Positions 1 to 64,000 of a DNA stretch of 64,000 nucleotides are shown in pieces. This DNA is from Oscillospiraceae bacterium. Its GTDB lineage: Bacteria > Bacillota > Clostridia > Oscillospirales > Oscillospiraceae. The stretch is taken from contig WRMH01000011.1 in the NCBI GenBank assembly GCA_009777235.1, positions 2,171 through 66,170 on the forward strand, given 5' to 3'. The notes beneath the pieces were generated by a model, which saw nothing but the letters and a program-made list of their open reading frames with translations, did not search any database and was not told where the DNA came from. Numbering within the stretch: the stretch's first letter is position 1; every line of letters starts with the position of its first letter. Both the position numbers and the translations under genes were made by a program.

Positions 1-208
1 CGTCAAAACGCAGGCTGATTTTTCCCCGTTCGTTTAGACATTCGGCGAGAGCCTGAGCCGGGGCGAGCTTATACGTATACACTCCAACGCCCGATTTATA
101 GTGGTTTGGCGCATCGCCGATAAGCCAGTCATGCGGCAGATTAACGCTTTGGGACTCTCCTCCGTCGAGAGAAAAGCCCCATCCTTTGTTCAGCAGTTCT
201 TTTGTCAT
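1..208 (-). CDS. glycoside hydrolase family 2-like protein, N-terminal fragment running off the window
   Basis: Minus-strand ATG at 208 reads MTKELLNKGWGFSLDGGESQSVNLPHDWLIGDAPNHYKSGVGVYTYKL. The W-x-F ... V-x-LPHDW pattern is typical of the N-terminal sugar-binding domain of GH2 enzymes. Only 69 codons are visible. Confidence 0.4.
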   Translation of the reverse strand, partial: MTKELLNKGWGFSLDGGESQSVNLPHDWLIGDAPNHYKSGVGVYTYKLAPAQALAECLNERGKISLRFD

Positions 209-390
209 GTCTTCCCCTTTCTCTCAAACCCTACGCAAGGTGAACCTGATGATTTTAAGACAGTCACGCATGGCAGCTCGACAGACTTAAATCCAAAGAG
301 TTTGCAACCTCTCGGATGAGTCGGATTCCAGGTAACAACAAAATGAATGCAGTTATAGCAGTTGATTTTTTCGTTTTCCTGATTATCCAT
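205..390 (-). CDS. small Cys-containing hypothetical protein (61 aa)
   Basis: Internal ATG at 390, just after the rubrerythrin stop, gives MDNQENEKINCYNCIHFVVTWNPTHPRGCKLFGFKSVELPCVTVLKSSGSPCVGFERKGKT. Its TGA overlaps the ATG of the next gene (ATGA). No clear SD. It resembles small CxxC proteins I recall from Firmicutes. Confidence 0.35.
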   Translation of the reverse strand: MDNQENEKINCYNCIHFVVTWNPTHPRGCKLFGFKSVELPCVTVLKSSGSPCVGFERKGKT

Positions 391-397
391 TTTATGC

Positions 398-943
398 TTA
401 ATAGTTTTCCGCCTTGATTTGGAAGTAGGCTTTCGGGTGGAAGCATACGGGACAAACATTCGGAGCTTCTTTGCCCACTATGGTCTTGCCGCAGTTTGAG
501 CACTGCCACTTTGTATCCTCATCTCGCGCAAAAACCTTGCCGTCTTTGATGTTTGACAGCAACGTCCTGTACCGCTCCTCGTGTTCCTTCTCGATGCTCG
601 CGACCATCTCAAACTGCGCGGCGATTTTGTCAAATCCCTCTTCGCGCGCGGTTTTCGCAAAATCCGCATACATACATGTCCACTCTTCGTGTTCTCCGTC
701 CGCCGCGGCCTCAAGGTTTGTCAGTGTACCGGGTATTTCCCCCCCGCACAGATACTTAAACCACAGCTTTGCGTGCTCTTTCTCGTTTTCGGCGGTTTCC
801 TCAAAGATATTCGCCACTTGAACATAGCCTTCTTTACGCGCCTTTGAAGCAAAATAAGTGTATTTGTTTCTGGCCTGTGATTCTCCCGCAAATGCCGTCG
901 CGAGATTTTCCTCTGTTTTTGAACCTTTTAAATTGATTGACAT
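398..943 (-). CDS. rbr: rubrerythrin
   Basis: 181 aa. N-terminal ferritin-like four-helix part with repeated E..EH motifs (ENEKEH, EKEHEE). C-terminal rubredoxin-type CSNCG...CPVC. Confidence 0.9.
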
Positions 944-982
944 TGTGTTGTTCTCCTTTCAAATTATGTGTGAATAATACTT

Positions 983-2209
983 CTATACTACAATCTTCTT
1001 TAGCTTTGCAAAGCGCGGCAGGCCGTTATTTAACTTGCGGCTGTTCTCGCCCGAAATAAGCGGCAGGGCGTAATCTATAAACTCCTGCGTGACATTATTG
1101 CCGTGCGCGTTGATCCATTCTCGCGGAATCTTTTTTTCTGTGTTGGCACAGATGGACAGCGGCTGATATGTGATGCCGCAATGGTATTTGCCGTTTTTTT
1201 CCTCTCGCGTAAACGCGACCATTTTTCCCGTGCCCCCGTTTACGGCATATTCTACCGCCGATTTTCCCGCGAGGTATGCCTCGTCAATGTCTGTTTGCGA
1301 CGCTATATGCGCGGCGCAGCGTTGAAGCAGGCTAAGTTCGATGCCGCGTACCTTTACGCCCAATTTCTTCCCCACGATACCGGCAAGAGTCACCGCCGTA
1401 CCTCCGAGCTGCGCGTGGCCGAACCCGTCCGTCGCGGACACTTTTGCGTGTGATACGAATGTGCCGTCCGCATATTGGGCTCCTTCGGAAATTGCGACAA
1501 GGCATTTTTCTTTTTCTTTGTATACCGCTTCGACTTCGCTTAAAAACTTATCTAAATCAAACGGCAGCTCCGGTAAATATATGAGATCGGGCGCCGCATC
1601 CGACAGGGCGGCAAGGCTTGACGCCGCCGTGAGCCAACCCGCGTTGCGCCCCATTATTTCAACAATCGTGACAGTTCCTACGTCATATACATAAGCGTCC
1701 TTTTGCACCTCGGCAACAGATGTCGCAATGTATTTTGCCGCGCTGCCAAACCCCGGACAATGATCCGTGCCGTACAGGTCGTTGTCAATCGTTTTCGGCA
1801 CGCCCATAACACGGCACTGGTAGCCGACTGTCTCTAAATAGTCGCTGACTTTGGAGCAAGTGTCCATAGAATCGTTGCCGCCGTTATAAAAAAAGTATCG
1901 TATATCGTGTTTTGCTAAAACCTCGTAAATGCGTTTTAAGTCGTCCTCGTTTTTTATCTTATATCTGCACGATCCCAGCGCCGACGACGGCGTGTTCAGC
2001 AAAAGCCTTAGCTCTTCGTCGTCCTCCCGGCTCATATCGTACAAGGTTTCATTCAAAACTCCCATAATACCGTGCGCCATGCCATAAACATTTGTGATTT
2101 CAGGCGCGTCAAGCGCGGCGCGTATGACGCCGTAAGCGCTGGCATTTATAACAGACGTCGGGCCGCCTGACTGGCCGAATATTGCGGCGCCGATAAGTTT
2201 TTCCGCCAT
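983..2209 (-). CDS. 6-phosphofructokinase, long form, probably PPi-dependent type
   Basis: Start chosen at MAEKLIGAAIFGQSGGPTSVINA (GGAGG SD upstream). PFK motifs GGNDSMDT, PKTIDNDL, MGR. GGND instead of GGDG suggests PPi dependence, which is inference. Confidence 0.85.
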   Translation of the reverse strand: MAEKLIGAAIFGQSGGPTSVINASAYGVIRAALDAPEITNVYGMAHGIMGVLNETLYDMSREDDEELRLLLNTPSSALGSCRYKIKNEDDLKRIYEVLAKHDIRYFFYNGGNDSMDTCSKVSDYLETVGYQCRVMGVPKTIDNDLYGTDHCPGFGSAAKYIATSVAEVQKDAYVYDVGTVTIVEIMGRNAGWLTAASSLAALSDAAPDLIYLPELPFDLDKFLSEVEAVYKEKEKCLVAISEGAQYADGTFVSHAKVSATDGFGHAQLGGTAVTLAGIVGKKLGVKVRGIELSLLQRCAAHIASQTDIDEAYLAGKSAVEYAVNGGTGKMVAFTREEKNGKYHCGITYQPLSICANTEKKIPREWINAHGNNVTQEFIDYALPLISGENSRKLNNGLPRFAKLKKIVV

Positions 2210-2404
2210 TTGATAACCTCCGTTTTTCGTTTTCGCGTTTTTGCAGTATGTTTTTGCGAATGTATCCGCGTGAGAAAAAGAATACCACAAGCACAAGCCA
2301 AATGCAACAATTTGATAGAGTAATATTGTTGTTAATTTTGGATAATATGTGATATAATGATTTTATCATCTTTTCGCCAAATTTTTATTGTGGAGGATTA
2401 TTCA

Positions 2405-3340
2405 ATGCCATTAGTCACATCAAAGGAAATGTTTAAAAGAGCATATGAGGGCGGGTATGCAATCGGCGCGTTTAATGTCAACAACCTTGAAATCATCCAA
2501 GGTATTACGGAAGCTGCCTGTGAATTAAAAGCACCGCTGATTTTGCAAGTATCGGCGGGAGCAAGGAAGTACGCCAAGCACATATATCTTATGAAGCTCA
2601 TTGAAGCGGCTGAGATAGACACGGGTTTGCCGATTTGCGTCCATCTTGACCACGGCGACGATTTTGAAATCTGCAAATCATGTATAGATGGCGGCTTCAC
2701 GTCCGTCATGATTGACGGCTCAAAACACTCGTTTGAGGATAACATCAAGCTGACATCAGAGGTTGTAAAATACGCCCATGATAAAGGCGTTACCGTAGAG
2801 GGAGAACTCGGCAAGCTCGCCGGAATCGAAGACGACGTCAATGTTTCCGATGAGGACGCCGCCTTTACGCGCCCGGAGGAGGTCGAAGAGTTTGTATCAC
2901 GCACCGGAGTTGATTCGCTCGCTATAGCCATCGGCACAAGCCACGGCGCGTATAAATTCAAACCCGGCCAAAAACCTAAGCTGCGCTTTGACATACTCGA
3001 CGAAATCTCAAAGAGATTGCCAAACTTCCCGATAGTGCTGCATGGGGCGTCGTCGGTCGTGCCGGAATATGTGAAGATAATCAACGAAAACGGCGGCGAT
3101 ATGCCCGATGCCATCGGCATCCCCGAAGAAATGCTGCGTCAGGCGGCAGCCTCGTCGGTATGCAAAATAAACATTGATTCCGACCTGCGTCTGGGCATGA
3201 CAGCCGGAATCCGCGAGCATTTTGTAAAGCATCCGGATCATTTTGACCCGCGCCAATACCTCAGCCCCGGACGCGCCAACATCAAAGCTCTTGTGGCCCA
3301 CAAAATTACAAAGGTGCTTGGCTGCGACGGCAAAGCTTAG
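2405..3340 (+). CDS. fba: class II fructose-1,6-bisphosphate aldolase
   Basis: MPLVTSKEMFKRAYEGGYAIGAFNVNN, LDHG, GTSHGAYKF, HGASS. GGAGG SD 8 nt upstream. Extended -10 TGATATAAT at 2350-2358. Confidence 0.9.
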   Translation: MPLVTSKEMFKRAYEGGYAIGAFNVNNLEIIQGITEAACELKAPLILQVSAGARKYAKHIYLMKLIEAAEIDTGLPICVHLDHGDDFEICKSCIDGGFTSVMIDGSKHSFEDNIKLTSEVVKYAHDKGVTVEGELGKLAGIEDDVNVSDEDAAFTRPEEVEEFVSRTGVDSLAIAIGTSHGAYKFKPGQKPKLRFDILDEISKRLPNFPIVLHGASSVVPEYVKIINENGGDMPDAIGIPEEMLRQAAASSVCKINIDSDLRLGMTAGIREHFVKHPDHFDPRQYLSPGRANIKALVAHKITKVLGCDGKA

Positions 3341-3374
3341 AGAGTGGCGGCTTGGCGGGCTATAAACCTATCAA

Positions 3375-3581
3375 GCCGCGATGGTGCGGACATCAACTAA
3401 TGATACAATAAACCCCCTTGTTTGTCATGCCGTGAACCCGACAGCGCAGTTTAATTTTCAAAAACACCCCTTGCTATTATCATGGTAACGCGCTACAATT
3501 AAACCGCGAAGGCGTGGTTATGGCATGAAACACTATGAGCGGCTGCTTAAAATGGGCTGTTTCACTTGGGAAGAACTGTGC
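3375..3581 (+). repeat. copy A of a ~207-bp imperfect direct repeat (promoter plus first ~19 codons of the AbiEi-like gene)
   Basis: Aligns by eye with 7635-7842: AGCCGCGA...CAACTAATGATACAAT.AACCCCCTT...GCCGTGAACCCGACAG.GCAGTTTA.TTTTCAAAAACA.CCCTTGCTATTATCA.G.TAACG.GCTA.AATTAAACCG...ATGAAACACTATG.GCGGCT.CTTAAAATGGGCTGTTTCACTTGGGAAGAACTGTGC. Confidence 0.85.
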
Positions 3582-3599
3582 TGTGCTAAGTATCTCTGA
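3525..3599 (+). pseudogene. 24-codon stub of an AbiEi-like gene (paralog of 7786..8556)
   Basis: MKHYERLLKMGCFTWEELCCAKYL-stop. The first 19 residues match MKHYARLLKMGCFTWEELC of the full gene except for one substitution. Similarity ends at 3581. Confidence 0.7.
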
Positions 3600-3608
3600 C
3601 ACCGTCAT

Positions 3609-4583
3609 TCAATTATAATCTTCTGCCAAAATCTTATAGCTGCCGCCGAGGTCAGCGAATCTTCCATCTATGATGAAATCTGGTGAAAACTCAACCTTGC
3701 TTACCGTGTATTCGCCACCTATTAAATCGTAATCAAATTTTAGAATCCCATCTGTTAACAAATGCGCCGAAACAAATTCCAATTGTGCTATATTATCGCC
3801 CATAGGTAACAATGGTAAGCTTTTCTCGTAATCGCATGTTGAGTTAAACTGTCTTATATAATCTTGCATAACAGGGTCAATTGATAGTATTTCCGAAGCA
3901 GTTGACCCAATTCCTATAGTAGAGAAATCAGCATATGTCAAAGCTTTACGCATAAGGATCGGGTATCCGCCATATTGCAATGGCATCATATCAGAAGCTT
4001 GTTTTGTCAGCAAAAAGATAAACAATCTTGCACCTTCGGTGGTCTGATACATAAGATAGCCGCAACCTGTATCATCTTGCAGGTCGCGCGCCGCCGTTGT
4101 TGGGGCAAGTGCCAACAGTCTTCCCGCCAAGCTATCGCCCATACTAATAAAAGGAGAAACATAGCCGTCGCGCCCAAGCACCAAACGAGCTTGCAAGTGA
4201 TGATAACTCAGCTCTGTAACGAACTCGCCGTTTGTGGTGTGTCTGCGTTCAAAAAGCAAGTCAAAATGATCATATCGCGGAATACGTATATGGCATCCCT
4301 CGTTGGTAAAGCTGAGTTGACCCGCCAAGTCAACTTCGTGACCTTCCGGCAATCCTTCAATCAAAAAAGGCAGCGTTCCGCCGTCATAGTATTCTACATT
4401 TGTGCTATCCATTTTTAATTCCTCCGTTGGAGTTGAATCTTCACTCATATTTCCGGGTAGGTGCAGTGCATTCATGTCATCATTATCTGATGACGTATTG
4501 TTTGCTGCAATAATAATTAAGCTAACAACTAATATAATCACGCATAAAGCAAATATGCAAAAAAACAATGGTCTCTTCTTCAC
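3609..4583 (-). CDS. hypothetical membrane-anchored or secreted protein
   Basis: 324 aa. N-terminal KKRPLFFCIFALCVIILVVSLIIIAA anchor. No recognisable domain. Confidence 0.6.
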   Translation of the reverse strand: MKKRPLFFCIFALCVIILVVSLIIIAANNTSSDNDDMNALHLPGNMSEDSTPTEELKMDSTNVEYYDGGTLPFLIEGLPEGHEVDLAGQLSFTNEGCHIRIPRYDHFDLLFERRHTTNGEFVTELSYHHLQARLVLGRDGYVSPFISMGDSLAGRLLALAPTTAARDLQDDTGCGYLMYQTTEGARLFIFLLTKQASDMMPLQYGGYPILMRKALTYADFSTIGIGSTASEILSIDPVMQDYIRQFNSTCDYEKSLPLLPMGDNIAQLEFVSAHLLTDGILKFDYDLIGGEYTVSKVEFSPDFIIDGRFADLGGSYKILAEDYN

Positions 4584-4725
4584 ATCAAGCTTTCCTCCTA
4601 GAAAATATTGGCGGTGCTAAAAAAATGATGACATTTGTCTATTAATGTGCGGCAATCGTATAACCCTCCTTAGCCTTTTGTATCTCATGATTTTCGTAAT
4701 ACTTCAATTTCAATCCCGGGTGATT

Positions 4726-5994
4726 TTAATTTTTTAGACAACCCAGCGGAACCACCCACACCCCGTTTTTCATTTGGAATGCATACTCAGTGCCTGTTAG
4801 TACCATAAGAAAAGATGGTTCGTTCATTTTTTCCGTGTCGACGATTTTATGGAGCTTCAATAAGTTTTCTGCTGCTTCTTCAATCTCTGAAGCACCCATT
4901 TTTATTTCAGCAGCACCCCATCTACCATCGGCAAGTTGAATGATAGAGTCAACCTCAAAGCCACTCTTGTCACGGTAATGAAACACACTGCCGTCAATGC
5001 TCTCCGCATAAACTCTTAAATCCCTTATACAGAGAGATTCAAATAATAAACCGAAAGTGTTAAAATCGGAAAGTAATCTTTTCGGAGCTGCGCGAAGGGA
5101 AGCTGTTGCAATAGAGGGGTCAGTAAAATGTCTTTTTGCGGTAGTCCTGATCGCTGTTTTTGAACGGAGCTTTGCACTCCATGCAGGTAAATCCTCAATG
5201 ACAAATATTTTCTTTAATGCGTTTATATATTGGTGAACCGTTGCTTGCGACAAGGCTTCATCGTTTGCGAGCAAATCATTTAATATAGTAGTGGCTTTTG
5301 CCTCACCTGAAACATTCCGGGATAATGAGCGCATAAGCGCTTTTACCCGTTCTGGATTCTTTTCAATACCATCCGCTTTAGATATATCTTCATTGGCTAC
5401 GGCTTCAACATAGTCTGCAGCGACAGTCAATGCGATTTTTTCATCAGTTTCTTTTGCCACGGCTGGCCAACCACCTCGATTAATGACAAATGCTAATTTT
5501 TCAATTGTAAGGGGGGATTTCCCTTCAATATCAGTATTTCCGTCAAAAAGGGATTTCAAGGAAACCTCGCCGGTGGAATCCCCGGTTTCATATAATGACA
5601 TCGTCCGCATTTTCATCCTGGCAATACGACCGGTTCCCGTATGCATATCATCTGTTCTTGTCGGGATAACAGAGCCAGTTAATATGAACTGTCCTTTTTT
5701 GCGGCGTTTGTCAACAGCAAACCTTACGGCGTTCCACAGTTCGGAAGCAACCTGCCACTCATCAAGCAAACGTGGCGTTTCACCCTCCAAGAGCAGTGAC
5801 GGTTTTGCTTGTGCAGTTAAAATGTTCATTTTTGAATTGTCGGCGTCCTGCATATACAATACGCTGCCCGCAACTTCTTCAGCAGAACTTGTTTTGCCGC
5901 ACCACTTCGGACCTTCTATCAATACCGCGCCTTTGGCGCGAAGAAGAAGATTTAATTTTTCATCTGAAAGTCTCTTTAAATAATCAGGATTCAT
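4726..5994 (-). CDS. AAA-type ATP-binding protein (AAA_14 / DUF4143-like)
   Basis: Start at MNPDYLKRL (AAGGGTG SD). Walker A GPKWCGKT. The ~420-aa length and C-terminal pattern resemble the COG1373 family. Confidence 0.75.
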   Translation of the reverse strand: MNPDYLKRLSDEKLNLLLRAKGAVLIEGPKWCGKTSSAEEVAGSVLYMQDADNSKMNILTAQAKPSLLLEGETPRLLDEWQVASELWNAVRFAVDKRRKKGQFILTGSVIPTRTDDMHTGTGRIARMKMRTMSLYETGDSTGEVSLKSLFDGNTDIEGKSPLTIEKLAFVINRGGWPAVAKETDEKIALTVAADYVEAVANEDISKADGIEKNPERVKALMRSLSRNVSGEAKATTILNDLLANDEALSQATVHQYINALKKIFVIEDLPAWSAKLRSKTAIRTTAKRHFTDPSIATASLRAAPKRLLSDFNTFGLLFESLCIRDLRVYAESIDGSVFHYRDKSGFEVDSIIQLADGRWGAAEIKMGASEIEEAAENLLKLHKIVDTEKMNEPSFLMVLTGTEYAFQMKNGVWVVPLGCLKN

Positions 5995-6387
5995 TTCATC
6001 ACCCTTTATTAGGGTAACCCGAACTATCAACTTTGTCAATAGCTTACTATCATTATTGGCGATTATTTGCTATCGTGTTTGGCGACTGCGTATTTACACC
6101 TTGTACTTGCCGAGATATTCCACGATTTCTTGACGAGTATCAAGTTTTAGGTGCTTGCCCCCATTAAGTCTTAAGCCCGGCATTGTATTCTTCCTTTCAA
6201 CAGAAAATTTCCCGGACTTAATGCTCCATATTTTATTTCCCAAACTAAATGCCACTCGCGCCGCCACTGTTCCACTTACTTTGGGAATTTACTCAAGAAG
6301 TTTTCTTGCTCGGCGGTTCATTTTTTACCTGAAAACATTCTAATTTTAGTATATAATGATAATATGATGTTTTCGGGGGCATGTTGC

Positions 6388-7425
6388 ATGAAATATTTAA
6401 ATGTAGAAGCGGACTTTGCAAAAAAACAAAACGAAGAAGTTCTGCGTTGGTATGACAATATGCAAAAAACCATCCCGACATGGTATCTCAAAGATTATTT
6501 GATTCAAAAAACCTTTGAGGAACAAGTAGGAAGCAAGATAAGAGCCATTCATCAATTCGAGAATGTTCAGAATAACAGCGTCTATAAAATAGAAACAGAT
6601 ACAAAGCCGTACATATTCAAGGTCTACACCAAAAGGGACTGGCCGGAGGACGGCAAGTTGCCGTTTATCAATCAAAAGCTAAACGATTATAAAATTCCCC
6701 ATGCCAAAATGCTCATTTTCAACCGAGATGACAACAGTTTTTCCAACGGTTTTCTAATCGAAGAATGCTTGCCGGGAACAACAGCGGACAGCCTTTGCCT
6801 GTCGAAGCATGAAACCATGAGTTTGTTTGAAAAACTTGGGAATCTGATTTCAAAAATACATGGAATTGAATTGTCCGGTTATGGATATATAGGAAATGGC
6901 AATCCCGCGATATGGAATACGTTTTCAGAGTTTATGTACGATGTTTTTAACGACAACAGCCCGGTTATAATTGAAAATGGTTTTGCAAATGAATCGGAGT
7001 TAAGAAAAATAAATAAAACGATTTGTAACAAAATAAAGTGTTGTGACATATTCCCGCCTACCTTGTGTCACGGCGACCTTTCCTTGAAAAACGTGATTGT
7101 TCATTCAGATAAAATAACGCTGATTGATTGGGACGATGCTCAATCATTGTGTTGGGTAGCTGATATAGCCCGGCTTACTTTTTGGATGAGGTTGGAGTAC
7201 GGAGAGGAAACCGCCGCTTTATACAAAACGGCATTTCTTACCCAATATGAAACTATGTATGATAGAAATATCTTTTATGAAGTCGAAGACATTCTTCACG
7301 TTTGGTACGGATTTGATTACCTGACGTTTTTCAACAAGGGCGAAAAATGCGAAAGGATAAAAGCTCTTTTACATGAATCTCTTGTAAAATGTGGGCTGGA
7401 AAATCTCAAGGAAAAACAGATTTAA
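6388..7425 (+). CDS. aminoglycoside/choline-kinase-type phosphotransferase family protein
   Basis: Kinase-fold catalytic loop LCHGDLSLKNVIV and metal-binding LIDWDDA. The start is ambiguous (6364/6367/6381/6388). Confidence 0.75.
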   Translation: MKYLNVEADFAKKQNEEVLRWYDNMQKTIPTWYLKDYLIQKTFEEQVGSKIRAIHQFENVQNNSVYKIETDTKPYIFKVYTKRDWPEDGKLPFINQKLNDYKIPHAKMLIFNRDDNSFSNGFLIEECLPGTTADSLCLSKHETMSLFEKLGNLISKIHGIELSGYGYIGNGNPAIWNTFSEFMYDVFNDNSPVIIENGFANESELRKINKTICNKIKCCDIFPPTLCHGDLSLKNVIVHSDKITLIDWDDAQSLCWVADIARLTFWMRLEYGEETAALYKTAFLTQYETMYDRNIFYEVEDILHVWYGFDYLTFFNKGEKCERIKALLHESLVKCGLENLKEKQI

Positions 7426-7586
7426 TATTTTGTATGGATACAAGTGTTACCGGAATATCGCGGTCGTGGCTTGGGTGCAAAATAGTATCTGAATTGGTGT
7501 CACGATTAAGGGATAAAGCACTGTTTGTCACGGTAAGCTGTGCATACCGATACAGGGTTTGCATATGTTCAGGTGTTTTACACTGA
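7426..7586 (+). pseudogene. GNAT acetyltransferase remnant (internal fragment, frameshifted)
   Basis: Directly after the APH stop: YFVWIQVLPEYRGRGLGAK-stop (GNAT motif A R-G-x-G-x-G). The reading continues in another frame as KIVSELVSRLRDKALFVTV. The N-terminal half is missing. Confidence 0.5.
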
Positions 7587-7634
7587 TGTCCAAACACTCA
7601 GTGAAATGCCCGACTTTGAAATGGCTGAAGTGCG

Positions 7635-7842
7635 AGCCGCGAAGGCAAATTCACCAACTAATGATACAATGAACCCCCTTATCTCTCACGCCGTGAACCC
7701 GACAGGGCAGTTTATTTTTCAAAAACATCCCTTGCTATTATCAGGATAACGTGCTATAATTAAACCGTTAAAGCGAGGTGAGGGCATGAAACACTATGCG
7801 CGGCTACTTAAAATGGGCTGTTTCACTTGGGAAGAACTGTGC
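7635..7842 (+). repeat. copy B of the ~207-bp direct repeat
   Basis: See copy A. The copies are spaced 4260 bp apart. Confidence 0.85.
7732..7760 (+). promoter_or_regulatory. sigma-70-like promoter of the AbiEi-like/YcaQ-like operon
   Basis: TTGCTA-17 nt-TATAAT, 25 nt upstream of the ATG at 7786. The same architecture (TTGCTA-17-TACAAT) is conserved in repeat copy A. Confidence 0.45.
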
Positions 7843-8556
7843 GCGGTGGTCGGGAACACAAAAACTGCTGAGTCACTTGCGAGCAGTTATGTAAAAAAAG
7901 GATATATCCAAAGCGTTAAGCGGGGTTTGTATGCGGCGGTTGATTTGGCTACAGGAGAAGCGGTCGTAAGCAAATTCCGCATAGCCGGTAAAATCACGCC
8001 GACATCCTATGTGTCCCATCACGCCGCTTTTGAATACTACGGTTGTGCCAATCAGGTGTCATATCAGGCCCAGGTGTCCTCCGATTCGGTGTTCGCTCCT
8101 TTTGAGTATGCGGGCATCACCTACGCTTATCTCGCTTCCCGTATCAGTGGCGGCATAATGACCCGCCCTGACGGTGTGCGAGTGACCAGCACGGAGCGTA
8201 CCGTTTTAGACGGCATACAGGACTTTGAGAAGATAATGGGGCTTGAGGAGCTGTTGCGCTGCCTTGAGCTGCTACCGACAGTCAAGGAAGAAAATCTACT
8301 TGCGCACCTCTCCGTATACGATAAGCAAGTTCTGTATCAAAAAACGGGATATATTTTGGAGCATTTCCGTGACACTTGGAATTTAAGCGATGACTTCTTT
8401 GCGGCTTGTGAATCCAAAATCGGAAAGAGTAAGCGGTACTTGTACAAACCTTCTGTGCATGAGAAAATGAAATACAACCGCCGATGGCGGCTTGTCGTGC
8501 CACATGATTTATTAAAAACATCAGACAAGGGGGTGAACGTCGATGCCGAAATATGA
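7786..8556 (+). CDS. AbiEi-like (COG5340-type) winged-helix antitoxin/regulator family protein
   Basis: 256 aa. N-terminal wHTH ending in KRGLYA. Central SYVSHHAAFEYYG and VTSTERTVLDGIQD blocks are as I recall for AbiEi family proteins. Confidence 0.6.
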   Translation: MKHYARLLKMGCFTWEELCAVVGNTKTAESLASSYVKKGYIQSVKRGLYAAVDLATGEAVVSKFRIAGKITPTSYVSHHAAFEYYGCANQVSYQAQVSSDSVFAPFEYAGITYAYLASRISGGIMTRPDGVRVTSTERTVLDGIQDFEKIMGLEELLRCLELLPTVKEENLLAHLSVYDKQVLYQKTGYILEHFRDTWNLSDDFFAACESKIGKSKRYLYKPSVHEKMKYNRRWRLVVPHDLLKTSDKGVNVDAEI

Positions 8557-9745
8557 TAAAACCGTATTAACCGAGCAAGCGCGGCGGTTTTTGCTTCTCA
8601 GACATGGACTTGCAGGCGAGCATAAATTCGTCGGCAAACAAGGGATTCTTGACTTTATAGAAATGGCGGGCTGTATTCAATATGACCCCATTGACGTTTG
8701 CGGGAAAAACCCCGAATTGGTTCTGCAATCAAGGGTTAAAAACTTCACAAAGGATACGCTTTATTCGCTTTTATACGAAGAAAGAAAGCTGATAGACTAT
8801 TTTGACAAAAATCTTTCCATATATAAAGTTGACGATTGGACTTATTTCGGAAGAACAAGAGAATGGTATTCTGCGAACAGCAGAAGCCGTGATGAAGTGA
8901 ATAAGGTTCGGGAACAGATTAAGAAAATTATAAAAGAGAAAGGCGCGGTAAGGTCGCAAGACCTTGACGAACTTAGCGGAAAAGTGAGTTGGTATTGGGG
9001 CGACACGAAGCTCTCCCGCGTAGCTCTCGAAACCATGTATTTTACGGGTGAGCTTGTTGTACATCACAAAAAGGGAACTAATAAATACTATGATTCAGCC
9101 GAAAATCTTATCTCTCAAAAATTCTTAAATGCAGCGGAGCCGCTCCCCGACGCAATCGACCACTTGACTTGGCGAGTAAAGCGGCGCATAGGCGCAGTCG
9201 GGTTGCTTTGGAAAAAGCCGTCTGATGCGTGGCTTGGAATCGGAGAATTGAAAGCGGCTGAAAGAAACGCGGTCTTTGAACATCTCATAAAAAGCGGAGA
9301 GATAACGCCCGTCCGCGTTGACGGAATAAAAGATACGCTTTATTGCCTAACCTCAGAGATACCCTTGCTTGATGAAGCGGCGGAGTTATCTTCGATTGAA
9401 AAAAGATGTGAATTTATTGCCCCGCTTGATAACCTGATGTGGGACAGAAAAATAATCAAAGCCATATTTGACTTTGATTATAAGTGGGAGATATACACAC
9501 CGCAGAAACAGAGAAAATACGGCTACTACACCCTACCCGTGCTATACGGCGACAATTTTGTCGGACGTATGGAGGCTGTATGCGACAGAAAGAACAAGGC
9601 TTTGATGTTTAAGAATTTTTGGGCGGAGGATGGCGTTAAAATCGGGCTTGACAAGAGCGGGGCATTTAAGCGCGCCTTTGAAAAACGGCTGAAAGCATTT
9701 GCGGAATTTAACGACTGCGCAAGCGTAAAAGGGTACGTGAAATAA
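8543..9745 (+). CDS. YcaQ/AlkZ-family (DUF1006, HTH_42) winged-helix DNA glycosylase-like protein
   Basis: 400 aa. CIQYDPIDV (Q-phi-D type motif). C-terminal KYGYYTLPVLYGDNFVGRME. Overlaps the upstream gene by 14 nt, with an AAGGGGG SD. Confidence 0.75.
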   Translation: MPKYDKTVLTEQARRFLLLRHGLAGEHKFVGKQGILDFIEMAGCIQYDPIDVCGKNPELVLQSRVKNFTKDTLYSLLYEERKLIDYFDKNLSIYKVDDWTYFGRTREWYSANSRSRDEVNKVREQIKKIIKEKGAVRSQDLDELSGKVSWYWGDTKLSRVALETMYFTGELVVHHKKGTNKYYDSAENLISQKFLNAAEPLPDAIDHLTWRVKRRIGAVGLLWKKPSDAWLGIGELKAAERNAVFEHLIKSGEITPVRVDGIKDTLYCLTSEIPLLDEAAELSSIEKRCEFIAPLDNLMWDRKIIKAIFDFDYKWEIYTPQKQRKYGYYTLPVLYGDNFVGRMEAVCDRKNKALMFKNFWAEDGVKIGLDKSGAFKRAFEKRLKAFAEFNDCASVKGYVK

Positions 9746-9761
9746 CCTCAGAAAGTTGCCT

Positions 9762-10154
9762 TCACAACAGTATATTTTCCTCAATCCATTTTGCTACGCC
9801 GTCGTTATTGTTTGTGTTGCAAACAAAATCAGCAACGGCTTTTACTTCGTTAATAGCGTTTCCCATTGCCACACCCACACCGACGTATGCAAGCATATCT
9901 ATATCATTTGAGTCGTCGCCGAAAGCTACAATCTCAGACTGAGAAATGCCCCATAGTCGCGCAAGCTGTGTGAGAGCTTTTGCTTTTGTCGCATCTTTGT
10001 GCATTATCATTCCCAATCCATCTCGAGCTACTTTCAAATACATATTATCCGTCATGTATTGCTCGATAAAGGTTACGTCCTCCGCAGTTACCGAGGCTAC
10101 GTTAATTTTCTCTATATCGACATCATGTGTAGAAAAGTCAACAAACCTCCACAT
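9762..10154 (-). pseudogene. Cof-type HAD-IIB phosphatase, C-terminal half only
   Basis: GDDSNDIDMLAYVGVGVAMGNA and cap region are present. The N-terminal DxDGT motif is absent. The frame is closed by TAA at 10194-10196. The upstream 73-aa ORF is unrelated. Confidence 0.55.
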
Positions 10155-10444
10155 CCGTTTCTCAAATTCAGGCCATACAGTGTCAACATCCTTTTACATT
10201 CCTCGCATAAATCCGATTTGCCGCGTGACGGTGCGGTATCCCCGATGAATTGCAATCGAAAATATACTCAGCGCAATTTTCAATGTGCCAATCGTGGAAG
10301 TAGGTAAAGAGCTGTCCCGATTTCCACAAAAAATGATAGCTGTCGTCCGGTGCGGGCGGAACAAAAGGCTTTTCTACAAAAGCATGAAAACTGTTATGTG
10401 ACATATTGACGTGTCTGAAAATGATTTTTTGCCAAGAGCGGAGG

Positions 10445-10506
10445 TTCGGTTATAATCGAATAATTGCTGATATAAATATATTTTTCGGTTATAATCGAGT
10501 GATTGC
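10445..10506 (+). repeat. two 23-nt direct repeats, each carrying TATAAT
   Basis: TTCGGTTATAATCGAATAATTGC (10445-10467) and TTCGGTTATAATCGAGTGATTGC (10484-10506), 21/23 identical. Confidence 0.7.
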
Positions 10507-10531
10507 ACGGCGGGTCAATGAAACAGGGAAA

Positions 10532-10930
10532 TTATACAAACCGAAAATCGAATTTCTCAAGAAATTCCGCAGGCGATACCACTGTTCCGTCCATAGGGAA
10601 ATGCCGCAGATTACCCGTAATGAGCACTGCGTTGCAATGCTTCGCAACCTCATAAAATTTCTTGTCGCTCAAATCAACGAACGGTATATCCATGGGTTTT
10701 GCGACCACTGACATCCCGTCATGCTTTATTTGGGAAATAATATCATTTATTTCCCACGAGTCAAAGCCGAACTTCTTTCTTGACAGTATTTCCAAGTATT
10801 CGGTCAGTATTCGGTAATCATAACATGGGGTTATCAATCTATTTTGAATCAAGCTGAGTATCTTTGCAGGATTCCCTTTTTTTGACCAAAATGCAGAAAC
10901 AAATACGTTGGTATCCACAACAACGAGCAT
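10532..10930 (-). CDS. PIN-domain toxin (TIGR00305-like)
   Basis: MLVVVDTNVFVSAF...ILTEYLEILSRKKF...VLITGNLRHF. Acidic PIN residues are in the expected places. Confidence 0.8.
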   Translation of the reverse strand: MLVVVDTNVFVSAFWSKKGNPAKILSLIQNRLITPCYDYRILTEYLEILSRKKFGFDSWEINDIISQIKHDGMSVVAKPMDIPFVDLSDKKFYEVAKHCNAVLITGNLRHFPMDGTVVSPAEFLEKFDFRFV

Positions 10931-10931
10931 A

Positions 10932-11213
10932 TCATTCTCCTTTTTCCTCTCGATATGCCGCTATTTCCGCTTCTATTTCTTCATCCGACATAAATCCTTG
11001 TTTAGCCGCTTTCAAGCGCATACTGTTAAACGCAATCATAGCTTTGGCTTGGCGGACAGTTTTAACAATCTCGTCAAAGTTGTCTTCTGATATACCCATC
11101 ATCAATGCGGTTGGCTTTCCGTTGTTGGTAATAATGACTTCACCATCAGCCGACAGGTCATTCCATATAGATTTTGGTATCGTTCGCAAATCCCTCGCAG
11201 TATAAAAATTCAT
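10932..11213 (-). CDS. Phd/YefM-like antitoxin
   Basis: 93 aa. Its stop lies 1 nt before the PIN start. The N-terminus ARDLRTIPKSIWNDLSADGEVIITNNGKPTALMM is typical of Phd/YefM-type antitoxins. Confidence 0.7.
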   Translation of the reverse strand: MNFYTARDLRTIPKSIWNDLSADGEVIITNNGKPTALMMGISEDNFDEIVKTVRQAKAMIAFNSMRLKAAKQGFMSDEEIEAEIAAYREEKGE

Positions 11214-11270
11214 AATATCACCTCACAAAAACAATGTACCATATCGCATGTCATTTGTCAACGCATATGG

Positions 11271-12014
11271 CTAATTTAGTCTATCCCCACCCACCAACGA
11301 CTGTAGATTCTCCGCAATCGTCCTTTCAAGGTATTGTACCTCTGTGTTCAGCGTGGTAAGCTCCGCGTTCAGCGAGCGCATTTCTGCCCTGAACTTCTCC
11401 TCAGTCATGCCGTCGTCTTCAATCATCACGCCGACATAGCGACCGGGGTTGAGCGAATAGTCTTGGTCAATGAATCCATCCTCTGCGGGGGATCTACTAC
11501 AGTAACGACATTTGAAATTATCCCTTGCCCACACACGTATTGTTAATCTGGCACTGGGTTGACGAGGGGTTCTTTTCTTTTTTGTGGCGGGCTTTGGGAC
11601 GATTGTTGCTTTGGGTTCTTTGATAACCTTATCAACTACAAGGGAAACTGTTTGAACTGGTACTTCATTTTCTAGTTCACTCGTTTCAACAGGCTCACCA
11701 TCATCGGCACTGATGTGCTCGATAAAGGCTTCTAAAGCCTTCCGCCAACTTCCAAAGCGGTTCTCGTATGTACCTGCCGAGTATTTTGAAACGCCCCCTT
11801 GGCAAAAGTCCGTGTATCTAGGCTGTTTGCCTAATTGTATCCAAGTTCTCTCTATTTCCCGAAATAGCTCTTCATTTGTAACGCCAAGGTTTGAACTGCC
11901 CTAATCTGCCGTAGTTAAAAACGATTGCCCCAGCGAGTCAGCAACCTTTCGCACATCCTCAAGCAGTTCTTCGTTGGAAACATTTCGATGGTATGTATTC
12001 AATTCAAATTTCAT
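11271..12014 (-). pseudogene. HNH endonuclease with homing-endonuclease-associated repeats, interrupted by an in-frame TAG and fused to the tail of an N6-DNA methylase (HsdM-like)
   Basis: A single frame runs from ATG 12014 (AGGAGGG SD): MKFELNTYHRNVSNEELLEDVRKVADSLGQSFLTTAD-TAG(11901-11903)-GSSNLGVTNEELFREIERTWIQLGKQPRYTDF...RFGSWRKALEAF...RVWARDNFKCRYCSRSPAEDG. It then changes abruptly to FIDQDYSLNPGRYVGV plus a coiled-coil tail, which is typical of type I methylase C-termini. Confidence 0.6.
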
Positions 12015-12096
12015 GTCAACCCTCCTAAATTTAGCGTTCTCATGGGGCATATGAAAACCAAGTAACGAAAGCTTTCCCAACAAGGAAAAATCGCGA

Positions 12097-12181
12097 TGGT
12101 GCGGATAGGGAGACTCGAACTCCCACGCCTCTCGGCACAAGAACCTAAATCTTGCATGTCTGCCAATTCCATCATATCCGC
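12097..12181 (-). tRNA. tRNA-Leu (anticodon UAG), CCA encoded
   Basis: GCGGATATGATGGAATTGGCAGACATGCAAGATTTAGGTTCTTGTGCCGAGAGGCGTGGGAGTTCGAGTCTCCCTATCCGCACCA. Shows a 7-bp acceptor, a long variable arm, a GGTTCGAGTC-type T-loop and the anticodon loop TTTAGGT. Confidence 0.9.
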
Positions 12182-12197
12182 AGGTTTTATCGCCGTA

Positions 12198-13895
12198 TCA
12201 AATACCGCTTTTATAGTTTGCCGCGGCAGTTAGCTGCTCTTGCGCGCTGGCGAGCGTTACATCTGTTATGTTCTCTCCGCCGGACAGCCGCGCAAGCTCG
12301 CGTTTGCGGCCTTCAAAATCGAGTTTTTCAACATGGGTAAATGTCCGTCCATCCGACACGCCCTTTGTTATCGAAAAATGCGTATCCGCCATAACCGCGA
12401 TTTGCGGCAAATGCGTCACGCACAGCACCTGACGCTCTCGCGCAAGAGCCGCCAGCTTCTCCCCCACTCTTTGCGCCGCAACACCGGACACGCCGGAGTC
12501 AATCTCGTCAAACACCATAATCCCCATATCCGAGCCGCCGAGCACATTTTTTAGCGCGAGCATGATACGCGCCAGCTCCCCGCCCGAAGCAATGCGGTTT
12601 ATCCTGCCCGGAGCCTCCCCGGCATTTGCGGACATCAAATACCACACCTCATCTGCGCCCGTCGGACACAGACCGTAATCTCCCAACTCTCTCGCCAAAC
12701 CTTTGACATCTCCAAACTCGACGATAAAGCTCACGCCCGGCATATTGAGCTCCGACAGTTCGTCTTTTACTTTCTCCTCTAAGCGGCGCGCCGCTTCTTT
12801 GCGCTTTTGCGAAAGTTCTCCGGCAAGGCTCTTTGCCTGCTCTAAGCAAGAGGCAAGCTGCGCTTCCAGCTTTATCAGGTTGCTGCTTGAATCTTCTATA
12901 TCAAGAAGCTCGGCTTTGGAACGCTCTAAAAACGCCAAGGCTTCATCCTCGCTGTGATATTTTCGCGTTATGCGTTTTAGAACGTCAATTCTCTCTTCGA
13001 GCGTGTCAAGCTCGTCCGGAGTAAAGTCGAGTTTTGCGCGAAAATCGCGCAGTTCATCTGAAATGTCCTCCGCCGTATAGCGGATGTCGTTTAAGCGTCC
13101 GCTAAATGCTTTTAGCTCATCGGAAAAACGCGAGGCGTGGTCAAGCTCGCCGCAAGCCTCAGAGATGAGAGCCACGGCTCCGGGCGTATCCCCTCCGCCG
13201 TGCAAGGCTTCAAACGCCGATTCCACAGACTGCGTGAGCCTTGAAGCGTTCAGAAGCATTTCGCGCCTTGCCGTAAGCCCTGAAAGCTCTCCCGGCGAAA
13301 GCCCGGCTCGCTCTATTTCCTCTGTTTGGTATTTCAAAGTTTCTATTTTGCGCTCTTTTTCGGCCTCATCCATAGTGAGTTTTTCTATTTTTGACTTTTT
13401 GTCTCGGAGCGCGTCAAAAGCCTCCTTATACTCATAAAGCTCCCGCGACAGGCCGCCATACGCGTCGAGATACTGCAAATGCGCATTCTCGTCGAGCAGT
13501 TTTCGCCCGTCGTTTTGACCGTGAATGTCAATAAGCGCCGAGCCAAGCTCGCGCAAAGCCGCAAGCTGTATCGGCATGTCATTTGCGCGGCAAACATTCT
13601 TGCCATCCGCCGTTATCTTGCGCAAGACGTATATCTCGCCGTTTTCATCGGGCTGCACCCAATCGGGAAGCGCGTCCTTGTCAATTTGCGAAAATACGGC
13701 AGTGACCGAAGCATAGTCAGCGCCGGTTCGGAGTATATCGCGTGATGTCCTGCTGCCGATGGCAGCGGACAGAGCGTCTATGACGATAGACTTTCCGGCG
13801 CCGGTTTCTCCGGTAAGGACATTCAGACCGCTCGAAAAGACTATGTCGGCTTTCTCAATAACGGCTATATTTTGCAGGTGAAGTTGAGTAATCAT
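12198..13895 (-). CDS. recN: DNA repair protein RecN
   Basis: 565 aa. GETGAGKS Walker A, long coiled-coil centre, C-terminal SGGE signature and FDEIDSG Walker B. Confidence 0.95.
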   Translation of the reverse strand: MITQLHLQNIAVIEKADIVFSSGLNVLTGETGAGKSIVIDALSAAIGSRTSRDILRTGADYASVTAVFSQIDKDALPDWVQPDENGEIYVLRKITADGKNVCRANDMPIQLAALRELGSALIDIHGQNDGRKLLDENAHLQYLDAYGGLSRELYEYKEAFDALRDKKSKIEKLTMDEAEKERKIETLKYQTEEIERAGLSPGELSGLTARREMLLNASRLTQSVESAFEALHGGGDTPGAVALISEACGELDHASRFSDELKAFSGRLNDIRYTAEDISDELRDFRAKLDFTPDELDTLEERIDVLKRITRKYHSEDEALAFLERSKAELLDIEDSSSNLIKLEAQLASCLEQAKSLAGELSQKRKEAARRLEEKVKDELSELNMPGVSFIVEFGDVKGLARELGDYGLCPTGADEVWYLMSANAGEAPGRINRIASGGELARIMLALKNVLGGSDMGIMVFDEIDSGVSGVAAQRVGEKLAALARERQVLCVTHLPQIAVMADTHFSITKGVSDGRTFTHVEKLDFEGRKRELARLSGGENITDVTLASAQEQLTAAANYKSGI

Positions 13896-14350
13896 TTAAG
13901 CATTTCTTCGATTTCTTCGCAAAATCTCTCGGCGGAAGTTATATCTTCCATTGCCAGAAAACCCGTGTCATCTCCGGCGATTGAGCCGACGATGTTCTGT
14001 ATTGCCATGGAGTCAATAGCGCCACAGGCGGCTGGGGCAAGACCCGGCAGAGTCTTTATGACGACAATGTTCTGAGCGTTGGCATATGAGATGACGCTTT
14101 CTTTGAAAATGCTTCTTAATCGGGATTTGTAATTGTGAGTGTCCGGACGGTCGCTTACGGTATATTTGTGCAACCCGGACGGCGTCAGCTCTTTGATCAG
14201 GTTAAGTTCCCTGATATCTCTGGACATCGTCGCTTGCGTGCTCTCAATCCCCATTTTTTTCAACTCGTCAATCAGTTGATATTGCGTGTCAATGTCAGTG
14301 CTTGTGACAACGCGCAGCAACGCGCTTTGCCTCTCTCTCTTTGTTCCCAT
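13892..14350 (-). CDS. argR: arginine repressor
   Basis: 152 aa. wHTH SQATMSRDIRELNL. C-terminal GTIAGDDT-like motif (GSIAGDDTGF). Confidence 0.9.
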   Translation of the reverse strand: MGTKRERQSALLRVVTSTDIDTQYQLIDELKKMGIESTQATMSRDIRELNLIKELTPSGLHKYTVSDRPDTHNYKSRLRSIFKESVISYANAQNIVVIKTLPGLAPAACGAIDSMAIQNIVGSIAGDDTGFLAMEDITSAERFCEEIEEMLK

Positions 14351-14384
14351 AAGTTCCGCCTCTCTATTTTTTTGTGTTTTACTC

Positions 14385-15224
14385 CTATTGTAACCTCGCG
14401 CAAGATAATTTTGCCCAAATCCTATGGTAAAAACTCTTGTCAGACAGCTTTACAAACTGCGCGGGGCTTGCCGATTTGGTTACTTTTACCGTATCTTCTC
14501 TTTGAACGCTCAGGTGGCCGCCCCCATCTACGGAAACATATACAGGATTAGCTTTTTTGGGGTCAATTTTTACGGTGATGATATTATTTGCGGTCAGCAC
14601 AAATGTTTTCGCCTCTAATGAATGTGCGCAAATCGGAGTTATGATGATATTCTTTGCTGTAGGCTCAACAATCGGGCCGCCCGCCGACATTGAGTATGCC
14701 GTCGAGCCCGTCGGCGTGGCAATCACCGTGCCGTCACCCGAAAAATGGGTTATCTTTTGATCATTTGCAAATACCGTCATTTCAACGACTTTATTATCAC
14801 CTCTGACAACCACGTCGTTTAATGCGTAATCCTTGTATATTTGTTTCCCCTCGCGCAAAACCTCAATGTCAAGCATCATTCGCGCTTCAGTCACGTATGG
14901 CGTGCTCCCGCCGCTCATGACTATTTTTTCGATAAGGCCAATGTCGCCCGGCTCAAGCTCCGCCATGAATCCCTTTGAGCCCAGATTCACGCCCAATATC
15001 GGCACGCCTTTTTTTGCCGCGGCTCTGGCCGCATGAAGTATCGTGCCGTCTCCGCCAAAAGTGATTATCATTTCCGTGCCGGTAAAATCCGGGTCGTCCG
15101 GGTACGGGCACAGCACAGCCCGGCGTCCCTTTGAAGAGAGCATGTCGGCGACTTGCTTTGCCGTCTTGAAGTCAACATCGCTTTTAGCGTTTGAATATAG
15201 GATAATGTTTTTTTCGTTACTCAT
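14385..15224 (-). CDS. nadK: NAD+ kinase
   Basis: GGDGTILHAAR motif, NDVVV, TPTGSTAYSMSAGGPIV. Confidence 0.9.
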   Translation of the reverse strand: MSNEKNIILYSNAKSDVDFKTAKQVADMLSSKGRRAVLCPYPDDPDFTGTEMIITFGGDGTILHAARAAAKKGVPILGVNLGSKGFMAELEPGDIGLIEKIVMSGGSTPYVTEARMMLDIEVLREGKQIYKDYALNDVVVRGDNKVVEMTVFANDQKITHFSGDGTVIATPTGSTAYSMSAGGPIVEPTAKNIIITPICAHSLEAKTFVLTANNIITVKIDPKKANPVYVSVDGGGHLSVQREDTVKVTKSASPAQFVKLSDKSFYHRIWAKLSCARLQ

Positions 15225-16009
15225 TATGTGTCCAGCTCTTTATGTGATTTATCCACTATATTTTTTATGTCTATGGCATTGCGCTCAATGGGCATGGTTT
15301 CGGACAAAAAATCCGCGCTCAGGTAAGCCAAGTATTCTATGTTTCCTTTCGGGCCTTTAATGGGCGAGTGCGTTATATCATTGACGGTAAATCCCGCGCC
15401 CGATGCATATTCCATGAACGAGCATAAGACTTCTTCGTGTACTTTCGGGTCGCGGACGACCCCTTTTTTTCCGACTTTCCCTTTGCCCGCCTCAAACTGA
15501 GGTTTTATAAGGCATATGGCTTCACAGGAGAAAGAACTTTCCGCCGCGCCGATTATTTCCTGTGAGCCTGTTTGCCCGGAGCTCATATCCTCTCCTGCCT
15601 TCCCGGAGTGCGCTATATGGTCCGTCATAAGTTTATGTACGACCGGCAGGACTATTGACAGAGAGATAAACGATACATCAATCACGGCAAGCTCCGGTTT
15701 TACCGGGAGCATATCCGACGTCACATAACGGATATTTGTGCGTTCCATAACTTTTACGCGAGGGTCGTTGCGAAGCGGCCACGCAAACTGCCCGTAACCT
15801 ACATCTACCGCATATACATACTTTGCGCCCCCTTTGAGCAGGCAGTCCGTAAATCCACCCGTTGACGCGCCGCAATCAATGCAAACCTTGTCTTTTGCCG
15901 TCACCTTGAAATAATCGAGAGCTTTCGCGAGTTTTTGCCCTCCCCGGCTGACGAAGTTGAGACCGTCGAATATATCCGCCTTAGAGTTATCTGCCATAAC
16001 ATCACTCAT
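15224..16009 (-). CDS. tlyA: TlyA-family rRNA 2-prime-O-methyltransferase (no S4 domain)
   Basis: Start at MSDVMADN (16009), which overlaps the upstream stop by 8 nt. FVSRGGQKLAKAL, DCGASTGGFTDCLL (SAM motif I), FISL. The N-terminal S4 domain is not encoded. Confidence 0.8.
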   Translation of the reverse strand: MSDVMADNSKADIFDGLNFVSRGGQKLAKALDYFKVTAKDKVCIDCGASTGGFTDCLLKGGAKYVYAVDVGYGQFAWPLRNDPRVKVMERTNIRYVTSDMLPVKPELAVIDVSFISLSIVLPVVHKLMTDHIAHSGKAGEDMSSGQTGSQEIIGAAESSFSCEAICLIKPQFEAGKGKVGKKGVVRDPKVHEEVLCSFMEYASGAGFTVNDITHSPIKGPKGNIEYLAYLSADFLSETMPIERNAIDIKNIVDKSHKELDT

Positions 16010-16613
16010 GGTTTTTTGCGTCTTGCTTTCGTGATTTTTTATCTTGATTTTCCCGCTTGCTTTGCTTTTCTTTTGCCCGGCGTGGGGCGGCGGGATTTTT
16101 AAAAAAATATAATATCTTTCCGACGCCAAGCATTATACCCGTACTGTTGCCGAACGCAATCGTCTTTCCGATCGCCTTGCCCCCGACCGTCAACGCTGTC
16201 ACCGTTGATGAAATAATGATGGGAAATATAAGAAGCTGCGCTGAAAAACCTTCCATGAGCCTTGCCGCTATGAGCGCCGCCGCTCCCCCGCTGACGATGC
16301 CCGTCACGTCGCCGACTACATCACTGCAAAAACTGTTTACCTTGTCAGCGTTTTTTATGAGCCGGAGCGCTTGGGCTGCCCCGCGCTGTCTGTGCGTCGC
16401 CATAGAGTTGAACGGCGCTTCATCCGCCGCCGTTGCAGCGATGCCGATGATGTCAAAAATTATGCCGATGACAATGAAAATCGCCACAATCCCAAAGGAC
16501 AATATATAGCCTGCATACCCAAGCGCTTGCGTGGATGCCAGCGTAAATACCGCGGCTGCCACAAGGCTGATGAGCGTGATTTTTATTATCCACTTTACAT
16601 TTGATTTTTTCAT
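16002..16613 (-). CDS. oapA: multi-pass membrane protein, probable OLE-associated protein OapA
   Basis: 203 aa with about 4 predicted TM helices and a DxxxD motif (SDVVGDVTG). It lies immediately downstream of the structured RNA and upstream of tlyA, the published OapA position. Confidence 0.6.
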   Translation of the reverse strand: MKKSNVKWIIKITLISLVAAAVFTLASTQALGYAGYILSFGIVAIFIVIGIIFDIIGIAATAADEAPFNSMATHRQRGAAQALRLIKNADKVNSFCSDVVGDVTGIVSGGAAALIAARLMEGFSAQLLIFPIIISSTVTALTVGGKAIGKTIAFGNSTGIMLGVGKILYFFKNPAAPRRAKEKQSKRENQDKKSRKQDAKNHE

Positions 16614-16689
16614 TTAGCCGTTACAAAAATTCCGGTAATACACAGTAATTTTCAAAAATAAGTTCTCTTTCAGCTTTGATAAGGTTTGT

Positions 16690-17378
16690 ATGAAAGCGGC
16701 GGCGAGTGGAGTAAATCTTGCGGCTTAGGTCGGGCCGGATTTCCCACGCGGCTGCCTCCCGTTGCCGTTGAGGCGGTTTCCCATTAAAGCCGCGCATAAG
16801 CTGTCACCAATTCTCATTGCCCGATTGCCACTTAGTCCGCACTGTAATCCCCCGCTTGCCCCGGGAATGATTCGCATCATGCTCGGACAGCCTAGGTGTT
16901 TTCCACTACAGTCAAACCGTCTCTTAGCCTCTTTTGCAGGAAGTATTTCAAGAGCAGACCCGCTTTTCGCTATGGCCATAGCTAAAGAGGGCGATTTCTC
17001 TATCCGCACTCACCACTCAAGGCAGGCTACTCTGCACACAGCTTACACCGCAATGCAGGTTCATCTCCCGTTTCGTACAAGACAAACTCGCACAATAACA
17101 GGTCTCCACGCAAACAGGGTCGGATTCTCCATGCCATTGGGGAGCGCCCTGAGAGCGTAAGCATGGCGGGGGCGGCGCTATTCGCGGCTCGCCTGCCGTT
17201 CACGCTTCCCCCCAGCACCCACCCCAAACTGGGCGTTCAAAGCAAGCACCAGGGATTTCAACGATATGCCCTTTAAAGGATTTTTAGCCCCTTCCTGGTA
17301 GACGGCAGATCTGACTAGGATACTGCGCCGCCAAACTCACGCCGATAAATCGGCGCAAAGGCGCCGGAACACCGACGC
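16690..17378 (-). ncRNA. ole: probable OLE (ornate, large, extremophilic) RNA; boundaries approximate
   Basis: An ~830-bp spacer between ispA and the membrane protein has no credible ORF. It is GC-rich with many local complementary stretches. The context xseA-xseB-ispA-RNA-oapA-tlyA-nadK-argR-recN is characteristic. The call rests on synteny and appearance, not on a covariance-model search. Confidence 0.65.
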
Positions 17379-17384
17379 CATAAG

Positions 17385-17413
17385 ACTATACCAGTTATAA
17401 ACCCAATATTCAA
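17385..17413 (-). promoter_or_regulatory. candidate promoter for the structured RNA
   Basis: Minus strand TTGAAT (17413-17408), 17 nt, TATAGT (17390-17385), directly after the ispA stop. Confidence 0.35.
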
Positions 17414-17447
17414 TAGTTTTTCCAAAATATATTAATAAGTTTCAATT

Positions 17448-18329
17448 TCAATTGTTTCTGTCCGCCAAGGTTTGGGCGATCCAAGTAAGAAATTTTGTGT
17501 TTTCAAATTTGCCTTCGAGCGCCTTTATTGCTTTTTCTGTTTCCTTGTGGATCAGCTTCTCACACGCATCTATTCCGAGCAAGGAAACAAAGGTTGATTT
17601 CTCGTTTTCAATATCCGACCCTATTGGTTTGCCGAGTTCTTCCTGCGTTGATATGCAATCGAGCACATCGTCGCGGACTTGAAAGGCAAGCCCTATGGCT
17701 TTTGCATAATCGCCCGCCGCCTTGATTTGCTCGGGCGTCCCGTCCGCGGCTATGACGCCGAGTATGGCCGCCGCTGATATGAGCGCCGCCGTTTTCATTG
17801 AGTACAGTTCGATAAGCTCATCGAAGGTGAGCTGCCATCCCTCGCCCGAAAGGTCTAAATACTGACCTCCGCATATTCCGTGAGGCCCTGCGGCTTTTGC
17901 AAGCACCTTTATCATCCTTATAACGGACTGCGGTTCGAGCGCGGAATTTGCAAGCGTTTCAAACGCCGACGCCTGCAGCGCGTCGCCTGCCAGTATTGCG
18001 GTAAACTCTCCAAATTCGATATGATTTGACGGTATGCCGCGCCGCGTATCATCACCGTCCATGCCCGGAAGATCATCATGAATGAGCGTGTACGTGTGGA
18101 GCATTTCAATAGCGCACGCGGCCTCAAGAGCATCCGCCAATTCGCCGCCCGCCGCTTCGCAAAACTTCATACATATTATGGCGCGGATCCGCTTCCCGCC
18201 CGCCAAAAGGCTGTAGCGGATAGATTCAACCAACGTCGCATAACTAAGTCCGGCCTCGGTAAACATTTCGGACAAACGCGCATCTACCATATCCCGGCAT
18301 ACGCCTATTTCTTCAAGGCTACTCGTCAT
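17448..18329 (-). CDS. ispA: farnesyl/geranyl diphosphate synthase (polyprenyl synthetase)
   Basis: First DDxxD-type motif LIHDDLPGMDGDDTRRG. Second motif FQVRDDVLD. Confidence 0.9.
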   Translation of the reverse strand: MTSSLEEIGVCRDMVDARLSEMFTEAGLSYATLVESIRYSLLAGGKRIRAIICMKFCEAAGGELADALEAACAIEMLHTYTLIHDDLPGMDGDDTRRGIPSNHIEFGEFTAILAGDALQASAFETLANSALEPQSVIRMIKVLAKAAGPHGICGGQYLDLSGEGWQLTFDELIELYSMKTAALISAAAILGVIAADGTPEQIKAAGDYAKAIGLAFQVRDDVLDCISTQEELGKPIGSDIENEKSTFVSLLGIDACEKLIHKETEKAIKALEGKFENTKFLTWIAQTLADRNN

Positions 18330-18552
18330 CGAATATTATCTCCTTGGTATTTCCCGTCTCCATGCTCTCTTGCAAGCCTATGACCTTTTGCTCGGCTTCG
18401 TCAAGCATTTTGCCGCAAGTCTTGATGAGCTTCGTTCCTTCTTCAAACATTTCGAGCAATTTATCGAGCGGTGTTTCGCCTCTTTCCAGCAATTGGACGA
18501 TTTCGTCAAGCCTTGCCATGCCACGCTCAAATGATACTTTGTCTTCCACCAC
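18319..18552 (-). CDS. xseB: exodeoxyribonuclease VII small subunit
   Basis: 77 aa. SFERGMARLDEIVQLLERGETPLDKLLEMFEEGTKL. Confidence 0.9.
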   Translation of the reverse strand: MVEDKVSFERGMARLDEIVQLLERGETPLDKLLEMFEEGTKLIKTCGKMLDEAEQKVIGLQESMETGNTKEIIFDDE

Positions 18553-18590
18553 GGTTTTCTCCTTATAGTTTAAGTGTTGCGTATTTGCGC

Positions 18591-19784
18591 TTACAGAGCC
18601 ACGCAGCTTATCTCGTCTTTTTGCAGCCTTACTTTTATTTTATCGCCTTTTGTCACATCGTTTGCCGATTTTATTACCGTATCGCTGTCGGCATGGCGCG
18701 CTATGGCATACCCGCGCCCCAACACCTTGAGAGGGCTCATCGCGTCGAGCGACGCTGCCGCCGATAAAAAGCGTTTTTTGCTCTCCGCCACTTTCCATTG
18801 CATTGCCGCTATCAGTTTTTCTGTGCCCCTGTCAAGCCCGATCCGTTTGTCATTTATGTAGTTGCCGGGGTTTTGCAGTACCCTTTTGCCGGACATATCG
18901 CATAATCTTTGCCTGTAGATTTTAAGCCTGCCTGCCGCAGCCTGCCGCAGCCTTATATTTGCCGACAGCAACTTGCCATAAATCTCCATCATGTCGGGAA
19001 CAGCTATCTCGGCAGCGTTTGACGGCGTTGCGGCCCTGACATCGGCAACAAAATCGGCTATAGTAACATCCGGTTCGTGCCCGACCGCCGATATTATCGG
19101 TATGTCGGACGCGAAAATCGCCCTTGCAACCTTTTCGTCATTAAACGCCCACAAATCTTCTATCGAGCCGCCGCCCCGCCCGGTTATGATGATATCCGCC
19201 TGTTTTGTCTCATTTGCCTCTCTTATGGCCTTTGCTATCTCCTGCGGCGCTTCAACCCCCTGTACCCGCACCGGCATTACGATAACCCCGGCAAGCGGCC
19301 AGCGTTTTTTCAAAATTCTTAGTATATCTTGCACGGCGGCTCCGGCGGGAGAGGTGATGACCGCGATTTTACCCGGAAAGCGCGGGAGGGGCTTCTTGTG
19401 CCTTTCGTCAAAAATGCCTTCGCTTTGCAGTTTTTCTTTAAGCTGCTCATATGCAAGGTAAAGCTCGCCGATACCGTCGGGGATCATGTCGCTGACATAT
19501 AGCTGGTACAGTCCGTCGCGGGGAAACACCTGGACTTTTCCGCACGCAACTATGCTCATCCCGCTTTTCGGCAAAAAGCGCAGCTTCATTGAGCTGCCTT
19601 TGAACATGACGCATTTGAGCGAGCTGTCGGCGTCTTTCATCGTAAAGTAATGATGTCCCGACGGGTATATCTTATAATTTGAAAGCTCGCCTTTGACATA
19701 TAACCCCGCAAGGGCATTATCCGCATCAAGCACACGCTTGATGTAGCTGTTTAGTTCCGTGACGGTGTAGGTTTTACTATACAT
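18591..19784 (-). CDS. xseA: exodeoxyribonuclease VII large subunit
   Basis: Start at MYSKTYTVTELNSYIK. OB-fold N-terminus. ITGRGGGSIEDLWAFNDE motif. Confidence 0.9.
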   Translation of the reverse strand: MYSKTYTVTELNSYIKRVLDADNALAGLYVKGELSNYKIYPSGHHYFTMKDADSSLKCVMFKGSSMKLRFLPKSGMSIVACGKVQVFPRDGLYQLYVSDMIPDGIGELYLAYEQLKEKLQSEGIFDERHKKPLPRFPGKIAVITSPAGAAVQDILRILKKRWPLAGVIVMPVRVQGVEAPQEIAKAIREANETKQADIIITGRGGGSIEDLWAFNDEKVARAIFASDIPIISAVGHEPDVTIADFVADVRAATPSNAAEIAVPDMMEIYGKLLSANIRLRQAAAGRLKIYRQRLCDMSGKRVLQNPGNYINDKRIGLDRGTEKLIAAMQWKVAESKKRFLSAAASLDAMSPLKVLGRGYAIARHADSDTVIKSANDVTKGDKIKVRLQKDEISCVAL

Positions 19785-20310
19785 TTTGCCCCCGCTCCGC
19801 AGACCCCGTCTCGCACGTCGTCTGCCCCGCCTCATTTTCCGACCCGCCATGCCCGGATTTGCCGCCGCAGCACTCAGAGCGGTAAAAGCTCCCCAAAATA
19901 CCGTTTATGAATGAGCGCGTTTCGGGTGTCTCATATTTTTTCGACAGCTCAACGGCTTCGTTGATTGCCGCGTTATCCGGGACATCGGGCATATAGAGCA
20001 CTTCAAACATGGCAATTTTCATTATGGTCGCCGCTGTTTTTGATATTCTGTCATACTTCCATCCGACGGCATATTTTTGGATATATCCGTCAAGCTCCGG
20101 CGCATTTTCATATACGCCCGTGACGACGCAGGTTATGTAGTCGAGCTGTTTTTTTGCCGGTTTTTTTGCGTAGAGCCTGTCTTCTCCCGAGAGCGTCTCG
20201 TAATATTCATCGTCGAATGCGCGTCTTAAAAACTCGCCCGGGTCGGAAGGGTTTTCGGATAAGGCAAAGCATAGCCTAACAGCCAATTCCCTTGCCGCTG
20301 TTCTGTTCAT
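19777..20310 (-). CDS. nusB: transcription antitermination factor NusB (with a ~35-aa Gly/Cys-rich C-terminal tail)
   Basis: MNRTAARELAVRLCFAL..., DRISKTAATIMKIAMFEVLY, AINEAVELSKKY. The tail overlaps the xseA start by 8 nt. Confidence 0.85.
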   Translation of the reverse strand: MNRTAARELAVRLCFALSENPSDPGEFLRRAFDDEYYETLSGEDRLYAKKPAKKQLDYITCVVTGVYENAPELDGYIQKYAVGWKYDRISKTAATIMKIAMFEVLYMPDVPDNAAINEAVELSKKYETPETRSFINGILGSFYRSECCGGKSGHGGSENEAGQTTCETGSAERGQNV

Positions 20311-20690
20311 GCGTTTTTTGCCGCCTTTTTTAACGAGATTCCGCTAATGCTTACATTGACGGTGTTGATTTTGACGCCAATCGCTTCTTCAACTGCGGCC
20401 ATAACGGACTTTTGCACCTCTCGCCCAACCTCGCTGACAGAGCAATCCATCTGCGCGATTATAAAGACATCCGCCGTAATGACTTCATCCTCAACCGTGA
20501 TTTTAACCCCTTTTGATATGCCTTTCTTTCCGCTGACAGCGGTGAGCTCCCTGCCCGGGTATTGGTAAAGCCCGTAAACCCCGTCAACATCAGATGCCGC
20601 CGCCGCCGCTATGGTGGCGACCACGCTGTGGCAAATACTGACGCTGCCTTTTTCGTCGCTTGTTTTGATGTATCCTTTTGTTTCCGGCAT
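20307..20690 (-). CDS. Asp23/Gls24-family alkaline shock protein
   Basis: 127 aa. SVVATIAAAAASDVDGV, GVKITVEDEVITADVFI, VQKSVMAAVEEAIG. Confidence 0.85.
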   Translation of the reverse strand: MPETKGYIKTSDEKGSVSICHSVVATIAAAAASDVDGVYGLYQYPGRELTAVSGKKGISKGVKITVEDEVITADVFIIAQMDCSVSEVGREVQKSVMAAVEEAIGVKINTVNVSISGISLKKAAKNA

Positions 20691-20802
20691 TGTAGTTCTC
20701 CTGTTATAGATTATTGTTGTTTGCGTTATCTATGCTTTTGCTTATTGATTTCGTATGTTTATTGATCTCGCATCGTCCGCGTTCGTCGCATTTTGTATCA
20801 TT

Positions 20803-21765
20803 TTAGCATATCATCTTTAAAACTTCAAGCTCACCGGGTACGCTCGGCAAGCCGCCGTGAGTTTGCGTCGAAAGAGCGGCGGCTGTGACGGCAAACCTTG
20901 TTATTTCCGCAAGGTCTTTTCTGTTTAGTTCTTCTGGAGCTTTACCGAGCTTTAATATCCGGCTCATCGCGCTGCCAAAGAAAATATCTCCGGCGCCCGT
21001 GGTATCTATCGCCTTTACGGGCGGCGGCAGCTCGCGGACCGCCTCACTGCGGGTGGCCAAATATGCCCCTTTCGGCCCGCATGTCAGCATTACAAGTTTT
21101 GCGTCCGTTTCATCTAAAATCTTTTTTACCCCGATTTGCGTATCGGAGCTTATATCAATGCGGTATGTAAACTCCACTTCCTCATCGCTGATTTTTATCA
21201 CATCCGCCTGCCGGAGCCCCCACAGTATCTGCTCTCTCGCGGCATCTTCACTGTCCCAGAGGACAGGTCTGTAATTTGGATCGAAAAGAATGTTCGTATC
21301 ATTTAACGCGGCATATTCCACAGCTTTTTTTACCGCCGTGCGGCAAGGTTCATTTGTCATTGGCAATGAGCCAAAGTGCAGATATTTGGCGTTTCTTATA
21401 TGCGATAAGTCAAGCTCGTCAAATCGCAGGCATGTGTCAGCGCCGGGTTTGCGCGAAAAACTAAACGAGCGGTTGCCCGTGTTGTCGAGCGTGACAAAGG
21501 AAAGCGTGGTGAACACATCCGGGTCTTTTATTATTCCCGATACCTCGACGCCGCTGTTTTTTAGCGAATTTATCAGCAGCTTGCCAAATGCATCGTCGCC
21601 GACCTTCGCATATGTGTATGTCACCGCCCCGTATTTCGCGAGCGCGGCAAGGAATATACCGCAAGCTCCGCCCGCTTTCGCGGCAACCGTGGGGTATCCC
21701 GCCTCATCCGCGCAAACCGGCGCGAAGTCAATAATAAGCTCGCCAATCGCCGCTACATCATACAT
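20803..21765 (-). CDS. PfkB-family sugar kinase (fructokinase-like)
   Basis: MYDVAAIGELIIDF, GGA..N, DTTGAGDIFFG anion hole motif. Confidence 0.8.
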   Translation of the reverse strand: MYDVAAIGELIIDFAPVCADEAGYPTVAAKAGGACGIFLAALAKYGAVTYTYAKVGDDAFGKLLINSLKNSGVEVSGIIKDPDVFTTLSFVTLDNTGNRSFSFSRKPGADTCLRFDELDLSHIRNAKYLHFGSLPMTNEPCRTAVKKAVEYAALNDTNILFDPNYRPVLWDSEDAAREQILWGLRQADVIKISDEEVEFTYRIDISSDTQIGVKKILDETDAKLVMLTCGPKGAYLATRSEAVRELPPPVKAIDTTGAGDIFFGSAMSRILKLGKAPEELNRKDLAEITRFAVTAAALSTQTHGGLPSVPGELEVLKMIC

Positions 21766-21780
21766 AACGCACACTCCAAA

Positions 21781-22116
21781 TCAGTCGCTCCATGTTTTCC
21801 AGACTTCGGGACAGTAACCGATCGTAGCTGTCTTTTTGTTTCGCACTATCGGCGTCTTTAAGAGCTTTGGGTTTTCCATCAGCTTTTGCTCTTTATCCGC
21901 TTCATATGCCAAATATGCGAGCATTTCCGCACCATCCGCTTTTTTGTCAATCATTGCGTCAAGACCGACAGCGTTTTTTACCGAGGCAAACTCGCCCCGG
22001 CTGAGTCCTTTGCTGAGAACATCAATACGCTGACAGTAAACGCGCCGCTCGCGAAAGTAACGCTCGGCTTTTTGCGTATCAAAGCATTTTGTTTTTCCGA
22101 AAATCTGAATATTCAT
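21781..22116 (-). CDS. ArsC/Spx/YffB-family thioredoxin-fold protein
   Basis: MNIQIFGKTKCFDTQKAERYF..., 111 aa, C-terminal PIVRN. Confidence 0.75.
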   Translation of the reverse strand: MNIQIFGKTKCFDTQKAERYFRERRVYCQRIDVLSKGLSRGEFASVKNAVGLDAMIDKKADGAEMLAYLAYEADKEQKLMENPKLLKTPIVRNKKTATIGYCPEVWKTWSD

Positions 22117-22185
22117 AGGAGTATATTATATCATATTTACATGATATAATATAAAAAATATGTACTTATAGGGGAGTAATCATAT

Positions 22186-24213
22186 ATGAAAACATACTAT
22201 GTGGCAAAAACAGGCTGCGATACCAATCCCGGCACGAAGGATTTACCGTTTCTTACCATAAACGCCGCCGCCGAAGTCGCAAGGGCGGGCGACGCTGTTG
22301 TTGTACACGAGGGGGAATATCGGGAATGGGTCAAGCCGCACGAGGGCGGGCATAGCAATGCTCGCCGCATCACTTACGCGGCCGCCGACGGTGAGCGCGT
22401 CGTCATAAAAGGCTCTGAGCGTATACAATCGTGGGAACAGGTGAAATCTTGCGATACCGTGTGGAAAGCGGTTTTGCCAAACTCATTTTTCAACGGCTAT
22501 AACCCCTACCGGGAGATCGTTGTCGGAGACTGGCTGCTTGAACCGCAAGGACGCTCGGCTCATCTCGGGGACGTATATCTAAACGGTATGTCATTTTATG
22601 AGGCCGAGAGCGCGGAACATGTTTTTCGCCCAAAAATACGCACCGAAACGCTCGACCATTGGACAAAAAAGATGACTCCGATAAAAAATACGAACCAGAC
22701 CAAATACTTATGGTTTGGCACGGTAGATGCCGAGAACACTACTATTATCGCCAACTTTCACGGCGCCGACCCAAACAAAGAGCTTGTCGAGATCAATGTA
22801 CGCAAATGCTGTTTCTACCCTGAAAAAACCGGAATAAATTATATCACCGTGCGCGGTTTTGAAATGGCGCAAGCCGCCTGCCCGTGGACTCCCCCAACGG
22901 CCGACCAGCCCGGACTTATCGGGGCACATTGGAGCCGCGGCTGGATCATTGAAGATAATATCATTCACGACGCCAAATGCAGCGCCGTCTCCATAGGCAA
23001 AGAAATCTCGACCGGGCATAACGACCGCACTTTCCGCAAGGATAGGCCGGGCTATCAATATCAGCTTGAGGCAGTTTTTAAAGCAAGGAAAATCGGTTGG
23101 TCAAAAGAGAAAATCGGATCACATATCATTCGCAACAATGTGATCTATGACTGCGGTCAAAATGGCATAGTCGGTCATCTCGGCTGCGTTTTTAGTGAGA
23201 TTTACGGAAATCATATCTATAATATCGCGGTGCGCCGCGAGTTTTACGGGCACGAGATTGCCGGAATCAAACTCCACGCCCCTATTGACGTGCAAATCCG
23301 AAACAATCACATACACGACTGCTCGCTCGGTATCTGGATGGACTGGCAGGCGCAGGGTACGCGCATTTCCAAAAATCTGCTCTATGATAACAACCGGGAC
23401 CTCTTTATGGAGGTTTCACACGGGCCGTCGCTGATTGATTATAACATCTTTGGCAGCGCGTATGCTCTTCACAACGACGCGCAGGGCATGGCGTATGTCC
23501 ACAATCTGTTTGCGGGTAAATTTGCCCTGCATTTTTCTACAGACCGCGCCACGCCATATCATGTTCCGCACAGCACTGAAGTTGCCGGATTTTCAGCTAT
23601 CTTTGGCGGTGACGACAGATATTACCAAAACATTTTTATCGGCGGGCGCACAGACGACATGGTTGGGCTTGCGGGTTTTGCCGGGCATACCGTCTCTTTG
23701 GATGAATACATGGATATAGTAGACTCCCGTCAGCCTTGCGACCACACCGAGTTTATGAGCGTAAAGCAGCCTGTCTATGCCTCGGGCAATGTGTATTTTG
23801 GCGGGGCTGTCGGTCTTGAGCGTGAAAATGACAAGCTCGACTTTGGCGAATTTGACGCCGGATTTGCGATAGAAAAAGCGGCCGCTGTCTGCTGCCGCGA
23901 AAAAGATTCTATCACGGATGATGGCATGGGCGATTTTCGCGAGGGGGATTCTCGCGATAACAATTGCGCCGATGGGGAACACGCTGTTTTCTTGAATATC
24001 ACCTTGCCCGAGAGCTTTGATTTATACAGATCGGCTGCTCATACCACCCGCTCGCTCGGGCGCGCACGCATCGTTGACGCGGATTACGAGATGCCCGACG
24101 GCAGGCCGCTTGTATTAGATGTTGATTATCTCGGCAACGGGGTTGATGACGTTTCGGTAGCAGGGCCTGTCAGCACGCTAAAACCCGGCAAAAACCGGGT
24201 GCGCGTGTGGTGA
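22186..24213 (+). CDS. right-handed parallel beta-helix repeat protein (possible cytoplasmic polysaccharide lyase/hydrolase)
   Basis: MKTYYVAKTGCDTNPGTKDLPFLTINAAAEVARAGDAVVVHEGEY, then repeated N.I.D/N.I.H turns (IIHDAKCSAVSIG, IRNNVIYDCGQNGIVGH, IRNNHIHDCSLGIWMD). No signal peptide. Confidence 0.7.
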   Translation: MKTYYVAKTGCDTNPGTKDLPFLTINAAAEVARAGDAVVVHEGEYREWVKPHEGGHSNARRITYAAADGERVVIKGSERIQSWEQVKSCDTVWKAVLPNSFFNGYNPYREIVVGDWLLEPQGRSAHLGDVYLNGMSFYEAESAEHVFRPKIRTETLDHWTKKMTPIKNTNQTKYLWFGTVDAENTTIIANFHGADPNKELVEINVRKCCFYPEKTGINYITVRGFEMAQAACPWTPPTADQPGLIGAHWSRGWIIEDNIIHDAKCSAVSIGKEISTGHNDRTFRKDRPGYQYQLEAVFKARKIGWSKEKIGSHIIRNNVIYDCGQNGIVGHLGCVFSEIYGNHIYNIAVRREFYGHEIAGIKLHAPIDVQIRNNHIHDCSLGIWMDWQAQGTRISKNLLYDNNRDLFMEVSHGPSLIDYNIFGSAYALHNDAQGMAYVHNLFAGKFALHFSTDRATPYHVPHSTEVAGFSAIFGGDDRYYQNIFIGGRTDDMVGLAGFAGHTVSLDEYMDIVDSRQPCDHTEFMSVKQPVYASGNVYFGGAVGLERENDKLDFGEFDAGFAIEKAAAVCCREKDSITDDGMGDFREGDSRDNNCADGEHAVFLNITLPESFDLYRSAAHTTRSLGRARIVDADYEMPDGRPLVLDVDYLGNGVDDVSVAGPVSTLKPGKNRVRVW

Positions 24214-24246
24214 CGGGGAGAGCTGTTTGAGGCATATAACTGCTTT

Positions 24247-25662
24247 TTACGGCACTTGCAGCATTATGGCGTTTTCGATGCGCCTTTTGAAAAGCTCGCA
24301 TCCGAATTTATAAATGCCGCTTATGCTTCCGGTATCATGATATGCGTTTGCCGCGCACCCGCCGCTGCAATAAAACCTTGCCCAGCAGCATGAACACTCT
24401 TCTTTTGAATATATGCCGCAAACCGCAAACTCCGAGAGCAGTTTGCGGTTTGTTACGCCCTGCCATACATCGCCCATTTTCATCTTATCATCGCCGATAA
24501 ACTGATGGCACGGATAAAGCTCCCCGTTTGGCGTCACGGCAAGATACTCCGTCCCCACGCCGCATCCGGCAATACGCTTGTGTATGCAAGGCCCAGAGGT
24601 CAGATCAAGCATGAAGTGATAAAAGTTAAATCCCTTGTCTATCGCCTTTCGCCTTTGCATTTCAAGGGCGAGTTTATCATACTCTCCGAGCAGCCCGGTC
24701 AGGTCGTCCATTGTAAACCCGAGCGGGTTTTTATGCTTTGTAACTACCGGTTCGAGCGATATTTCTCCAAACCCAATGTCTGCTATATGCAAAATGTCGT
24801 TTGAAAAATCAATGTTTTCTTTTGTGAATGTGCCTCTGATATAATAGCCCTTTTCCCTGCGCTCTTTGACAAATTTTTTGATTTTCGGCAATATTTCCCC
24901 GTAGCTGCCGCCGCCGCCCGGCACAGTGCGCATTTTATCGTGTATATCCGGGCGTCCGTCAAGGCTAAACACGACATTGTGAAACTCCCGGTTTGCAAAA
25001 CTAATGACGTCGTCGTCAATGAGCAATCCGTTTGTCGTGAGCGTAAAGCGAAATTTCTTATCCGTCTCTTTTTCGAGCCGCCGCGCATATGCGACGGTAT
25101 CTTTGCATACCTGCCAATTTAGCAATGGCTCGCCCCCGAAAAAATCAATATCAAGGGTTTTGCGCCCGCCGGAGTTTGAAACGAGAAATTCAAGTGCTTT
25201 GTTTGCGGTCTCCTGCGGCATGAGTTTTTGCTCGGTGGAATTTTCAAAGCCGCCCTTTGCAAAGCAATAGGCGCAAGACATATTGCATGTATGCGCCACG
25301 TTCAGACATAAGGCTTTGATTGGTGCGAAACTGTTCGCCATGCCCCCGCCGATTTTACCCCCGTCGAGAGCGTCCGAAAAGCTGTCTTTTGTAAACAGTT
25401 CCCCTTTGCTAATGAGCAGCTCTATATCCACAAGTATCATCAGTACGTCTTGTTCAGACAGCTTTGGATGCTTTTTTTCAATATGCCTTGTGATACGCTT
25501 TGCAAGGGTTTTGAGTTCACCGCTGCCGGCCGGCGGTTCATGTTCGCGCATATCTTCATACACGCAAATAACATCATACGCAGCATCGTCAACGCTATGC
25601 ACAGCGCCGCTTGCTATGTCGAGTATGATGTTACGTCCGCCGAGCTTATAGGCATGAATCAT
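24247..25662 (-). CDS. scfB: SCIFF peptide radical-SAM/SPASM maturase
   Basis: Start at MIHAYKLGGRNIILDIASGAVHSVDD. CNMSCAYC radical-SAM cluster. C-terminal SPASM cysteines (CxxCxxxFYCSGGC). Sits directly after a SCIFF precursor gene. Confidence 0.9.
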   Translation of the reverse strand: MIHAYKLGGRNIILDIASGAVHSVDDAAYDVICVYEDMREHEPPAGSGELKTLAKRITRHIEKKHPKLSEQDVLMILVDIELLISKGELFTKDSFSDALDGGKIGGGMANSFAPIKALCLNVAHTCNMSCAYCFAKGGFENSTEQKLMPQETANKALEFLVSNSGGRKTLDIDFFGGEPLLNWQVCKDTVAYARRLEKETDKKFRFTLTTNGLLIDDDVISFANREFHNVVFSLDGRPDIHDKMRTVPGGGGSYGEILPKIKKFVKERREKGYYIRGTFTKENIDFSNDILHIADIGFGEISLEPVVTKHKNPLGFTMDDLTGLLGEYDKLALEMQRRKAIDKGFNFYHFMLDLTSGPCIHKRIAGCGVGTEYLAVTPNGELYPCHQFIGDDKMKMGDVWQGVTNRKLLSEFAVCGIYSKEECSCCWARFYCSGGCAANAYHDTGSISGIYKFGCELFKRRIENAIMLQVP

Positions 25663-25670
25663 CTTTCGGA

Positions 25671-25856
25671 TTATCGCGCTTTCGTTTGCAAGCCGGTTTT
25701 GCTTATATCTGCGGGTTTTGTATTTTCGCACCGTTGGTTTGCCACGCCGCAGGATGTTTTGCACGCGGATTGGCAAGATGTCTGGCACTGCCCGCATCCG
25801 CCGTCAATGAGGCTTTTTGAAAGGCTGCGAGTCTTTATGGTCACTATTCTTTGCAT
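25671..25856 (-). CDS. scfA: SCIFF (six-cysteines-in-forty-five) ribosomal peptide precursor
   Basis: MQRIVTIKTRSLSKSLIDGGCGQCQTSCQSACKTSCGVANQRCEN... has six Cys in the canonical spacing. Its stop is 9 nt before the maturase start. Confidence 0.85.
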   Translation of the reverse strand: MQRIVTIKTRSLSKSLIDGGCGQCQTSCQSACKTSCGVANQRCENTKPADISKTGLQTKAR

Positions 25857-25927
25857 TGTTTACTCCTTATTTTGTATTTACTTTAATCAGTATATCACTT
25901 CATATTTCGGCTTTCAATATTTTTCGT

Positions 25928-28900
25928 CTATACCTCAACTGTTCCGGCGTATGTTTTGGTGGCGGAGCCTGTCATGAAAACCCTGCTGCCGTCATAGCGA
26001 ATTATAAGGTCGCCGCCCGGGAGCTTTACCGTGATGTCGGTATCACGCTTGCAATGCCCGTTTTCACAAGCAGCTATGGCGGCGGCGCAAGCGCCTGTGC
26101 CGCAAGAGAGCGTTTCTCCGCTGCCGCGCTCCCACACGCGCACAAGCAAAGTGTTCTCGTCCAAAACCAGAGTGAACATTGTATTCACACGCTCGGGAAA
26201 TATCGGGGCATTCTCAAATTTCGGCCCGATTTCTTCCAAATCAAGCGTATGCACGTCGTCGCAAAAAACAACGCAGTAGGGATTGCCGAGCGAAAGGCAG
26301 GTTATCTCATGCTCACCGCCGGCTATATGCACGTTTTTACCGATAATCTTCTCTGTGTCAAGATTTACGGGGATTTTTGCGGGGTCAAACACGACTTCCC
26401 CCATGTCGGTAGTAACCGTTGAAACCTTGCCTCCGATTGTCGCCGCGCGCATTGTTATAATAATGCCGCACATTTCAACAAGCACTTCCGGTTTATACAC
26501 GCTCCCCTCGTCATACAGAAACTTGCATACGCAGCGCAAGGCATTTCCGCACACTCCGCCTTCGGTGCCGTCGGGATTGTACACTCTTACTTTGGCGTCC
26601 GCCCTTTTTGAAGACTCAATGAGGACTATGCCGTCTCCGCCGACGCCGAGATGACGGTCGCTGAGCTTTATGCTCAGGCTTTCGGGGTCTGTTATAACGT
26701 TATAACCCATGCAGTTAAAGTATATGTAATCGTTTCCGCATGTTTGGATTTTGGTAAATTTGAGTTCCCTTTTGCTCGGGCGCATATCGTTTATGTTTAC
26801 AAGCTCTATCGTGGTGTCCCAATACTTGCTCATGAGACAGTCCGCGACGGCGTTTGCCGTGTCAATGGACGTTAAGCACGGAACGCTGCGCTCTACGGCT
26901 TTTCTGCGGATTTTCACGCTGTCCCTGTCCGGGTCGCGGCCTTTTGCCGACGTGGAAATGACATAGCTGATCTTTCCGCTTTCTATGAGCGGGAGTATGT
27001 TGTTTTCGCTTTCATGGATTTTGCCGACGGAGACCGTGTTAAGGCCGACACGCGAAAGAACCGCCGCCGTGCCGCCCGTCGCGTATATCTCAAATCCCAG
27101 CTTTGCGAATTTATGCGCGACATGCAGTATCTGCGCCTTGTCACGGTCGCGTACCGATATGAATATACCCCCTGTTTTTTTCATCTTATAGCCAGCGGCC
27201 CGCATACCTTTATATAACGATTCTTCGCGCGTGGACGCTATGCCGAGCACCTCTCCGGTTGACTTCATTTCCGGCCCGAGCTGAGTGTCCACATTGCTGA
27301 GCTTTTCAAATGAAAAGACCGGAACTTTTACCGCAACATACGGGGACTGCCTGAAAATATCAGTGCCGTAGCCCATGCCCGCGAGCTTTTCACCGAGCAT
27401 ACAGCGCGTCGCGAGGTCTATCATTGGCACACCCGTCACCTTGCTTATATATGGAACAGTGCGCGACGAGCGAGGATTGACTTCAATGACAAAAAGCTCC
27501 CCTTCACTGAGCAGATATTGAATGTTTACGATACCTATGATTCCGAGCTGTGACGCTAATTTTTTTGTATGATCGAGGATTTTTCCCGCCATATAGTCGT
27601 CCACGTTCCACGCCGGATAAACCGCAATCGAGTCGCCCGAATGAACCCCCGCGATTTCGATATGCTCCATTATGCCCGGTATAAGAATGTCGCTGCCGTC
27701 GCATATCGCATCCACCTCAAGCTCCGTGCCGGGCAGATATTTGTCAATGAGTATCGGATTTTCAAGGCTTTGCCGGAGAATGATGTCCATATATTCGCGG
27801 ATATCGTCTTCACTGAACGCTATTATCATGTTTTGGCCGCCAAGCACGTATGACGGGCGCATGAGTACGGGGTAGCCGAGCTTTTGCGCGGTGAGCACCG
27901 CATCCTCCTTGGTCATTACCGTGCCGCCCTTTGGCCTTTGTATGTTCAGCTTTTCGAGCAAAGCGTCAAAACGCTCTCTGTCTTCCGCCGCGTCAATGCT
28001 GTCCGGCTGCGTCCCGAGTATTTTCACCCCTATTTTATTGAGGTAGCCTGTGAGCTTGATTGCCGTCTGGCCGCCGAACGCTACGACGGCGGCATATGGC
28101 TTTTCGTTTTCTATGATGCTGTGCGCGTCCTCGTTTGTCAGAGGTTCAAAATAGAGCCTGTCGGCCGTGTCAAAGTCGGTTGAGACCGTTTCGGGGTTGT
28201 TATTGACCATGATAACATTGTAGCCGGCAGCCCGCAGCGCCCATACGCAGTGAACCGACGCATAGTCAAACTCTATCCCCTGCCCTATGCGGATAGGTCC
28301 CGAGCCGAATACGATAATGGTTTGCTTAGAGCCGCTTTGCACGGCTTCATTTTCACCTTCATATGATGAGTAGTAGTACGCGCAATCAGGCGCGGCGTTT
28401 GCCGTATCGGAGGCGGAGCTTGACGCGCGTGTGCCGACCATTTTAAATACGGGATAGCGCGGGTTTAAAATCTTTTTGCCCGAAAGCCTCTCTATGACCG
28501 CATCCGGCCATCCCATGCGCTTAGCCTCTAAGTACAAAGCGTCGTCAAGAGGATTTGCGCTTTTTTCGTAAGCGCGAAGTTCCCGTTCCATATTTACCAG
28601 ATTGTTTAGTTTGCCGAGAAACCACTTGTCAATTTTGGTTATATCATAAATTTCATCTATCGGGATTTTGCGGTATAACGCTTCGTATACCACGAAGATA
28701 CGCTCATCTGTAATATCATGCAAACGCTCGCGGATTTTATCCGTCCCTTGGCTCTTGCAAATTTTATCTATAAACGAGTCCTTGCCGATTTCCGCGCCGC
28801 GCACCGCTTTCATCATGGCTTCCTCAAATGACTTGCCAATCGCCATAACCTCTCCCGTGGCTTTCATCTGCGTACCGAGCGTACGTTTTGCGTACACAAA

Positions 28901-29992
28901 TTTATCAAACGGCCATTTCGGGAATTTCACCACGACATAATCAAGCACCGGCTCTGCGGATGCTCCTGTTTTTGTCCCGGTTGTCTCGCCATCAATCTCG
29001 TCAAGGGCGTATCCTATCGCGACTTTTGTGGCGACCTTTGCTATCGGATAGCCCGTGGCCTTGCTCGCAAGAGCCGACGAGCGCGATACACGCGGGTTGA
29101 CTTCAATCACCATATAGTCGGAGCTGTACGGGTCGGCGGCAAATTGCACATTGCATCCGCCCTCGACGCCAAGCGAGCATACAATATCCAAAGCCGCTTT
29201 GCGCAGCATTTGATAATCATTGTCCGATAATGTCACTGCCGGGGCTATGACTATGCTGTCTCCCGTGTGGACGCCGACAGGGTCAATGTTTTCCATGCTG
29301 CAAACGGCTATCGCGTTGTTTTTGGCGTCGCGCATGACCTCAAACTCGATTTCTTTCCATCCCGCCACCGATCTTTCAACGAGTATCTGCCCGATTGGGG
29401 ACATTCTGATACCGTTTGCCGCTATTTCGTCAAGCTCATCACTGTTTTGCACCATTCCGCCGCCCGTGCCGCCGAGTGTGAAAGCCGGCCTGATGATGAG
29501 CGGGAATCCGAGTTTTTTCGCAAAATCACGCGCATCCTCAAGCGTTGTCACGACCTTTGACGGTATGATGGGCTGACCGATTTCAACCATCGCGTCCTTA
29601 AACAGCTGCCTGTCCTCGGCCTTGTCTATCGTTTCGGGGTTAGCGCCAAGAAGCCTGACGCCGTGTTCTTTCAAAAAACCGGACTTTGCAAGCTGCATCG
29701 AGAGCGTAAGCCCCGTCTGACCGCCAAGCGTCGAGAGCAGGCTGTCGGGCTTTTCCTTTATGATTATCCGCTCGAGCACCGGTATTGTCAGCGGCTCTAT
29801 GTAAATCTTATCCGCTATTTGATTATCGGTCATTATTGTTGCCGGGTTTGAGTTTACCAGCACGATTTCGATACCTTCCTCGCGCAGTGCGCGGCAGGCT
29901 TGCGTCCCCGCGTAGTCAAATTCCGCGGCCTGCCCGATTACGATTGGGCCTGAGCCGATGACTAATACTTTCTTTATTTGATTATCTCTCAC
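25928..29992 (-). CDS. carB: carbamoyl-phosphate synthase large subunit fused in frame to diaminopimelate epimerase
   Basis: 1354-aa uninterrupted ORF with a GTG start and AAGGAG SD. Residues 1 to ~1070 are CarB (two ATP-grasp halves, MGS-like end). Residues ~1078-1354 are DapF (KFTKIQTCGNDYIYF, NPDGTEGGVCGNALRC, LGNPYCVVF, ERGSGETLSCGTGACAAA). No stop at the junction ...NINDMRPSKRELKFTK. Confidence 0.9.
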   Translation of the reverse strand: MRDNQIKKVLVIGSGPIVIGQAAEFDYAGTQACRALREEGIEIVLVNSNPATIMTDNQIADKIYIEPLTIPVLERIIIKEKPDSLLSTLGGQTGLTLSMQLAKSGFLKEHGVRLLGANPETIDKAEDRQLFKDAMVEIGQPIIPSKVVTTLEDARDFAKKLGFPLIIRPAFTLGGTGGGMVQNSDELDEIAANGIRMSPIGQILVERSVAGWKEIEFEVMRDAKNNAIAVCSMENIDPVGVHTGDSIVIAPAVTLSDNDYQMLRKAALDIVCSLGVEGGCNVQFAADPYSSDYMVIEVNPRVSRSSALASKATGYPIAKVATKVAIGYALDEIDGETTGTKTGASAEPVLDYVVVKFPKWPFDKFVYAKRTLGTQMKATGEVMAIGKSFEEAMMKAVRGAEIGKDSFIDKICKSQGTDKIRERLHDITDERIFVVYEALYRKIPIDEIYDITKIDKWFLGKLNNLVNMERELRAYEKSANPLDDALYLEAKRMGWPDAVIERLSGKKILNPRYPVFKMVGTRASSSASDTANAAPDCAYYYSSYEGENEAVQSGSKQTIIVFGSGPIRIGQGIEFDYASVHCVWALRAAGYNVIMVNNNPETVSTDFDTADRLYFEPLTNEDAHSIIENEKPYAAVVAFGGQTAIKLTGYLNKIGVKILGTQPDSIDAAEDRERFDALLEKLNIQRPKGGTVMTKEDAVLTAQKLGYPVLMRPSYVLGGQNMIIAFSEDDIREYMDIILRQSLENPILIDKYLPGTELEVDAICDGSDILIPGIMEHIEIAGVHSGDSIAVYPAWNVDDYMAGKILDHTKKLASQLGIIGIVNIQYLLSEGELFVIEVNPRSSRTVPYISKVTGVPMIDLATRCMLGEKLAGMGYGTDIFRQSPYVAVKVPVFSFEKLSNVDTQLGPEMKSTGEVLGIASTREESLYKGMRAAGYKMKKTGGIFISVRDRDKAQILHVAHKFAKLGFEIYATGGTAAVLSRVGLNTVSVGKIHESENNILPLIESGKISYVISTSAKGRDPDRDSVKIRRKAVERSVPCLTSIDTANAVADCLMSKYWDTTIELVNINDMRPSKRELKFTKIQTCGNDYIYFNCMGYNVITDPESLSIKLSDRHLGVGGDGIVLIESSKRADAKVRVYNPDGTEGGVCGNALRCVCKFLYDEGSVYKPEVLVEMCGIIITMRAATIGGKVSTVTTDMGEVVFDPAKIPVNLDTEKIIGKNVHIAGGEHEITCLSLGNPYCVVFCDDVHTLDLEEIGPKFENAPIFPERVNTMFTLVLDENTLLVRVWERGSGETLSCGTGACAAAIAACENGHCKRDTDITVKLPGGDLIIRYDGSRVFMTGSATKTYAGTVEV

Positions 29993-30023
29993 TTATGCTT
30001 CTCCTTACTTAATCCTCTATCTT

Positions 30024-30299
30024 CTATCTAAACCAGACGTAAATGCAAAACAAGATAAACGCGAGAAATGTGCCGAGAAAAACGGCCAAAACAAGAGACA
30101 CGGCCTTCAAAACCCCAAAAGTAAACGCGATATTCTCGCGCAAAGTAAGTTTTTCCTGTTTTTCCTGTATGAGCTGTGACGGCATAGTCTGCGCTGATAA
30201 ACCGCTTTTTTCACTATGCCACGGCATACCCGATATGTTCATGGGCGCTATAACTCTGCCGTCATCGTCATCATATATTTTTCGCTTGCCTCGTGCCAT
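30024..30299 (-). CDS. small hypothetical membrane protein
   Basis: 91 aa with a C-terminal TM (AVSLVLAVFLGTFLAFILFCIYVWF). Last gene of the ABC operon block. Confidence 0.5.
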   Translation of the reverse strand: MARGKRKIYDDDDGRVIAPMNISGMPWHSEKSGLSAQTMPSQLIQEKQEKLTLRENIAFTFGVLKAVSLVLAVFLGTFLAFILFCIYVWFR

Positions 30300-30346
30300 T
30301 TGCCTCCTGCGCGCTTTTTGTTCTCGCGTTTTTGCCTTTTAAATTC

Positions 30347-31399
30347 TCAGCTTACTTTCGCGGCTGCCTCCGCCTTTGCCTCTTTTGCCGCAAGCTCCGC
30401 CCGCGCCCCGCGCTCGGCGTCATTGTACAAATGACACGCGCAAAAATGCTCGGAAGTAACCTCTGCAAACTCCGGCGTCGCAAGAGAGCAGATTTCCATA
30501 CACTCGCTGCAGCGCGTGTGGAACTTGCATCCTTTTGGCGGGTTTGCCGGGGACGGTATGCTGCCTTCCAATATTATCCTGTTCATTTTTATATCGGGAT
30601 CAGGATACGGAATCGCGGAAAACAATGCTTTTGTATATGGATTGAGCGGATTTTCGAATAACTCCCTCGCGTCGGCATGTTCAACGAGAGTGCCAAGATA
30701 CATGACGCCGACCGTATCAGAGATGTGTTCGACAACAGACAGGTCATGCGATATAAACATAAAGGTCAAACCAAAATCCTCTTGAAGCTGTTTGAGCAGA
30801 TTGATTATCTGAGCCTGAATGGAGACGTCGAGAGCCGAAACCGGCTCGTCGCATATAATAAAATCGGGATTTAACGCCAAAGCCCGGGCAATGCAAATCC
30901 TCTGCCTTTGACCGCCGGAAAACTCGTGCGGATAGCGGTCTTTGTGATATTCCTGCAATCCGCAGGCTTTCATTACCAGCGTAAGATAGTCGTCAAAATC
31001 ACTGTTTGGCACTATGGAGTGTTCGCGGACGGCCTCTCCGATAATCTCACCGACCGGAATACGGGGGGAAAGACTCGAATACGGGTCTTGAAAAATAATC
31101 TGCATCCGCGGACGCATTTTTCTAAGCTCTTCGCGTGAGAGCGCAAACACGTCTTGCCCGTCAAAGGTAAACTCTCCGCCGGTCCGATCCATTAGTCTGA
31201 GCATTGTCCTTCCGGCAGTAGACTTGCCGCACCCCGACTCGCCGACAAGACCCATTGTCTGACCGCGCTTTATCTTAAAAGATATGCCGTCAACAGCCTT
31301 GACGTTGGCTATCGTGCGCATGAGAAAGCTCGAACGTATGGGAAACCATTTTACGAGATTGTTTACTTCAACTAAATAATCGTTTGTCTGACCGCTCAT
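30347..31399 (-). CDS. oligopeptide/dipeptide-type ABC transporter ATP-binding protein (OppF-like)
   Basis: GESGCGKST Walker A, FSGGQRQR signature, ICDEPVSALD Walker B, C-terminal Cys cluster CKFHTRCSECMEIC. Confidence 0.9.
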   Translation of the reverse strand: MSGQTNDYLVEVNNLVKWFPIRSSFLMRTIANVKAVDGISFKIKRGQTMGLVGESGCGKSTAGRTMLRLMDRTGGEFTFDGQDVFALSREELRKMRPRMQIIFQDPYSSLSPRIPVGEIIGEAVREHSIVPNSDFDDYLTLVMKACGLQEYHKDRYPHEFSGGQRQRICIARALALNPDFIICDEPVSALDVSIQAQIINLLKQLQEDFGLTFMFISHDLSVVEHISDTVGVMYLGTLVEHADARELFENPLNPYTKALFSAIPYPDPDIKMNRIILEGSIPSPANPPKGCKFHTRCSECMEICSLATPEFAEVTSEHFCACHLYNDAERGARAELAAKEAKAEAAAKVS

Positions 31400-32598
31400 T
31401 TTGACCGCCTCCTTTCCAGAAGCGATTGCAAATTCATTGTTTTGGGATACCTCAAAGGCTCGCCGTCATTTTTACATCTCCAACATGCCGCGCTGTGCTC
31501 TCCGCTAATGCGAAACTCGGGAGGATAATCGCCGTCACATTCGGGTATGCGCATTTCGCATCTGTCGCGAAAATAGCAGTAGTTTGGCATGTCAACCGGG
31601 TTTGGCACGCTGCCCGGTATGTTGTATAGCTTAATGGATTTGCCGCCTATGCGCGGCTTTGACTTCATAAGCCCGATAGTATAAGGATGTGTGGGATTGT
31701 GGAAAACATCGCTTGTCGTGCCTTTTTCTATCACGCGCCCCGCGTACATGACGACAACTATATCCGCCATGCCCGCTATGACCCCGAGGTCATGCGTTAT
31801 GAGCATGATCGAGCTGTTTATCTTATCTTTAAGGCTAAGGAGCAAGTCCAATATCTGCGCCTGAATCGTGACATCAAGAGCCGTCGTAGGTTCATCGGCA
31901 ATGATGAGTTCGGGATTGCAGGCAAGCGCCATCGCGATCATAACGCGCTGCCGCATACCGCCCGAAAGCTCGTGCGGATACATTCTATAAACAACGGCGC
32001 TGTCCGCTATGCCGACAAGATCAAGCATTTCTATTGAGCGCCGGCGGATATCGTCGGGCAGCATATCCGGGTTGTGCAAGGCGATAACCTCATCTATTTG
32101 CGCGCCGCAGCGAAACACGGGGTTTAGGCTCGTCATCGGCTCTTGGAAGATCATTGATATTTTGTTGCCGCGAATACGCATCATCTCGCTGTTTGGAATG
32201 TTGACTATATTGCACGCTTTTCCGCCGCCCATATTGAACCGTATCTCACCGCCGGTGATTTGTCCCTGCGGGCGTTGGAGAAGCTGCATGACAGATAAGC
32301 TCGTGACGCTTTTACCGCATCCCGACTCGCCGACGACTCCCACGACCTTACATTTCGGGACTTCAAAGCTCACCCCATCCACAGCCTTTACGACGCCGAT
32401 GTCCGTAAAGAAGTAAGCGCATAAATCCTCAATCTCAAGGACATTGCCGTCATCTTTCATAACAGCCGCAAACTTGCTCGGATCGGCGTTTTTGACGCGC
32501 CGCTCGCTTTCAAACCTGTTTGTAACCTTTCGGTTATACCGCGATATTTTTTTTGCTTCGCGCCATGTCAAATAGGACGCGTTTTTTTCACCTGCCAT
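31396..32598 (-). CDS. oligopeptide/dipeptide-type ABC transporter ATP-binding protein (OppD-like)
   Basis: [27 protein letters not shown]-terminal [14 protein letters not shown]. An internal start at MKDDGN is possible. Confidence 0.9.
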
Positions 32599-32601
32599 AG
32601 C

Positions 32602-34707
32602 CTACCTCTTCATCTTTGGGTCAAAGGCATCGCGCAGACCGTCGCCGACGAAATTAAACGCGATGACGGTAAGGCAAATCAAGAACCCTACCGGAACCCA
32701 AATATATGTAAACCTGATTATCGCTTCCGATGAACCTGTGACAGAGTTTATCATCGTGCCCCACGTCGCCAGCGGATGCCTGACCCCAAGTCCCAGAAAT
32801 GACAGCGTAGATTCGTAAATGATCACGGACCCTACTCCCATTGTCGCCGTAACTATAAGCTGCGGCGTCACATTTGGTATGAGATGGCGGAATATGCGCT
32901 TGCGGACTTTCGTGCCCGTCGCTTCCTGCGCGTGCATAAATTCCTGCTCGCGCAACGAAAGTATCTGACCTCTCACAAGCCTTGCGATGGGGGCCCAGCC
33001 CAATATTCCCAAAGCCACCATCATCCACATAAGACGCTGGTATGGGTCCATCTTTAGTTTATCAAACATCGCCCCCATTATTATAAGTATGGGATAGCCC
33101 GGTATGCAGTAAAAAATATCCACCACGCGCATTAGGAGGGTATCTACCCATTTGCCGAAAAATCCCGAAACGCCTCCGATTATGACGCCGATGATAATCT
33201 CTAAAAACACCACGATAAACCCGACCATGAGCGATATTCTGCCGCCGTACATCATACGCGCCAGTATATCCATTCCGTCGCCGTCGGTGCCAAACCAATT
33301 TTGCTCTGAGGGCGGCGCGTACATGTCCATAAGATAGGTTATCTGCTCACAGCGCAAGACATATTCTCCCGTTACTCTGGTCGCTATTTTAAACTCCGTG
33401 TCTTCAAAGACCGGATCGCCAAGCTCGTCAAATACAAATTCTCCGTCGGCGTTGATCATTTGGACCGGATATATAAATGTATCTATTTGCCCATTGGTCG
33501 CGAGCATCATTTCGATGGCATCTTGCGCCGTATCTTTAAATCCCACTGGCAGCGTGTCCTGTCCCGAATAGCGTCTGATTGCGTAGCTGCCGAGAGCCGC
33601 GACATCATTGCCAAGGCTGTCCGCGATAAACAAATCTCCGTTTTGCTCATATATCTCATAACTATTGCCATCGGCTGTAAATGTACCGCTTTCGTATATC
33701 GCAGCGACGGCATTTGTGCGAAACTCTTCGGAAAGCGTCACAGACGTATCGTATGAGTTAAAAACAAAGCTCGAAGCGATAAGGATACCTATGTCTTCAC
33801 CTTGCTCGATGATATTATATATGCCTTTGCCCGCGCCTTTTATCTCGTAAGCTTTGCCTTCATACTCAAACTCACCGGCATCCAAGTTGTTTTCTACGGC
33901 GGATCGGAAATCGCCGCCCGGCGCCCTGTCGGAATATTTCATGGCCGTGCCGAGGAGCGTGACTGTATAGCGCATCCTGACTCTTGTTATCTCGTACTCG
34001 GAGCCGTCATATTCAAATGCTTCTCCGATGATGCCGGAAGCGATCATCTCACCCACATAGGCTTTGAAATCTTCGCCAAAATCCTCGCTGCTATACGTAA
34101 ATGAACTGAGCGTTCCGTCGGTGCTTGCAATTTCGGCGTCAATAAAATATGTGCCCACCGGGTTCATATCATGAGTGAAAAATTCATACACCCCTTCTCC
34201 GTGCTTTCTTATCGTGTATTCTATGCCGTCTTGCGCAGTCACCGCATATTCATCCGCCCCGGCTGCTTTCATATCCGTTATGTACGAGTTGAAGCGGTTG
34301 AGGACATTAAAGGTTATGTCGGGCGCGCCCGGCAGCGGATATAGCGTGTAGTCACTTTTTTCGGTGGCGCTGGCATAATCAATGAGGAGTGAATCAAATT
34401 TATAAAATATTTGCGTTTGATAGTACGGATAAAATATCGGCCCCAGAAACGCGAAAACAAACATAAATATAAGCAGGCATAGCCCGACAAGAGCCAGCTT
34501 GTTGCGAAAGAACCGCTTCACCACAAGCCTGCCGGGTGAAAGTATTTTGGTGCGCTGCGTATCGTCAAGCGCAAGAGGCTCATCGCCCGCTTTTTCGCCG
34601 CTATGATCTATGGCGTCTTTTGACGCTTTTTCTTTCAAGGCTTGAAAGAGGGTGTTGCCTTTTGAGGTATTTCTTTTTCTATCCATATTTTCGTCGCTTT
34701 TTCTCAT
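32602..34707 (-). CDS. ABC transporter permease (OppC-like) with a ~380-aa extracytoplasmic insertion after TM1
   Basis: 701 aa. TM1 at LALVGLCLLIFMFVFAFLGPIF. A long soluble segment follows. A canonical BPD_transp_1 core is in the last ~230 aa (EAA-like LREQEFMHAQEATG). Confidence 0.85.
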   Translation of the reverse strand: MRKSDENMDRKRNTSKGNTLFQALKEKASKDAIDHSGEKAGDEPLALDDTQRTKILSPGRLVVKRFFRNKLALVGLCLLIFMFVFAFLGPIFYPYYQTQIFYKFDSLLIDYASATEKSDYTLYPLPGAPDITFNVLNRFNSYITDMKAAGADEYAVTAQDGIEYTIRKHGEGVYEFFTHDMNPVGTYFIDAEIASTDGTLSSFTYSSEDFGEDFKAYVGEMIASGIIGEAFEYDGSEYEITRVRMRYTVTLLGTAMKYSDRAPGGDFRSAVENNLDAGEFEYEGKAYEIKGAGKGIYNIIEQGEDIGILIASSFVFNSYDTSVTLSEEFRTNAVAAIYESGTFTADGNSYEIYEQNGDLFIADSLGNDVAALGSYAIRRYSGQDTLPVGFKDTAQDAIEMMLATNGQIDTFIYPVQMINADGEFVFDELGDPVFEDTEFKIATRVTGEYVLRCEQITYLMDMYAPPSEQNWFGTDGDGMDILARMMYGGRISLMVGFIVVFLEIIIGVIIGGVSGFFGKWVDTLLMRVVDIFYCIPGYPILIIMGAMFDKLKMDPYQRLMWMMVALGILGWAPIARLVRGQILSLREQEFMHAQEATGTKVRKRIFRHLIPNVTPQLIVTATMGVGSVIIYESTLSFLGLGVRHPLATWGTMINSVTGSSEAIIRFTYIWVPVGFLICLTVIAFNFVGDGLRDAFDPKMKR

Positions 34708-34719
34708 ATTGACGCCCCC

Positions 34720-35709
34720 TTAGTTTACGCGCACGCGCGGGTCAACGACCGCATAGAGCACATCGGCTATGAGGTTTGCGAGCAGCGTCAGCATCGCTAT
34801 AAACATCAGGTAAAACATTGTAAATGGTATGTCTCCGTTTATCATGGAATAAAACGAAGTGTAGCCGATTCCTCTAATCGCAAAGATCGTTTCGGTAATC
34901 AAAGCTCCCGAAAAGAGCGCCGGAAGAGTGCCGCCGAGTATCGTAATGAGCGGCAAGAGGGTGTTGCGAAACGCGTGGTGGTTTATTACTTTTCTCTCGG
35001 ACAGCCCCTTTGCCCGGGCTGTCCTGATGTAGTCCGAGTTTAGCACCTCGAGCATATTGGTACGCGTGTAGCGCATCAAAGGCCCGATGCTGACGATTGT
35101 CAGCGTCATAGCGGGCAAGACCATATGAGCGCATAAATCCATAAATTTCCCAAAATCGTCCAGTAGCAGATAGTTTCTGCCCTGCATCCCAAACATATCA
35201 AACCAGCCCAAATGGACCGCAAATATCAACTTTAATAAGGTTGCCGTAAAAAATGTGGGTAATGATATTCCTATGAGCGCAATGACCGTAATGGAATAGT
35301 CCGTAGTGCTGTATTGCTTTCGCGCCGCAGTTATGCCGAGCGGTACGGCTATGATGATCTCAAAAATAAACACCGTTGCAGTGAGCGCAAAGCTGTACCA
35401 TATGACCTCTTTAAATTTTGCGGTGACATCTACCGTCCATTGCCAGCTCTCGCCAAAATCACCCTTAAAAGCGCTGCCGAGCCAGATAAAATACCCGCCC
35501 AGTATACCTTGGTCAAATCCGTATTTGGCGTTAAGCTCCGCCAGCCATTCTGCGGATGATTTTAAACTTCCGGGTCTTGCTGAAAGATCATATGCCATTC
35601 TCTCAACATAGCTCATCGGCAGAGAATACATAACTGCATACACCACAAGCATCACAAAAAACAAAATGACGATACCCATCAAAATGCGCTTAGACAGAAA
35701 TTCAATCAT
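34720..35709 (-). CDS. ABC transporter permease (OppB-like)
   Basis: 329 aa. SDYIRTARAKGLSERKVINHHAFRN EAA loop. Confidence 0.9.
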   Translation of the reverse strand: MIEFLSKRILMGIVILFFVMLVVYAVMYSLPMSYVERMAYDLSARPGSLKSSAEWLAELNAKYGFDQGILGGYFIWLGSAFKGDFGESWQWTVDVTAKFKEVIWYSFALTATVFIFEIIIAVPLGITAARKQYSTTDYSITVIALIGISLPTFFTATLLKLIFAVHLGWFDMFGMQGRNYLLLDDFGKFMDLCAHMVLPAMTLTIVSIGPLMRYTRTNMLEVLNSDYIRTARAKGLSERKVINHHAFRNTLLPLITILGGTLPALFSGALITETIFAIRGIGYTSFYSMINGDIPFTMFYLMFIAMLTLLANLIADVLYAVVDPRVRVN

Positions 35710-35787
35710 TGCAGTACTCCCGAAAACGTATGATAATGCGTCAGGAAATTGGGCGCATAGCGCCCAATTTCCTTATAGAGGTTAGTT

Positions 35788-38229
35788 TTAGTTGACTTCG
35801 ATCAACTCGATGTCGTTTCTCCAATCCCAGAAGGTCGTGATGTCGGGTGTGACGGTTTCCATCTTTACGCGCTCCGTTGAGAAGATGAAAGCATTGAGGC
35901 GCTGATAGTTTGGAACTTCAACCGCCCAGTCAATGATGATTTCAAGGCAGCGCTTATAGGTCGCCTTGCGGAAAGCCTGATCTGCGCTGGTGCGGGCTTC
36001 GAGCATGAGTAAGTCAAGCTCGGCATCCTGGATAAAGTAGGAATTAGAGCCGGTTCCGCCGCCGCCCGGCGTGTTTGAGCTGTGATAGATTTGATACATA
36101 TCGGGGTCTATCGCAGCCTGCCACGCGGCCGCCCAAGTCTCGAGGCCTCCGTTATTTAGATAGCCTTCCAGTATAGACCATGCGACATCCTGTACGTCGA
36201 GCGTGATACCGATAGTGGCAAGCGCGTCGCTTGCCGCAACGCCGACACCGTATGCCGGGTGGTCGCCCACGCCGTCGGCGCCGATCATGTAGCTATACAC
36301 GAGAGACGCGCCTTCGGGGGCTTCCGTAAACATGCCGGATGCTTCATCCCATGTGTAGCCGGCAGCTTTTAAGAACCCTATCGCCGCTTCGAGCGCGGCG
36401 TCGAATTTTTCAGCCTCGGTCATGCCGTCGGTATAGATACTATTGCCGTCAACGTCAACCGAAAACGCTATCATGTAACCGTCGTCGCTCGGACGCGGCG
36501 CGGCCCAAGATGTGTTTGAAATCGGATATTGGATCGTGCTGGCCCTCTCGCCGTAGTATGAGTTATTTACCGTGTCGCGATATACCGAAAATACGGTGGC
36601 AAGTGCTCTGCGAAGATTTTTTGACGCTTCGCTCGACGGCTCTCCGCCCACACTGATAGTGTCGGCGGCAATGCCGATGTAACCGTAGCCGAGGTTATCT
36701 ACGGTCTTTGTGGTAATTATGTTACCCGTCAGCTCCCCGTTTGAGTTATAGTCCAAAATGGAAGCGACCGTTTCATCCGAGAAGCTCGGGTCTGTGAGGT
36801 CAAGGCTTCCCGACACAACACCGGCAAGTTTGTCCGGTCCGGGTGTAAACTGGAATTGGATGTACTTGGTTTTGGGCTCGCCTTTGTAGTAGTACGGATT
36901 GGCTTCAAAAGATACAACGCCGTTTTGATATGACAGGAACTTATACGCTCCGGCGCCCATCGGCACGGTCGTTTTTTCTCTGACTATTGTGAGATCGCCC
37001 TTTGTGAATCCAAACATATTATTGTCATAATCGTAAAGGCTCACGTCGCCGTAGTAATGGAGCGGAGCAACCTCTATGTCGAGCCGATATATCGTCGTAG
37101 CATCAAAGCTTTCGGTTGTAACTCTAAGGCTGTAGTCGCCGGTCTTCTGCAAGCCCTCTATGTGCATGACAGCGCCGCCCGCGTCCGGGTCTTTGGGGCC
37201 TTCTGACATTACAAACCTTGTGATGACGAGTTCTTCAATGTCGGCATTGGCGGCTTCATATCCGATGCCCGAGTCGCTCAAATCATAGCCGTATAACTCG
37301 ACGATTTCATTCCAATAATCATCGGAGGTCGGGAACTCTCCCGCCGCCATATCGTATTCGGTTTCCGTGATATATGTGATGAACGTATCACCGTCAGGCT
37401 CACCAAAGCCCCACATCATCATACCGAAGGCGACATCGTTAGAGTAAACTGCTTCATACTCCTCGGAGTAGGTTCCCGCATACGGGATGCAATAATCAAT
37501 GATATCCTGCGCGAAAATGCTACCCGCTGCGGCAAAATTGGCCCAAAATGCCTGCGCCAGTTCTTCAGACCAGTTTGAGAAATCATCGTTATCCGGGCCC
37601 GCTTCGAGAATAGCGTAAGCCAAATCGAAATATTTTGCATATGTATCGGATGAAACCCCTGTGCGGAACTCGTTCATACCTATAATAGGCGCTGAATAGA
37701 ACGTGCTGCTTCCGTCATAATCGGGGTCAGCCTTGACATAGAAGTTGAAAATAACGTCGTCTATCGTGAGAGCCACGCCATCCGAAAATACAAGGTCGTC
37801 GCGAATCGTAACGTCATAGTCCACCGTGCCGTCAGCGTTTTGCGTAATGTTAAAGTCGGCAATGCCTCTGTAGAAGTAGTCAGTGCCATTGTAATTTCTC
37901 GTTTCTCCGTTAATGGCGTTGAATACTATGTCGCCGACACGATCGGTTGTGAGCAAAAGCACTTGTGTCATTTCTGATACGTCGCGGTCGTAAGCCGACG
38001 TCGCAAAAAACGGACTGAATCTTTCGCTAAACTCTGTGTAGCCGACCATCAAGGTCTTTGCTTCTCCGGGCACGGCAGGCGTCTGTACGTCTCCCGGCGT
38101 CGGTGTGCTGTCAACTCCCGGCGTGGGCGTGGCGTCTTCAACAACGCCGTCGCCGCAAGCCGCGACGAATCCCAACACCATTACAAGTGAGAGTAGCAAG
38201 CACAGGATTTTGCTGATTTTGCTTTTCAT
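35788..38229 (-). CDS. family-5 ABC substrate-binding lipoprotein, unusually large (813 aa)
   Basis: Lipobox LGFVAAC, then a Thr/Pro-rich linker, then an SBP_bac_5-like body. Confidence 0.85.
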   Translation of the reverse strand: MKSKISKILCLLLSLVMVLGFVAACGDGVVEDATPTPGVDSTPTPGDVQTPAVPGEAKTLMVGYTEFSERFSPFFATSAYDRDVSEMTQVLLLTTDRVGDIVFNAINGETRNYNGTDYFYRGIADFNITQNADGTVDYDVTIRDDLVFSDGVALTIDDVIFNFYVKADPDYDGSSTFYSAPIIGMNEFRTGVSSDTYAKYFDLAYAILEAGPDNDDFSNWSEELAQAFWANFAAAGSIFAQDIIDYCIPYAGTYSEEYEAVYSNDVAFGMMMWGFGEPDGDTFITYITETEYDMAAGEFPTSDDYWNEIVELYGYDLSDSGIGYEAANADIEELVITRFVMSEGPKDPDAGGAVMHIEGLQKTGDYSLRVTTESFDATTIYRLDIEVAPLHYYGDVSLYDYDNNMFGFTKGDLTIVREKTTVPMGAGAYKFLSYQNGVVSFEANPYYYKGEPKTKYIQFQFTPGPDKLAGVVSGSLDLTDPSFSDETVASILDYNSNGELTGNIITTKTVDNLGYGYIGIAADTISVGGEPSSEASKNLRRALATVFSVYRDTVNNSYYGERASTIQYPISNTSWAAPRPSDDGYMIAFSVDVDGNSIYTDGMTEAEKFDAALEAAIGFLKAAGYTWDEASGMFTEAPEGASLVYSYMIGADGVGDHPAYGVGVAASDALATIGITLDVQDVAWSILEGYLNNGGLETWAAAWQAAIDPDMYQIYHSSNTPGGGGTGSNSYFIQDAELDLLMLEARTSADQAFRKATYKRCLEIIIDWAVEVPNYQRLNAFIFSTERVKMETVTPDITTFWDWRNDIELIEVN

Positions 38230-38393
38230 TTTTTTGTTATCCTCCTATTTTTGTTTTTCTTTCATGAACAGCGGGCGTTGTTTTCGCCTGTGTCTGCGAC
38301 ACTTTTTGCTGTCCTCGTTTATTATCCGCACGCTATGCTCCGGGTGCTTCGGGTTGCTCTGCGGATGCAGTTTCCGGGTATAGCATGAAAATA

Positions 38394-38445
38394 ATCGGTT
38401 TTGCGCGGTATCTTGCGGCGAGGCGGTCATATCGGTTTTGCGCGG
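38394..38445 (+). repeat. two 15-nt direct repeats in the ABC operon upstream region
   Basis: ATCGGTTTTGCGCGG at 38394-38408 and 38431-38445. Confidence 0.7.
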
Positions 38446-38463
38446 CGTGGCGCGGTGTTGCGG

Positions 38464-39072
38464 TCAGTTCATCGCGACGGCTTTTATGTTTTTTGTGCCG
38501 ATAAAGACTGCCGCCGAGCAAATTGTTATAATCAGCGCCGATGCCGCGAACAGCGCGTCGTTTGCGGAGTATTTTTCCCATGTAAGCGCGGCTGATACTA
38601 TGATAGCAAGCAGTGATCCTGCGCAGAGGATTGCCGTGATGATCGAGGTCAGCGGCAAGCTGTTTGCTATTTTTTCGGCTTCTTTTCGCGTCAGCGCCGA
38701 GCCTCGCAGTCTTGTTTGCTCATCCCCGCTCATGCCGCCGCCGTCTTGCTTCTCTGACGCGCCTTTTTCGGCTTTGCCCGCGCGGTATAATGACAGCGCC
38801 GCTTTTAGCATCTGGCATATCGGCAAGCCCGCAAGCGCAAACGGCACGATAACATATATGACCCGCGCCGCCTGTGTGACCGGAACAAGGGCAAGCGTGA
38901 ACGCGAGTGCCGCAAGCGCGGAAGCAAACAGTATTGCTTTGCGCTTTGCCGCCGTTACGGGCGGGGCGAGCATGTAGTCTGGGCCGATATAAACGGTACG
39001 TGTTTTGACACGCCCTTTATTGTCAAACTGCTCTTCTAAACGATAGTCGCTTAGGTATTTTCTCGAAATCAT
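38464..39072 (-). CDS. hypothetical membrane protein
   Basis: Start tentatively at MISRKYLSDYRLEEQF, with a weak SD. Several hydrophobic helices. Divergent from the MATE gene. Confidence 0.5.
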   Translation of the reverse strand: MISRKYLSDYRLEEQFDNKGRVKTRTVYIGPDYMLAPPVTAAKRKAILFASALAALAFTLALVPVTQAARVIYVIVPFALAGLPICQMLKAALSLYRAGKAEKGASEKQDGGGMSGDEQTRLRGSALTRKEAEKIANSLPLTSIITAILCAGSLLAIIVSAALTWEKYSANDALFAASALIITICSAAVFIGTKNIKAVAMN

Positions 39073-39230
39073 CAAGTGAGTATACCATATGTAAAATATG
39101 TTTTCAATAAAAATATTTAACAAAATCATAATTTTCTGCCCCGCCCCCATCCCCTCTGTAAATGTCAATCTTGCGTATTTGAGTATATTGCGATACAATC
39201 TATACAGCCTACCTCTGAAAACAAGGCAGC

Positions 39231-40571
39231 ATGGAGGAAACAGTGAAAGTACGAATGGCCGACCCGGAAAACCGTCAAATATTTCGTCTATTTTGGCCCG
39301 TATTCATCGAACTTGGACTGTCAACACTTATCGGCGTGGTATCTGCAATTATGGTATCGGGCGTGGGCGACTTCGCGGTCAGCGGCGTGACCTTGGTTGA
39401 CACGATAAACCAGACGATCATGGCGGTATTCACCGCGCTCGCAGCCGGGGCGACCGTCGTCATCGCGCAAAAAATCGGCGCGAAAGCCACCCGTGACGCG
39501 GGCGAGTTCGCAATGCAGGCTATCTTGATCTGTGTGCTGTCGGCGGGAGTGCTCGGCCTGGCGGTGGTCTTTGGCGGAAAATACGTGCTCGCCTCTCTCT
39601 ATAAAGGCGCGGAAGCAAACGTGCTGGAAGCGGCAGGCATATACTTTCTCTTTAGCGGTATCAGCTACCCATTCATCGGGCTTGGCACGGCCTGCATCGG
39701 CGTCATGCGGGCGGCGGGAAACAACCGCTCGCCCATGCTCGCGTCGGCGCTTGCCAATATAATCAACATCACGGTCGCATATATCCTCATATGGCTCGGC
39801 ATGGGGGTATACGGCGCGGCGATAGCCGTGCTTTGCGCGAGGGCGGTATCGGGGGTTTTCGCCCTGATCATGCTGCAAAAAGGCAACTTCCTCGGCTTTA
39901 TTTTACCCAAAAAATGGCTCCGCCTATCGCTTGACATACTAAAACCCATACTGCGCATAGGCGTTCCGAGCGGTGTTGACTCGATGATATTCAACGGGGC
40001 GCGGGTGGTGCTGGCCGTGTTTTTGTCACAAATGGGCACGGCTGCCCTGCACGCCAATGCCATAGCAAACTCGCTCAACGGATTTATCCTCCTGCCCGGA
40101 AACGCCATAGCCACCGTTGCTGTCACGCTTGTCGGTCAATCTTACGGCGCGAAGCTGTACAAAAAAGTAAAAGGGTATATGAAAACCCTCAGCGTTTACT
40201 GCTCGGCGGCAAATTTTGTCATGTTCATTATATTGTTTATATTCTCCGACCGGCTGATAGGGCTCTATGGGCCGTCGGAAGAAACGGCGATGATCGCGCA
40301 AAGGCTTCTTATCGCGCTCGGCGTGTTCGCGAGCCTCGTCTGGTGCTTTGCCTTTTGCCTGCCGCAGACGCTCCGGGCGTGCGGCGACGCAAAAGCCACG
40401 ATGTTTATCTCCGTGCTTAGCCTGATTGCGCTCCGAGTGCCGGGCGCGTGGCTCTTTGGCATACATCTCGGCTGGGGTATCTATGGCGTATGGGCGGGTA
40501 TGTTTTTGGATTGGTGCGGGCGCGGCGTCGGCTTTTTCATACGCTCGCTTCGGTTTAAATTCCCCCAGTGA
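39231..40571 (+). CDS. MATE-family efflux transporter
   Basis: 446 aa with 12 predicted TM helices and typical MATE N-terminus (IFRLFWPVFIELGLSTLIGVV). Confidence 0.9.
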   Translation: MEETVKVRMADPENRQIFRLFWPVFIELGLSTLIGVVSAIMVSGVGDFAVSGVTLVDTINQTIMAVFTALAAGATVVIAQKIGAKATRDAGEFAMQAILICVLSAGVLGLAVVFGGKYVLASLYKGAEANVLEAAGIYFLFSGISYPFIGLGTACIGVMRAAGNNRSPMLASALANIINITVAYILIWLGMGVYGAAIAVLCARAVSGVFALIMLQKGNFLGFILPKKWLRLSLDILKPILRIGVPSGVDSMIFNGARVVLAVFLSQMGTAALHANAIANSLNGFILLPGNAIATVAVTLVGQSYGAKLYKKVKGYMKTLSVYCSAANFVMFIILFIFSDRLIGLYGPSEETAMIAQRLLIALGVFASLVWCFAFCLPQTLRACGDAKATMFISVLSLIALRVPGAWLFGIHLGWGIYGVWAGMFLDWCGRGVGFFIRSLRFKFPQ

Positions 40572-40580
40572 CGCCACGCG

Positions 40581-42455
40581 TTAATATTTTATCGGAATCA
40601 AATCAATGTAATCTTGCAAACCGCCGTCATTCATGCAGACATCAATGATTTTTTTGCCGAGCGGGTCAAGCTGCGGCACATCATAGGTCAAAAGCTCGCG
40701 TTTTACAAACTCAAGCAGCTGCTGCGCGCCCGCGTCATAGCCTGCCGTGCCGACCTCGGCCTGCGTTTCAGGCCGCAAAAACGCGGTTCTGATAAATTGG
40801 CCGTCTATTTTAAGATTTTCCAAGCAGTAGCCGAGTATCGGCAAACGCGCCGGTACAAGATGCTCCGGCTTAAACCTCGCGCTGCCGCGCCTCGCCAAAT
40901 ACTCACGCATGAGCCATTGCGGTTTGAAGCCGACCTTATAGCAGCCGATATGCTGATTTGGAACGAGCACAAACCTTGTGCTTTGAGTGTTTTGGATTTG
41001 CGCGAGCAGCAAGTTTGCGTGATTTACGCTCGTGCCCGTGAGAAACGGCCCGTATGAACCAATGCCCTCGCTCGTGATGCCGTCGGTTTCGATGATGCTC
41101 GGGTTATTATGTCCGCGCGGCGCGACAAGACGCCACAGCCAGCCAAGCGCCGGAGGCAGAATATGTATCATGCCGATAATCCCGTAGCTCGGATGCTTCT
41201 TTGTGCATGGCGGGGTGCGGATGCCAAAGCTCCTGACATCTACCTCAACGGGCTCGTTTATGATGCCCGGCACCATTTTTCGCGGAAGCACGACACGCGG
41301 GTTTGGACAAGGCTTGCCGTCGGAATCTGCGGTATGCTCCCACACTAAGCAGGTCGCGCCCGGCACGCCTTGAATATTGATAAACACCAATGGCTCGGAT
41401 GGGTGGACATAGAGCTTTTCATGATGCGGCTCCGTGCCGTATTCTTTTATGTGGTCGAGCCTGATAAACCATCCGTCCTCCGCGTCGCAGATGACAAGCC
41501 TTTTGCTGTTTTGAAAGCTCGGGTGGCACAAGGTCATGTCGTCCGAGATTGGGCGCAGCTCACACGGCTCTTCCAAAATCAAATAGAAATTTTCTTCGGT
41601 CATGAGATTTTGCCCTATGAGTATCTTTCCGTCGGGCTCACGGTGGATATTCTCGCCCATTTCGCTCTTGCCGCCGCCCGACGCCCCTTCGTGCATTATC
41701 ACGATTTCGTTCTCATAAGGGGTTATGACCTTGACGGCGGACGAATGTGTCACGACCCAGCCGTCTTTTTCCGCGACGTCGAGCAGAAAACCGTAGACCC
41801 CTTTCTTCGCGCTCGGCCCGGGGTAGAGGTTGTACGAAAACATTTCGTACAGCTCCGGCGTGCGGTTATGCACCACGATTTGCTTCCCGTCAAGGTGCGT
41901 GTGCCTAAACGGGGGCGCGAGAAATATTACGACCGTGGGCTCAAACGTCCCTTTAAATTCTTCTGCATTTATAAAAAGCTGCAAACCTGTAAGCCCGGCG
42001 GCAAAAAACGCGGCGTTCTTTGGCGCGATGAGCGCGCCGTGATAACCTCCGTGCACTCCGCCCGCCATGAACGGCACGACTATCAGCTCTTGCTCTTTGA
42101 GCCATTTAAACGTCTCTTCCCTGAGTACGGAAAAATCATAGCCGTATTCGTCGTTAAATCTCGGCTTGTCGCTCGGCAGATCGTCGGCGATAATGAGGCA
42201 GTCGGGGTCGCGGCGGCGCATATAGTCTTCGGTATAGTTGACCGCCACGCCGTTTTTGCAGCGGACTATACTCGCCTCATGATATTTTTTGCCACGGGCA
42301 ACATAGCATACATCATAGCTGTCTGTGTCCGGGCTTCCCAGCGTTATGTCTATAATTTCCTCACGCGTCAGCGGCACGGAAACATTTTTACATTCCTTTA
42401 AGACCTTCGTTATTTCTTTGTTGAATTTTATCTTCTCCAATGTTTGTATACTCAA
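40581..42455 (-). CDS. DUF4914-like P-loop protein (HprK/PEPCK-like GxSGxGKS)
   Basis: Start reassigned to TTG at 42455 (GGAGGAG SD 8-9 nt upstream), giving 624 aa. P-loop HEGASGGGKSEM. The longer 731-aa ORF has no SD and runs into the structured spacer. Confidence 0.65.
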   Translation of the reverse strand: MSIQTLEKIKFNKEITKVLKECKNVSVPLTREEIIDITLGSPDTDSYDVCYVARGKKYHEASIVRCKNGVAVNYTEDYMRRRDPDCLIIADDLPSDKPRFNDEYGYDFSVLREETFKWLKEQELIVVPFMAGGVHGGYHGALIAPKNAAFFAAGLTGLQLFINAEEFKGTFEPTVVIFLAPPFRHTHLDGKQIVVHNRTPELYEMFSYNLYPGPSAKKGVYGFLLDVAEKDGWVVTHSSAVKVITPYENEIVIMHEGASGGGKSEMGENIHREPDGKILIGQNLMTEENFYLILEEPCELRPISDDMTLCHPSFQNSKRLVICDAEDGWFIRLDHIKEYGTEPHHEKLYVHPSEPLVFINIQGVPGATCLVWEHTADSDGKPCPNPRVVLPRKMVPGIINEPVEVDVRSFGIRTPPCTKKHPSYGIIGMIHILPPALGWLWRLVAPRGHNNPSIIETDGITSEGIGSYGPFLTGTSVNHANLLLAQIQNTQSTRFVLVPNQHIGCYKVGFKPQWLMREYLARRGSARFKPEHLVPARLPILGYCLENLKIDGQFIRTAFLRPETQAEVGTAGYDAGAQQLLEFVKRELLTYDVPQLDPLGKKIIDVCMNDGGLQDYIDLIPIKY

Positions 42456-42631
42456 CCTTTTTACTCCTCCAAATTTGTTTTTTGTCTCCGACAGTGTACC
42501 ATATCTAAGATTTTTTTGCAATACTATTTTATTGTTCTTGCATTTTTTTATATATTCGCACGCAATCACCCTTGTTTTTGCAAGTTCTTCTTGTGCAACT
42601 TTCAAAACTTGATTACACTCAATTATTGCAA

Positions 42632-42768
42632 CCCAGACCCGGTGAGGAAGGCTGTATTTTTGTCCCGTAAGCGGAGCATGGACGCGGAGCGCGCGAGTTA
42701 GGCGCATGGATGCGCCTCTTGTCTGAGCGTAGGGATAAAAAACAGCCTTTCGAGCGCAAGGGGCTGGG
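42632..42768 (+). other. GC-rich structured element in an AT-rich divergent spacer (unclassified; strand tentative)
   Basis: Outer helix CCCAGACCC/GGGGCTGGG. Second helix GAAGGCTGT/ACAGCCTTT. Internal perfect hairpin AGGCGCAT-GG-ATGCGCCT (42700-42717). Its 5-prime and 3-prime arms recur at 45785-45816. Confidence 0.3.
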
Positions 42769-42887
42769 CGTAACACATAATTTGTAGCTTCTCATATTTC
42801 TCTCATTTTTCATGCGGTTTTTCTTGATTTTGAGTTTGCATAGTGATAGACTGTCAATAAGCTACATTTGAAAATGGAGGAATTATC

Positions 42888-44177
42888 ATGGGACTTATTA
42901 AAGCGGCCATCGGAGCGGGCGGCGGAGTGCTCGCCGACCAATGGAAAGAATATTTTTATTGCGACTCTTTGCCCGCAAACGTCCTTGCGGTGAGAGGGCA
43001 AAAGCGCGTCGGGGGACGCTCCTCAAATAAAAAAGGAGACGACAACATCATAACTACCGGGTCGGTCATCGCCGTTGCCGACGGGCAATGTATGATCGTC
43101 GTGGAACAAGGCAAGGTTCTTGATGTTTGCTCCCTGCCCGGCGAATTTATTTTCGACTCGGGCGGCGAACCGTCGCTCTTTGCGGGAGGCGACCTCGGGG
43201 CAAATTTTGTAAACTCGCTAAAAAGCGTTTGGGAGAGGTTTAAGTTTGGCGGTCAGCCCGGCAAGGACACCCGAGTCTTTTACTTCAACACAAAAGAGCT
43301 GATCGGAAATAAATACGGCACGCCAAATCCCGTGCCATTTCGCGTGGTTGACACAAACATCGGCCTTGACATTGACATATCCATACGCTGTTTTGGCGAA
43401 TACAGCTATAAGATGACCAACCCCATTTTATTCTATACGAATATAAGCGGCAACATTTCCGCCGCCTATACTCGCGACGCTTTGGACAGCCAGCTCAAAA
43501 CCGAGCTTATGACCGCTCTCCAGCCTGCTTTCGCGAAAATTTCCGCGCTCGGCATACGCTACAGCGCATTGCCCGGCCACACCGCCGAAATCGCGGACGC
43601 GCTCAACGAAGTGCTCTCGGCAAAATGGCGCGACTTTCGCGGTATAGAAATCGTCTCTTTTGGCGTATCCTCGGTCAACGCGAGCAAAGAGGACGAGGAT
43701 ATGATAAAAACGCTGCAAAAGAGCGCGGTTATGCGCGACCCGGGCATGGCGGCGGCAACACTCGTCGGGGCGCAGGCCGACGCGATGAGAGCGGCGGCAA
43801 GCAATGAGTCAACGGGCCCGATGATGGCTTTTGCCGGAATGAACATGGCCGCCGGAGCCGGAGGCATGAACGCCGGGCAATTATTTGCCATGCAGCAGCA
43901 ACAACAGCAGCAAATGCAGCAACAGCAAGGGTTTGCGCAGCCGCCGGTGCAGCAACAGGCGCAGCAACCGGTGCAGCAAGCGGCGCCCGGCTGGTCTTGC
44001 AAATGCGGAAGCACCGGCAACACCGGAAAGTTTTGCGGCGAGTGCGCGTCCCCAAAACCAGCGGGCATACCGCAATATAAATGCGACAAATGCGGCTGGA
44101 CGCCCGACGACCCGGCAAAACCGCCAAAGTTTTGCCCGGAATGTGCCGACCCTTTTAACGACGGAGACATCAAATAA
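42888..44177 (+). CDS. SPFH-domain protein of the YdjI / 'virion core protein-like' family with a poly-Gln linker and C-terminal double zinc ribbon
   Basis: MGLIKAAIGAGGGVLADQWKEYF... N-terminus. QQQQQQQMQQQQ linker (43.88-43.98 kb). CKCG...CGEC and CDKCG...CPEC ribbons. Confidence 0.8.
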   Translation: MGLIKAAIGAGGGVLADQWKEYFYCDSLPANVLAVRGQKRVGGRSSNKKGDDNIITTGSVIAVADGQCMIVVEQGKVLDVCSLPGEFIFDSGGEPSLFAGGDLGANFVNSLKSVWERFKFGGQPGKDTRVFYFNTKELIGNKYGTPNPVPFRVVDTNIGLDIDISIRCFGEYSYKMTNPILFYTNISGNISAAYTRDALDSQLKTELMTALQPAFAKISALGIRYSALPGHTAEIADALNEVLSAKWRDFRGIEIVSFGVSSVNASKEDEDMIKTLQKSAVMRDPGMAAATLVGAQADAMRAAASNESTGPMMAFAGMNMAAGAGGMNAGQLFAMQQQQQQQMQQQQGFAQPPVQQQAQQPVQQAAPGWSCKCGSTGNTGKFCGECASPKPAGIPQYKCDKCGWTPDDPAKPPKFCPECADPFNDGDIK

Positions 44178-45262
44178 TGGCTTTACAGGAATATAAATGT
44201 CCAAATTGCAGCGGACCCGTCTCATGGAATCCAGGGGCGCAGGAGATAGTTTGCCCCTACTGCGCCTCCGTTATAAACCCGGAGGCCATCAGCTTCATGG
44301 ATGACGAGCCAAAGCAGGCCGACGACGTCGGGGCCGCGTGGGATTATGACGGCAGCGCGTGGCGTGACGAAGAGCATCCGGGAATGGTCGTCTATTCTTG
44401 CAACTCTTGCGGCGGCGAGGTTGTCGGAGACGAAACGCTCGGCGCGGCCGCTTGCCCGTTTTGCGGCAGCCCGGTGCTGATATCCGGCGTCTTTACAGGC
44501 GCATTGCGGCCCAACCTCGTGATACCTTTTAAACTCGACAAAGCCTTTGCTTTACAGTCGCTCGATAAGCATTATACGGGGAAAAAACTTCTCCCGACGG
44601 TGTTTAAATCGGCAAACCATATAAGCGAAACAAAGGGCGTTTATATCCCCTTTTGGCTTTACGACGCCGACGCGGATGCGCACATAGATTACAGAGGCAC
44701 CAAGGTACGCACTTGGAGCGACAGCCGTTATGTTTATACCGAAACCTCACATTACAAAATAGCTCGCGGGGGTTCTCTCGGTTTCTTGGCCGTGCCCGCC
44801 GACGGTTCAAAAAAGATTGACAATACGCTCATGGAATCCCTCGAGCCTTATAACGTTGGGGAAGCGATGGAGTTTAACAATGCGTATCTTGCCGGGTTTT
44901 ATGCCAATAAATACGACCTTGACGCAAAAGAATGTTCCCCCCGGGTTAACGAGCGCATAAAAAGCAGCACCGTCAGCGAATTTAGAAAGACGGTGACCGG
45001 ATATACCACAGTAACGCAGACCGGAGCCAATATCCGCGTCAATTGCAGCCGCATACACTATGCCCTGTTTCCTGTTTGGCTGCTTGGCTCGACATGGGAG
45101 GGCAAGAGCTATATGTTTGCCATGAACGGGCAGAGCGGAAAATTCGTCGGCGACCTGCCTCTCGACAAAAGCAAGAGATGGAGCTATTATTGGAAGATGT
45201 TCGGCATTATTGCGGCATCCTTGCTCGTTCTCACGCAAGGCTATATAGCTTTCTTTATGTGA
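44177..45262 (+). CDS. zinc-ribbon membrane protein (YdjG-like)
   Basis: ATG overlaps the upstream stop. CPNCSG...CPYC and CNSCGG...CPFCG ribbons. C-terminal TM IIAASLLVLTQGYIAFF. Confidence 0.6.
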   Translation: MALQEYKCPNCSGPVSWNPGAQEIVCPYCASVINPEAISFMDDEPKQADDVGAAWDYDGSAWRDEEHPGMVVYSCNSCGGEVVGDETLGAAACPFCGSPVLISGVFTGALRPNLVIPFKLDKAFALQSLDKHYTGKKLLPTVFKSANHISETKGVYIPFWLYDADADAHIDYRGTKVRTWSDSRYVYTETSHYKIARGGSLGFLAVPADGSKKIDNTLMESLEPYNVGEAMEFNNAYLAGFYANKYDLDAKECSPRVNERIKSSTVSEFRKTVTGYTTVTQTGANIRVNCSRIHYALFPVWLLGSTWEGKSYMFAMNGQSGKFVGDLPLDKSKRWSYYWKMFGIIAASLLVLTQGYIAFFM

Positions 45263-45366
45263 TCCGGCAGCCGATTTGTCCGCTCGCGCAACGCTTCGCC
45301 TTTTTAGTTGATACGCACCGCGCCAACGCCGCTTTAAAATCCGACAGCCGATAGACAGCCGATAGT

Positions 45367-45771
45367 TTGGAGAAAAAAATGTCTGCACTCATACGAAAAA
45401 TCGCCGCCATTATTATAACGCTCGTTATCCTGACAGGATTTATCATGCCGGGCATTGCCTCAGACGCCCTCGCCGATGAGCCCGTGCCGCAAAGCTATGC
45501 AAACAGCACAGGAGAGCAAAGCACACAGCAAGACGAACGCTTTCAGGCCCATGTTTGGGCTGCCGTCGCAAGCCTTGCGATAGCCTTTATCGTGCCGGGC
45601 ATTATAGTTGGCGTTTGGACGGCACAGCTCAAAACAGTGCGCCCCAAAAACCACGCCTGCGACTATGTAAAGCAAGGCAGTATGAACCTTAGCTTGCGGC
45701 GCGATATTTTTCTCTACCGCAATGTCCGCAAAGTCGCAAAACCTCAAAATAACAACAACACGCGCCGTTAG
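45367..45771 (+). CDS. small membrane protein (signal peptide plus one TM)
   Basis: 134 aa. An 11-nt tandem duplication ACAGCCGATAG x2 (45344-45365) lies just upstream of its SD. Confidence 0.5.
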   Translation: MEKKMSALIRKIAAIIITLVILTGFIMPGIASDALADEPVPQSYANSTGEQSTQQDERFQAHVWAAVASLAIAFIVPGIIVGVWTAQLKTVRPKNHACDYVKQGSMNLSLRRDIFLYRNVRKVAKPQNNNNTRR

Positions 45772-45784
45772 TTTGCTTTCCAAA

Positions 45785-45816
45785 CAGACCCGGCGAGGAA
45801 TGAGAGCAAGGGTCTG
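45785..45816. terminator. hairpin between convergent genes; short version of the 42632-42768 element
   Basis: CAGACCC-GGCGAGGAATGAGAGCAA-GGGTCTG. There is no strong T tract on either side. Confidence 0.4.
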
Positions 45817-45839
45817 TAATGTAACTGCGTTTAGTTTGT

Positions 45840-47354
45840 TTATTTTAAATACAGCGCCGTAAATTTTTCGCTCAAATAATCCACATAATAACCGGGGTTG
45901 AACGCCTCGCCGGTCGCTTTGCGTAGTATTTCGTCAGGCGAGCGCAGCATACCGTATTTATGCACATTCTCTTTGAGCCACGCCGTGACGGGAGACAAGT
46001 CCCCTGCTGCCGCGGCCAAATCAATATCCACGCCGGCAGAGCCGCCAAGCCCTTTTCTCATGGCATTTATAAGCTGCGAGCCATATGCCGTTCCAATGGC
46101 ATAGGACGGAAAATACCCGACCATGCCGCCGCTCCAATGGACATCTTGCAAAACGCCCTCGGCGTCATTTGTTGGGCGTATGCCCAAATATTCTTCATAT
46201 TTATCATTCCAAAGGCCGGGCAGCTCCGCCACTTCTATATCGCCACTTATGAGCGCTTTTTCGAGTTCATACCTGACCATGATATGCAGGCTGTACGAAA
46301 GCTCGTCGGCTTCTATGCGAATGAGCGACGGCTGCGCTATATTGACCGCCTCAAAGAGCATTTTTTCGTCCCAATTGCCGAAGAAATCAAACGCTTCCCG
46401 GAGCTTTGGCAAAAGCACTTTCGCAAAAGCGCGGCTGCGGCATATAATGTTTTCGTATAAACGGGATTGGCTCTCATGCATACCCATTGACGCGCCATCT
46501 GCGAGCCTGTAGCGTTCGAGCCGCTCGTCCATATTTTGCTCGTAAACGGCGTGTCCCGCTTCGTGGAGCGTGGAGAAGAGCGCCGACATCAGGTTATCTT
46601 CATGGTATTTTGTCGTAATGCGTACATCATTGCGGCTGAGGGTCGTGCAGAAAGGATGCTCCACCTCGCCCACTTTGCCGCGTGTCCTGTCATATCCGAC
46701 AAAATCGCAAAGCCACGGCATGAGTTCCCTTTGCTTGCCTATGTCGAATATACCCGTGATTTCTTTCGGGCGTTTGCCGCTTTTTACGATTTCCTTGAGG
46801 AGCGGGGCTATTTTCGCCCTAAGTAACGCAAAAAAGCCGTCGAGCATCTCCACATTCGCGCCTTTCTCATAGTCGTCCAAAAGCGCGTCGTAGGGATGCT
46901 TCTCATAGCCATACCAATCGCACAGACGCCGCTGATAATCAAAAATCTTTTGATAGTACGGCAGCATCATGCTAAAATCGCTTCTCTCGCGAGCCTTTTC
47001 CCATACCGGCTCCGCCTGCGCGACAAGCGTCTTAAATTTTTGAAACTCCTCCGGCGGCACTGCCACGGACTTGCGGTACTCATGGCCTGTTTCCCGTACT
47101 GCCGCCCTTTCAAATTCGTCCAGCTCACTATCGTGAGCCTCAAGGGTTTCAACCGCTTTTAGCGTGTCCGACAACATAAAGCGGCGAAACTGCTCTCCGC
47201 TAAGCCACCCCATGTCCGCGCCGCGCAAGGCCAGTGATTTTTCCGGCACGCCCGTAGTCGCCGCGTCCCAATGGAAAAGCGTCTGCGCGGTCTCAAGCGC
47301 CCTCTCGGCTTCGTTTTTGGATAATAGCAGCTCTATTGCTTCCGTTTTAGTCAT
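45840..47354 (-). CDS. M32 carboxypeptidase (Taq-type)
   Basis: Start at MTKTEAIELL. HEAGHAVYE zinc motif and the HES/DVHWS blocks of family M32. Confidence 0.9.
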   Translation of the reverse strand: MTKTEAIELLLSKNEAERALETAQTLFHWDAATTGVPEKSLALRGADMGWLSGEQFRRFMLSDTLKAVETLEAHDSELDEFERAAVRETGHEYRKSVAVPPEEFQKFKTLVAQAEPVWEKARERSDFSMMLPYYQKIFDYQRRLCDWYGYEKHPYDALLDDYEKGANVEMLDGFFALLRAKIAPLLKEIVKSGKRPKEITGIFDIGKQRELMPWLCDFVGYDRTRGKVGEVEHPFCTTLSRNDVRITTKYHEDNLMSALFSTLHEAGHAVYEQNMDERLERYRLADGASMGMHESQSRLYENIICRSRAFAKVLLPKLREAFDFFGNWDEKMLFEAVNIAQPSLIRIEADELSYSLHIMVRYELEKALISGDIEVAELPGLWNDKYEEYLGIRPTNDAEGVLQDVHWSGGMVGYFPSYAIGTAYGSQLINAMRKGLGGSAGVDIDLAAAAGDLSPVTAWLKENVHKYGMLRSPDEILRKATGEAFNPGYYVDYLSEKFTALYLK

Positions 47355-47368
47355 GATAATTTTTCCTT

Positions 47369-48475
47369 TCAAGTTAATGATATGGCTTTCGCGGGGCAAA
47401 ACTCGTGGCAGCAGTAACATCTTATGCAATTTTTCTCGTCTATGCAAACCATTTTGCTTTTTCCATCCATTTTTATACATTGCATCGGACAAATGCGTTT
47501 ACATTCGCCGCATCCTATGCAATTTTCCAAAATTTTCGGAGGGTTGTCGTCTTTATGTTTTTTCGCGGGTTTGAACACTTGGCGCAGCTTTGCGTAATCA
47601 TCGCCAAGCCAATCGAGCGTCAACGGGTCTATCGGGGCTAAATCCCGCTCTTTCGCTTCCGCGAGCGTATAAACGCTGTCGGTGCGAAGCCCCATCAGGT
47701 AACACTGCGCCAAATCTGCCGCATAGGGCGATATGCCCCCGATAATTACGCCCAAATGCTTGGGATCGCCGCCCGCCGGACCGGGTCCTTCCATGCCGAT
47801 CACGCCGTCCGTTATGCAAAAGCCGGGCTTGATTTTTTGACATATGTCAACGAGCATTTTTGCAAAATCTTCCCGTTTAGGGAATTTTCGGTGCAAAAGA
47901 GGTTTGTCCATGCCGGGTATCGTGCCGAAAAGGTTTTTGACTGCGCCCGTCATTGCCTGAAACCCGTGCGTTTTTACCTTTGCCAGCGAAATAACCAAGT
48001 CGGCCTCGAGCACGGGCAAAAGCAGCTCGCTTTTTTCCAATATCCGCCCTTCGGGATATGTCACCTTCTGGCTTTTTGTGTTGTATGACAGCTTTGCCCC
48101 GCTGTTTTCGGCGGCTTGTTTAATACCTGTTTTTCCGTACAGCATCCCCAAAACAAACCTTGTATGCGGCCCGCCGGTTGAGTCAATGATGGAAACATCC
48201 GCCCCGGCCTTTATAAACGCTTTGCAAACGGCTTCAACCACACTGGGATGCGTCGTCACCGCGCCGTCAGGCTTGCGGGGCATGAGCAAGTTTGGTTTGA
48301 CAAGAACTTTTGGCGGGTCTTTCTCCGCCGCGCTGTCTAAACCCGGACGCTTTGCCGCCGCGTTTTTCAAAATAGCCTCCGCTCCGCCATACGCGTCCAG
48401 CACCCGGCCTATTGCCTCATTTACCTTTTCTTGCTCATAATCGTCGCATTTTGCTATAAATACACGTTTTTCCAT
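47369..48475 (-). CDS. DUF362-domain protein with C-terminal 2x[4Fe-4S] ferredoxin domain
   Basis: CIGCGECKRICP and CIRCYCCHEFCP motifs. N-terminal MEKRVFIAKCDDYEQ is typical of DUF362. Confidence 0.8.
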   Translation of the reverse strand: MEKRVFIAKCDDYEQEKVNEAIGRVLDAYGGAEAILKNAAAKRPGLDSAAEKDPPKVLVKPNLLMPRKPDGAVTTHPSVVEAVCKAFIKAGADVSIIDSTGGPHTRFVLGMLYGKTGIKQAAENSGAKLSYNTKSQKVTYPEGRILEKSELLLPVLEADLVISLAKVKTHGFQAMTGAVKNLFGTIPGMDKPLLHRKFPKREDFAKMLVDICQKIKPGFCITDGVIGMEGPGPAGGDPKHLGVIIGGISPYAADLAQCYLMGLRTDSVYTLAEAKERDLAPIDPLTLDWLGDDYAKLRQVFKPAKKHKDDNPPKILENCIGCGECKRICPMQCIKMDGKSKMVCIDEKNCIRCYCCHEFCPAKAISLT

Positions 48476-48548
48476 TATTGCTCTACCCTCGTTTTTTATT
48501 TTTTTGTTTCGCTCTGCTTTTTTGCTTGAAATTTTGTTTTGTAAATTT

Positions 48549-49142
48549 TTACCGAGACGGCAGCGGTAAAAATCTTAGTATAAGGGAATATATTTTTTGA
48601 TTGGCGAAAACACGCTCCACATAATTTTGCGTCTCCGAAAACGGTATATGGTCGAGGGTCTTTCCGTCGGAGCTGTAATCGGGGTTTTCCAGCCAGCGTT
48701 GCACATTCCCGCCCCCCGCATTGTAGGCGCACAGCGCGGTCTCAATATCTTCAAACCTCTTTATCTGCATATCCAAGTAAAAGCATCCGATTTGTATATT
48801 TATTCTGGGATCGAAAATTTGACCGTAGTCAAAATCTTCTATTCCCATCTGCGGCACAAGCCAATACGCCGTCTCCTCCATTATCTGCATCAACCCGCTC
48901 GCGCCCACGGCAGACACCGCGTCTTTGTCAAATTTGCTTTCGGCGTGAATGACCGCCATGACAAGCTCGGGCGCAAGAGAGTATTCTTTGGCGTATTCAC
49001 TGACTATGTCAAAATAATGCAGCGGATAAAAATGGCTCACCAGCATATAGGCGATGACGGCAATAATCACGGCGGATAAAAGCGTGAACAATAGTATTTT
49101 CCAAAAGGTCTTTATCTTTTTTCCCGGCATTGAATACTCCAT
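48549..49142 (-). CDS. membrane-anchored lytic transglycosylase (SLT domain)
   Basis: AVIHAESKFDKDAVSAVGASGLMQI catalytic Glu-Ser motif, AYNAGGGNV. Confidence 0.85.
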   Translation of the reverse strand: MEYSMPGKKIKTFWKILLFTLLSAVIIAVIAYMLVSHFYPLHYFDIVSEYAKEYSLAPELVMAVIHAESKFDKDAVSAVGASGLMQIMEETAYWLVPQMGIEDFDYGQIFDPRINIQIGCFYLDMQIKRFEDIETALCAYNAGGGNVQRWLENPDYSSDGKTLDHIPFSETQNYVERVFANQKIYSLILRFLPLPSR

Positions 49143-49200
49143 ACGTCAACGAGTGAAATCGTCAGAAAGATTGCGCGGACATCCTGTGATATATTTTGAC

Positions 49201-49229
49201 TTGACAAGCTATAGATAGTTTGATAAACT
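49201..49229 (+). promoter_or_regulatory. candidate sigma-70 promoter upstream of tRNA-Ala
   Basis: TTGACA (49201-49206), 17 nt, TAAACT (49224-49229). Confidence 0.4.
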
Positions 49230-49237
49230 CATCATGC

Positions 49238-49275
49238 TTTATAAATATGTGCGGCGTTTATAAATATGTGCGGCG
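49238..49275 (+). repeat. perfect tandem duplication of a 19-nt unit
   Basis: TTTATAAATATGTGCGGCG x2 (49238-49256, 49257-49275). Confidence 0.85.
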
Positions 49276-49326
49276 AACGAATGGCATTGAAAATTGAATA
49301 AATTTGTGATAGAATAAGCACATCAT

Positions 49327-49402
<76 letters not shown>

Positions 49403-49409
49403 TTTTACA

Positions 49410-49438
49410 GTAAAGCCTTGAGAATATCAAGGCTTTAC
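49410..49438 (+). terminator. 12-bp perfect hairpin after tRNA-Ala
   Basis: GTAAAGCCTTGA-GAATA-TCAAGGCTTTAC followed by TTATT. Confidence 0.6.
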
Positions 49439-49521
49439 TTATTCACGAAGAATGGCCTAACTTTGCCGATTCTTCGCATTCTCCGTCTTGTTGCGATTTT
49501 AATACGGCACATATCCGAAAT

Positions 49522-49872
49522 TTGAGCTTATCCGAAAGCGGCCGGTTGCCGCTGTGTCGCCAAAGCACGTCTATGGAGCGGTTGCTGTCACTCTCGACTG
49601 CGACGGCAATATATTTACGGCGAAAGGCAAAAGCGATTGCTACGTTCTGGGCGGCGAAAAAGAAGCCACTGACCGCTGCTGTTATCACTGCTTTGCTCAA
49701 AGATGGGCGTGTTTCGCTCAAAGGTCTCCATTCGGAGAAAACAGGCAAAAAATACGACGCAACAGTCATTTTGGACGATACCGGCGATGGCTTTGTGAAC
49801 TTTAAGTTGGAGTTTGACCCCGCGGCAGGAAAAAACGTAAGAAAAAATGGCAAATGGCTAAAAAAATATTGA
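49522..49872 (+). pseudogene. 3-prime fragment of a conjugative-element-type DNA topoisomerase III (C-terminal repeat only)
   Basis: FWAAKKKPLTAAVITALLKDGRVSLKGLHSEKTGKKYDATVILDDTGDGFVNFKLEF matches the repeated ...GKKLT...LL.KG.T..IKGF.SK.GK.FDA.L.L... tail of TopB-like proteins. No topoisomerase core lies upstream. Confidence 0.55.
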
Positions 49873-49986
49873 AAAAGCGTGAAAATAATGTTATTATGTC
49901 TACGTAGGTTGCCGTATAGTGACTGATTAAGTTGCAACGGCTGATAAAAAGAAAAGAATAGGTTTATTAGAAAGGACGTAAAGAAA

Positions 49987-51063
49987 ATGGCAGAATTAGA
50001 AAACAGCAAGGCATTATCATTCGAGGTTTTATTAGCGGAAAGAGAAGAAAGACAAAAAATCGCAGGTTCGGGAAAGTTTTATGAGTTTCCGCGCGAGTTA
50101 ATTCTGAGAAAAAAAGTGGTACCGTTACAGGAATTTATACAAGACCCTGACGGAAAGACTACCGCGACGTCGAAGTTAGACGCGCAGGGCGAGCCTGTAA
50201 TGGGCGTAAGCGTTACTGTTTCAATGCCCAAAGGCAGCACGTATGAAGGTTATTCATTTACCACTACGCGCCCAGTGTTCAAGGCAAGCGAGTTTGGGGT
50301 TGATGAAAATGGAAAAAGAGTAAAAATCGGAGAAAAAGAAGGCTACAATGCGATTAAGCTCTATTCTGAAGCATCGTACACCATTGAGAAAGTCCCTTAC
50401 AAGTTACGAGAGGATGGCAAGCGGGAGATGAACGAGCGCGGCTACCCTGTGCCTGACTGGGATAAAAAAGAAACCAAAACGATTACGGGCGCAGAGCTTG
50501 GTGAGGTTCTTCTAAGTGCTGACAAGGCTATTGAATCACAAAAAAGGCGTTCATGGTGCGAGGTAAAAAAGAGTGATATAGTCAGCCTTTCGGTACAGCC
50601 GAAAACAAGGTATGACGAAACGCAATTAAACGACAAAGGTGAGCTTGGAAAGTATGTGCCTGTAATAGATGAACAAACGGGCAAGCCGGTAATGGAAAAT
50701 GTCGCAAAGATACGGATACCGGAAGGGACTGAGCTTGCGGGGTTTGTGCTTACGCTCAAAAACCCCCACTTATACCCTGCAAAGCTTTATGTTGACGGTC
50801 AGGAAGCGGGAGTTGACGAGAGCAAGCTGCGCTTTTCGCTGCAACAGGTGCGTTCGGACGGTGAGACAAGGACTTACAGTCTTCAAAAAACGCCGTATGT
50901 AAGAGATGAGAACGGCAATGTGGTGATGGAAAAAGTCAACCTCAACGGTAACGATATTACAAGATCGAAGCTGGACTGGGCTAATACGGAGCATAAATCC
51001 GTAAACGCTTCACAGTTGCAATATGCTTTTGGCGGCGGCAGGGAGACACAGATGTCTCAATAG
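49987..51063 (+). CDS. hypothetical protein (358 aa)
   Basis: Clean ORF with SD AAAGGA, Lys/Glu-rich, no domain recognised. Confidence 0.6.
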   Translation: MAELENSKALSFEVLLAEREERQKIAGSGKFYEFPRELILRKKVVPLQEFIQDPDGKTTATSKLDAQGEPVMGVSVTVSMPKGSTYEGYSFTTTRPVFKASEFGVDENGKRVKIGEKEGYNAIKLYSEASYTIEKVPYKLREDGKREMNERGYPVPDWDKKETKTITGAELGEVLLSADKAIESQKRRSWCEVKKSDIVSLSVQPKTRYDETQLNDKGELGKYVPVIDEQTGKPVMENVAKIRIPEGTELAGFVLTLKNPHLYPAKLYVDGQEAGVDESKLRFSLQQVRSDGETRTYSLQKTPYVRDENGNVVMEKVNLNGNDITRSKLDWANTEHKSVNASQLQYAFGGGRETQMSQ

Positions 51064-51075
51064 AGGTAGTATAAT

Positions 51076-51324
51076 ATGCGAGGCAATTATAAATATAAAC
51101 CCGAAGACTTCGCCGGGATGTTAGGACTTCCGCAAGAGTTGCAAGTTTTTTATGAGTTGCTGGAGTGTTACAAGAGCGGTTCGTCGGATAGCAACTGGTT
51201 TAGATTAAGAAATCATTGGGAAAATTTATTCTTCCTAATCAAAGCCAGAGGAGTTGAAGGCAACTTAAGCCCTGTAATGGCACAAGAAATGCATGAATAT
51301 TTGGAGATTTTGATTAATGATTGA
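51076..51324 (+). CDS. small hypothetical protein (82 aa), coupled to the HipA-like kinase
   Basis: Its stop overlaps the next ATG by 8 nt (ATGATTGA). No obvious HTH. Confidence 0.55.
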   Translation: MRGNYKYKPEDFAGMLGLPQELQVFYELLECYKSGSSDSNWFRLRNHWENLFFLIKARGVEGNLSPVMAQEMHEYLEILIND

Positions 51325-52273
51325 CTTCGATACCGGTCAAAAACGGTTAAATAAGTTCACCGGGTCTGAAAAGAAGACAACCATTTTATATGATGGTTTT
51401 GTCTACATGATAAAGTACCCCGACCCTATAAGAACCCAAAAACTCAAAGGCGTAATTAGCTACAAAAATAATCAATTTTCAGAACACATTGGTTCAAGCA
51501 TATTCAACTCCTGCGGTATTGAGTCACAAGAAACGGTTTTAGGTTGTTATACCGATACATCAGGAAAAAGAAAAACTGTAGTCGGCTGTAAAGATTTCAC
51601 CCAAAACGGCGGGGTGCTTTATGAAATTGACAAGTTGTCAAACGACATCGCCCCGGACGAAGAAAAGTTAAAAACAACCATCGAAAACGTCAATCGCATA
51701 ATTGACGAAACCGAACTAATCAAGAACAAAAAAGCAATCAAAGACGGATTTTGGAATATGTTTATAATTGATGCTTTAATCGGAAACAAAGACAGGCATT
51801 TCGGAAATTGGGGTATTCTCGTCAAAGATGACGACATAACATTCGCCCCCGTTTACGATTGCGGCTCATCTCTTGGCGCCTTGTTGGACGATGGTGAAAT
51901 GGCACGATTATTAGATAAGCCGGACGAGTTGAAAAGCGCGGAATATAACGTCCCTTCTGTTTACTACTCAGGTGGCAAGCGGATATTTTATCACGAAATA
52001 TTCAAAGGCCCGCCAAGCGGATTAGCCGAAGCCATAAAACGCACCGTCCCCAAAATCAACATGGAAAAAATATATAGTATAGTTGATTCTACCCCACAAA
52101 TATCCGAAATTAGAAAAGAGTACATGAAGAAAGCAATGACTATGCGATATGAGCAGATATTCATGCCTGCATTAAAAAGGATAATGCGAATCGAAAAAAG
52201 CAAAGCACCTAACCAAGATATACTCCGAAACAACGCACCGGAGAATGGCGACAGTGGCAAGGCAAAAGTTTAA
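51317..52273 (+). CDS. HipA_C-domain (HipA/CtkA-like) Ser/Thr kinase
   Basis: FIIDALIGNKDRHFGNWGIL catalytic loop followed by APVYDCGSSLG. 318 aa, lacking the N-terminal HipA couple domains. Confidence 0.75.
   Translation: MIDFDTGQKRLNKFTGSEKKTTILYDGFVYMIKYPDPIRTQKLKGVISYKNNQFSEHIGSSIFNSCGIESQETVLGCYTDTSGKRKTVVGCKDFTQNGGVLYEIDKLSNDIAPDEEKLKTTIENVNRIIDETELIKNKKAIKDGFWNMFIIDALIGNKDRHFGNWGILVKDDDITFAPVYDCGSSLGALLDDGEMARLLDKPDELKSAEYNVPSVYYSGGKRIFYHEIFKGPPSGLAEAIKRTVPKINMEKIYSIVDSTPQISEIRKEYMKKAMTMRYEQIFMPALKRIMRIEKSKAPNQDILRNNAPENGDSGKAKV
52214..52270 (+). repeat. 57-nt direct repeat, copy 1 (3-prime end of the HipA-like gene)
   Basis: CAAGATATACTCCGAAACAACGCACCGGAGAATGGCGACAGTGGCAAGGCAAAAGTT. 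54/57 identical to 52993-53049. Confidence 0.85.
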
Positions 52274-52292
52274 AGAAAGAGGGAAAATTGTT

Positions 52293-52700
52293 ATGAGGTA
52301 TATTACGGGACAACACGCCCTTAACATTCCCTGCAAGCTTTTAACTTGCGGAGACTGGCATCAATCGGCATTACAATGGAACACTCCCTTTTTTCGCGAT
52401 AGCGCTGACAGCATATATCGTGATTATGGTATAGAGCAAAATGTTTCTATCCCGGAACATACCGAAAAATATAGTGTTGCTAACCATATTAGAGCGTTGT
52501 TGGATTTGTTGGAGCTGGGAAAATTTTCTTTAGCTCAGGGAATGAACAAGGATTTTATTTGTAACGATACTTATACAGAAGAAATATTTGCCCATGTAAT
52601 AAAGCTTTCGAATTCTTCGTTGTGGTTGGATATAGATCATTTCATGGGAAAAGAGTATTTATCTGTATGGCTTAATTATAAGAAAGAGGTACTCGCATGA
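52293..52700 (+). CDS. hypothetical protein (135 aa)
   Basis: Start at MRYITGQHALNIPCKLLTCGDWHQSALQW (AGAGGG SD). The longer ORF from 52245 overlaps the kinase tail. Confidence 0.55.
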   Translation: MRYITGQHALNIPCKLLTCGDWHQSALQWNTPFFRDSADSIYRDYGIEQNVSIPEHTEKYSVANHIRALLDLLELGKFSLAQGMNKDFICNDTYTEEIFAHVIKLSNSSLWLDIDHFMGKEYLSVWLNYKKEVLA

Positions 52701-53166
52701 GCTATTTGTGGAAAGAACACGAGTGTGCGATTTACTCTTTTCTCAAATATCTTAATATTACTCTCAACTTTCCGGGCAAACTGTATTGCTTTTGCGTAGT
52801 GCTTTTGAGCACAAGGGAAATGAGCAGTTTGATTATCTTGTAAGAGAACAACACGACGAGTTAATCAATGACAAAAAGCTTGCTGATGATTTTTTGTCTA
52901 TGTATGACAAGCTCGGACTGCTCTATGATGAAAATGAAAAGCAAATACTTTCTTTAATTGCTCATAATGACGATCAGCGGAATGTTTATGGTCAAGATAT
53001 ACTCCGAAACAACGCACCAGAGAATGGCGGGAGTGGCAAGGCAAAAGTTATGGCAAACAAAGACACAGCAAAATACAAAGAACGAGCTGCTGAAAAACAA
53101 AAGAGCAAGCAGCGTGTGAAAACGATAAACGGTAAAGCTGACACTTCCCGCAACGAGACTTTATAG
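52697..53166 (+). pseudogene. hypothetical gene apparently split by a frameshift near 52785
   Basis: ATG 52697 overlaps the upstream TGA and reads MSYLWKEHECAIYSFLKYLNITLNFPGKLY... to a stop at 52843. A second frame from 52786 reads ...LRSAFEHKGNEQFDYLVREQHDELINDKK...QDILRNNAPENGGSGKAKVMANKD... to 53166. Confidence 0.35.
52993..53049 (+). repeat. 57-nt direct repeat, copy 2
   Basis: CAAGATATACTCCGAAACAACGCACCAGAGAATGGCGGGAGTGGCAAGGCAAAAGTT. Both copies encode QDILRNNAPENG(D/G)SGKAKV. Confidence 0.85.
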
Positions 53167-53177
53167 TCACTTTTTCA

Positions 53178-53390
53178 ATGAACAGACATGAAAAAAATGA
53201 AGATGGTGTTGTTACGCTCCCCTATCCTGTATATAGCGAAGAACTCATAAAGTTCATTGATGTTTTCTATAAAAGTGGACTATCGGTGGATAACTATCAA
53301 GATGAACTGAATATGGGAACTTCGGGTCTGCTTGACCCGAAGTTGAAAAGCAGTAATAAGTTTTATCAATGCAATTTGGTGATTTTGTAA
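53178..53390 (+). CDS. short hypothetical ORF (70 aa), possibly a gene fragment
   Basis: ORF only. No SD or domain recognised. Confidence 0.3.
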   Translation: MNRHEKNEDGVVTLPYPVYSEELIKFIDVFYKSGLSVDNYQDELNMGTSGLLDPKLKSSNKFYQCNLVIL

Positions 53391-53421
53391 CCGTAGATAA
53401 ATATAGATAATCTAGAAAGGA

Positions 53422-53718
53422 ATGGTCTTACCGATGAACGAAATAATGGAAAGGGGCTTTCAATATATTACTGAACTCCCCCCATTGATAGTTAATATTG
53501 GAGTGATCCTTGGTATACTCGCAGTGCTTATTCCATTATGTTTATTTTTCGTGCGAAAAATAAAACGTAGATATGCCTATTGGGTCAAATGGGGAAAGCA
53601 TTTTAAAAAAAGCTCCCCTGAAGACCGGATTGACCACATTATGGCTTCGCTTGATAATGGGACAAGTGAAGTTATCGTAGAAGAACGTGTCACAAAGGGG
53701 GATAACTCAAATGAATAA
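53422..53718 (+). CDS. small single-pass membrane protein (cassette gene 1)
   Basis: 98 aa (start uncertain: 53422/53434/53446). TM LPPLIVNIGVILGILAVLIPLCLFFV followed by the basic stretch RKIKRRYAYWVKWGKHFKK. Overlaps the next gene by 8 nt. Confidence 0.55.
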   Translation: MVLPMNEIMERGFQYITELPPLIVNIGVILGILAVLIPLCLFFVRKIKRRYAYWVKWGKHFKKSSPEDRIDHIMASLDNGTSEVIVEERVTKGDNSNE

Positions 53719-54655
53719 TAATTTATCAGATAAAATTAAAAGAATATTTCATTTTAAAAATGGGTATTCTTCACATGATCAACTCTCGGGGTCAGTAATT
53801 CCGGAGCAATTTGAGACTGCGGTTTTGAAACATATTATTTGCAATAACACTGCCATATCTGTTCCTAATCATAATTATCCTTTATTATTAGGGATACAAG
53901 GTCCGTACGGTTATGGAAAAACATATATGGTGAAAGAAATTTGTAAAAACTATAATATATTTTTGACCTCGCTATCATCATCTCAACTAAGTGGAGAAAT
54001 GGAAGGCGATTCGAAAAAAAAACTTCAAAGAGAATACGAAGCCATATGTATAGAAGTTGCAAAAAGAAAACATTGTGGCTTGCTTCTAATTGACGATTTC
54101 CATTTAACCATTGCTACGGAAGATACTATTGGAAAAACAGTAAATTCAAATTTGTTAGCGTCTTACTTAATGAGTTTATCCGATAACCCTAATATAGCAG
54201 GTATTAGAGTTCCGATAATCTTAACTGGAAATAATTATAAACGGGTATATCCTGCGATCGTTCGAGATGGGCGAATGGACATATTCACTTGGAATCCCAC
54301 AATAGATGATATCGCTCCAATTGTACATCATATTTTTAATTCTAAATTTGTCGGTATAGAGAATGAAATAATTTCGACGATGATACAACAATACTCGGAT
54401 ATGAATATTGCTTTTTTTGAACAAATATCACAAGACTTAATGAACAGTAATATTATACAAACAATAAATATGTTCAAGACAAAAAAAGGGGGACTATCTA
54501 TAGCAGAGCTAAGTAATTCAGTTCGATCTTCATTATCTACTTTAGAATTAACCGAAGATGCTTTATTATTTTTTTGCCAGAGAAGAAAAGCATCTATACT
54601 TCTTGATTTCGAAAACTCAACTAAAAACAAGGTGGAAAATGGAGAGGAAAGCTAA
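53711..54655 (+). CDS. AAA+ ATPase of the classic clade with Rubisco-activase-like signature blocks (cassette gene 2)
   Basis: AAGGGGGA SD. Walker A GIQGPYGYGKT, Walker B CGLLLIDDFH, sensor-1 region VPIILTGNN, Arg-finger region IVRDGRMDIFTWNPT, and TVNSNLLASYLMSLSDNP block. Confidence 0.8.
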   Translation: MNNNLSDKIKRIFHFKNGYSSHDQLSGSVIPEQFETAVLKHIICNNTAISVPNHNYPLLLGIQGPYGYGKTYMVKEICKNYNIFLTSLSSSQLSGEMEGDSKKKLQREYEAICIEVAKRKHCGLLLIDDFHLTIATEDTIGKTVNSNLLASYLMSLSDNPNIAGIRVPIILTGNNYKRVYPAIVRDGRMDIFTWNPTIDDIAPIVHHIFNSKFVGIENEIISTMIQQYSDMNIAFFEQISQDLMNSNIIQTINMFKTKKGGLSIAELSNSVRSSLSTLELTEDALLFFCQRRKASILLDFENSTKNKVENGEES

Positions 54656-55296
54656 TGGATAATAAGAATAATGTTACCGTCAAAACGTCAATAGCTTCGC
54701 CTGAATTATCACTTAAATCCATCAATAGAGTCTCGGCAGTATATAATATTTGCTATGAAATATTTAAAATATTTCATGCACCCAAGTCGACGTTTCGAAT
54801 CTTATATGATGGGATCATGGATGAACATGTCTTGAAAAAAATGACTCTATATTTTATATCACCTGATGATATAGTAGAATTTATGTTGATTTTGTCGATT
54901 GATTTAGAGTTACATAACGTCATCATGCAAACCTCTAACGTGGGTTCTATCCAAGTAAATAAGCAGCTATCTACGGTCGAACAACTTGTCGGAAATAGGG
55001 AGGGATTTAAACAGCTATATAAGGAAATGATGAAAACTAAACGAATAAAAACCCGGATAGTTACTTATCGATATATAACACTTAGCTCTGATGAGCATAA
55101 ACGAATAGACAAAAAATTGGGATTAAAAACACTCACTGGTGATTTTACAATGAGTGGTAGATATCGTACCTATAAAATAACTCCCAAACAACTGTCAGAA
55201 ACATCTTTGACGATTCGTGTGCGGAAAAATGATATGTCCCCATCAGCAATGCGGCACTTTATAAATATATTAAGGTCATTTTGGGACTCTTTTTAG
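54655..55296 (+). CDS. hypothetical protein, 213 aa (cassette gene 3)
   Basis: The ATG shares one base with the AAA+ stop (TAATG). GGAGAGG SD. Soluble and Lys/Ile-rich. No catalytic motif recognised. Confidence 0.65.
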   Translation: MDNKNNVTVKTSIASPELSLKSINRVSAVYNICYEIFKIFHAPKSTFRILYDGIMDEHVLKKMTLYFISPDDIVEFMLILSIDLELHNVIMQTSNVGSIQVNKQLSTVEQLVGNREGFKQLYKEMMKTKRIKTRIVTYRYITLSSDEHKRIDKKLGLKTLTGDFTMSGRYRTYKITPKQLSETSLTIRVRKNDMSPSAMRHFINILRSFWDSF

Positions 55297-55362
55297 TCCT
55301 TCAATTAGCATGGCATGTTAATTTAGCAAAAATCGTGAAGTCCGTCAAGGGTAAATGAACGG

Positions 55363-55395
55363 CTGCGCCGCTCAAATGGCGGCAGCGCAGTTTTT
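55363..55395 (+). terminator. Rho-independent terminator after the cassette
   Basis: CTGCGCCGC...GCGGCAGCGCAG imperfect hairpin followed by TTTTT (55391-55395). Confidence 0.6.
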
Positions 55396-55550
55396 CCCAT
55401 CAGTCGGAGGGCAGGCATAACACACTAAACTTTGCCTACGGCAAAAGCGGCACGGCAGCAATATGAAAAACAGTCGGGCAAAAAAGTGGTATCATCGTTA
55501 AACGCAAAAAACCTTAAAGAGTTAAAAGGGAAAGAGGAAGGTAAGTCCGA

Positions 55551-56375
55551 GTGAAAGCTGTAATATATGCCCGTTATAGTTCGGACAGTCAGCGAGAAGA
55601 ATCGGTTGAGGGGCAAATACGCGAATATACCGAGTACGCCAAACACAACAGTATTACCATTGTTGGCACATATCTTGACCGCACCCTGTCAGCAAAGACG
55701 AATAACCGTCCGGAATTTCAACGCATGATAAAAGATAGCGCGAAGAATATTTTTGATGTAGTTATCGTCTGGAAATTAGACCGCTTTTCCCGCGACCGCT
55801 ACGACAGCGCACATTACAAACGGATTTTGAAAAAGAACGGCGTAAAAATAATATCGGCAAAAGAGAATATTTCAGATGAACCGGAGGGCATCATTCTTGA
55901 ATCAATGTTAGAAGGAATGACAGATTGGTATTCCGCTGAACTCTCGGAGAAAATACGTCGGGGACAAAAAGAAAACGCTTTGAATGGCAAGAACAACGGC
56001 GGCGGTATTCCATTGGGTTATATACTGGGCGCTGATCAAAAACTATTGGTTGACCCTCTCACCGCTCCGCTGGTTCAAGAAGCGTTTCCCCGATATGCCG
56101 AAGGGGAAACAGTCAGAGCGATTGTCGAGTCCTTCAATGAGCACGGATTGACTACAAAGGAAAACCAGCCGTTCAATATGAACAGCTTCAATGTCTTATT
56201 CAATAACAGAAAATACATAGGTGAATATAAGTATCAAGATATTATCATTCCCGGCGGTGTTCCCGCTCTCGTTTCGGTAGAAGCCAGACAGAAAAACCCA
56301 CTACTATTACAAATGCGGGCTGCCAAACGTGGTAAAGGCTGTAAGCGGAAAGCGGTCAAACAGGATTGGATTTAG
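55551..56375 (+). pseudogene. large serine recombinase, truncated and frameshifted
   Basis: GTG start with GAGGAAGG SD. Intact resolvase domain (AVIYARYSSDSQ catalytic Ser, VWKLDRFSRD) and part of the recombinase domain up to GGVPALVS. The zinc-ribbon signature HYYYKCG then appears in another frame (about 56296 onward), and the ORF stops at 274 aa instead of ~500+. Confidence 0.75.
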
Positions 56376-56461
56376 CGGATTGTCGTTATTTGGACAGCTA
56401 CTCAAGTTTTGAAGGACGTGGAATGGGCATTTCTCTATGCCTCAGCGCAAAACGGAGAGTT

Positions 56462-57175
56462 TCAGGCAATCTCAACCCGGCTGCCAAGGAGCATCTGCAA
56501 CATATCGTCAAAACTCATCCAATAGTAATCGCAAATCGCCCTTATTTCTTCCTCCTGATCGGCGGATGACAGGTCATATATGCCGCCAACCATAAAACCG
56601 GCTGCTTTTGCAGTTTTCATGGCATACAAGGCATCTTCAACAACAAGGGTCTGCGGCACATCCGTACCCATATGCCCGGCAGCTTGAAGATATATGTCCG
56701 GGCTGCTTTTTCCCGCGCCGACCTCCTCGCACGTAAAAAGCCTTTCAATGTATTTATATAAGTCAAAACGCCGCGCAACGGGCTGGGCAAGTTCCCGTTC
56801 CGTCGCCGTGGCAATACACATCTTTACGCCCCTCTCGCGCAAAGCCTCAAGCACTTCAAGCGCGCCGTTTTTGAGCGGAATTTCACTGCGATACTTCTCG
56901 CCGATTAGCGCGTTGCGGCCGAGTACAATTTCTTCCACAGATTGCGAAACTCCATACTCGCTTTTAAAATACTCCGCTTCTTCGATACTGCTCAAGGCGC
57001 GAAGCACCTCCATCAATCCCGGGCGCGGCGTCGCCCCAAGGCTTTTGAGATATTCAATCTCAAAATGACGCCAAACTTGCATGGAGTCGAGCAATGTTCC
57101 GTCAAAATCAAATATTACACCCTTAATATTCTTCACTATATCAATCCTGCCTTGAAAGTTATGTATGGCAATCAT
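56462..57175 (-). CDS. HAD-IA family hydrolase (beta-phosphoglucomutase-like)
   Basis: VIFDFDGTLLDS motif I, ATATERE, VVEDALYAMKTAKAAG motif IV region. Confidence 0.85.
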   Translation of the reverse strand: MIAIHNFQGRIDIVKNIKGVIFDFDGTLLDSMQVWRHFEIEYLKSLGATPRPGLMEVLRALSSIEEAEYFKSEYGVSQSVEEIVLGRNALIGEKYRSEIPLKNGALEVLEALRERGVKMCIATATERELAQPVARRFDLYKYIERLFTCEEVGAGKSSPDIYLQAAGHMGTDVPQTLVVEDALYAMKTAKAAGFMVGGIYDLSSADQEEEIRAICDYYWMSFDDMLQMLLGSRVEIA

Positions 57176-57336
57176 TATATCACGAGCGCAAGCGGGAGGC
57201 AAAGCCGGATAGCAAAATCAGAAAAGAATTGCAATATGCGCCGCATGATGGTAAAATTTATCGCGGAGTGTGAAGCTATATGAATAGAACAGATTGCCGC
57301 TTTCGCGGATATATAAAAAACAGATGCAAGTCGGTA

Positions 57337-60300
57337 ATGGGGAGGATTCTTACCCTCTTGCTCCTTGTCATCGTCATTTTAAACACAGCCAGCTGCGCCC
57401 GGGACACACAGAGCCCCGAAGCCTCCGAAGCCCCATTTATGGCGCTCCGTGACATTCCTGACATAACGGACGCGGAAATCGAAGCCATAGCGAAGCTGCA
57501 AGCCGCAGGTTCTCCTTTGATATACGCCGCCACCCACAGCACCGAGCTGTTTGAGAAAACAGACGGAACGCTCGGCGGCTATACGGTTTTGTTTTGCGAC
57601 TGGCTCTCGGAGCTTATCGGGATTCCCATTTTGGTCGAAACGCACAGCATAACGGAGTTGGACGCGGGGCTTGAAAGCGGCATATTTGACCTTGCGGCCG
57701 TCATGGCTACACCGGATAGAGCCGAGATATTTTCCCTAAGCGGTCCTATTATCCAGCGAATTTTTGTAAATTACCGTTATGAGGGCAGCCCGACGCTTTC
57801 TGAAATCAGCCGTGAGAGACTGCCGCGCTATGCTTTTACCGAAAACTCCGCCGTGATTCCGATAGTCGCAGACGCGCTCGAACCCGGAACTTATCTGGAG
57901 GTTATCGTAGCCGATGAGGACGCGCTATACGAAGCTCTCAAAAACGGAGATGCCGACGTGTTTGTGCTCACAGAGTCATTGTCGGCGTCGTTTGACCAAT
58001 ATGACGGGATATATATCGAAGATTTCTTGCCGCTGACTATTCTCCACGTCTCCGTGGCGGCGGCAAACCCGGATTATGATGCCGTTATCTCCGTGATTAC
58101 CAAGGCTGTGCAAAACGGCGCCGCCGGATATTTGGCCGATTTGCATATGCAAGGAAACTTAGATTACAGGCGTCACAAATTCTCCTCTATGCTCACCGGC
58201 GAGGAGCTTGAATATCTGCAAAATAACCCTGTAATACCGTTTGCCACCCAATACGCATCTTATCCTACCAGCTTTTACGACTCACACGAAGACATCTGGA
58301 ACGGTATGGTCTTTGATATTTTGAGCGAAATTCAAGAGTTCATCGGTTCGGACTTTGAAATGGTTCACGATGAACATTTGGAGCTTCCCGGCCTGATGGA
58401 GCTTTTGGAGAATGAAACGGCTTACTTCATGCCAAATCTTATCCAAACCCCCGAACGGGCGGGCAGATTTGACTGGCTGCGCACATATTATTTCACAGAC
58501 CGGTATGCCCTTTTGTCCAAGCAGAGCTTTCCAAACGTCGAGCTAAACGACATACCCACCAAAAGAGTTGGCCTTATAAACGGCACGGCGTTTGCCGAGG
58601 CATTCAAGGCATGGTTTCCCAACGCGCTTTACGTGACGGAATACCCGACCGCGGATGGAGCTTATATGGCGCTTGACAGGGGCGAGGTTGATCTTGTCAT
58701 GTCCATACAAAGCAGGCTGACCACATTGACCAATTATTACGAGCTTTCAGATTATAAGGCAAATTATCTGTTTGACGACGGTTTGCACGTCACTTTTGCG
58801 GTCAACAAAAACCAAACAGTTCTCCGTTCAATCCTCGACAAAGCTCTCGGACTTATAGACACCGACAGAATCACCGAGCAATGGGTGAGCAGGACATACA
58901 ACATCGAAACCATGCGCCTGCAAGCGCAGCGCCCGTGGCTGGTCGGCGCGATCGCGCTGTCTTCCGTCATGCTTGCCCTTGTGCTGATTTGGTTTTACAC
59001 ACGCAGCAAAGCATTGGTGCAACGGGCGGTAATGAGCAAGACGCGGGCGGCGGCAAAAAAAATGCAAGAGCTTGAAGAAGAAAAACACACCCTTGAGGAA
59101 GACCGCCGGCATTTGTCGGAAATCTTAGATACGCTGCCTGTGGGAATCAGAATACTGAGCCTTGACGACTGGACGCTTCTTTATTCCAACAAAGCCTGTT
59201 TGGACGTTTTTGGCTGCTCGTCTTTTGAAGAACAGGTGAAAGGGCGCGACGGACTTGGTTTTATGCCGGAAATACAGCCGGACGGAGTACCTACGGCGGA
59301 ACATCTCGCCGAAATCGCCAACACCGACAGATTTGCGGCGGAGCTTCAATGCTTTAAATTGGACGGCCAGCCGTTTATCTGCCGTATCACATCCATTACG
59401 ATAAATTACGCCGGACACCGCGCTTCCCTCGCGGCGATGGAGGATATAACCGCTGATATGGAGCATCAGGAAAGGCTTCGCAACGCCGTCATCAAGGAAC
59501 AGGAAGCAAATCAGCTAAAGAGCCAGTTTCTGGCGCACATGAGCCATGAGATACGGACTCCCATGAACGCGATACTTGGCATTACGGAGATAGAATTGCA
59601 TAGCGAATCCTTAAGCAAAGAGACAAAAGAATCTCTGGGCATGATATATGAATCCGGAAATTTGCTGATGGGCATCATCAATGACATCTTAGACCTTTCG
59701 AAAATCGAATCCGGGAAATTAGAAATAATGCCGGCCAAATACGACATTCCGAGCCTCATAAACGACACCGTCCAAATAAACCGCATACGCTATGAGAGCA
59801 AACCCATAGAATTTTCACTTGATATAGACGAAAACACGCCCCTTAGTCTGCAAGGTGACGCGCTCCGCTTGAAGCAAATCTTAAACAACATTCTCGCCAA
59901 TGCCTATAAATATACCGAAAAGGGCAATATCAAGCTGTCTGTTTCCTCAAAGGCATCTTCCAAAGACGGGGAAATCACTCTCATCTTGCAAATCAGCGAC
60001 ACAGGTCAAGGCATGACCCAAGATCAGCTTGATAAGCTGTATCTCGAATACACCCGCTTCAATTTAGAAGTCAACATCGCAACGGAGGGAAGCGGGCTTG
60101 GCATGACGATTACAAAGCGTCTCCTCGATTTGATGGGCGGCGAAATATTGGTGGAGAGCGAGCCGGGCAAAGGCTCGACATTTACCGTATACATCCCGCA
60201 AAAGCGTGTAAACGAGCTTGTCTGCGGCGCTCATCTCGCCGAAGTAATACGAAACTTCCGTTTTCAAAGCGCGGCAGTTGAGCAAAGACGCCAAACATTG

Positions 60301-61098
60301 CGCGAGTATATGCCTTATGGTAGCGTCCTTATTGTGGACGATGTAAAATCAAACCTATATGTCGCCAAAGGTATGCTTCTGCCATACGGATTAAAGGTAG
60401 ATTCGGCAAACAGCGGGGCGTCGGCCATTGAAAAAGTCAAAGACGGCAATGAATACGACATCATCTTTATGGATCACATGATGCCCGGAATGGATGGGAT
60501 AGAGGCGACAAAACTCTTGCGCGAGATGGGCTACACCCGGAGCATCATCGCGCTGACCGCCAACGCCTTGGTTGGACACGCCGAGACATTTTTGAAAAAC
60601 GGCTTTGACAGCTACATTCCAAAGCCGATTGATTCGCGTGAGCTGGATAACATTCTGATCAGTTTTATCCGCGACAAAAAACCGCCGGAGGTCGTCGAGG
60701 CGGCATGGCAGCAGCGATGGGTGCAGCAGGAAGATCAGAAGGACGAAGAACCAGCGGCATCCGATTATTTGCAGGCCGCCGGCATGGATTTGTCCGAGAT
60801 TGAAACTGATTTCCTGCAGGACGCAGAAAATTTCATGAACATTTTGGATAAATTTCGCGCAAAAAACGGCGGTTTTGATGACGGCGATTTTGGCGAAGCG
60901 GATTTAAGAGACTATGAAATCGCCGTGCACGGTATGAAAAGCGCCCTTGCCATTATAAATGAGGCGGAGCTTTCAGGTTTTGCCTACAAATTGGAGCAAG
61001 CCGCGACGGCAAATAATCTTGATCTGATCCGCTCGGAAACATCCGCGTTCATAGACGCGCTTTGCGCCCTGTGTGATAAAATACGTGCCCGCGGTTAG
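57337..61098 (+). CDS. hybrid sensor histidine kinase/response regulator with two extracytoplasmic solute-binding-like domains, PAS, HisKA, HATPase, REC and Hpt
   Basis: Lipobox-like LNTASC. TM WLVGAIALSSVMLALVLIWFY. H-box SHEIRTPMNAILG. G-box GSGLGMTI. REC DHMMPGMDG. Hpt HGMKSAL. Confidence 0.9.
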   Translation: MGRILTLLLLVIVILNTASCARDTQSPEASEAPFMALRDIPDITDAEIEAIAKLQAAGSPLIYAATHSTELFEKTDGTLGGYTVLFCDWLSELIGIPILVETHSITELDAGLESGIFDLAAVMATPDRAEIFSLSGPIIQRIFVNYRYEGSPTLSEISRERLPRYAFTENSAVIPIVADALEPGTYLEVIVADEDALYEALKNGDADVFVLTESLSASFDQYDGIYIEDFLPLTILHVSVAAANPDYDAVISVITKAVQNGAAGYLADLHMQGNLDYRRHKFSSMLTGEELEYLQNNPVIPFATQYASYPTSFYDSHEDIWNGMVFDILSEIQEFIGSDFEMVHDEHLELPGLMELLENETAYFMPNLIQTPERAGRFDWLRTYYFTDRYALLSKQSFPNVELNDIPTKRVGLINGTAFAEAFKAWFPNALYVTEYPTADGAYMALDRGEVDLVMSIQSRLTTLTNYYELSDYKANYLFDDGLHVTFAVNKNQTVLRSILDKALGLIDTDRITEQWVSRTYNIETMRLQAQRPWLVGAIALSSVMLALVLIWFYTRSKALVQRAVMSKTRAAAKKMQELEEEKHTLEEDRRHLSEILDTLPVGIRILSLDDWTLLYSNKACLDVFGCSSFEEQVKGRDGLGFMPEIQPDGVPTAEHLAEIANTDRFAAELQCFKLDGQPFICRITSITINYAGHRASLAAMEDITADMEHQERLRNAVIKEQEANQLKSQFLAHMSHEIRTPMNAILGITEIELHSESLSKETKESLGMIYESGNLLMGIINDILDLSKIESGKLEIMPAKYDIPSLINDTVQINRIRYESKPIEFSLDIDENTPLSLQGDALRLKQILNNILANAYKYTEKGNIKLSVSSKASSKDGEITLILQISDTGQGMTQDQLDKLYLEYTRFNLEVNIATEGSGLGMTITKRLLDLMGGEILVESEPGKGSTFTVYIPQKRVNELVCGAHLAEVIRNFRFQSAAVEQRRQTLREYMPYGSVLIVDDVKSNLYVAKGMLLPYGLKVDSANSGASAIEKVKDGNEYDIIFMDHMMPGMDGIEATKLLREMGYTRSIIALTANALVGHAETFLKNGFDSYIPKPIDSRELDNILISFIRDKKPPEVVEAAWQQRWVQQEDQKDEEPAASDYLQAAGMDLSEIETDFLQDAENFMNILDKFRAKNGGFDDGDFGEADLRDYEIAVHGMKSALAIINEAELSGFAYKLEQAATANNLDLIRSETSAFIDALCALCDKIRARG

Positions 61099-61120
61099 AT
61101 TATAAAATTATAAATTAGCA

Positions 61121-61741
61121 ATGGAGGTAAAAATAGTAAATCCAATGCCGAATAAATCAGATAATGAGATAGTGCGCTGCGCGTGGGCTAAGGGCGACGA
61201 AAAGATGGCAAAGTATCACGATGAAGTATGGGGCAAGCCGGAGCATGACGACCAGCGGCTGTTTGCCAAGCTGTGCCTTGACTTGATGCAGGCGGGGTTG
61301 ATGTGGCGGACGATTTTATACAAACAAGAGGGCTTTCATGAGGCTTTTGACGGCTTTCACATTGAAACGGTCGCAGGTTATGATGAAGCAAAGTTTGAAG
61401 AACTTATGCAAAATGCCAAAATCGTGCGAAATCGTTTGAAAATACGCGCCATTATCAACAATGCCGCCCGCGTCATGGAAATCCAAAATGAGTTCGGCAG
61501 CTTTGACGCCTATATATGGAGCTTTACACAAGGCAAAATCGTGAAAAACGCTTGGGAGAACATCGCTGATGTCCCGGCGTCAACACAGCTTAGCGATACC
61601 GTCAGCAAAGACATGAAAAAACGCGGCTTTCGATTTGTCGGCACTACAATCATATATGCTTTTCTTCAAGCCGTCGGCGTTGTCGGCGATCATTTGACAA
61701 GCTGCTTTTGCTATGCTGGGTCTTGCGATGTTTCAAATTAA
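61121..61741 (+). CDS. tag: DNA-3-methyladenine glycosylase I
   Basis: YHDEVWG, LCLDLMQAGLMW, C-terminal zinc ligands. Start could be 61121 or 61145. Confidence 0.85.
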   Translation: MEVKIVNPMPNKSDNEIVRCAWAKGDEKMAKYHDEVWGKPEHDDQRLFAKLCLDLMQAGLMWRTILYKQEGFHEAFDGFHIETVAGYDEAKFEELMQNAKIVRNRLKIRAIINNAARVMEIQNEFGSFDAYIWSFTQGKIVKNAWENIADVPASTQLSDTVSKDMKKRGFRFVGTTIIYAFLQAVGVVGDHLTSCFCYAGSCDVSN

Positions 61742-61844
61742 GGCTGCTTTTTTATAAAGCTCTGCAAATGGGCGATGTTGCAAAAGTCGTGCCTATTGAT
61801 AAATTCAGTCAATTGAACAGTGTATAGTGGAATGGATGTAAAGA

Positions 61845-62429
61845 ATGGTTGAATTATGGGATGTTTACGACATTAACAGAAATAAGACCGGTCGGCTGCA
61901 TGAACGCGGTAAGCCGATGGAAGCCGGGGACTACCATCTTGTCGTACATATTTGGATTATGAACGATAAGGGCGAATTTCTTATTTCAAAACGTGCGCTC
62001 GATATAACCGGCTGGGCTGGTATGTGGCAAACGACCGGGGGAAGCGCGGTTTCAGGTGACGACAGCTTAACTACCGCATTAAAAGAAACCGTCGAAGAAA
62101 TTGGTGTTGTGCTTGACCCGAAAAACGGGCAATTATTCAAGCAATATATGTCCTCTCATGCTAACGATGAAGGCGGTGCTTTTTATGATGTATGGTTATT
62201 TAGACAGGATGTAAACATTTCATCGATCATATTCAAACCTGACGAAACGTGCGATGCGATGTGGGCGAATAAAGGGAAAATAAAACAGATGATTGACGAC
62301 GGTATCTTCATTTCGGAAGAAGCCTATCCATACCTTGATGAATTGTTTTATTTTTGCGATAAACCGTTTTGGGAAATCGGCTGCCAAAATAAAACAGCTT
62401 CAACATTCGCAAGGAAGGCGATAGAGTAA
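61845..62429 (+). CDS. NUDIX hydrolase
   Basis: Nudix box GGSAVSGDDSLTTALKETVEEIGV. Confidence 0.8.
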   Translation: MVELWDVYDINRNKTGRLHERGKPMEAGDYHLVVHIWIMNDKGEFLISKRALDITGWAGMWQTTGGSAVSGDDSLTTALKETVEEIGVVLDPKNGQLFKQYMSSHANDEGGAFYDVWLFRQDVNISSIIFKPDETCDAMWANKGKIKQMIDDGIFISEEAYPYLDELFYFCDKPFWEIGCQNKTASTFARKAIE

Positions 62430-62490
62430 AAAACGAATATACGAAATTACATATAAAATCAAGACGTAAAATTAAAATGCTCTTGAAAGA

Positions 62491-63465
62491 ATGGGGGATG
62501 ACAGCGAAATGTTAATACGATGGGCGACAGAACAAGACCTCCCTGCGTGGTATGATATAGCTACCGAATTATCGGTAATAATGCGGCATCCGGCTGATAT
62601 GGGTAAAGACCCGGAGCTTATGTCGTACGCAAAAAACAAAACAAGCAAAAATGAAGCATTGACCGCTGTGGATTATATGAGTAATCAAAATATGGGTTTC
62701 ATCGGCTTTTCACGAACATTTAACCGCATTACATGGATAGGTGTATCGGAGAAATATCGGGGCAAAAGTGTCGGCAACCGATTACTGAAAACCGCGCTGC
62801 GCCAACTCGACCACACGAAACCTATCACAGTCGAAACTTACCCCGAAGGCTACGAGCCGGGAGTTCCTGCAAAGAATCTTTATCGGAAATTCGGCTTTAT
62901 TGAGACCGAATCTGATTTGCTTTTACCGCACTTTTACGGTCATCTCGTATGCCGCATGACAGCGGATTTATCCTATGAAAAACGCGGCGGAAGTTTCCAT
63001 TACCGCTACCCCGAATTTATTAAAGCGGCACAAAAAGAAAACTGCCCCGCTTGCAATAATGAGCCGATGCCTGATGGTCAAATTGACATTGTTTTGACTG
63101 ATAAAATATGTGTCGGCGGTGAATACCCCGGACAAGGGCGGCTTTTCGGTAAATGTTATGTCATGCCAATGGAACACTACTTTCACTTTGAGGATATGCC
63201 CGAAGCGGATGCAGCCATTTTTATGAACGAAGTCCAACGTGTCGGGAAAGCACTCCGTAAAGTCACCGGCGCGGTGAAGATAAACTACGAAATGCACGCA
63301 AACTCCGGGGCGCATTTACATATCCACCTATTCCCGCGTTACCTCGACGATGATTTCCCAAGCGCGCCGATTGATTACCGTATAAGCGAACCGGCTCCGT
63401 ATGAGAGTTACGATGAATATTTATGGTTTATCGAGCAAATGAGGAAGGAATTATATTTTGCTTGA
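62491..63465 (+). CDS. GNAT acetyltransferase fused to a HIT (histidine triad) domain
   Basis: N-terminal GNAT motif A (VSEKYRGKSVGNRLL). C-terminal HLHIHLFPRY histidine triad preceded by a CPACNN zinc-like motif. Confidence 0.75.
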   Translation: MGDDSEMLIRWATEQDLPAWYDIATELSVIMRHPADMGKDPELMSYAKNKTSKNEALTAVDYMSNQNMGFIGFSRTFNRITWIGVSEKYRGKSVGNRLLKTALRQLDHTKPITVETYPEGYEPGVPAKNLYRKFGFIETESDLLLPHFYGHLVCRMTADLSYEKRGGSFHYRYPEFIKAAQKENCPACNNEPMPDGQIDIVLTDKICVGGEYPGQGRLFGKCYVMPMEHYFHFEDMPEADAAIFMNEVQRVGKALRKVTGAVKINYEMHANSGAHLHIHLFPRYLDDDFPSAPIDYRISEPAPYESYDEYLWFIEQMRKELYFA

Positions 63466-63677
63466 TGAATTGTTTTAGAAGTGTGCTAATAGAATGACCG
63501 CAAAAGAAATGCATCGCAACGCACAGCTTGCCGCGCCGGGTTTGCCCCGCATGGGCGTGTGTGTACCGTGGGCGGTTTGCCGATGCGCTGACCGCGCCGA
63601 CAGGGTGAGGTATGGGTGGCAATGCTTGCGCCGTCCCCCGTTAGTGTGTGAGGTTTGTGCATTGCCGTTTCAAGTTA

Positions 63678-64000
63678 TCATCCTTTCCTTGCCCAAATGG
63701 TCGCTCTAACGTAATCAGGCTCATTTTCGCTCAATGGTTCATCTGTGTAGTTACGGTAAGTCTTTTCCACATCAAATCCTGCGTCGGCAAGCCATCCGTA
63801 AACCTGTTTCAAAGTTGGAATGTGCTTATAGCCTGTTGTAGATTTGATTATTCGCTCACCGTTGTTTGTCAGCAAATCGCTATGACTCGCCCAAGTACAA
63901 ATTCGCGTTACAGGGTCGTACACATTGCCATAAATTTTGATTTTACCGCTTGTTCCAAGCTCGTCGGCATATGTAGATTCGTCGCCCAAACGTCCGCTCT
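63678..64000 (-). CDS. C-terminal part of a probable class I SAM-dependent methyltransferase (runs off window)
   Basis: The ORF is open to the window edge and ends ...GFDVEKTYRNYTDEPLSENEPDYVRATIWARKG. Assignment is weak. Confidence 0.4.
   Translation of the reverse strand, partial: SGRLGDESTYADELGTSGKIKIYGNVYDPVTRICTWASHSDLLTNNGERIIKSTTGYKHIPTLKQVYGWLADAGFDVEKTYRNYTDEPLSENEPDYVRATIWARKG

Follow-up and report, generated by a model that had tools for sequence, protein, structure and literature searches.

Eukaryotic checkpoints characteristically rely on HORMA switches that a dedicated AAA+ unfoldase resets, and to our knowledge bacterial HORMA switches have so far been described only in type III CBASS, always together with TRIP13/Pch2. 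Abortive-infection modules with membrane effectors include CBASS or Pycsar operons whose effectors have one to four transmembrane segments. The origin of green-type Rubisco activase (Rca) within the AAA+ superfamily is obscure. TRIP13/Pch2 threads the HORMA N-terminus to disassemble closed complexes, and the Pch2 pore loops hold this N-terminus in an every-second-residue pattern (Ye et al., 10.1101/694695). Here we describe a three-gene cassette in a 64,000-nucleotide stretch of Oscillospiraceae DNA (the window), in which the gene for an Rca-like AAA+ ATPase (g2) is preceded by a gene for a small membrane protein (g1) and followed by one for a HORMA-like protein (g3).

Several described systems share features with the cassette, and each also departs from it. 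The TRIP13/Pch2-HORMA pairs (with Mad2, Rev7 or Hop1, or as Cap6 with Cap7/Cap8 in type III CBASS) likewise place a classical-clade AAA+ protein of ~300 aa next to a HORMA protein of ~170–210 aa with a flexible N-terminal tail, and type III CBASS shares the prokaryotic accessory-gene setting. However, the cassette ATPase is Rca-like rather than TRIP13-like, and its HORMA-like family has no sequence similarity to the Pfam or PADLOC HORMA models. There is also no CD-NTase, nucleotide-activated effector or PADLOC Cap6 match in the cassette, and the third position is taken by a variable upstream protein, here the small membrane protein. The membrane-effector abortive-infection modules of CBASS and Pycsar similarly have a small membrane protein in an operon with cytoplasmic regulators on an accessory island, but the cassette has neither a nucleotide signalling enzyme nor a nucleotide-binding domain, and g1 matches no PADLOC effector. 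IetAS (IetA ATPase and IetS protease) is another small defence operon with an ATPase, and g2 has a weak partial match to IetA (14 bits, residues 177–275); the E-value of 0.005 is far short of the significance needed for membership, and there is no IetS-like protease in the cassette.

The cassette is composed of three open reading frames, all on the + strand (53422–53718, 53687–54655 with a GTG start and an ATG at 53711, and 54655–55296; Table 1). When the region was shuffled 1000 times the longest open reading frame averaged 80 aa and never exceeded 177 aa, which is below the lengths of g2 and g3; as homologues of all three are also present elsewhere, these are real genes. A sequence-only reading of this DNA had proposed that the genes are translationally coupled, that g2 and g3 have good Shine-Dalgarno (SD) sequences, and that the cassette is far more AT-rich than its surroundings, and all three points hold. 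The g1 stop and g2 ATG overlap by 8 nt, the SD-like AGGGGG lies 9–14 nt 5′ of the g2 ATG, and g3 is preceded by GGAGAGGAAAG and overlaps g2 at TAATG. The GC content of the cassette is 0.334, compared with 0.479 for the whole window and 0.48–0.52 for the flanks. The same reading held that the cassette is closed by its own terminator. A hairpin followed by a U5 tract is indeed present (MFE −21.5 kcal/mol), but with a z-score of only −1.56 and missed by a consensus scan, and a terminator at this position is plausible.

Table 1. Features of the cassette and of the surrounding low-GC tract (window coordinates).
Feature	Coordinates	Strand	Basis or remarks
tRNA-Ala(GGC)	49327..49402	+	left edge of low-GC tract
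HipA_C-like kinase	51317..52273	+	Pfam 4e-8; PADLOC candidate PDC-M03A 1e-29
AbiEi-like protein	52245..52700	+	Pfam/PADLOC
AbiEii-like fragment	52786-53166		after AbiEi-like gene
DUF6508 fragment	53178-53390		after AbiEii-like fragment
g1, small single-pass membrane protein	53434..53718	+	ORF, hydropathy, homologues
g1/g2 junction	53696..53718	+	SD-like AGGGGG 53696-53701, g2 ATG 53711, g1 stop 53716-53718
g2, Rubisco-activase-like AAA+ ATPase, 314 aa	53711..54655	+	Pfam, PDB phmmer/profile
g2/g3 junction	54640..54657	+	SD-like tract GGAGAGGAAAG before g3 ATG, TAATG stop/start overlap
g3, HORMA-like protein, 213 aa	54655..55296	+	AlphaFold model, Foldseek, family search
Probable intrinsic terminator closing cassette	55361..55395	+	GC-rich hairpin ~55361-55390, then TTTTT (U5)
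Truncated large serine recombinase, 274 aa	55551..56375	+	Resolvase domain + part of Recombinase domain

The g2 product is a classical-clade AAA+ protein of the Rca-like group (PF00004, 4e-15), with a Walker A motif (GPYGYGKT), Walker B (LLIDDF), sensor-1 (TGNN) and the arginines of RDGRMD, and these ATPase motifs are invariant in an alignment of 16 sequences. The closest homologues in database searches are a bacterial family, followed by plant and cyanobacterial Rca. The suggestion that g2 is closer to Rca than to generic AAA proteins is borne out by 16 orders of magnitude with the single sequence and 35 with the profile: phmmer against PDB gives Rca chains at 9e-24, 2e-22 and 1e-21 with Cdc48 next at 1e-7, and the profile gives Rca at 3.5e-49 against 5.7e-14 for generic AAA+ proteins. 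There is no TRIP13/Pch2 chain among the best 60 PDB matches of either g2 or its profile. The green-type enzymes (plant Rca, and the cyanobacterial Rca-like protein with an SSUL domain; PDB 4w5w, 3t15 and 6z1d) are thus the best relatives of g2, with 26–30% identity over ~230 residues and an alignment that spans the whole AAA+ core, including the shared blocks PLxLGIxG..GxGK(S/T), TVN (in the pore-loop-2 region), RVPII(V/L)TGN(D/N) and RDGRM(E/D).

In spite of this similarity, there are clear differences between g2 and the activases. The alignment begins at Rca residue 65 and g2 residue 27, and the N-terminal Rubisco-binding domain is absent from g2, as are the PF21228 lid and SSUL; PF00004 is the sole Pfam match of g2 and of its bacterial relatives, whereas true Rca also carries PF21228 (with or without PF00101). 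Where Rca has the arginine pair of its GALRARV segment, g2 reads EQISQDL, and the partner of g2 is HORMA-like. In neighbor-joining trees with an FtsH outgroup, plant and cyanobacterial Rca are monophyletic in 180 of 200 bootstraps, and g2 groups apart from them, within a distinct Firmicutes clade (190 of 200). With E. coli FtsH as the root the deep order is unresolved, with all non-Rca sequences forming a single clade in only 28 of 200 replicates. It is therefore very improbable that g2 is a true activase acting on a Rubisco or Rubisco-like protein from another part of the genome. Such a role would fit with Rca being its best database relative, but not with its position outside the Rca clade, the missing Rca-specific domains, a conserved partner that is HORMA-like rather than Rubisco, or hosts that are gut Clostridia, Actinobacteria and Chloroflexi. 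Of the 10 ORFs scanned on the island around the cassette, none is related to Rubisco.

The nearest homologues of g2 (53–66% identity) are solo genes whose neighbours are rpoD/dnaG or a PAS-histidine kinase; neither g1 nor g3 occurs within at least 6 kb of them. URO-D-like and flavodoxin-like genes also adjoin solo copies. The ATPase thus need not act on a HORMA partner. No homologue was found by tblastn of g2 against sequenced plasmids and phages, or by scanning IMG/VR contigs with the g2 profile.

The product of g3 had been described as an orphan, and a word-indexed search does return g3 alone. This description is incorrect; neighbour comparison together with profile and exhaustive searches uncovered a family, which in the exhaustive search of 1.84 billion representatives comprises at least 47 clusters (50% identity). 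A scan of metagenome contigs with the g3 alignment recovered only the contig of one related locus, L009. The HORMA fold, in which three helices back a beta-sheet and the C-terminal region is mobile, was among those that the sequence-only reading named as worth checking for g3, and it is the one that the AlphaFold model of g3 (pLDDT 87.9, pTM 0.79) matches. All of the best 50 Foldseek matches in PDB are HORMA proteins (E 3.1e-5 to 3e-3; probability 0.98–1.00; TM 0.34–0.52; rmsd 6–8 Å), with near full-length alignments at 4–10% identity, and they cover five subfamilies (HTP-1/2, Rev7, Mad2, E. coli HORMA and P. aeruginosa HORMA2). The listed top PDB matches of an independent model from a shallower alignment are likewise all HORMA, and the sole confident match in the viral library BFVD is Atg13 (probability 0.96), also a HORMA protein. 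The predicted structure of g3 is thus a high-confidence one whose best PDB matches are exclusively HORMA proteins, with moderate superposition scores. There is no sequence or profile match to g3 in PDB and no match in PADLOC, and no Pfam family is matched consistently by 35 members of the family at E ≤ 1. The g3 family is undescribed, without sequence membership in the known HORMA families (Pfam, PADLOC Cap7/Cap8). Residues 1–19 form an unstructured tail in the model ahead of the folded domain, and in distant relatives the tail is conserved at every second residue (T-x-T-x-T), which matches the pattern in which Pch2 pore loops hold the HORMA N-terminus (Ye et al., 10.1101/694695).

It is quite improbable that the likeness of g3 to HORMA proteins is a coincidence of fold, with g3 an unrelated alpha/beta adaptor or specificity factor, the ATPase acting on some other client, and no switch. 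The TM-scores of at most 0.52, the low identity and the absence of HMM-level similarity to Pfam or PDB would fit such a coincidence. However, the agreement of all 50 best PDB matches across five subfamilies at high probability argues against it, as do the same kind of result with the shallower model and with a different library, and an obligatory AAA+ neighbour that mirrors the TRIP13-HORMA pairing.

The g1 product is 94 aa if translation starts at 53434 and 98 aa from the mechanical ORF start at 53422. The former is the more likely true start because there is an AAGGA 12 nt upstream, the alignment with the homologue L008_90 starts there, and independent gene calls give 94 aa. There is one transmembrane helix at about residues 17–40 (hydropathy up to 3.0), and an N-out/C-in topology with a tail of ~54 aa is predicted from a net charge of −2 on its N-terminal side and seven K/R in its C-terminal flank. 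With this predicted topology, the tail would be in the cytoplasm with g2 and g3. We found homologues at the equivalent position in L008 (L008_90; 57% identity, 1e-35) and L010 (L010_94; 33%, 1e-4), and no family in Pfam, NCBIfam, PADLOC or PHROGs. Conservation of g1 is limited to the closest relatives of the cassette, and other loci have a different protein in the upstream position.

The pairing of g2 with g3 is much more widespread than the trio. The two-gene unit, with a HORMA-like gene immediately after an AAA+ gene, occurs in at least five phyla (Firmicutes, Chloroflexi, Actinobacteria, Armatimonadota, and one Anabaena locus), and the coding ends overlap or abut. The whole trio is homologous in L008/L009 and L010–L012 and decayed in L013, and a HORMA-like gene lies directly 3′ of the AAA+ gene in L019–L024, L088, L027/28, L053, L085–87, L026/56, L052 and L037/47. 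The more distant HORMA-like set aligns with the g3 family at an hhalign probability of 98.3% (E 2.6e-14). The upstream partner varies among loci and in most is not a small transmembrane peptide. We considered the possibility that upstream partners share a C-terminal closure-like motif (an amphipathic helix followed by G/D-x-I/V-x-I/V-x-x-acidic), but this was seen only by eye; an HMM from five partners failed to recover the held-out L019, L020 and L023, and a g1-family HMM failed to find the L021/L022 partners. Weak A4-HMM matches (E 0.2–6) that had suggested a HORMA-like neighbour of true Rca in Chamaesiphon are to ribosome recycling factor.

As anticipated, the paired homologues are often near defence or mobile genes; such a context is present in about 10 of 16 independent loci, as judged by eye and with no enrichment statistic. 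In addition to the window itself (HipA-like PDC-M03A, AbiEi and a recombinase), examples include bSEFIR-TIR-CHAT in L008 (2e-32), ISL3 in L013, PDC-S05 in L021, a recombinase remnant in L023, Schlafen AlbA_2 in L024, a divergently oriented patatin effector in L053 (7e-15), PtuA-like (4e-47), DUF6414 and Peptidase_C13 genes in L085, and a TIR-like gene in L087; L086 has apparent transposase/integrase ORFs downstream, judged from sequence only. Approximately one-third of the paired loci are without defence context, including L019, L020, L022, L026 and L027, which have ordinary neighbours, and some are beside LytTR two-component genes, FtsX, PhoH, a K+ channel or a CAAX protease. Apart from the L053 patatin, there is no CD-NTase or nucleotide-activated effector among the neighbours scanned at the other loci. 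When the cassette was compared with known systems, defined by the HMMs of PADLOC-DB v2.0.0, there was no system match (no families for g1 or g3, and only the IetA match for g2). Full-text literature searches revealed no earlier account of an Rca-like ATPase paired with a HORMA protein; one candidate precedent (PMC8926400) concerns the MoxR-type CbbQO activase and is not relevant.

The cassette lies in a low-GC tract (~49000–56400). A cluster of HipA-like and AbiE-like genes precedes it and a truncated serine recombinase follows (Table 1); the HipA-like module and the recombinase had been noted previously. The proposal that this is a tRNA-Ala island is supported by the tRNA gene at the edge of the tract, but not by an att repeat, the best candidate for a tRNA-derived repeat being 70% identical over 27 nt, which is at chance level. 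A tRNA island is thus plausible, with its borders undefined. PADLOC and Pfam scans of the 10 island ORFs found no match to CD-NTase or SAVED/effector models.

On balance, we think it somewhat more likely than not that the cassette forms a TRIP13-independent switch of three components, with an Rca-clade AAA+ protein and a HORMA-fold protein as its two-gene core and with a role in conflict. By analogy with the action of TRIP13/Pch2 on Mad2, Rev7 and CBASS HORMA proteins, a g2 hexamer would take hold of the N-terminal g3 tail within its pore and partly unfold g3, returning it to the free open state from a closed one bound to a partner. The variable upstream gene, here g1, would provide the output or the client of the switch. 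The module would most likely serve in conflict, whether as an anti-phage or abortive-infection system or in addiction to the element. Closure of the HORMA protein on a trigger peptide might license the membrane protein to damage the membrane, with the ATPase holding the system off in uninfected cells, and no CD-NTase or second messenger would be needed. Remodelling of g3 by the ATPase is an inference that is well motivated by the ranking of Rca among g2 relatives, the predicted HORMA fold, the co-occurrence of g2 and g3, and the lack of a PADLOC match. The case for a role against phage or in abortive infection is no more than suggestive.

A different explanation, somewhat unlikely in our estimation, is that this is a housekeeping or regulatory chaperone module in which the Rca-like ATPase and a HORMA-like adaptor act on a cellular, possibly membrane-associated client, and that the copy in the window has hitchhiked on the island. 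The core-looking neighbourhoods of the solo g2 orthologues fit this, as do the LytTR, FtsX, PhoH, K+ channel and CAAX protease genes beside paired loci, the lack of detected carriage on phages or plasmids, and the fact that the known Rca relatives are metabolic chaperones. However, homologues are sparse and patchily distributed, the upstream partner is hypervariable, the GC content of the cassette is 14 points below that of the host, and there are repeated TIR, SEFIR-CHAT, Septu-like, patatin, AbiE/HipA-like and IS/recombinase neighbours. These traits are typical of accessory conflict genes and argue against housekeeping.

Alternatively, the cassette could be a toxin-antitoxin-like addiction module that stabilises the island, with g1 a membrane toxin restrained by g2 and g3, although we regard this as improbable. 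The island is integrative and decayed and carries TA-like genes (HipA-like, AbiEi/AbiEii), g1 resembles many type I/II membrane toxins in being a small single-pass membrane protein, and the three genes are tightly coupled in translation. On the other hand, the conserved core is g2–g3 and not g1, with something other than a small transmembrane peptide upstream in most loci, no known antitoxin approaches the elaborateness of a 314-aa ATPase together with a 213-aa switch protein, and several loci are off recognisable mobile elements.

The reading of the cassette as an ATPase-reset HORMA switch can be extended, tentatively and with a good deal of doubt, to a second, TRIP13-independent HORMA/AAA+ partnership, with an ATPase that is the closest relative of green-type Rca, that would constitute a CD-NTase-free immune or abortive-infection system with interchangeable outputs, and to the recruitment of Rca, in the cyanobacterial lineage, from HORMA-remodelling conflict ATPases. 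The outputs named as interchangeable are the small membrane protein, a kinase and Ig-like proteins. The small proteins and the compact operon make biochemical and genetic tests straightforward. If true, a second independent pairing, in which another ATPase clade and a new HORMA-like family work with swappable partners and no cyclic-nucleotide enzyme, would mean that the combination of switch and resetter is more general and more modular than has been assumed, and the cassette would be a candidate defence system missed by current catalogues. The g2-type families represent the first clear non-photosynthetic sister groups of green-type Rubisco activase, and the role of Rca before Rubisco thus becomes a testable question.

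The three ORFs that the sequence-only reading had grouped as a cassette are present as described and encode a small membrane protein (g1), an ATPase resembling Rubisco activase (Rca; g2), and a 213-aa protein (g3). The end of g1 overlaps the g2 ATG by 8 nt, g2 and g3 share a TAATG, and SD-like purine tracts are located 5′ of both g2 and g3. The second ATG of g1 (53434) has an AAGGA tract at the right spacing, is where the alignment of its homologue in L008 (the closest full trio) begins, and is the start selected by independent gene callers, giving a product of 94 aa. The GC content of the cassette is 33.4%, compared with 47.9% for the window and 48–52% for the flanks, and g2 has a GC3 of 0.24; in 1000 shuffles of the AT-rich stretch the longest ORF was 177 aa, and none reached 314 or 213 aa. 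The hairpin downstream of g3 is a reasonable terminator, and is not listed by a simple consensus terminator scan. A gene fragment ends 31 nt 5′ of g1, and the cassette may therefore be transcribed from the promoter-like site upstream of this DUF6508 remnant.

Features of the cassette, its surroundings and related loci
Locus	Feature	Coordinates	Strand	Details
window	tRNA-Ala(GGC)	49327-49402		left edge of low-GC tract, which ends near 56400
window	HipA_C-like kinase	51317-52273		PADLOC candidate PDC-M03A, 1e-29
window	57-nt direct repeat, left copy	52214-52270		codes for C-terminal tail of HipA-like ORF
window	AbiEi-like gene	52245-52700		1e-59; AbiEii-like fragment, then DUF6508 fragment, 3′ of it
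window	ORF	52786-53166		contains right repeat copy
window	57-nt direct repeat, right copy	52993-53049		95% identical to left copy
window	promoter-like site	53138-53167		
window	DUF6508 fragment	53178-53390		70-aa ORF; sole match DUF6508 positions 27-62, E 7e-5
window	g1	53422-53718	+	mechanical ORF
window	g2	53711-54655	+	from ATG; ORF listed from GTG 53687
window	g3	54655-55296	+	
window	terminator candidate	about 55361-55395		GC-rich hairpin, then five U; MFE -21.5 kcal/mol, z = -1.56
window	large serine recombinase	55551-56375		right of cassette; 274 aa, positions 88-350 of 651-position integrase profile
window	hybrid sensor kinase	57280-61098		1272 aa, directly right of island
L008	SEFIR-TIR-CHAT protein	5450-8950		1166 aa; PADLOC bSEFIR 2e-32, CHAT 5e-16
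L051	182-aa ORF, Chamaesiphon	4319-4867		
L053	patatin region, Anabaena sp. CRKS33	1569-4595		CBASS-type phospholipase effector models, 7e-15
L069	182-aa ORF, Chamaesiphon	4566-5114		
L086	Ser/Thr kinase region, Armatimonadota MAG	5050-7357		upstream partner; Pkinase 5.6e-43
L097	P0107, g3 family	860-2218		452 aa

The surrounding region is a decayed integrative island, within which the cassette looks intact. No tRNA-derived direct repeat was found at the island borders. The serine recombinase is truncated, and the island has probably lost its ability to excise. The two copies of the 57-nt repeat enclose the AbiEi-like gene and an AbiEii-like fragment, an arrangement suggesting that related cassettes were joined here by insertion or recombination. 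The neighboring sensor kinase ORF appears, as judged from sequence, to contain periplasmic-binding-like repeats, PAS, HisKA/HATPase and receiver domains, and an HPt-like tail.

In Pfam, g2 matches only the generic AAA domain (PF00004, 4e-15). Against all PDB sequences, the top three matches are Rubisco activases (Arabidopsis, 9e-24; a Nostoc Rca-like protein, 2.3e-22; tobacco, 1.2e-21), and the next protein is Cdc48 (1e-7). A profile of 16 bacterial g2 relatives matches Rca at 3.5e-49 and the next protein at 5.7e-14, with no TRIP13/Pch2 chains among its best 60 PDB matches; the Rca blocks named in the sequence-only reading are the same ones aligned by HMMER. Despite this likeness, g2 is very unlikely to be a true Rubisco activase on the grounds of phylogeny and accessory domains, and no Rubisco-related gene is among the 10 island ORFs scanned around the cassette. 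The alignment begins only at Rca residue 65 and the Rca N-domain is thus missing, and g2 has neither the PF21228 lid nor an SSUL domain, both of which occur in true Rca. Neighbor-joining trees recover true Rca as a monophyletic group in 180 of 200 replicates when FtsH is the outgroup, and put g2 into a Firmicutes clade apart from it (190 of 200). We take g2 to be an active ATPase because its family shows no variation in Walker A, Walker B (IDDF), sensor 1 (TGNN) or the arginines of RDGRM. Rca-clade proteins of about 300 aa without an SSUL domain are present at Chamaesiphon loci; a conserved upstream ORF there was considered as a g3 relative, but is ribosome recycling factor with a weak chance HMM match.

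The earlier description of g3 as an orphan does not hold. A word-indexed search returns only g3 itself, but relatives are encoded 3′ of g2 homologues in L008 (49.5% identity, 5e-72), L010 (25%, 5e-22) and L013 (28%); a profile search identifies eight further members, and searching 1.84 billion representatives exhaustively with HMMER finds 47 at E ≤ 1e-3. No family member matches a Pfam family and the g3 profile matches no PDB sequence; at the sequence level this HORMA-like family is new. An AlphaFold model using a 9-sequence alignment was mediocre (pLDDT 70), and all of its top PDB matches listed are HORMA proteins. Using 35 sequences (pLDDT 87.9, pTM 0.79), HORMA proteins are all of the 50 best PDB structure matches, and include HTP-2, HTP-1, Rev7, Mad2, E. 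coli CBASS HORMA and P. aeruginosa HORMA2, with E-values down to 3.1e-5, probabilities of 0.98–1.00, TM-scores of 0.34–0.52, and alignments near full length. The sole confident match in a viral structure library is Atg13, also a HORMA protein. The predicted fold of g3 is thus very probably HORMA-like, with moderate superposition scores, and residues 1–19 form an unstructured tail N-terminal of it. In one family member, P0107, the HORMA-like domain is fused to about 260 further C-terminal residues with many coiled-coil-like repeats.

The full trio, with coding ends overlapping or abutting, is also present in L008/L009 and L010–L012, and in L013 it is decayed and adjoined by an ISL3 transposase. 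Among genomes scanned with the g2 profile, one for each species, relatives besides cyanobacterial Rca occur in termite-gut Clostridiales, Lachnospiraceae, Oscillospiraceae and Eubacteriales, as well as in Chloroflexota, Streptomyces, Actinomadura, Nonomuraea, Armatimonadota, a Campylobacteraceae MAG, and others. The g3-family HMM matches the gene directly 3′ of the ATPase in L019–L024 and L088 (3e-16 to 8e-63) and, always in this same position, more weakly (3e-8 to 5e-3) in L027/L028, L053, L085, L086, L026/L056, L087, L052 and L037/L047. Profile–profile comparison confirms homology between this distant set and the g3 family (98.3%, E = 2.6e-14, 167 columns), and the conserved core is therefore the pair of ATPase and HORMA-like protein. 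The upstream gene varies and this third component is interchangeable: it encodes a single-pass membrane protein in the window, L008, L010, L019, L021 and L022, a protein that combines Ig-like domains with an amphipathic helix at its N-terminus in L020, L023, L024 and L088, a coiled-coil protein with a hydrophobic N-terminus in L052, L056, L085 and L087, a helical protein in L027/28, and a kinase in L086.

The closest g2 relatives (53–66% identity; L001–L007 and L016–L018, from termite-gut Clostridiales MAGs and metagenome contigs) are solo genes, and their fetched flanks contain neither g1 nor g3, including when searched with tblastn. Their neighbors are rpoD/dnaG, a flavodoxin-like gene, or a large PAS-histidine kinase. 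These genes are nested inside the HORMA-linked Firmicutes clade, which suggests that the partners were secondarily lost or relocated. L025, L050, L082 and L090 are also solo. In two MAGs the solo gene is just 3′ of apparent tRNA-like sequences on the opposite strand.

Defence or mobile genes are beside the module in about 10 of 16 independent loci, and five loci have ordinary neighbors; the association is suggestive, as a tally of loci and not a statistic. These are the HipA-like, AbiE-like and recombinase genes of the window, the SEFIR-TIR-CHAT gene of L008, ISL3 (L013), PDC-S05 (L021), a recombinase remnant (L023), Schlafen AlbA_2 (L024), the L053 patatin, a Septu PtuA-like ATPase (4e-47) with DUF6414 and a C13 peptidase (L085), a TIR-like gene (L087) and, by sequence judgement only, apparent transposase/integrase ORFs downstream in L086. 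The L008 SEFIR-TIR-CHAT gene is 1.6 kb 3′ of the trio and has an IS-type HTH transposase gene upstream. The L053 patatin is encoded divergently from Rca-like ATPase, HORMA-like and XRE-type HTH genes, so that an effector of CBASS-like type accompanies HORMA and AAA+ components there without a CD-NTase. No cassette component matches PADLOC v2 systems, and searches of sequenced phages, plasmids and IMG/VR contigs gave no homologue.

We are confident that the cassette combines an Rca-like ATPase with a HORMA-like protein, and lean slightly towards a model in which g2 resets a g3 switch with g1 as output and a role in conflict. The extreme N-termini in an alignment of distant HORMA-like proteins (downstream genes of L026, L027, L028, L037, L047, L053, L056 and L085–L087) have a nearly invariant T-x-T-x-T-x-T(Y/F)-x-R alternation, in which T-x-T-x-T precedes the first conserved arginine. 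This resembles the every-second-residue conservation of the HORMA segment engaged by the Pch2 pore loops, and bacterial Pch2 does not act on HORMA lacking its disordered N-terminus (Ye et al., 10.1101/694695). From this alternation, and from an active classical-clade AAA+ protein obligately adjacent to a HORMA-like protein whose N-terminal tail is flexible, we infer that g2 would be an unfoldase resetting g3, which would itself be a switch binding a peptide or partner. The g1 protein has a predicted N-out/C-in topology with a 54-residue cytoplasmic tail, and may be the output or an anchored client of the switch. The biological role is most likely conflict, either abortive infection or element addiction via membrane damage, with the ATPase keeping the system off; going from conserved adjacency to remodelling, and on from remodelling to defence, takes an inferential step each time.

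The way of working would be like that of TRIP13–HORMA modules. However, the cassette falls outside CBASS type III, as its ATPase is of another clade and both a CD-NTase and a nucleotide-activated effector are absent. In the full texts searched, which take in only part of the subscription literature, no description of the pairing of an Rca-like ATPase with a HORMA-like protein was found. The original observation is thus real, and richer than was visible from the sequence. The finding would represent a variant of the HORMA switch with an AAA+ resetter, a design already known, and, with deep branching not resolved in the trees here, the cassette family bears on the origin of Rubisco activase.
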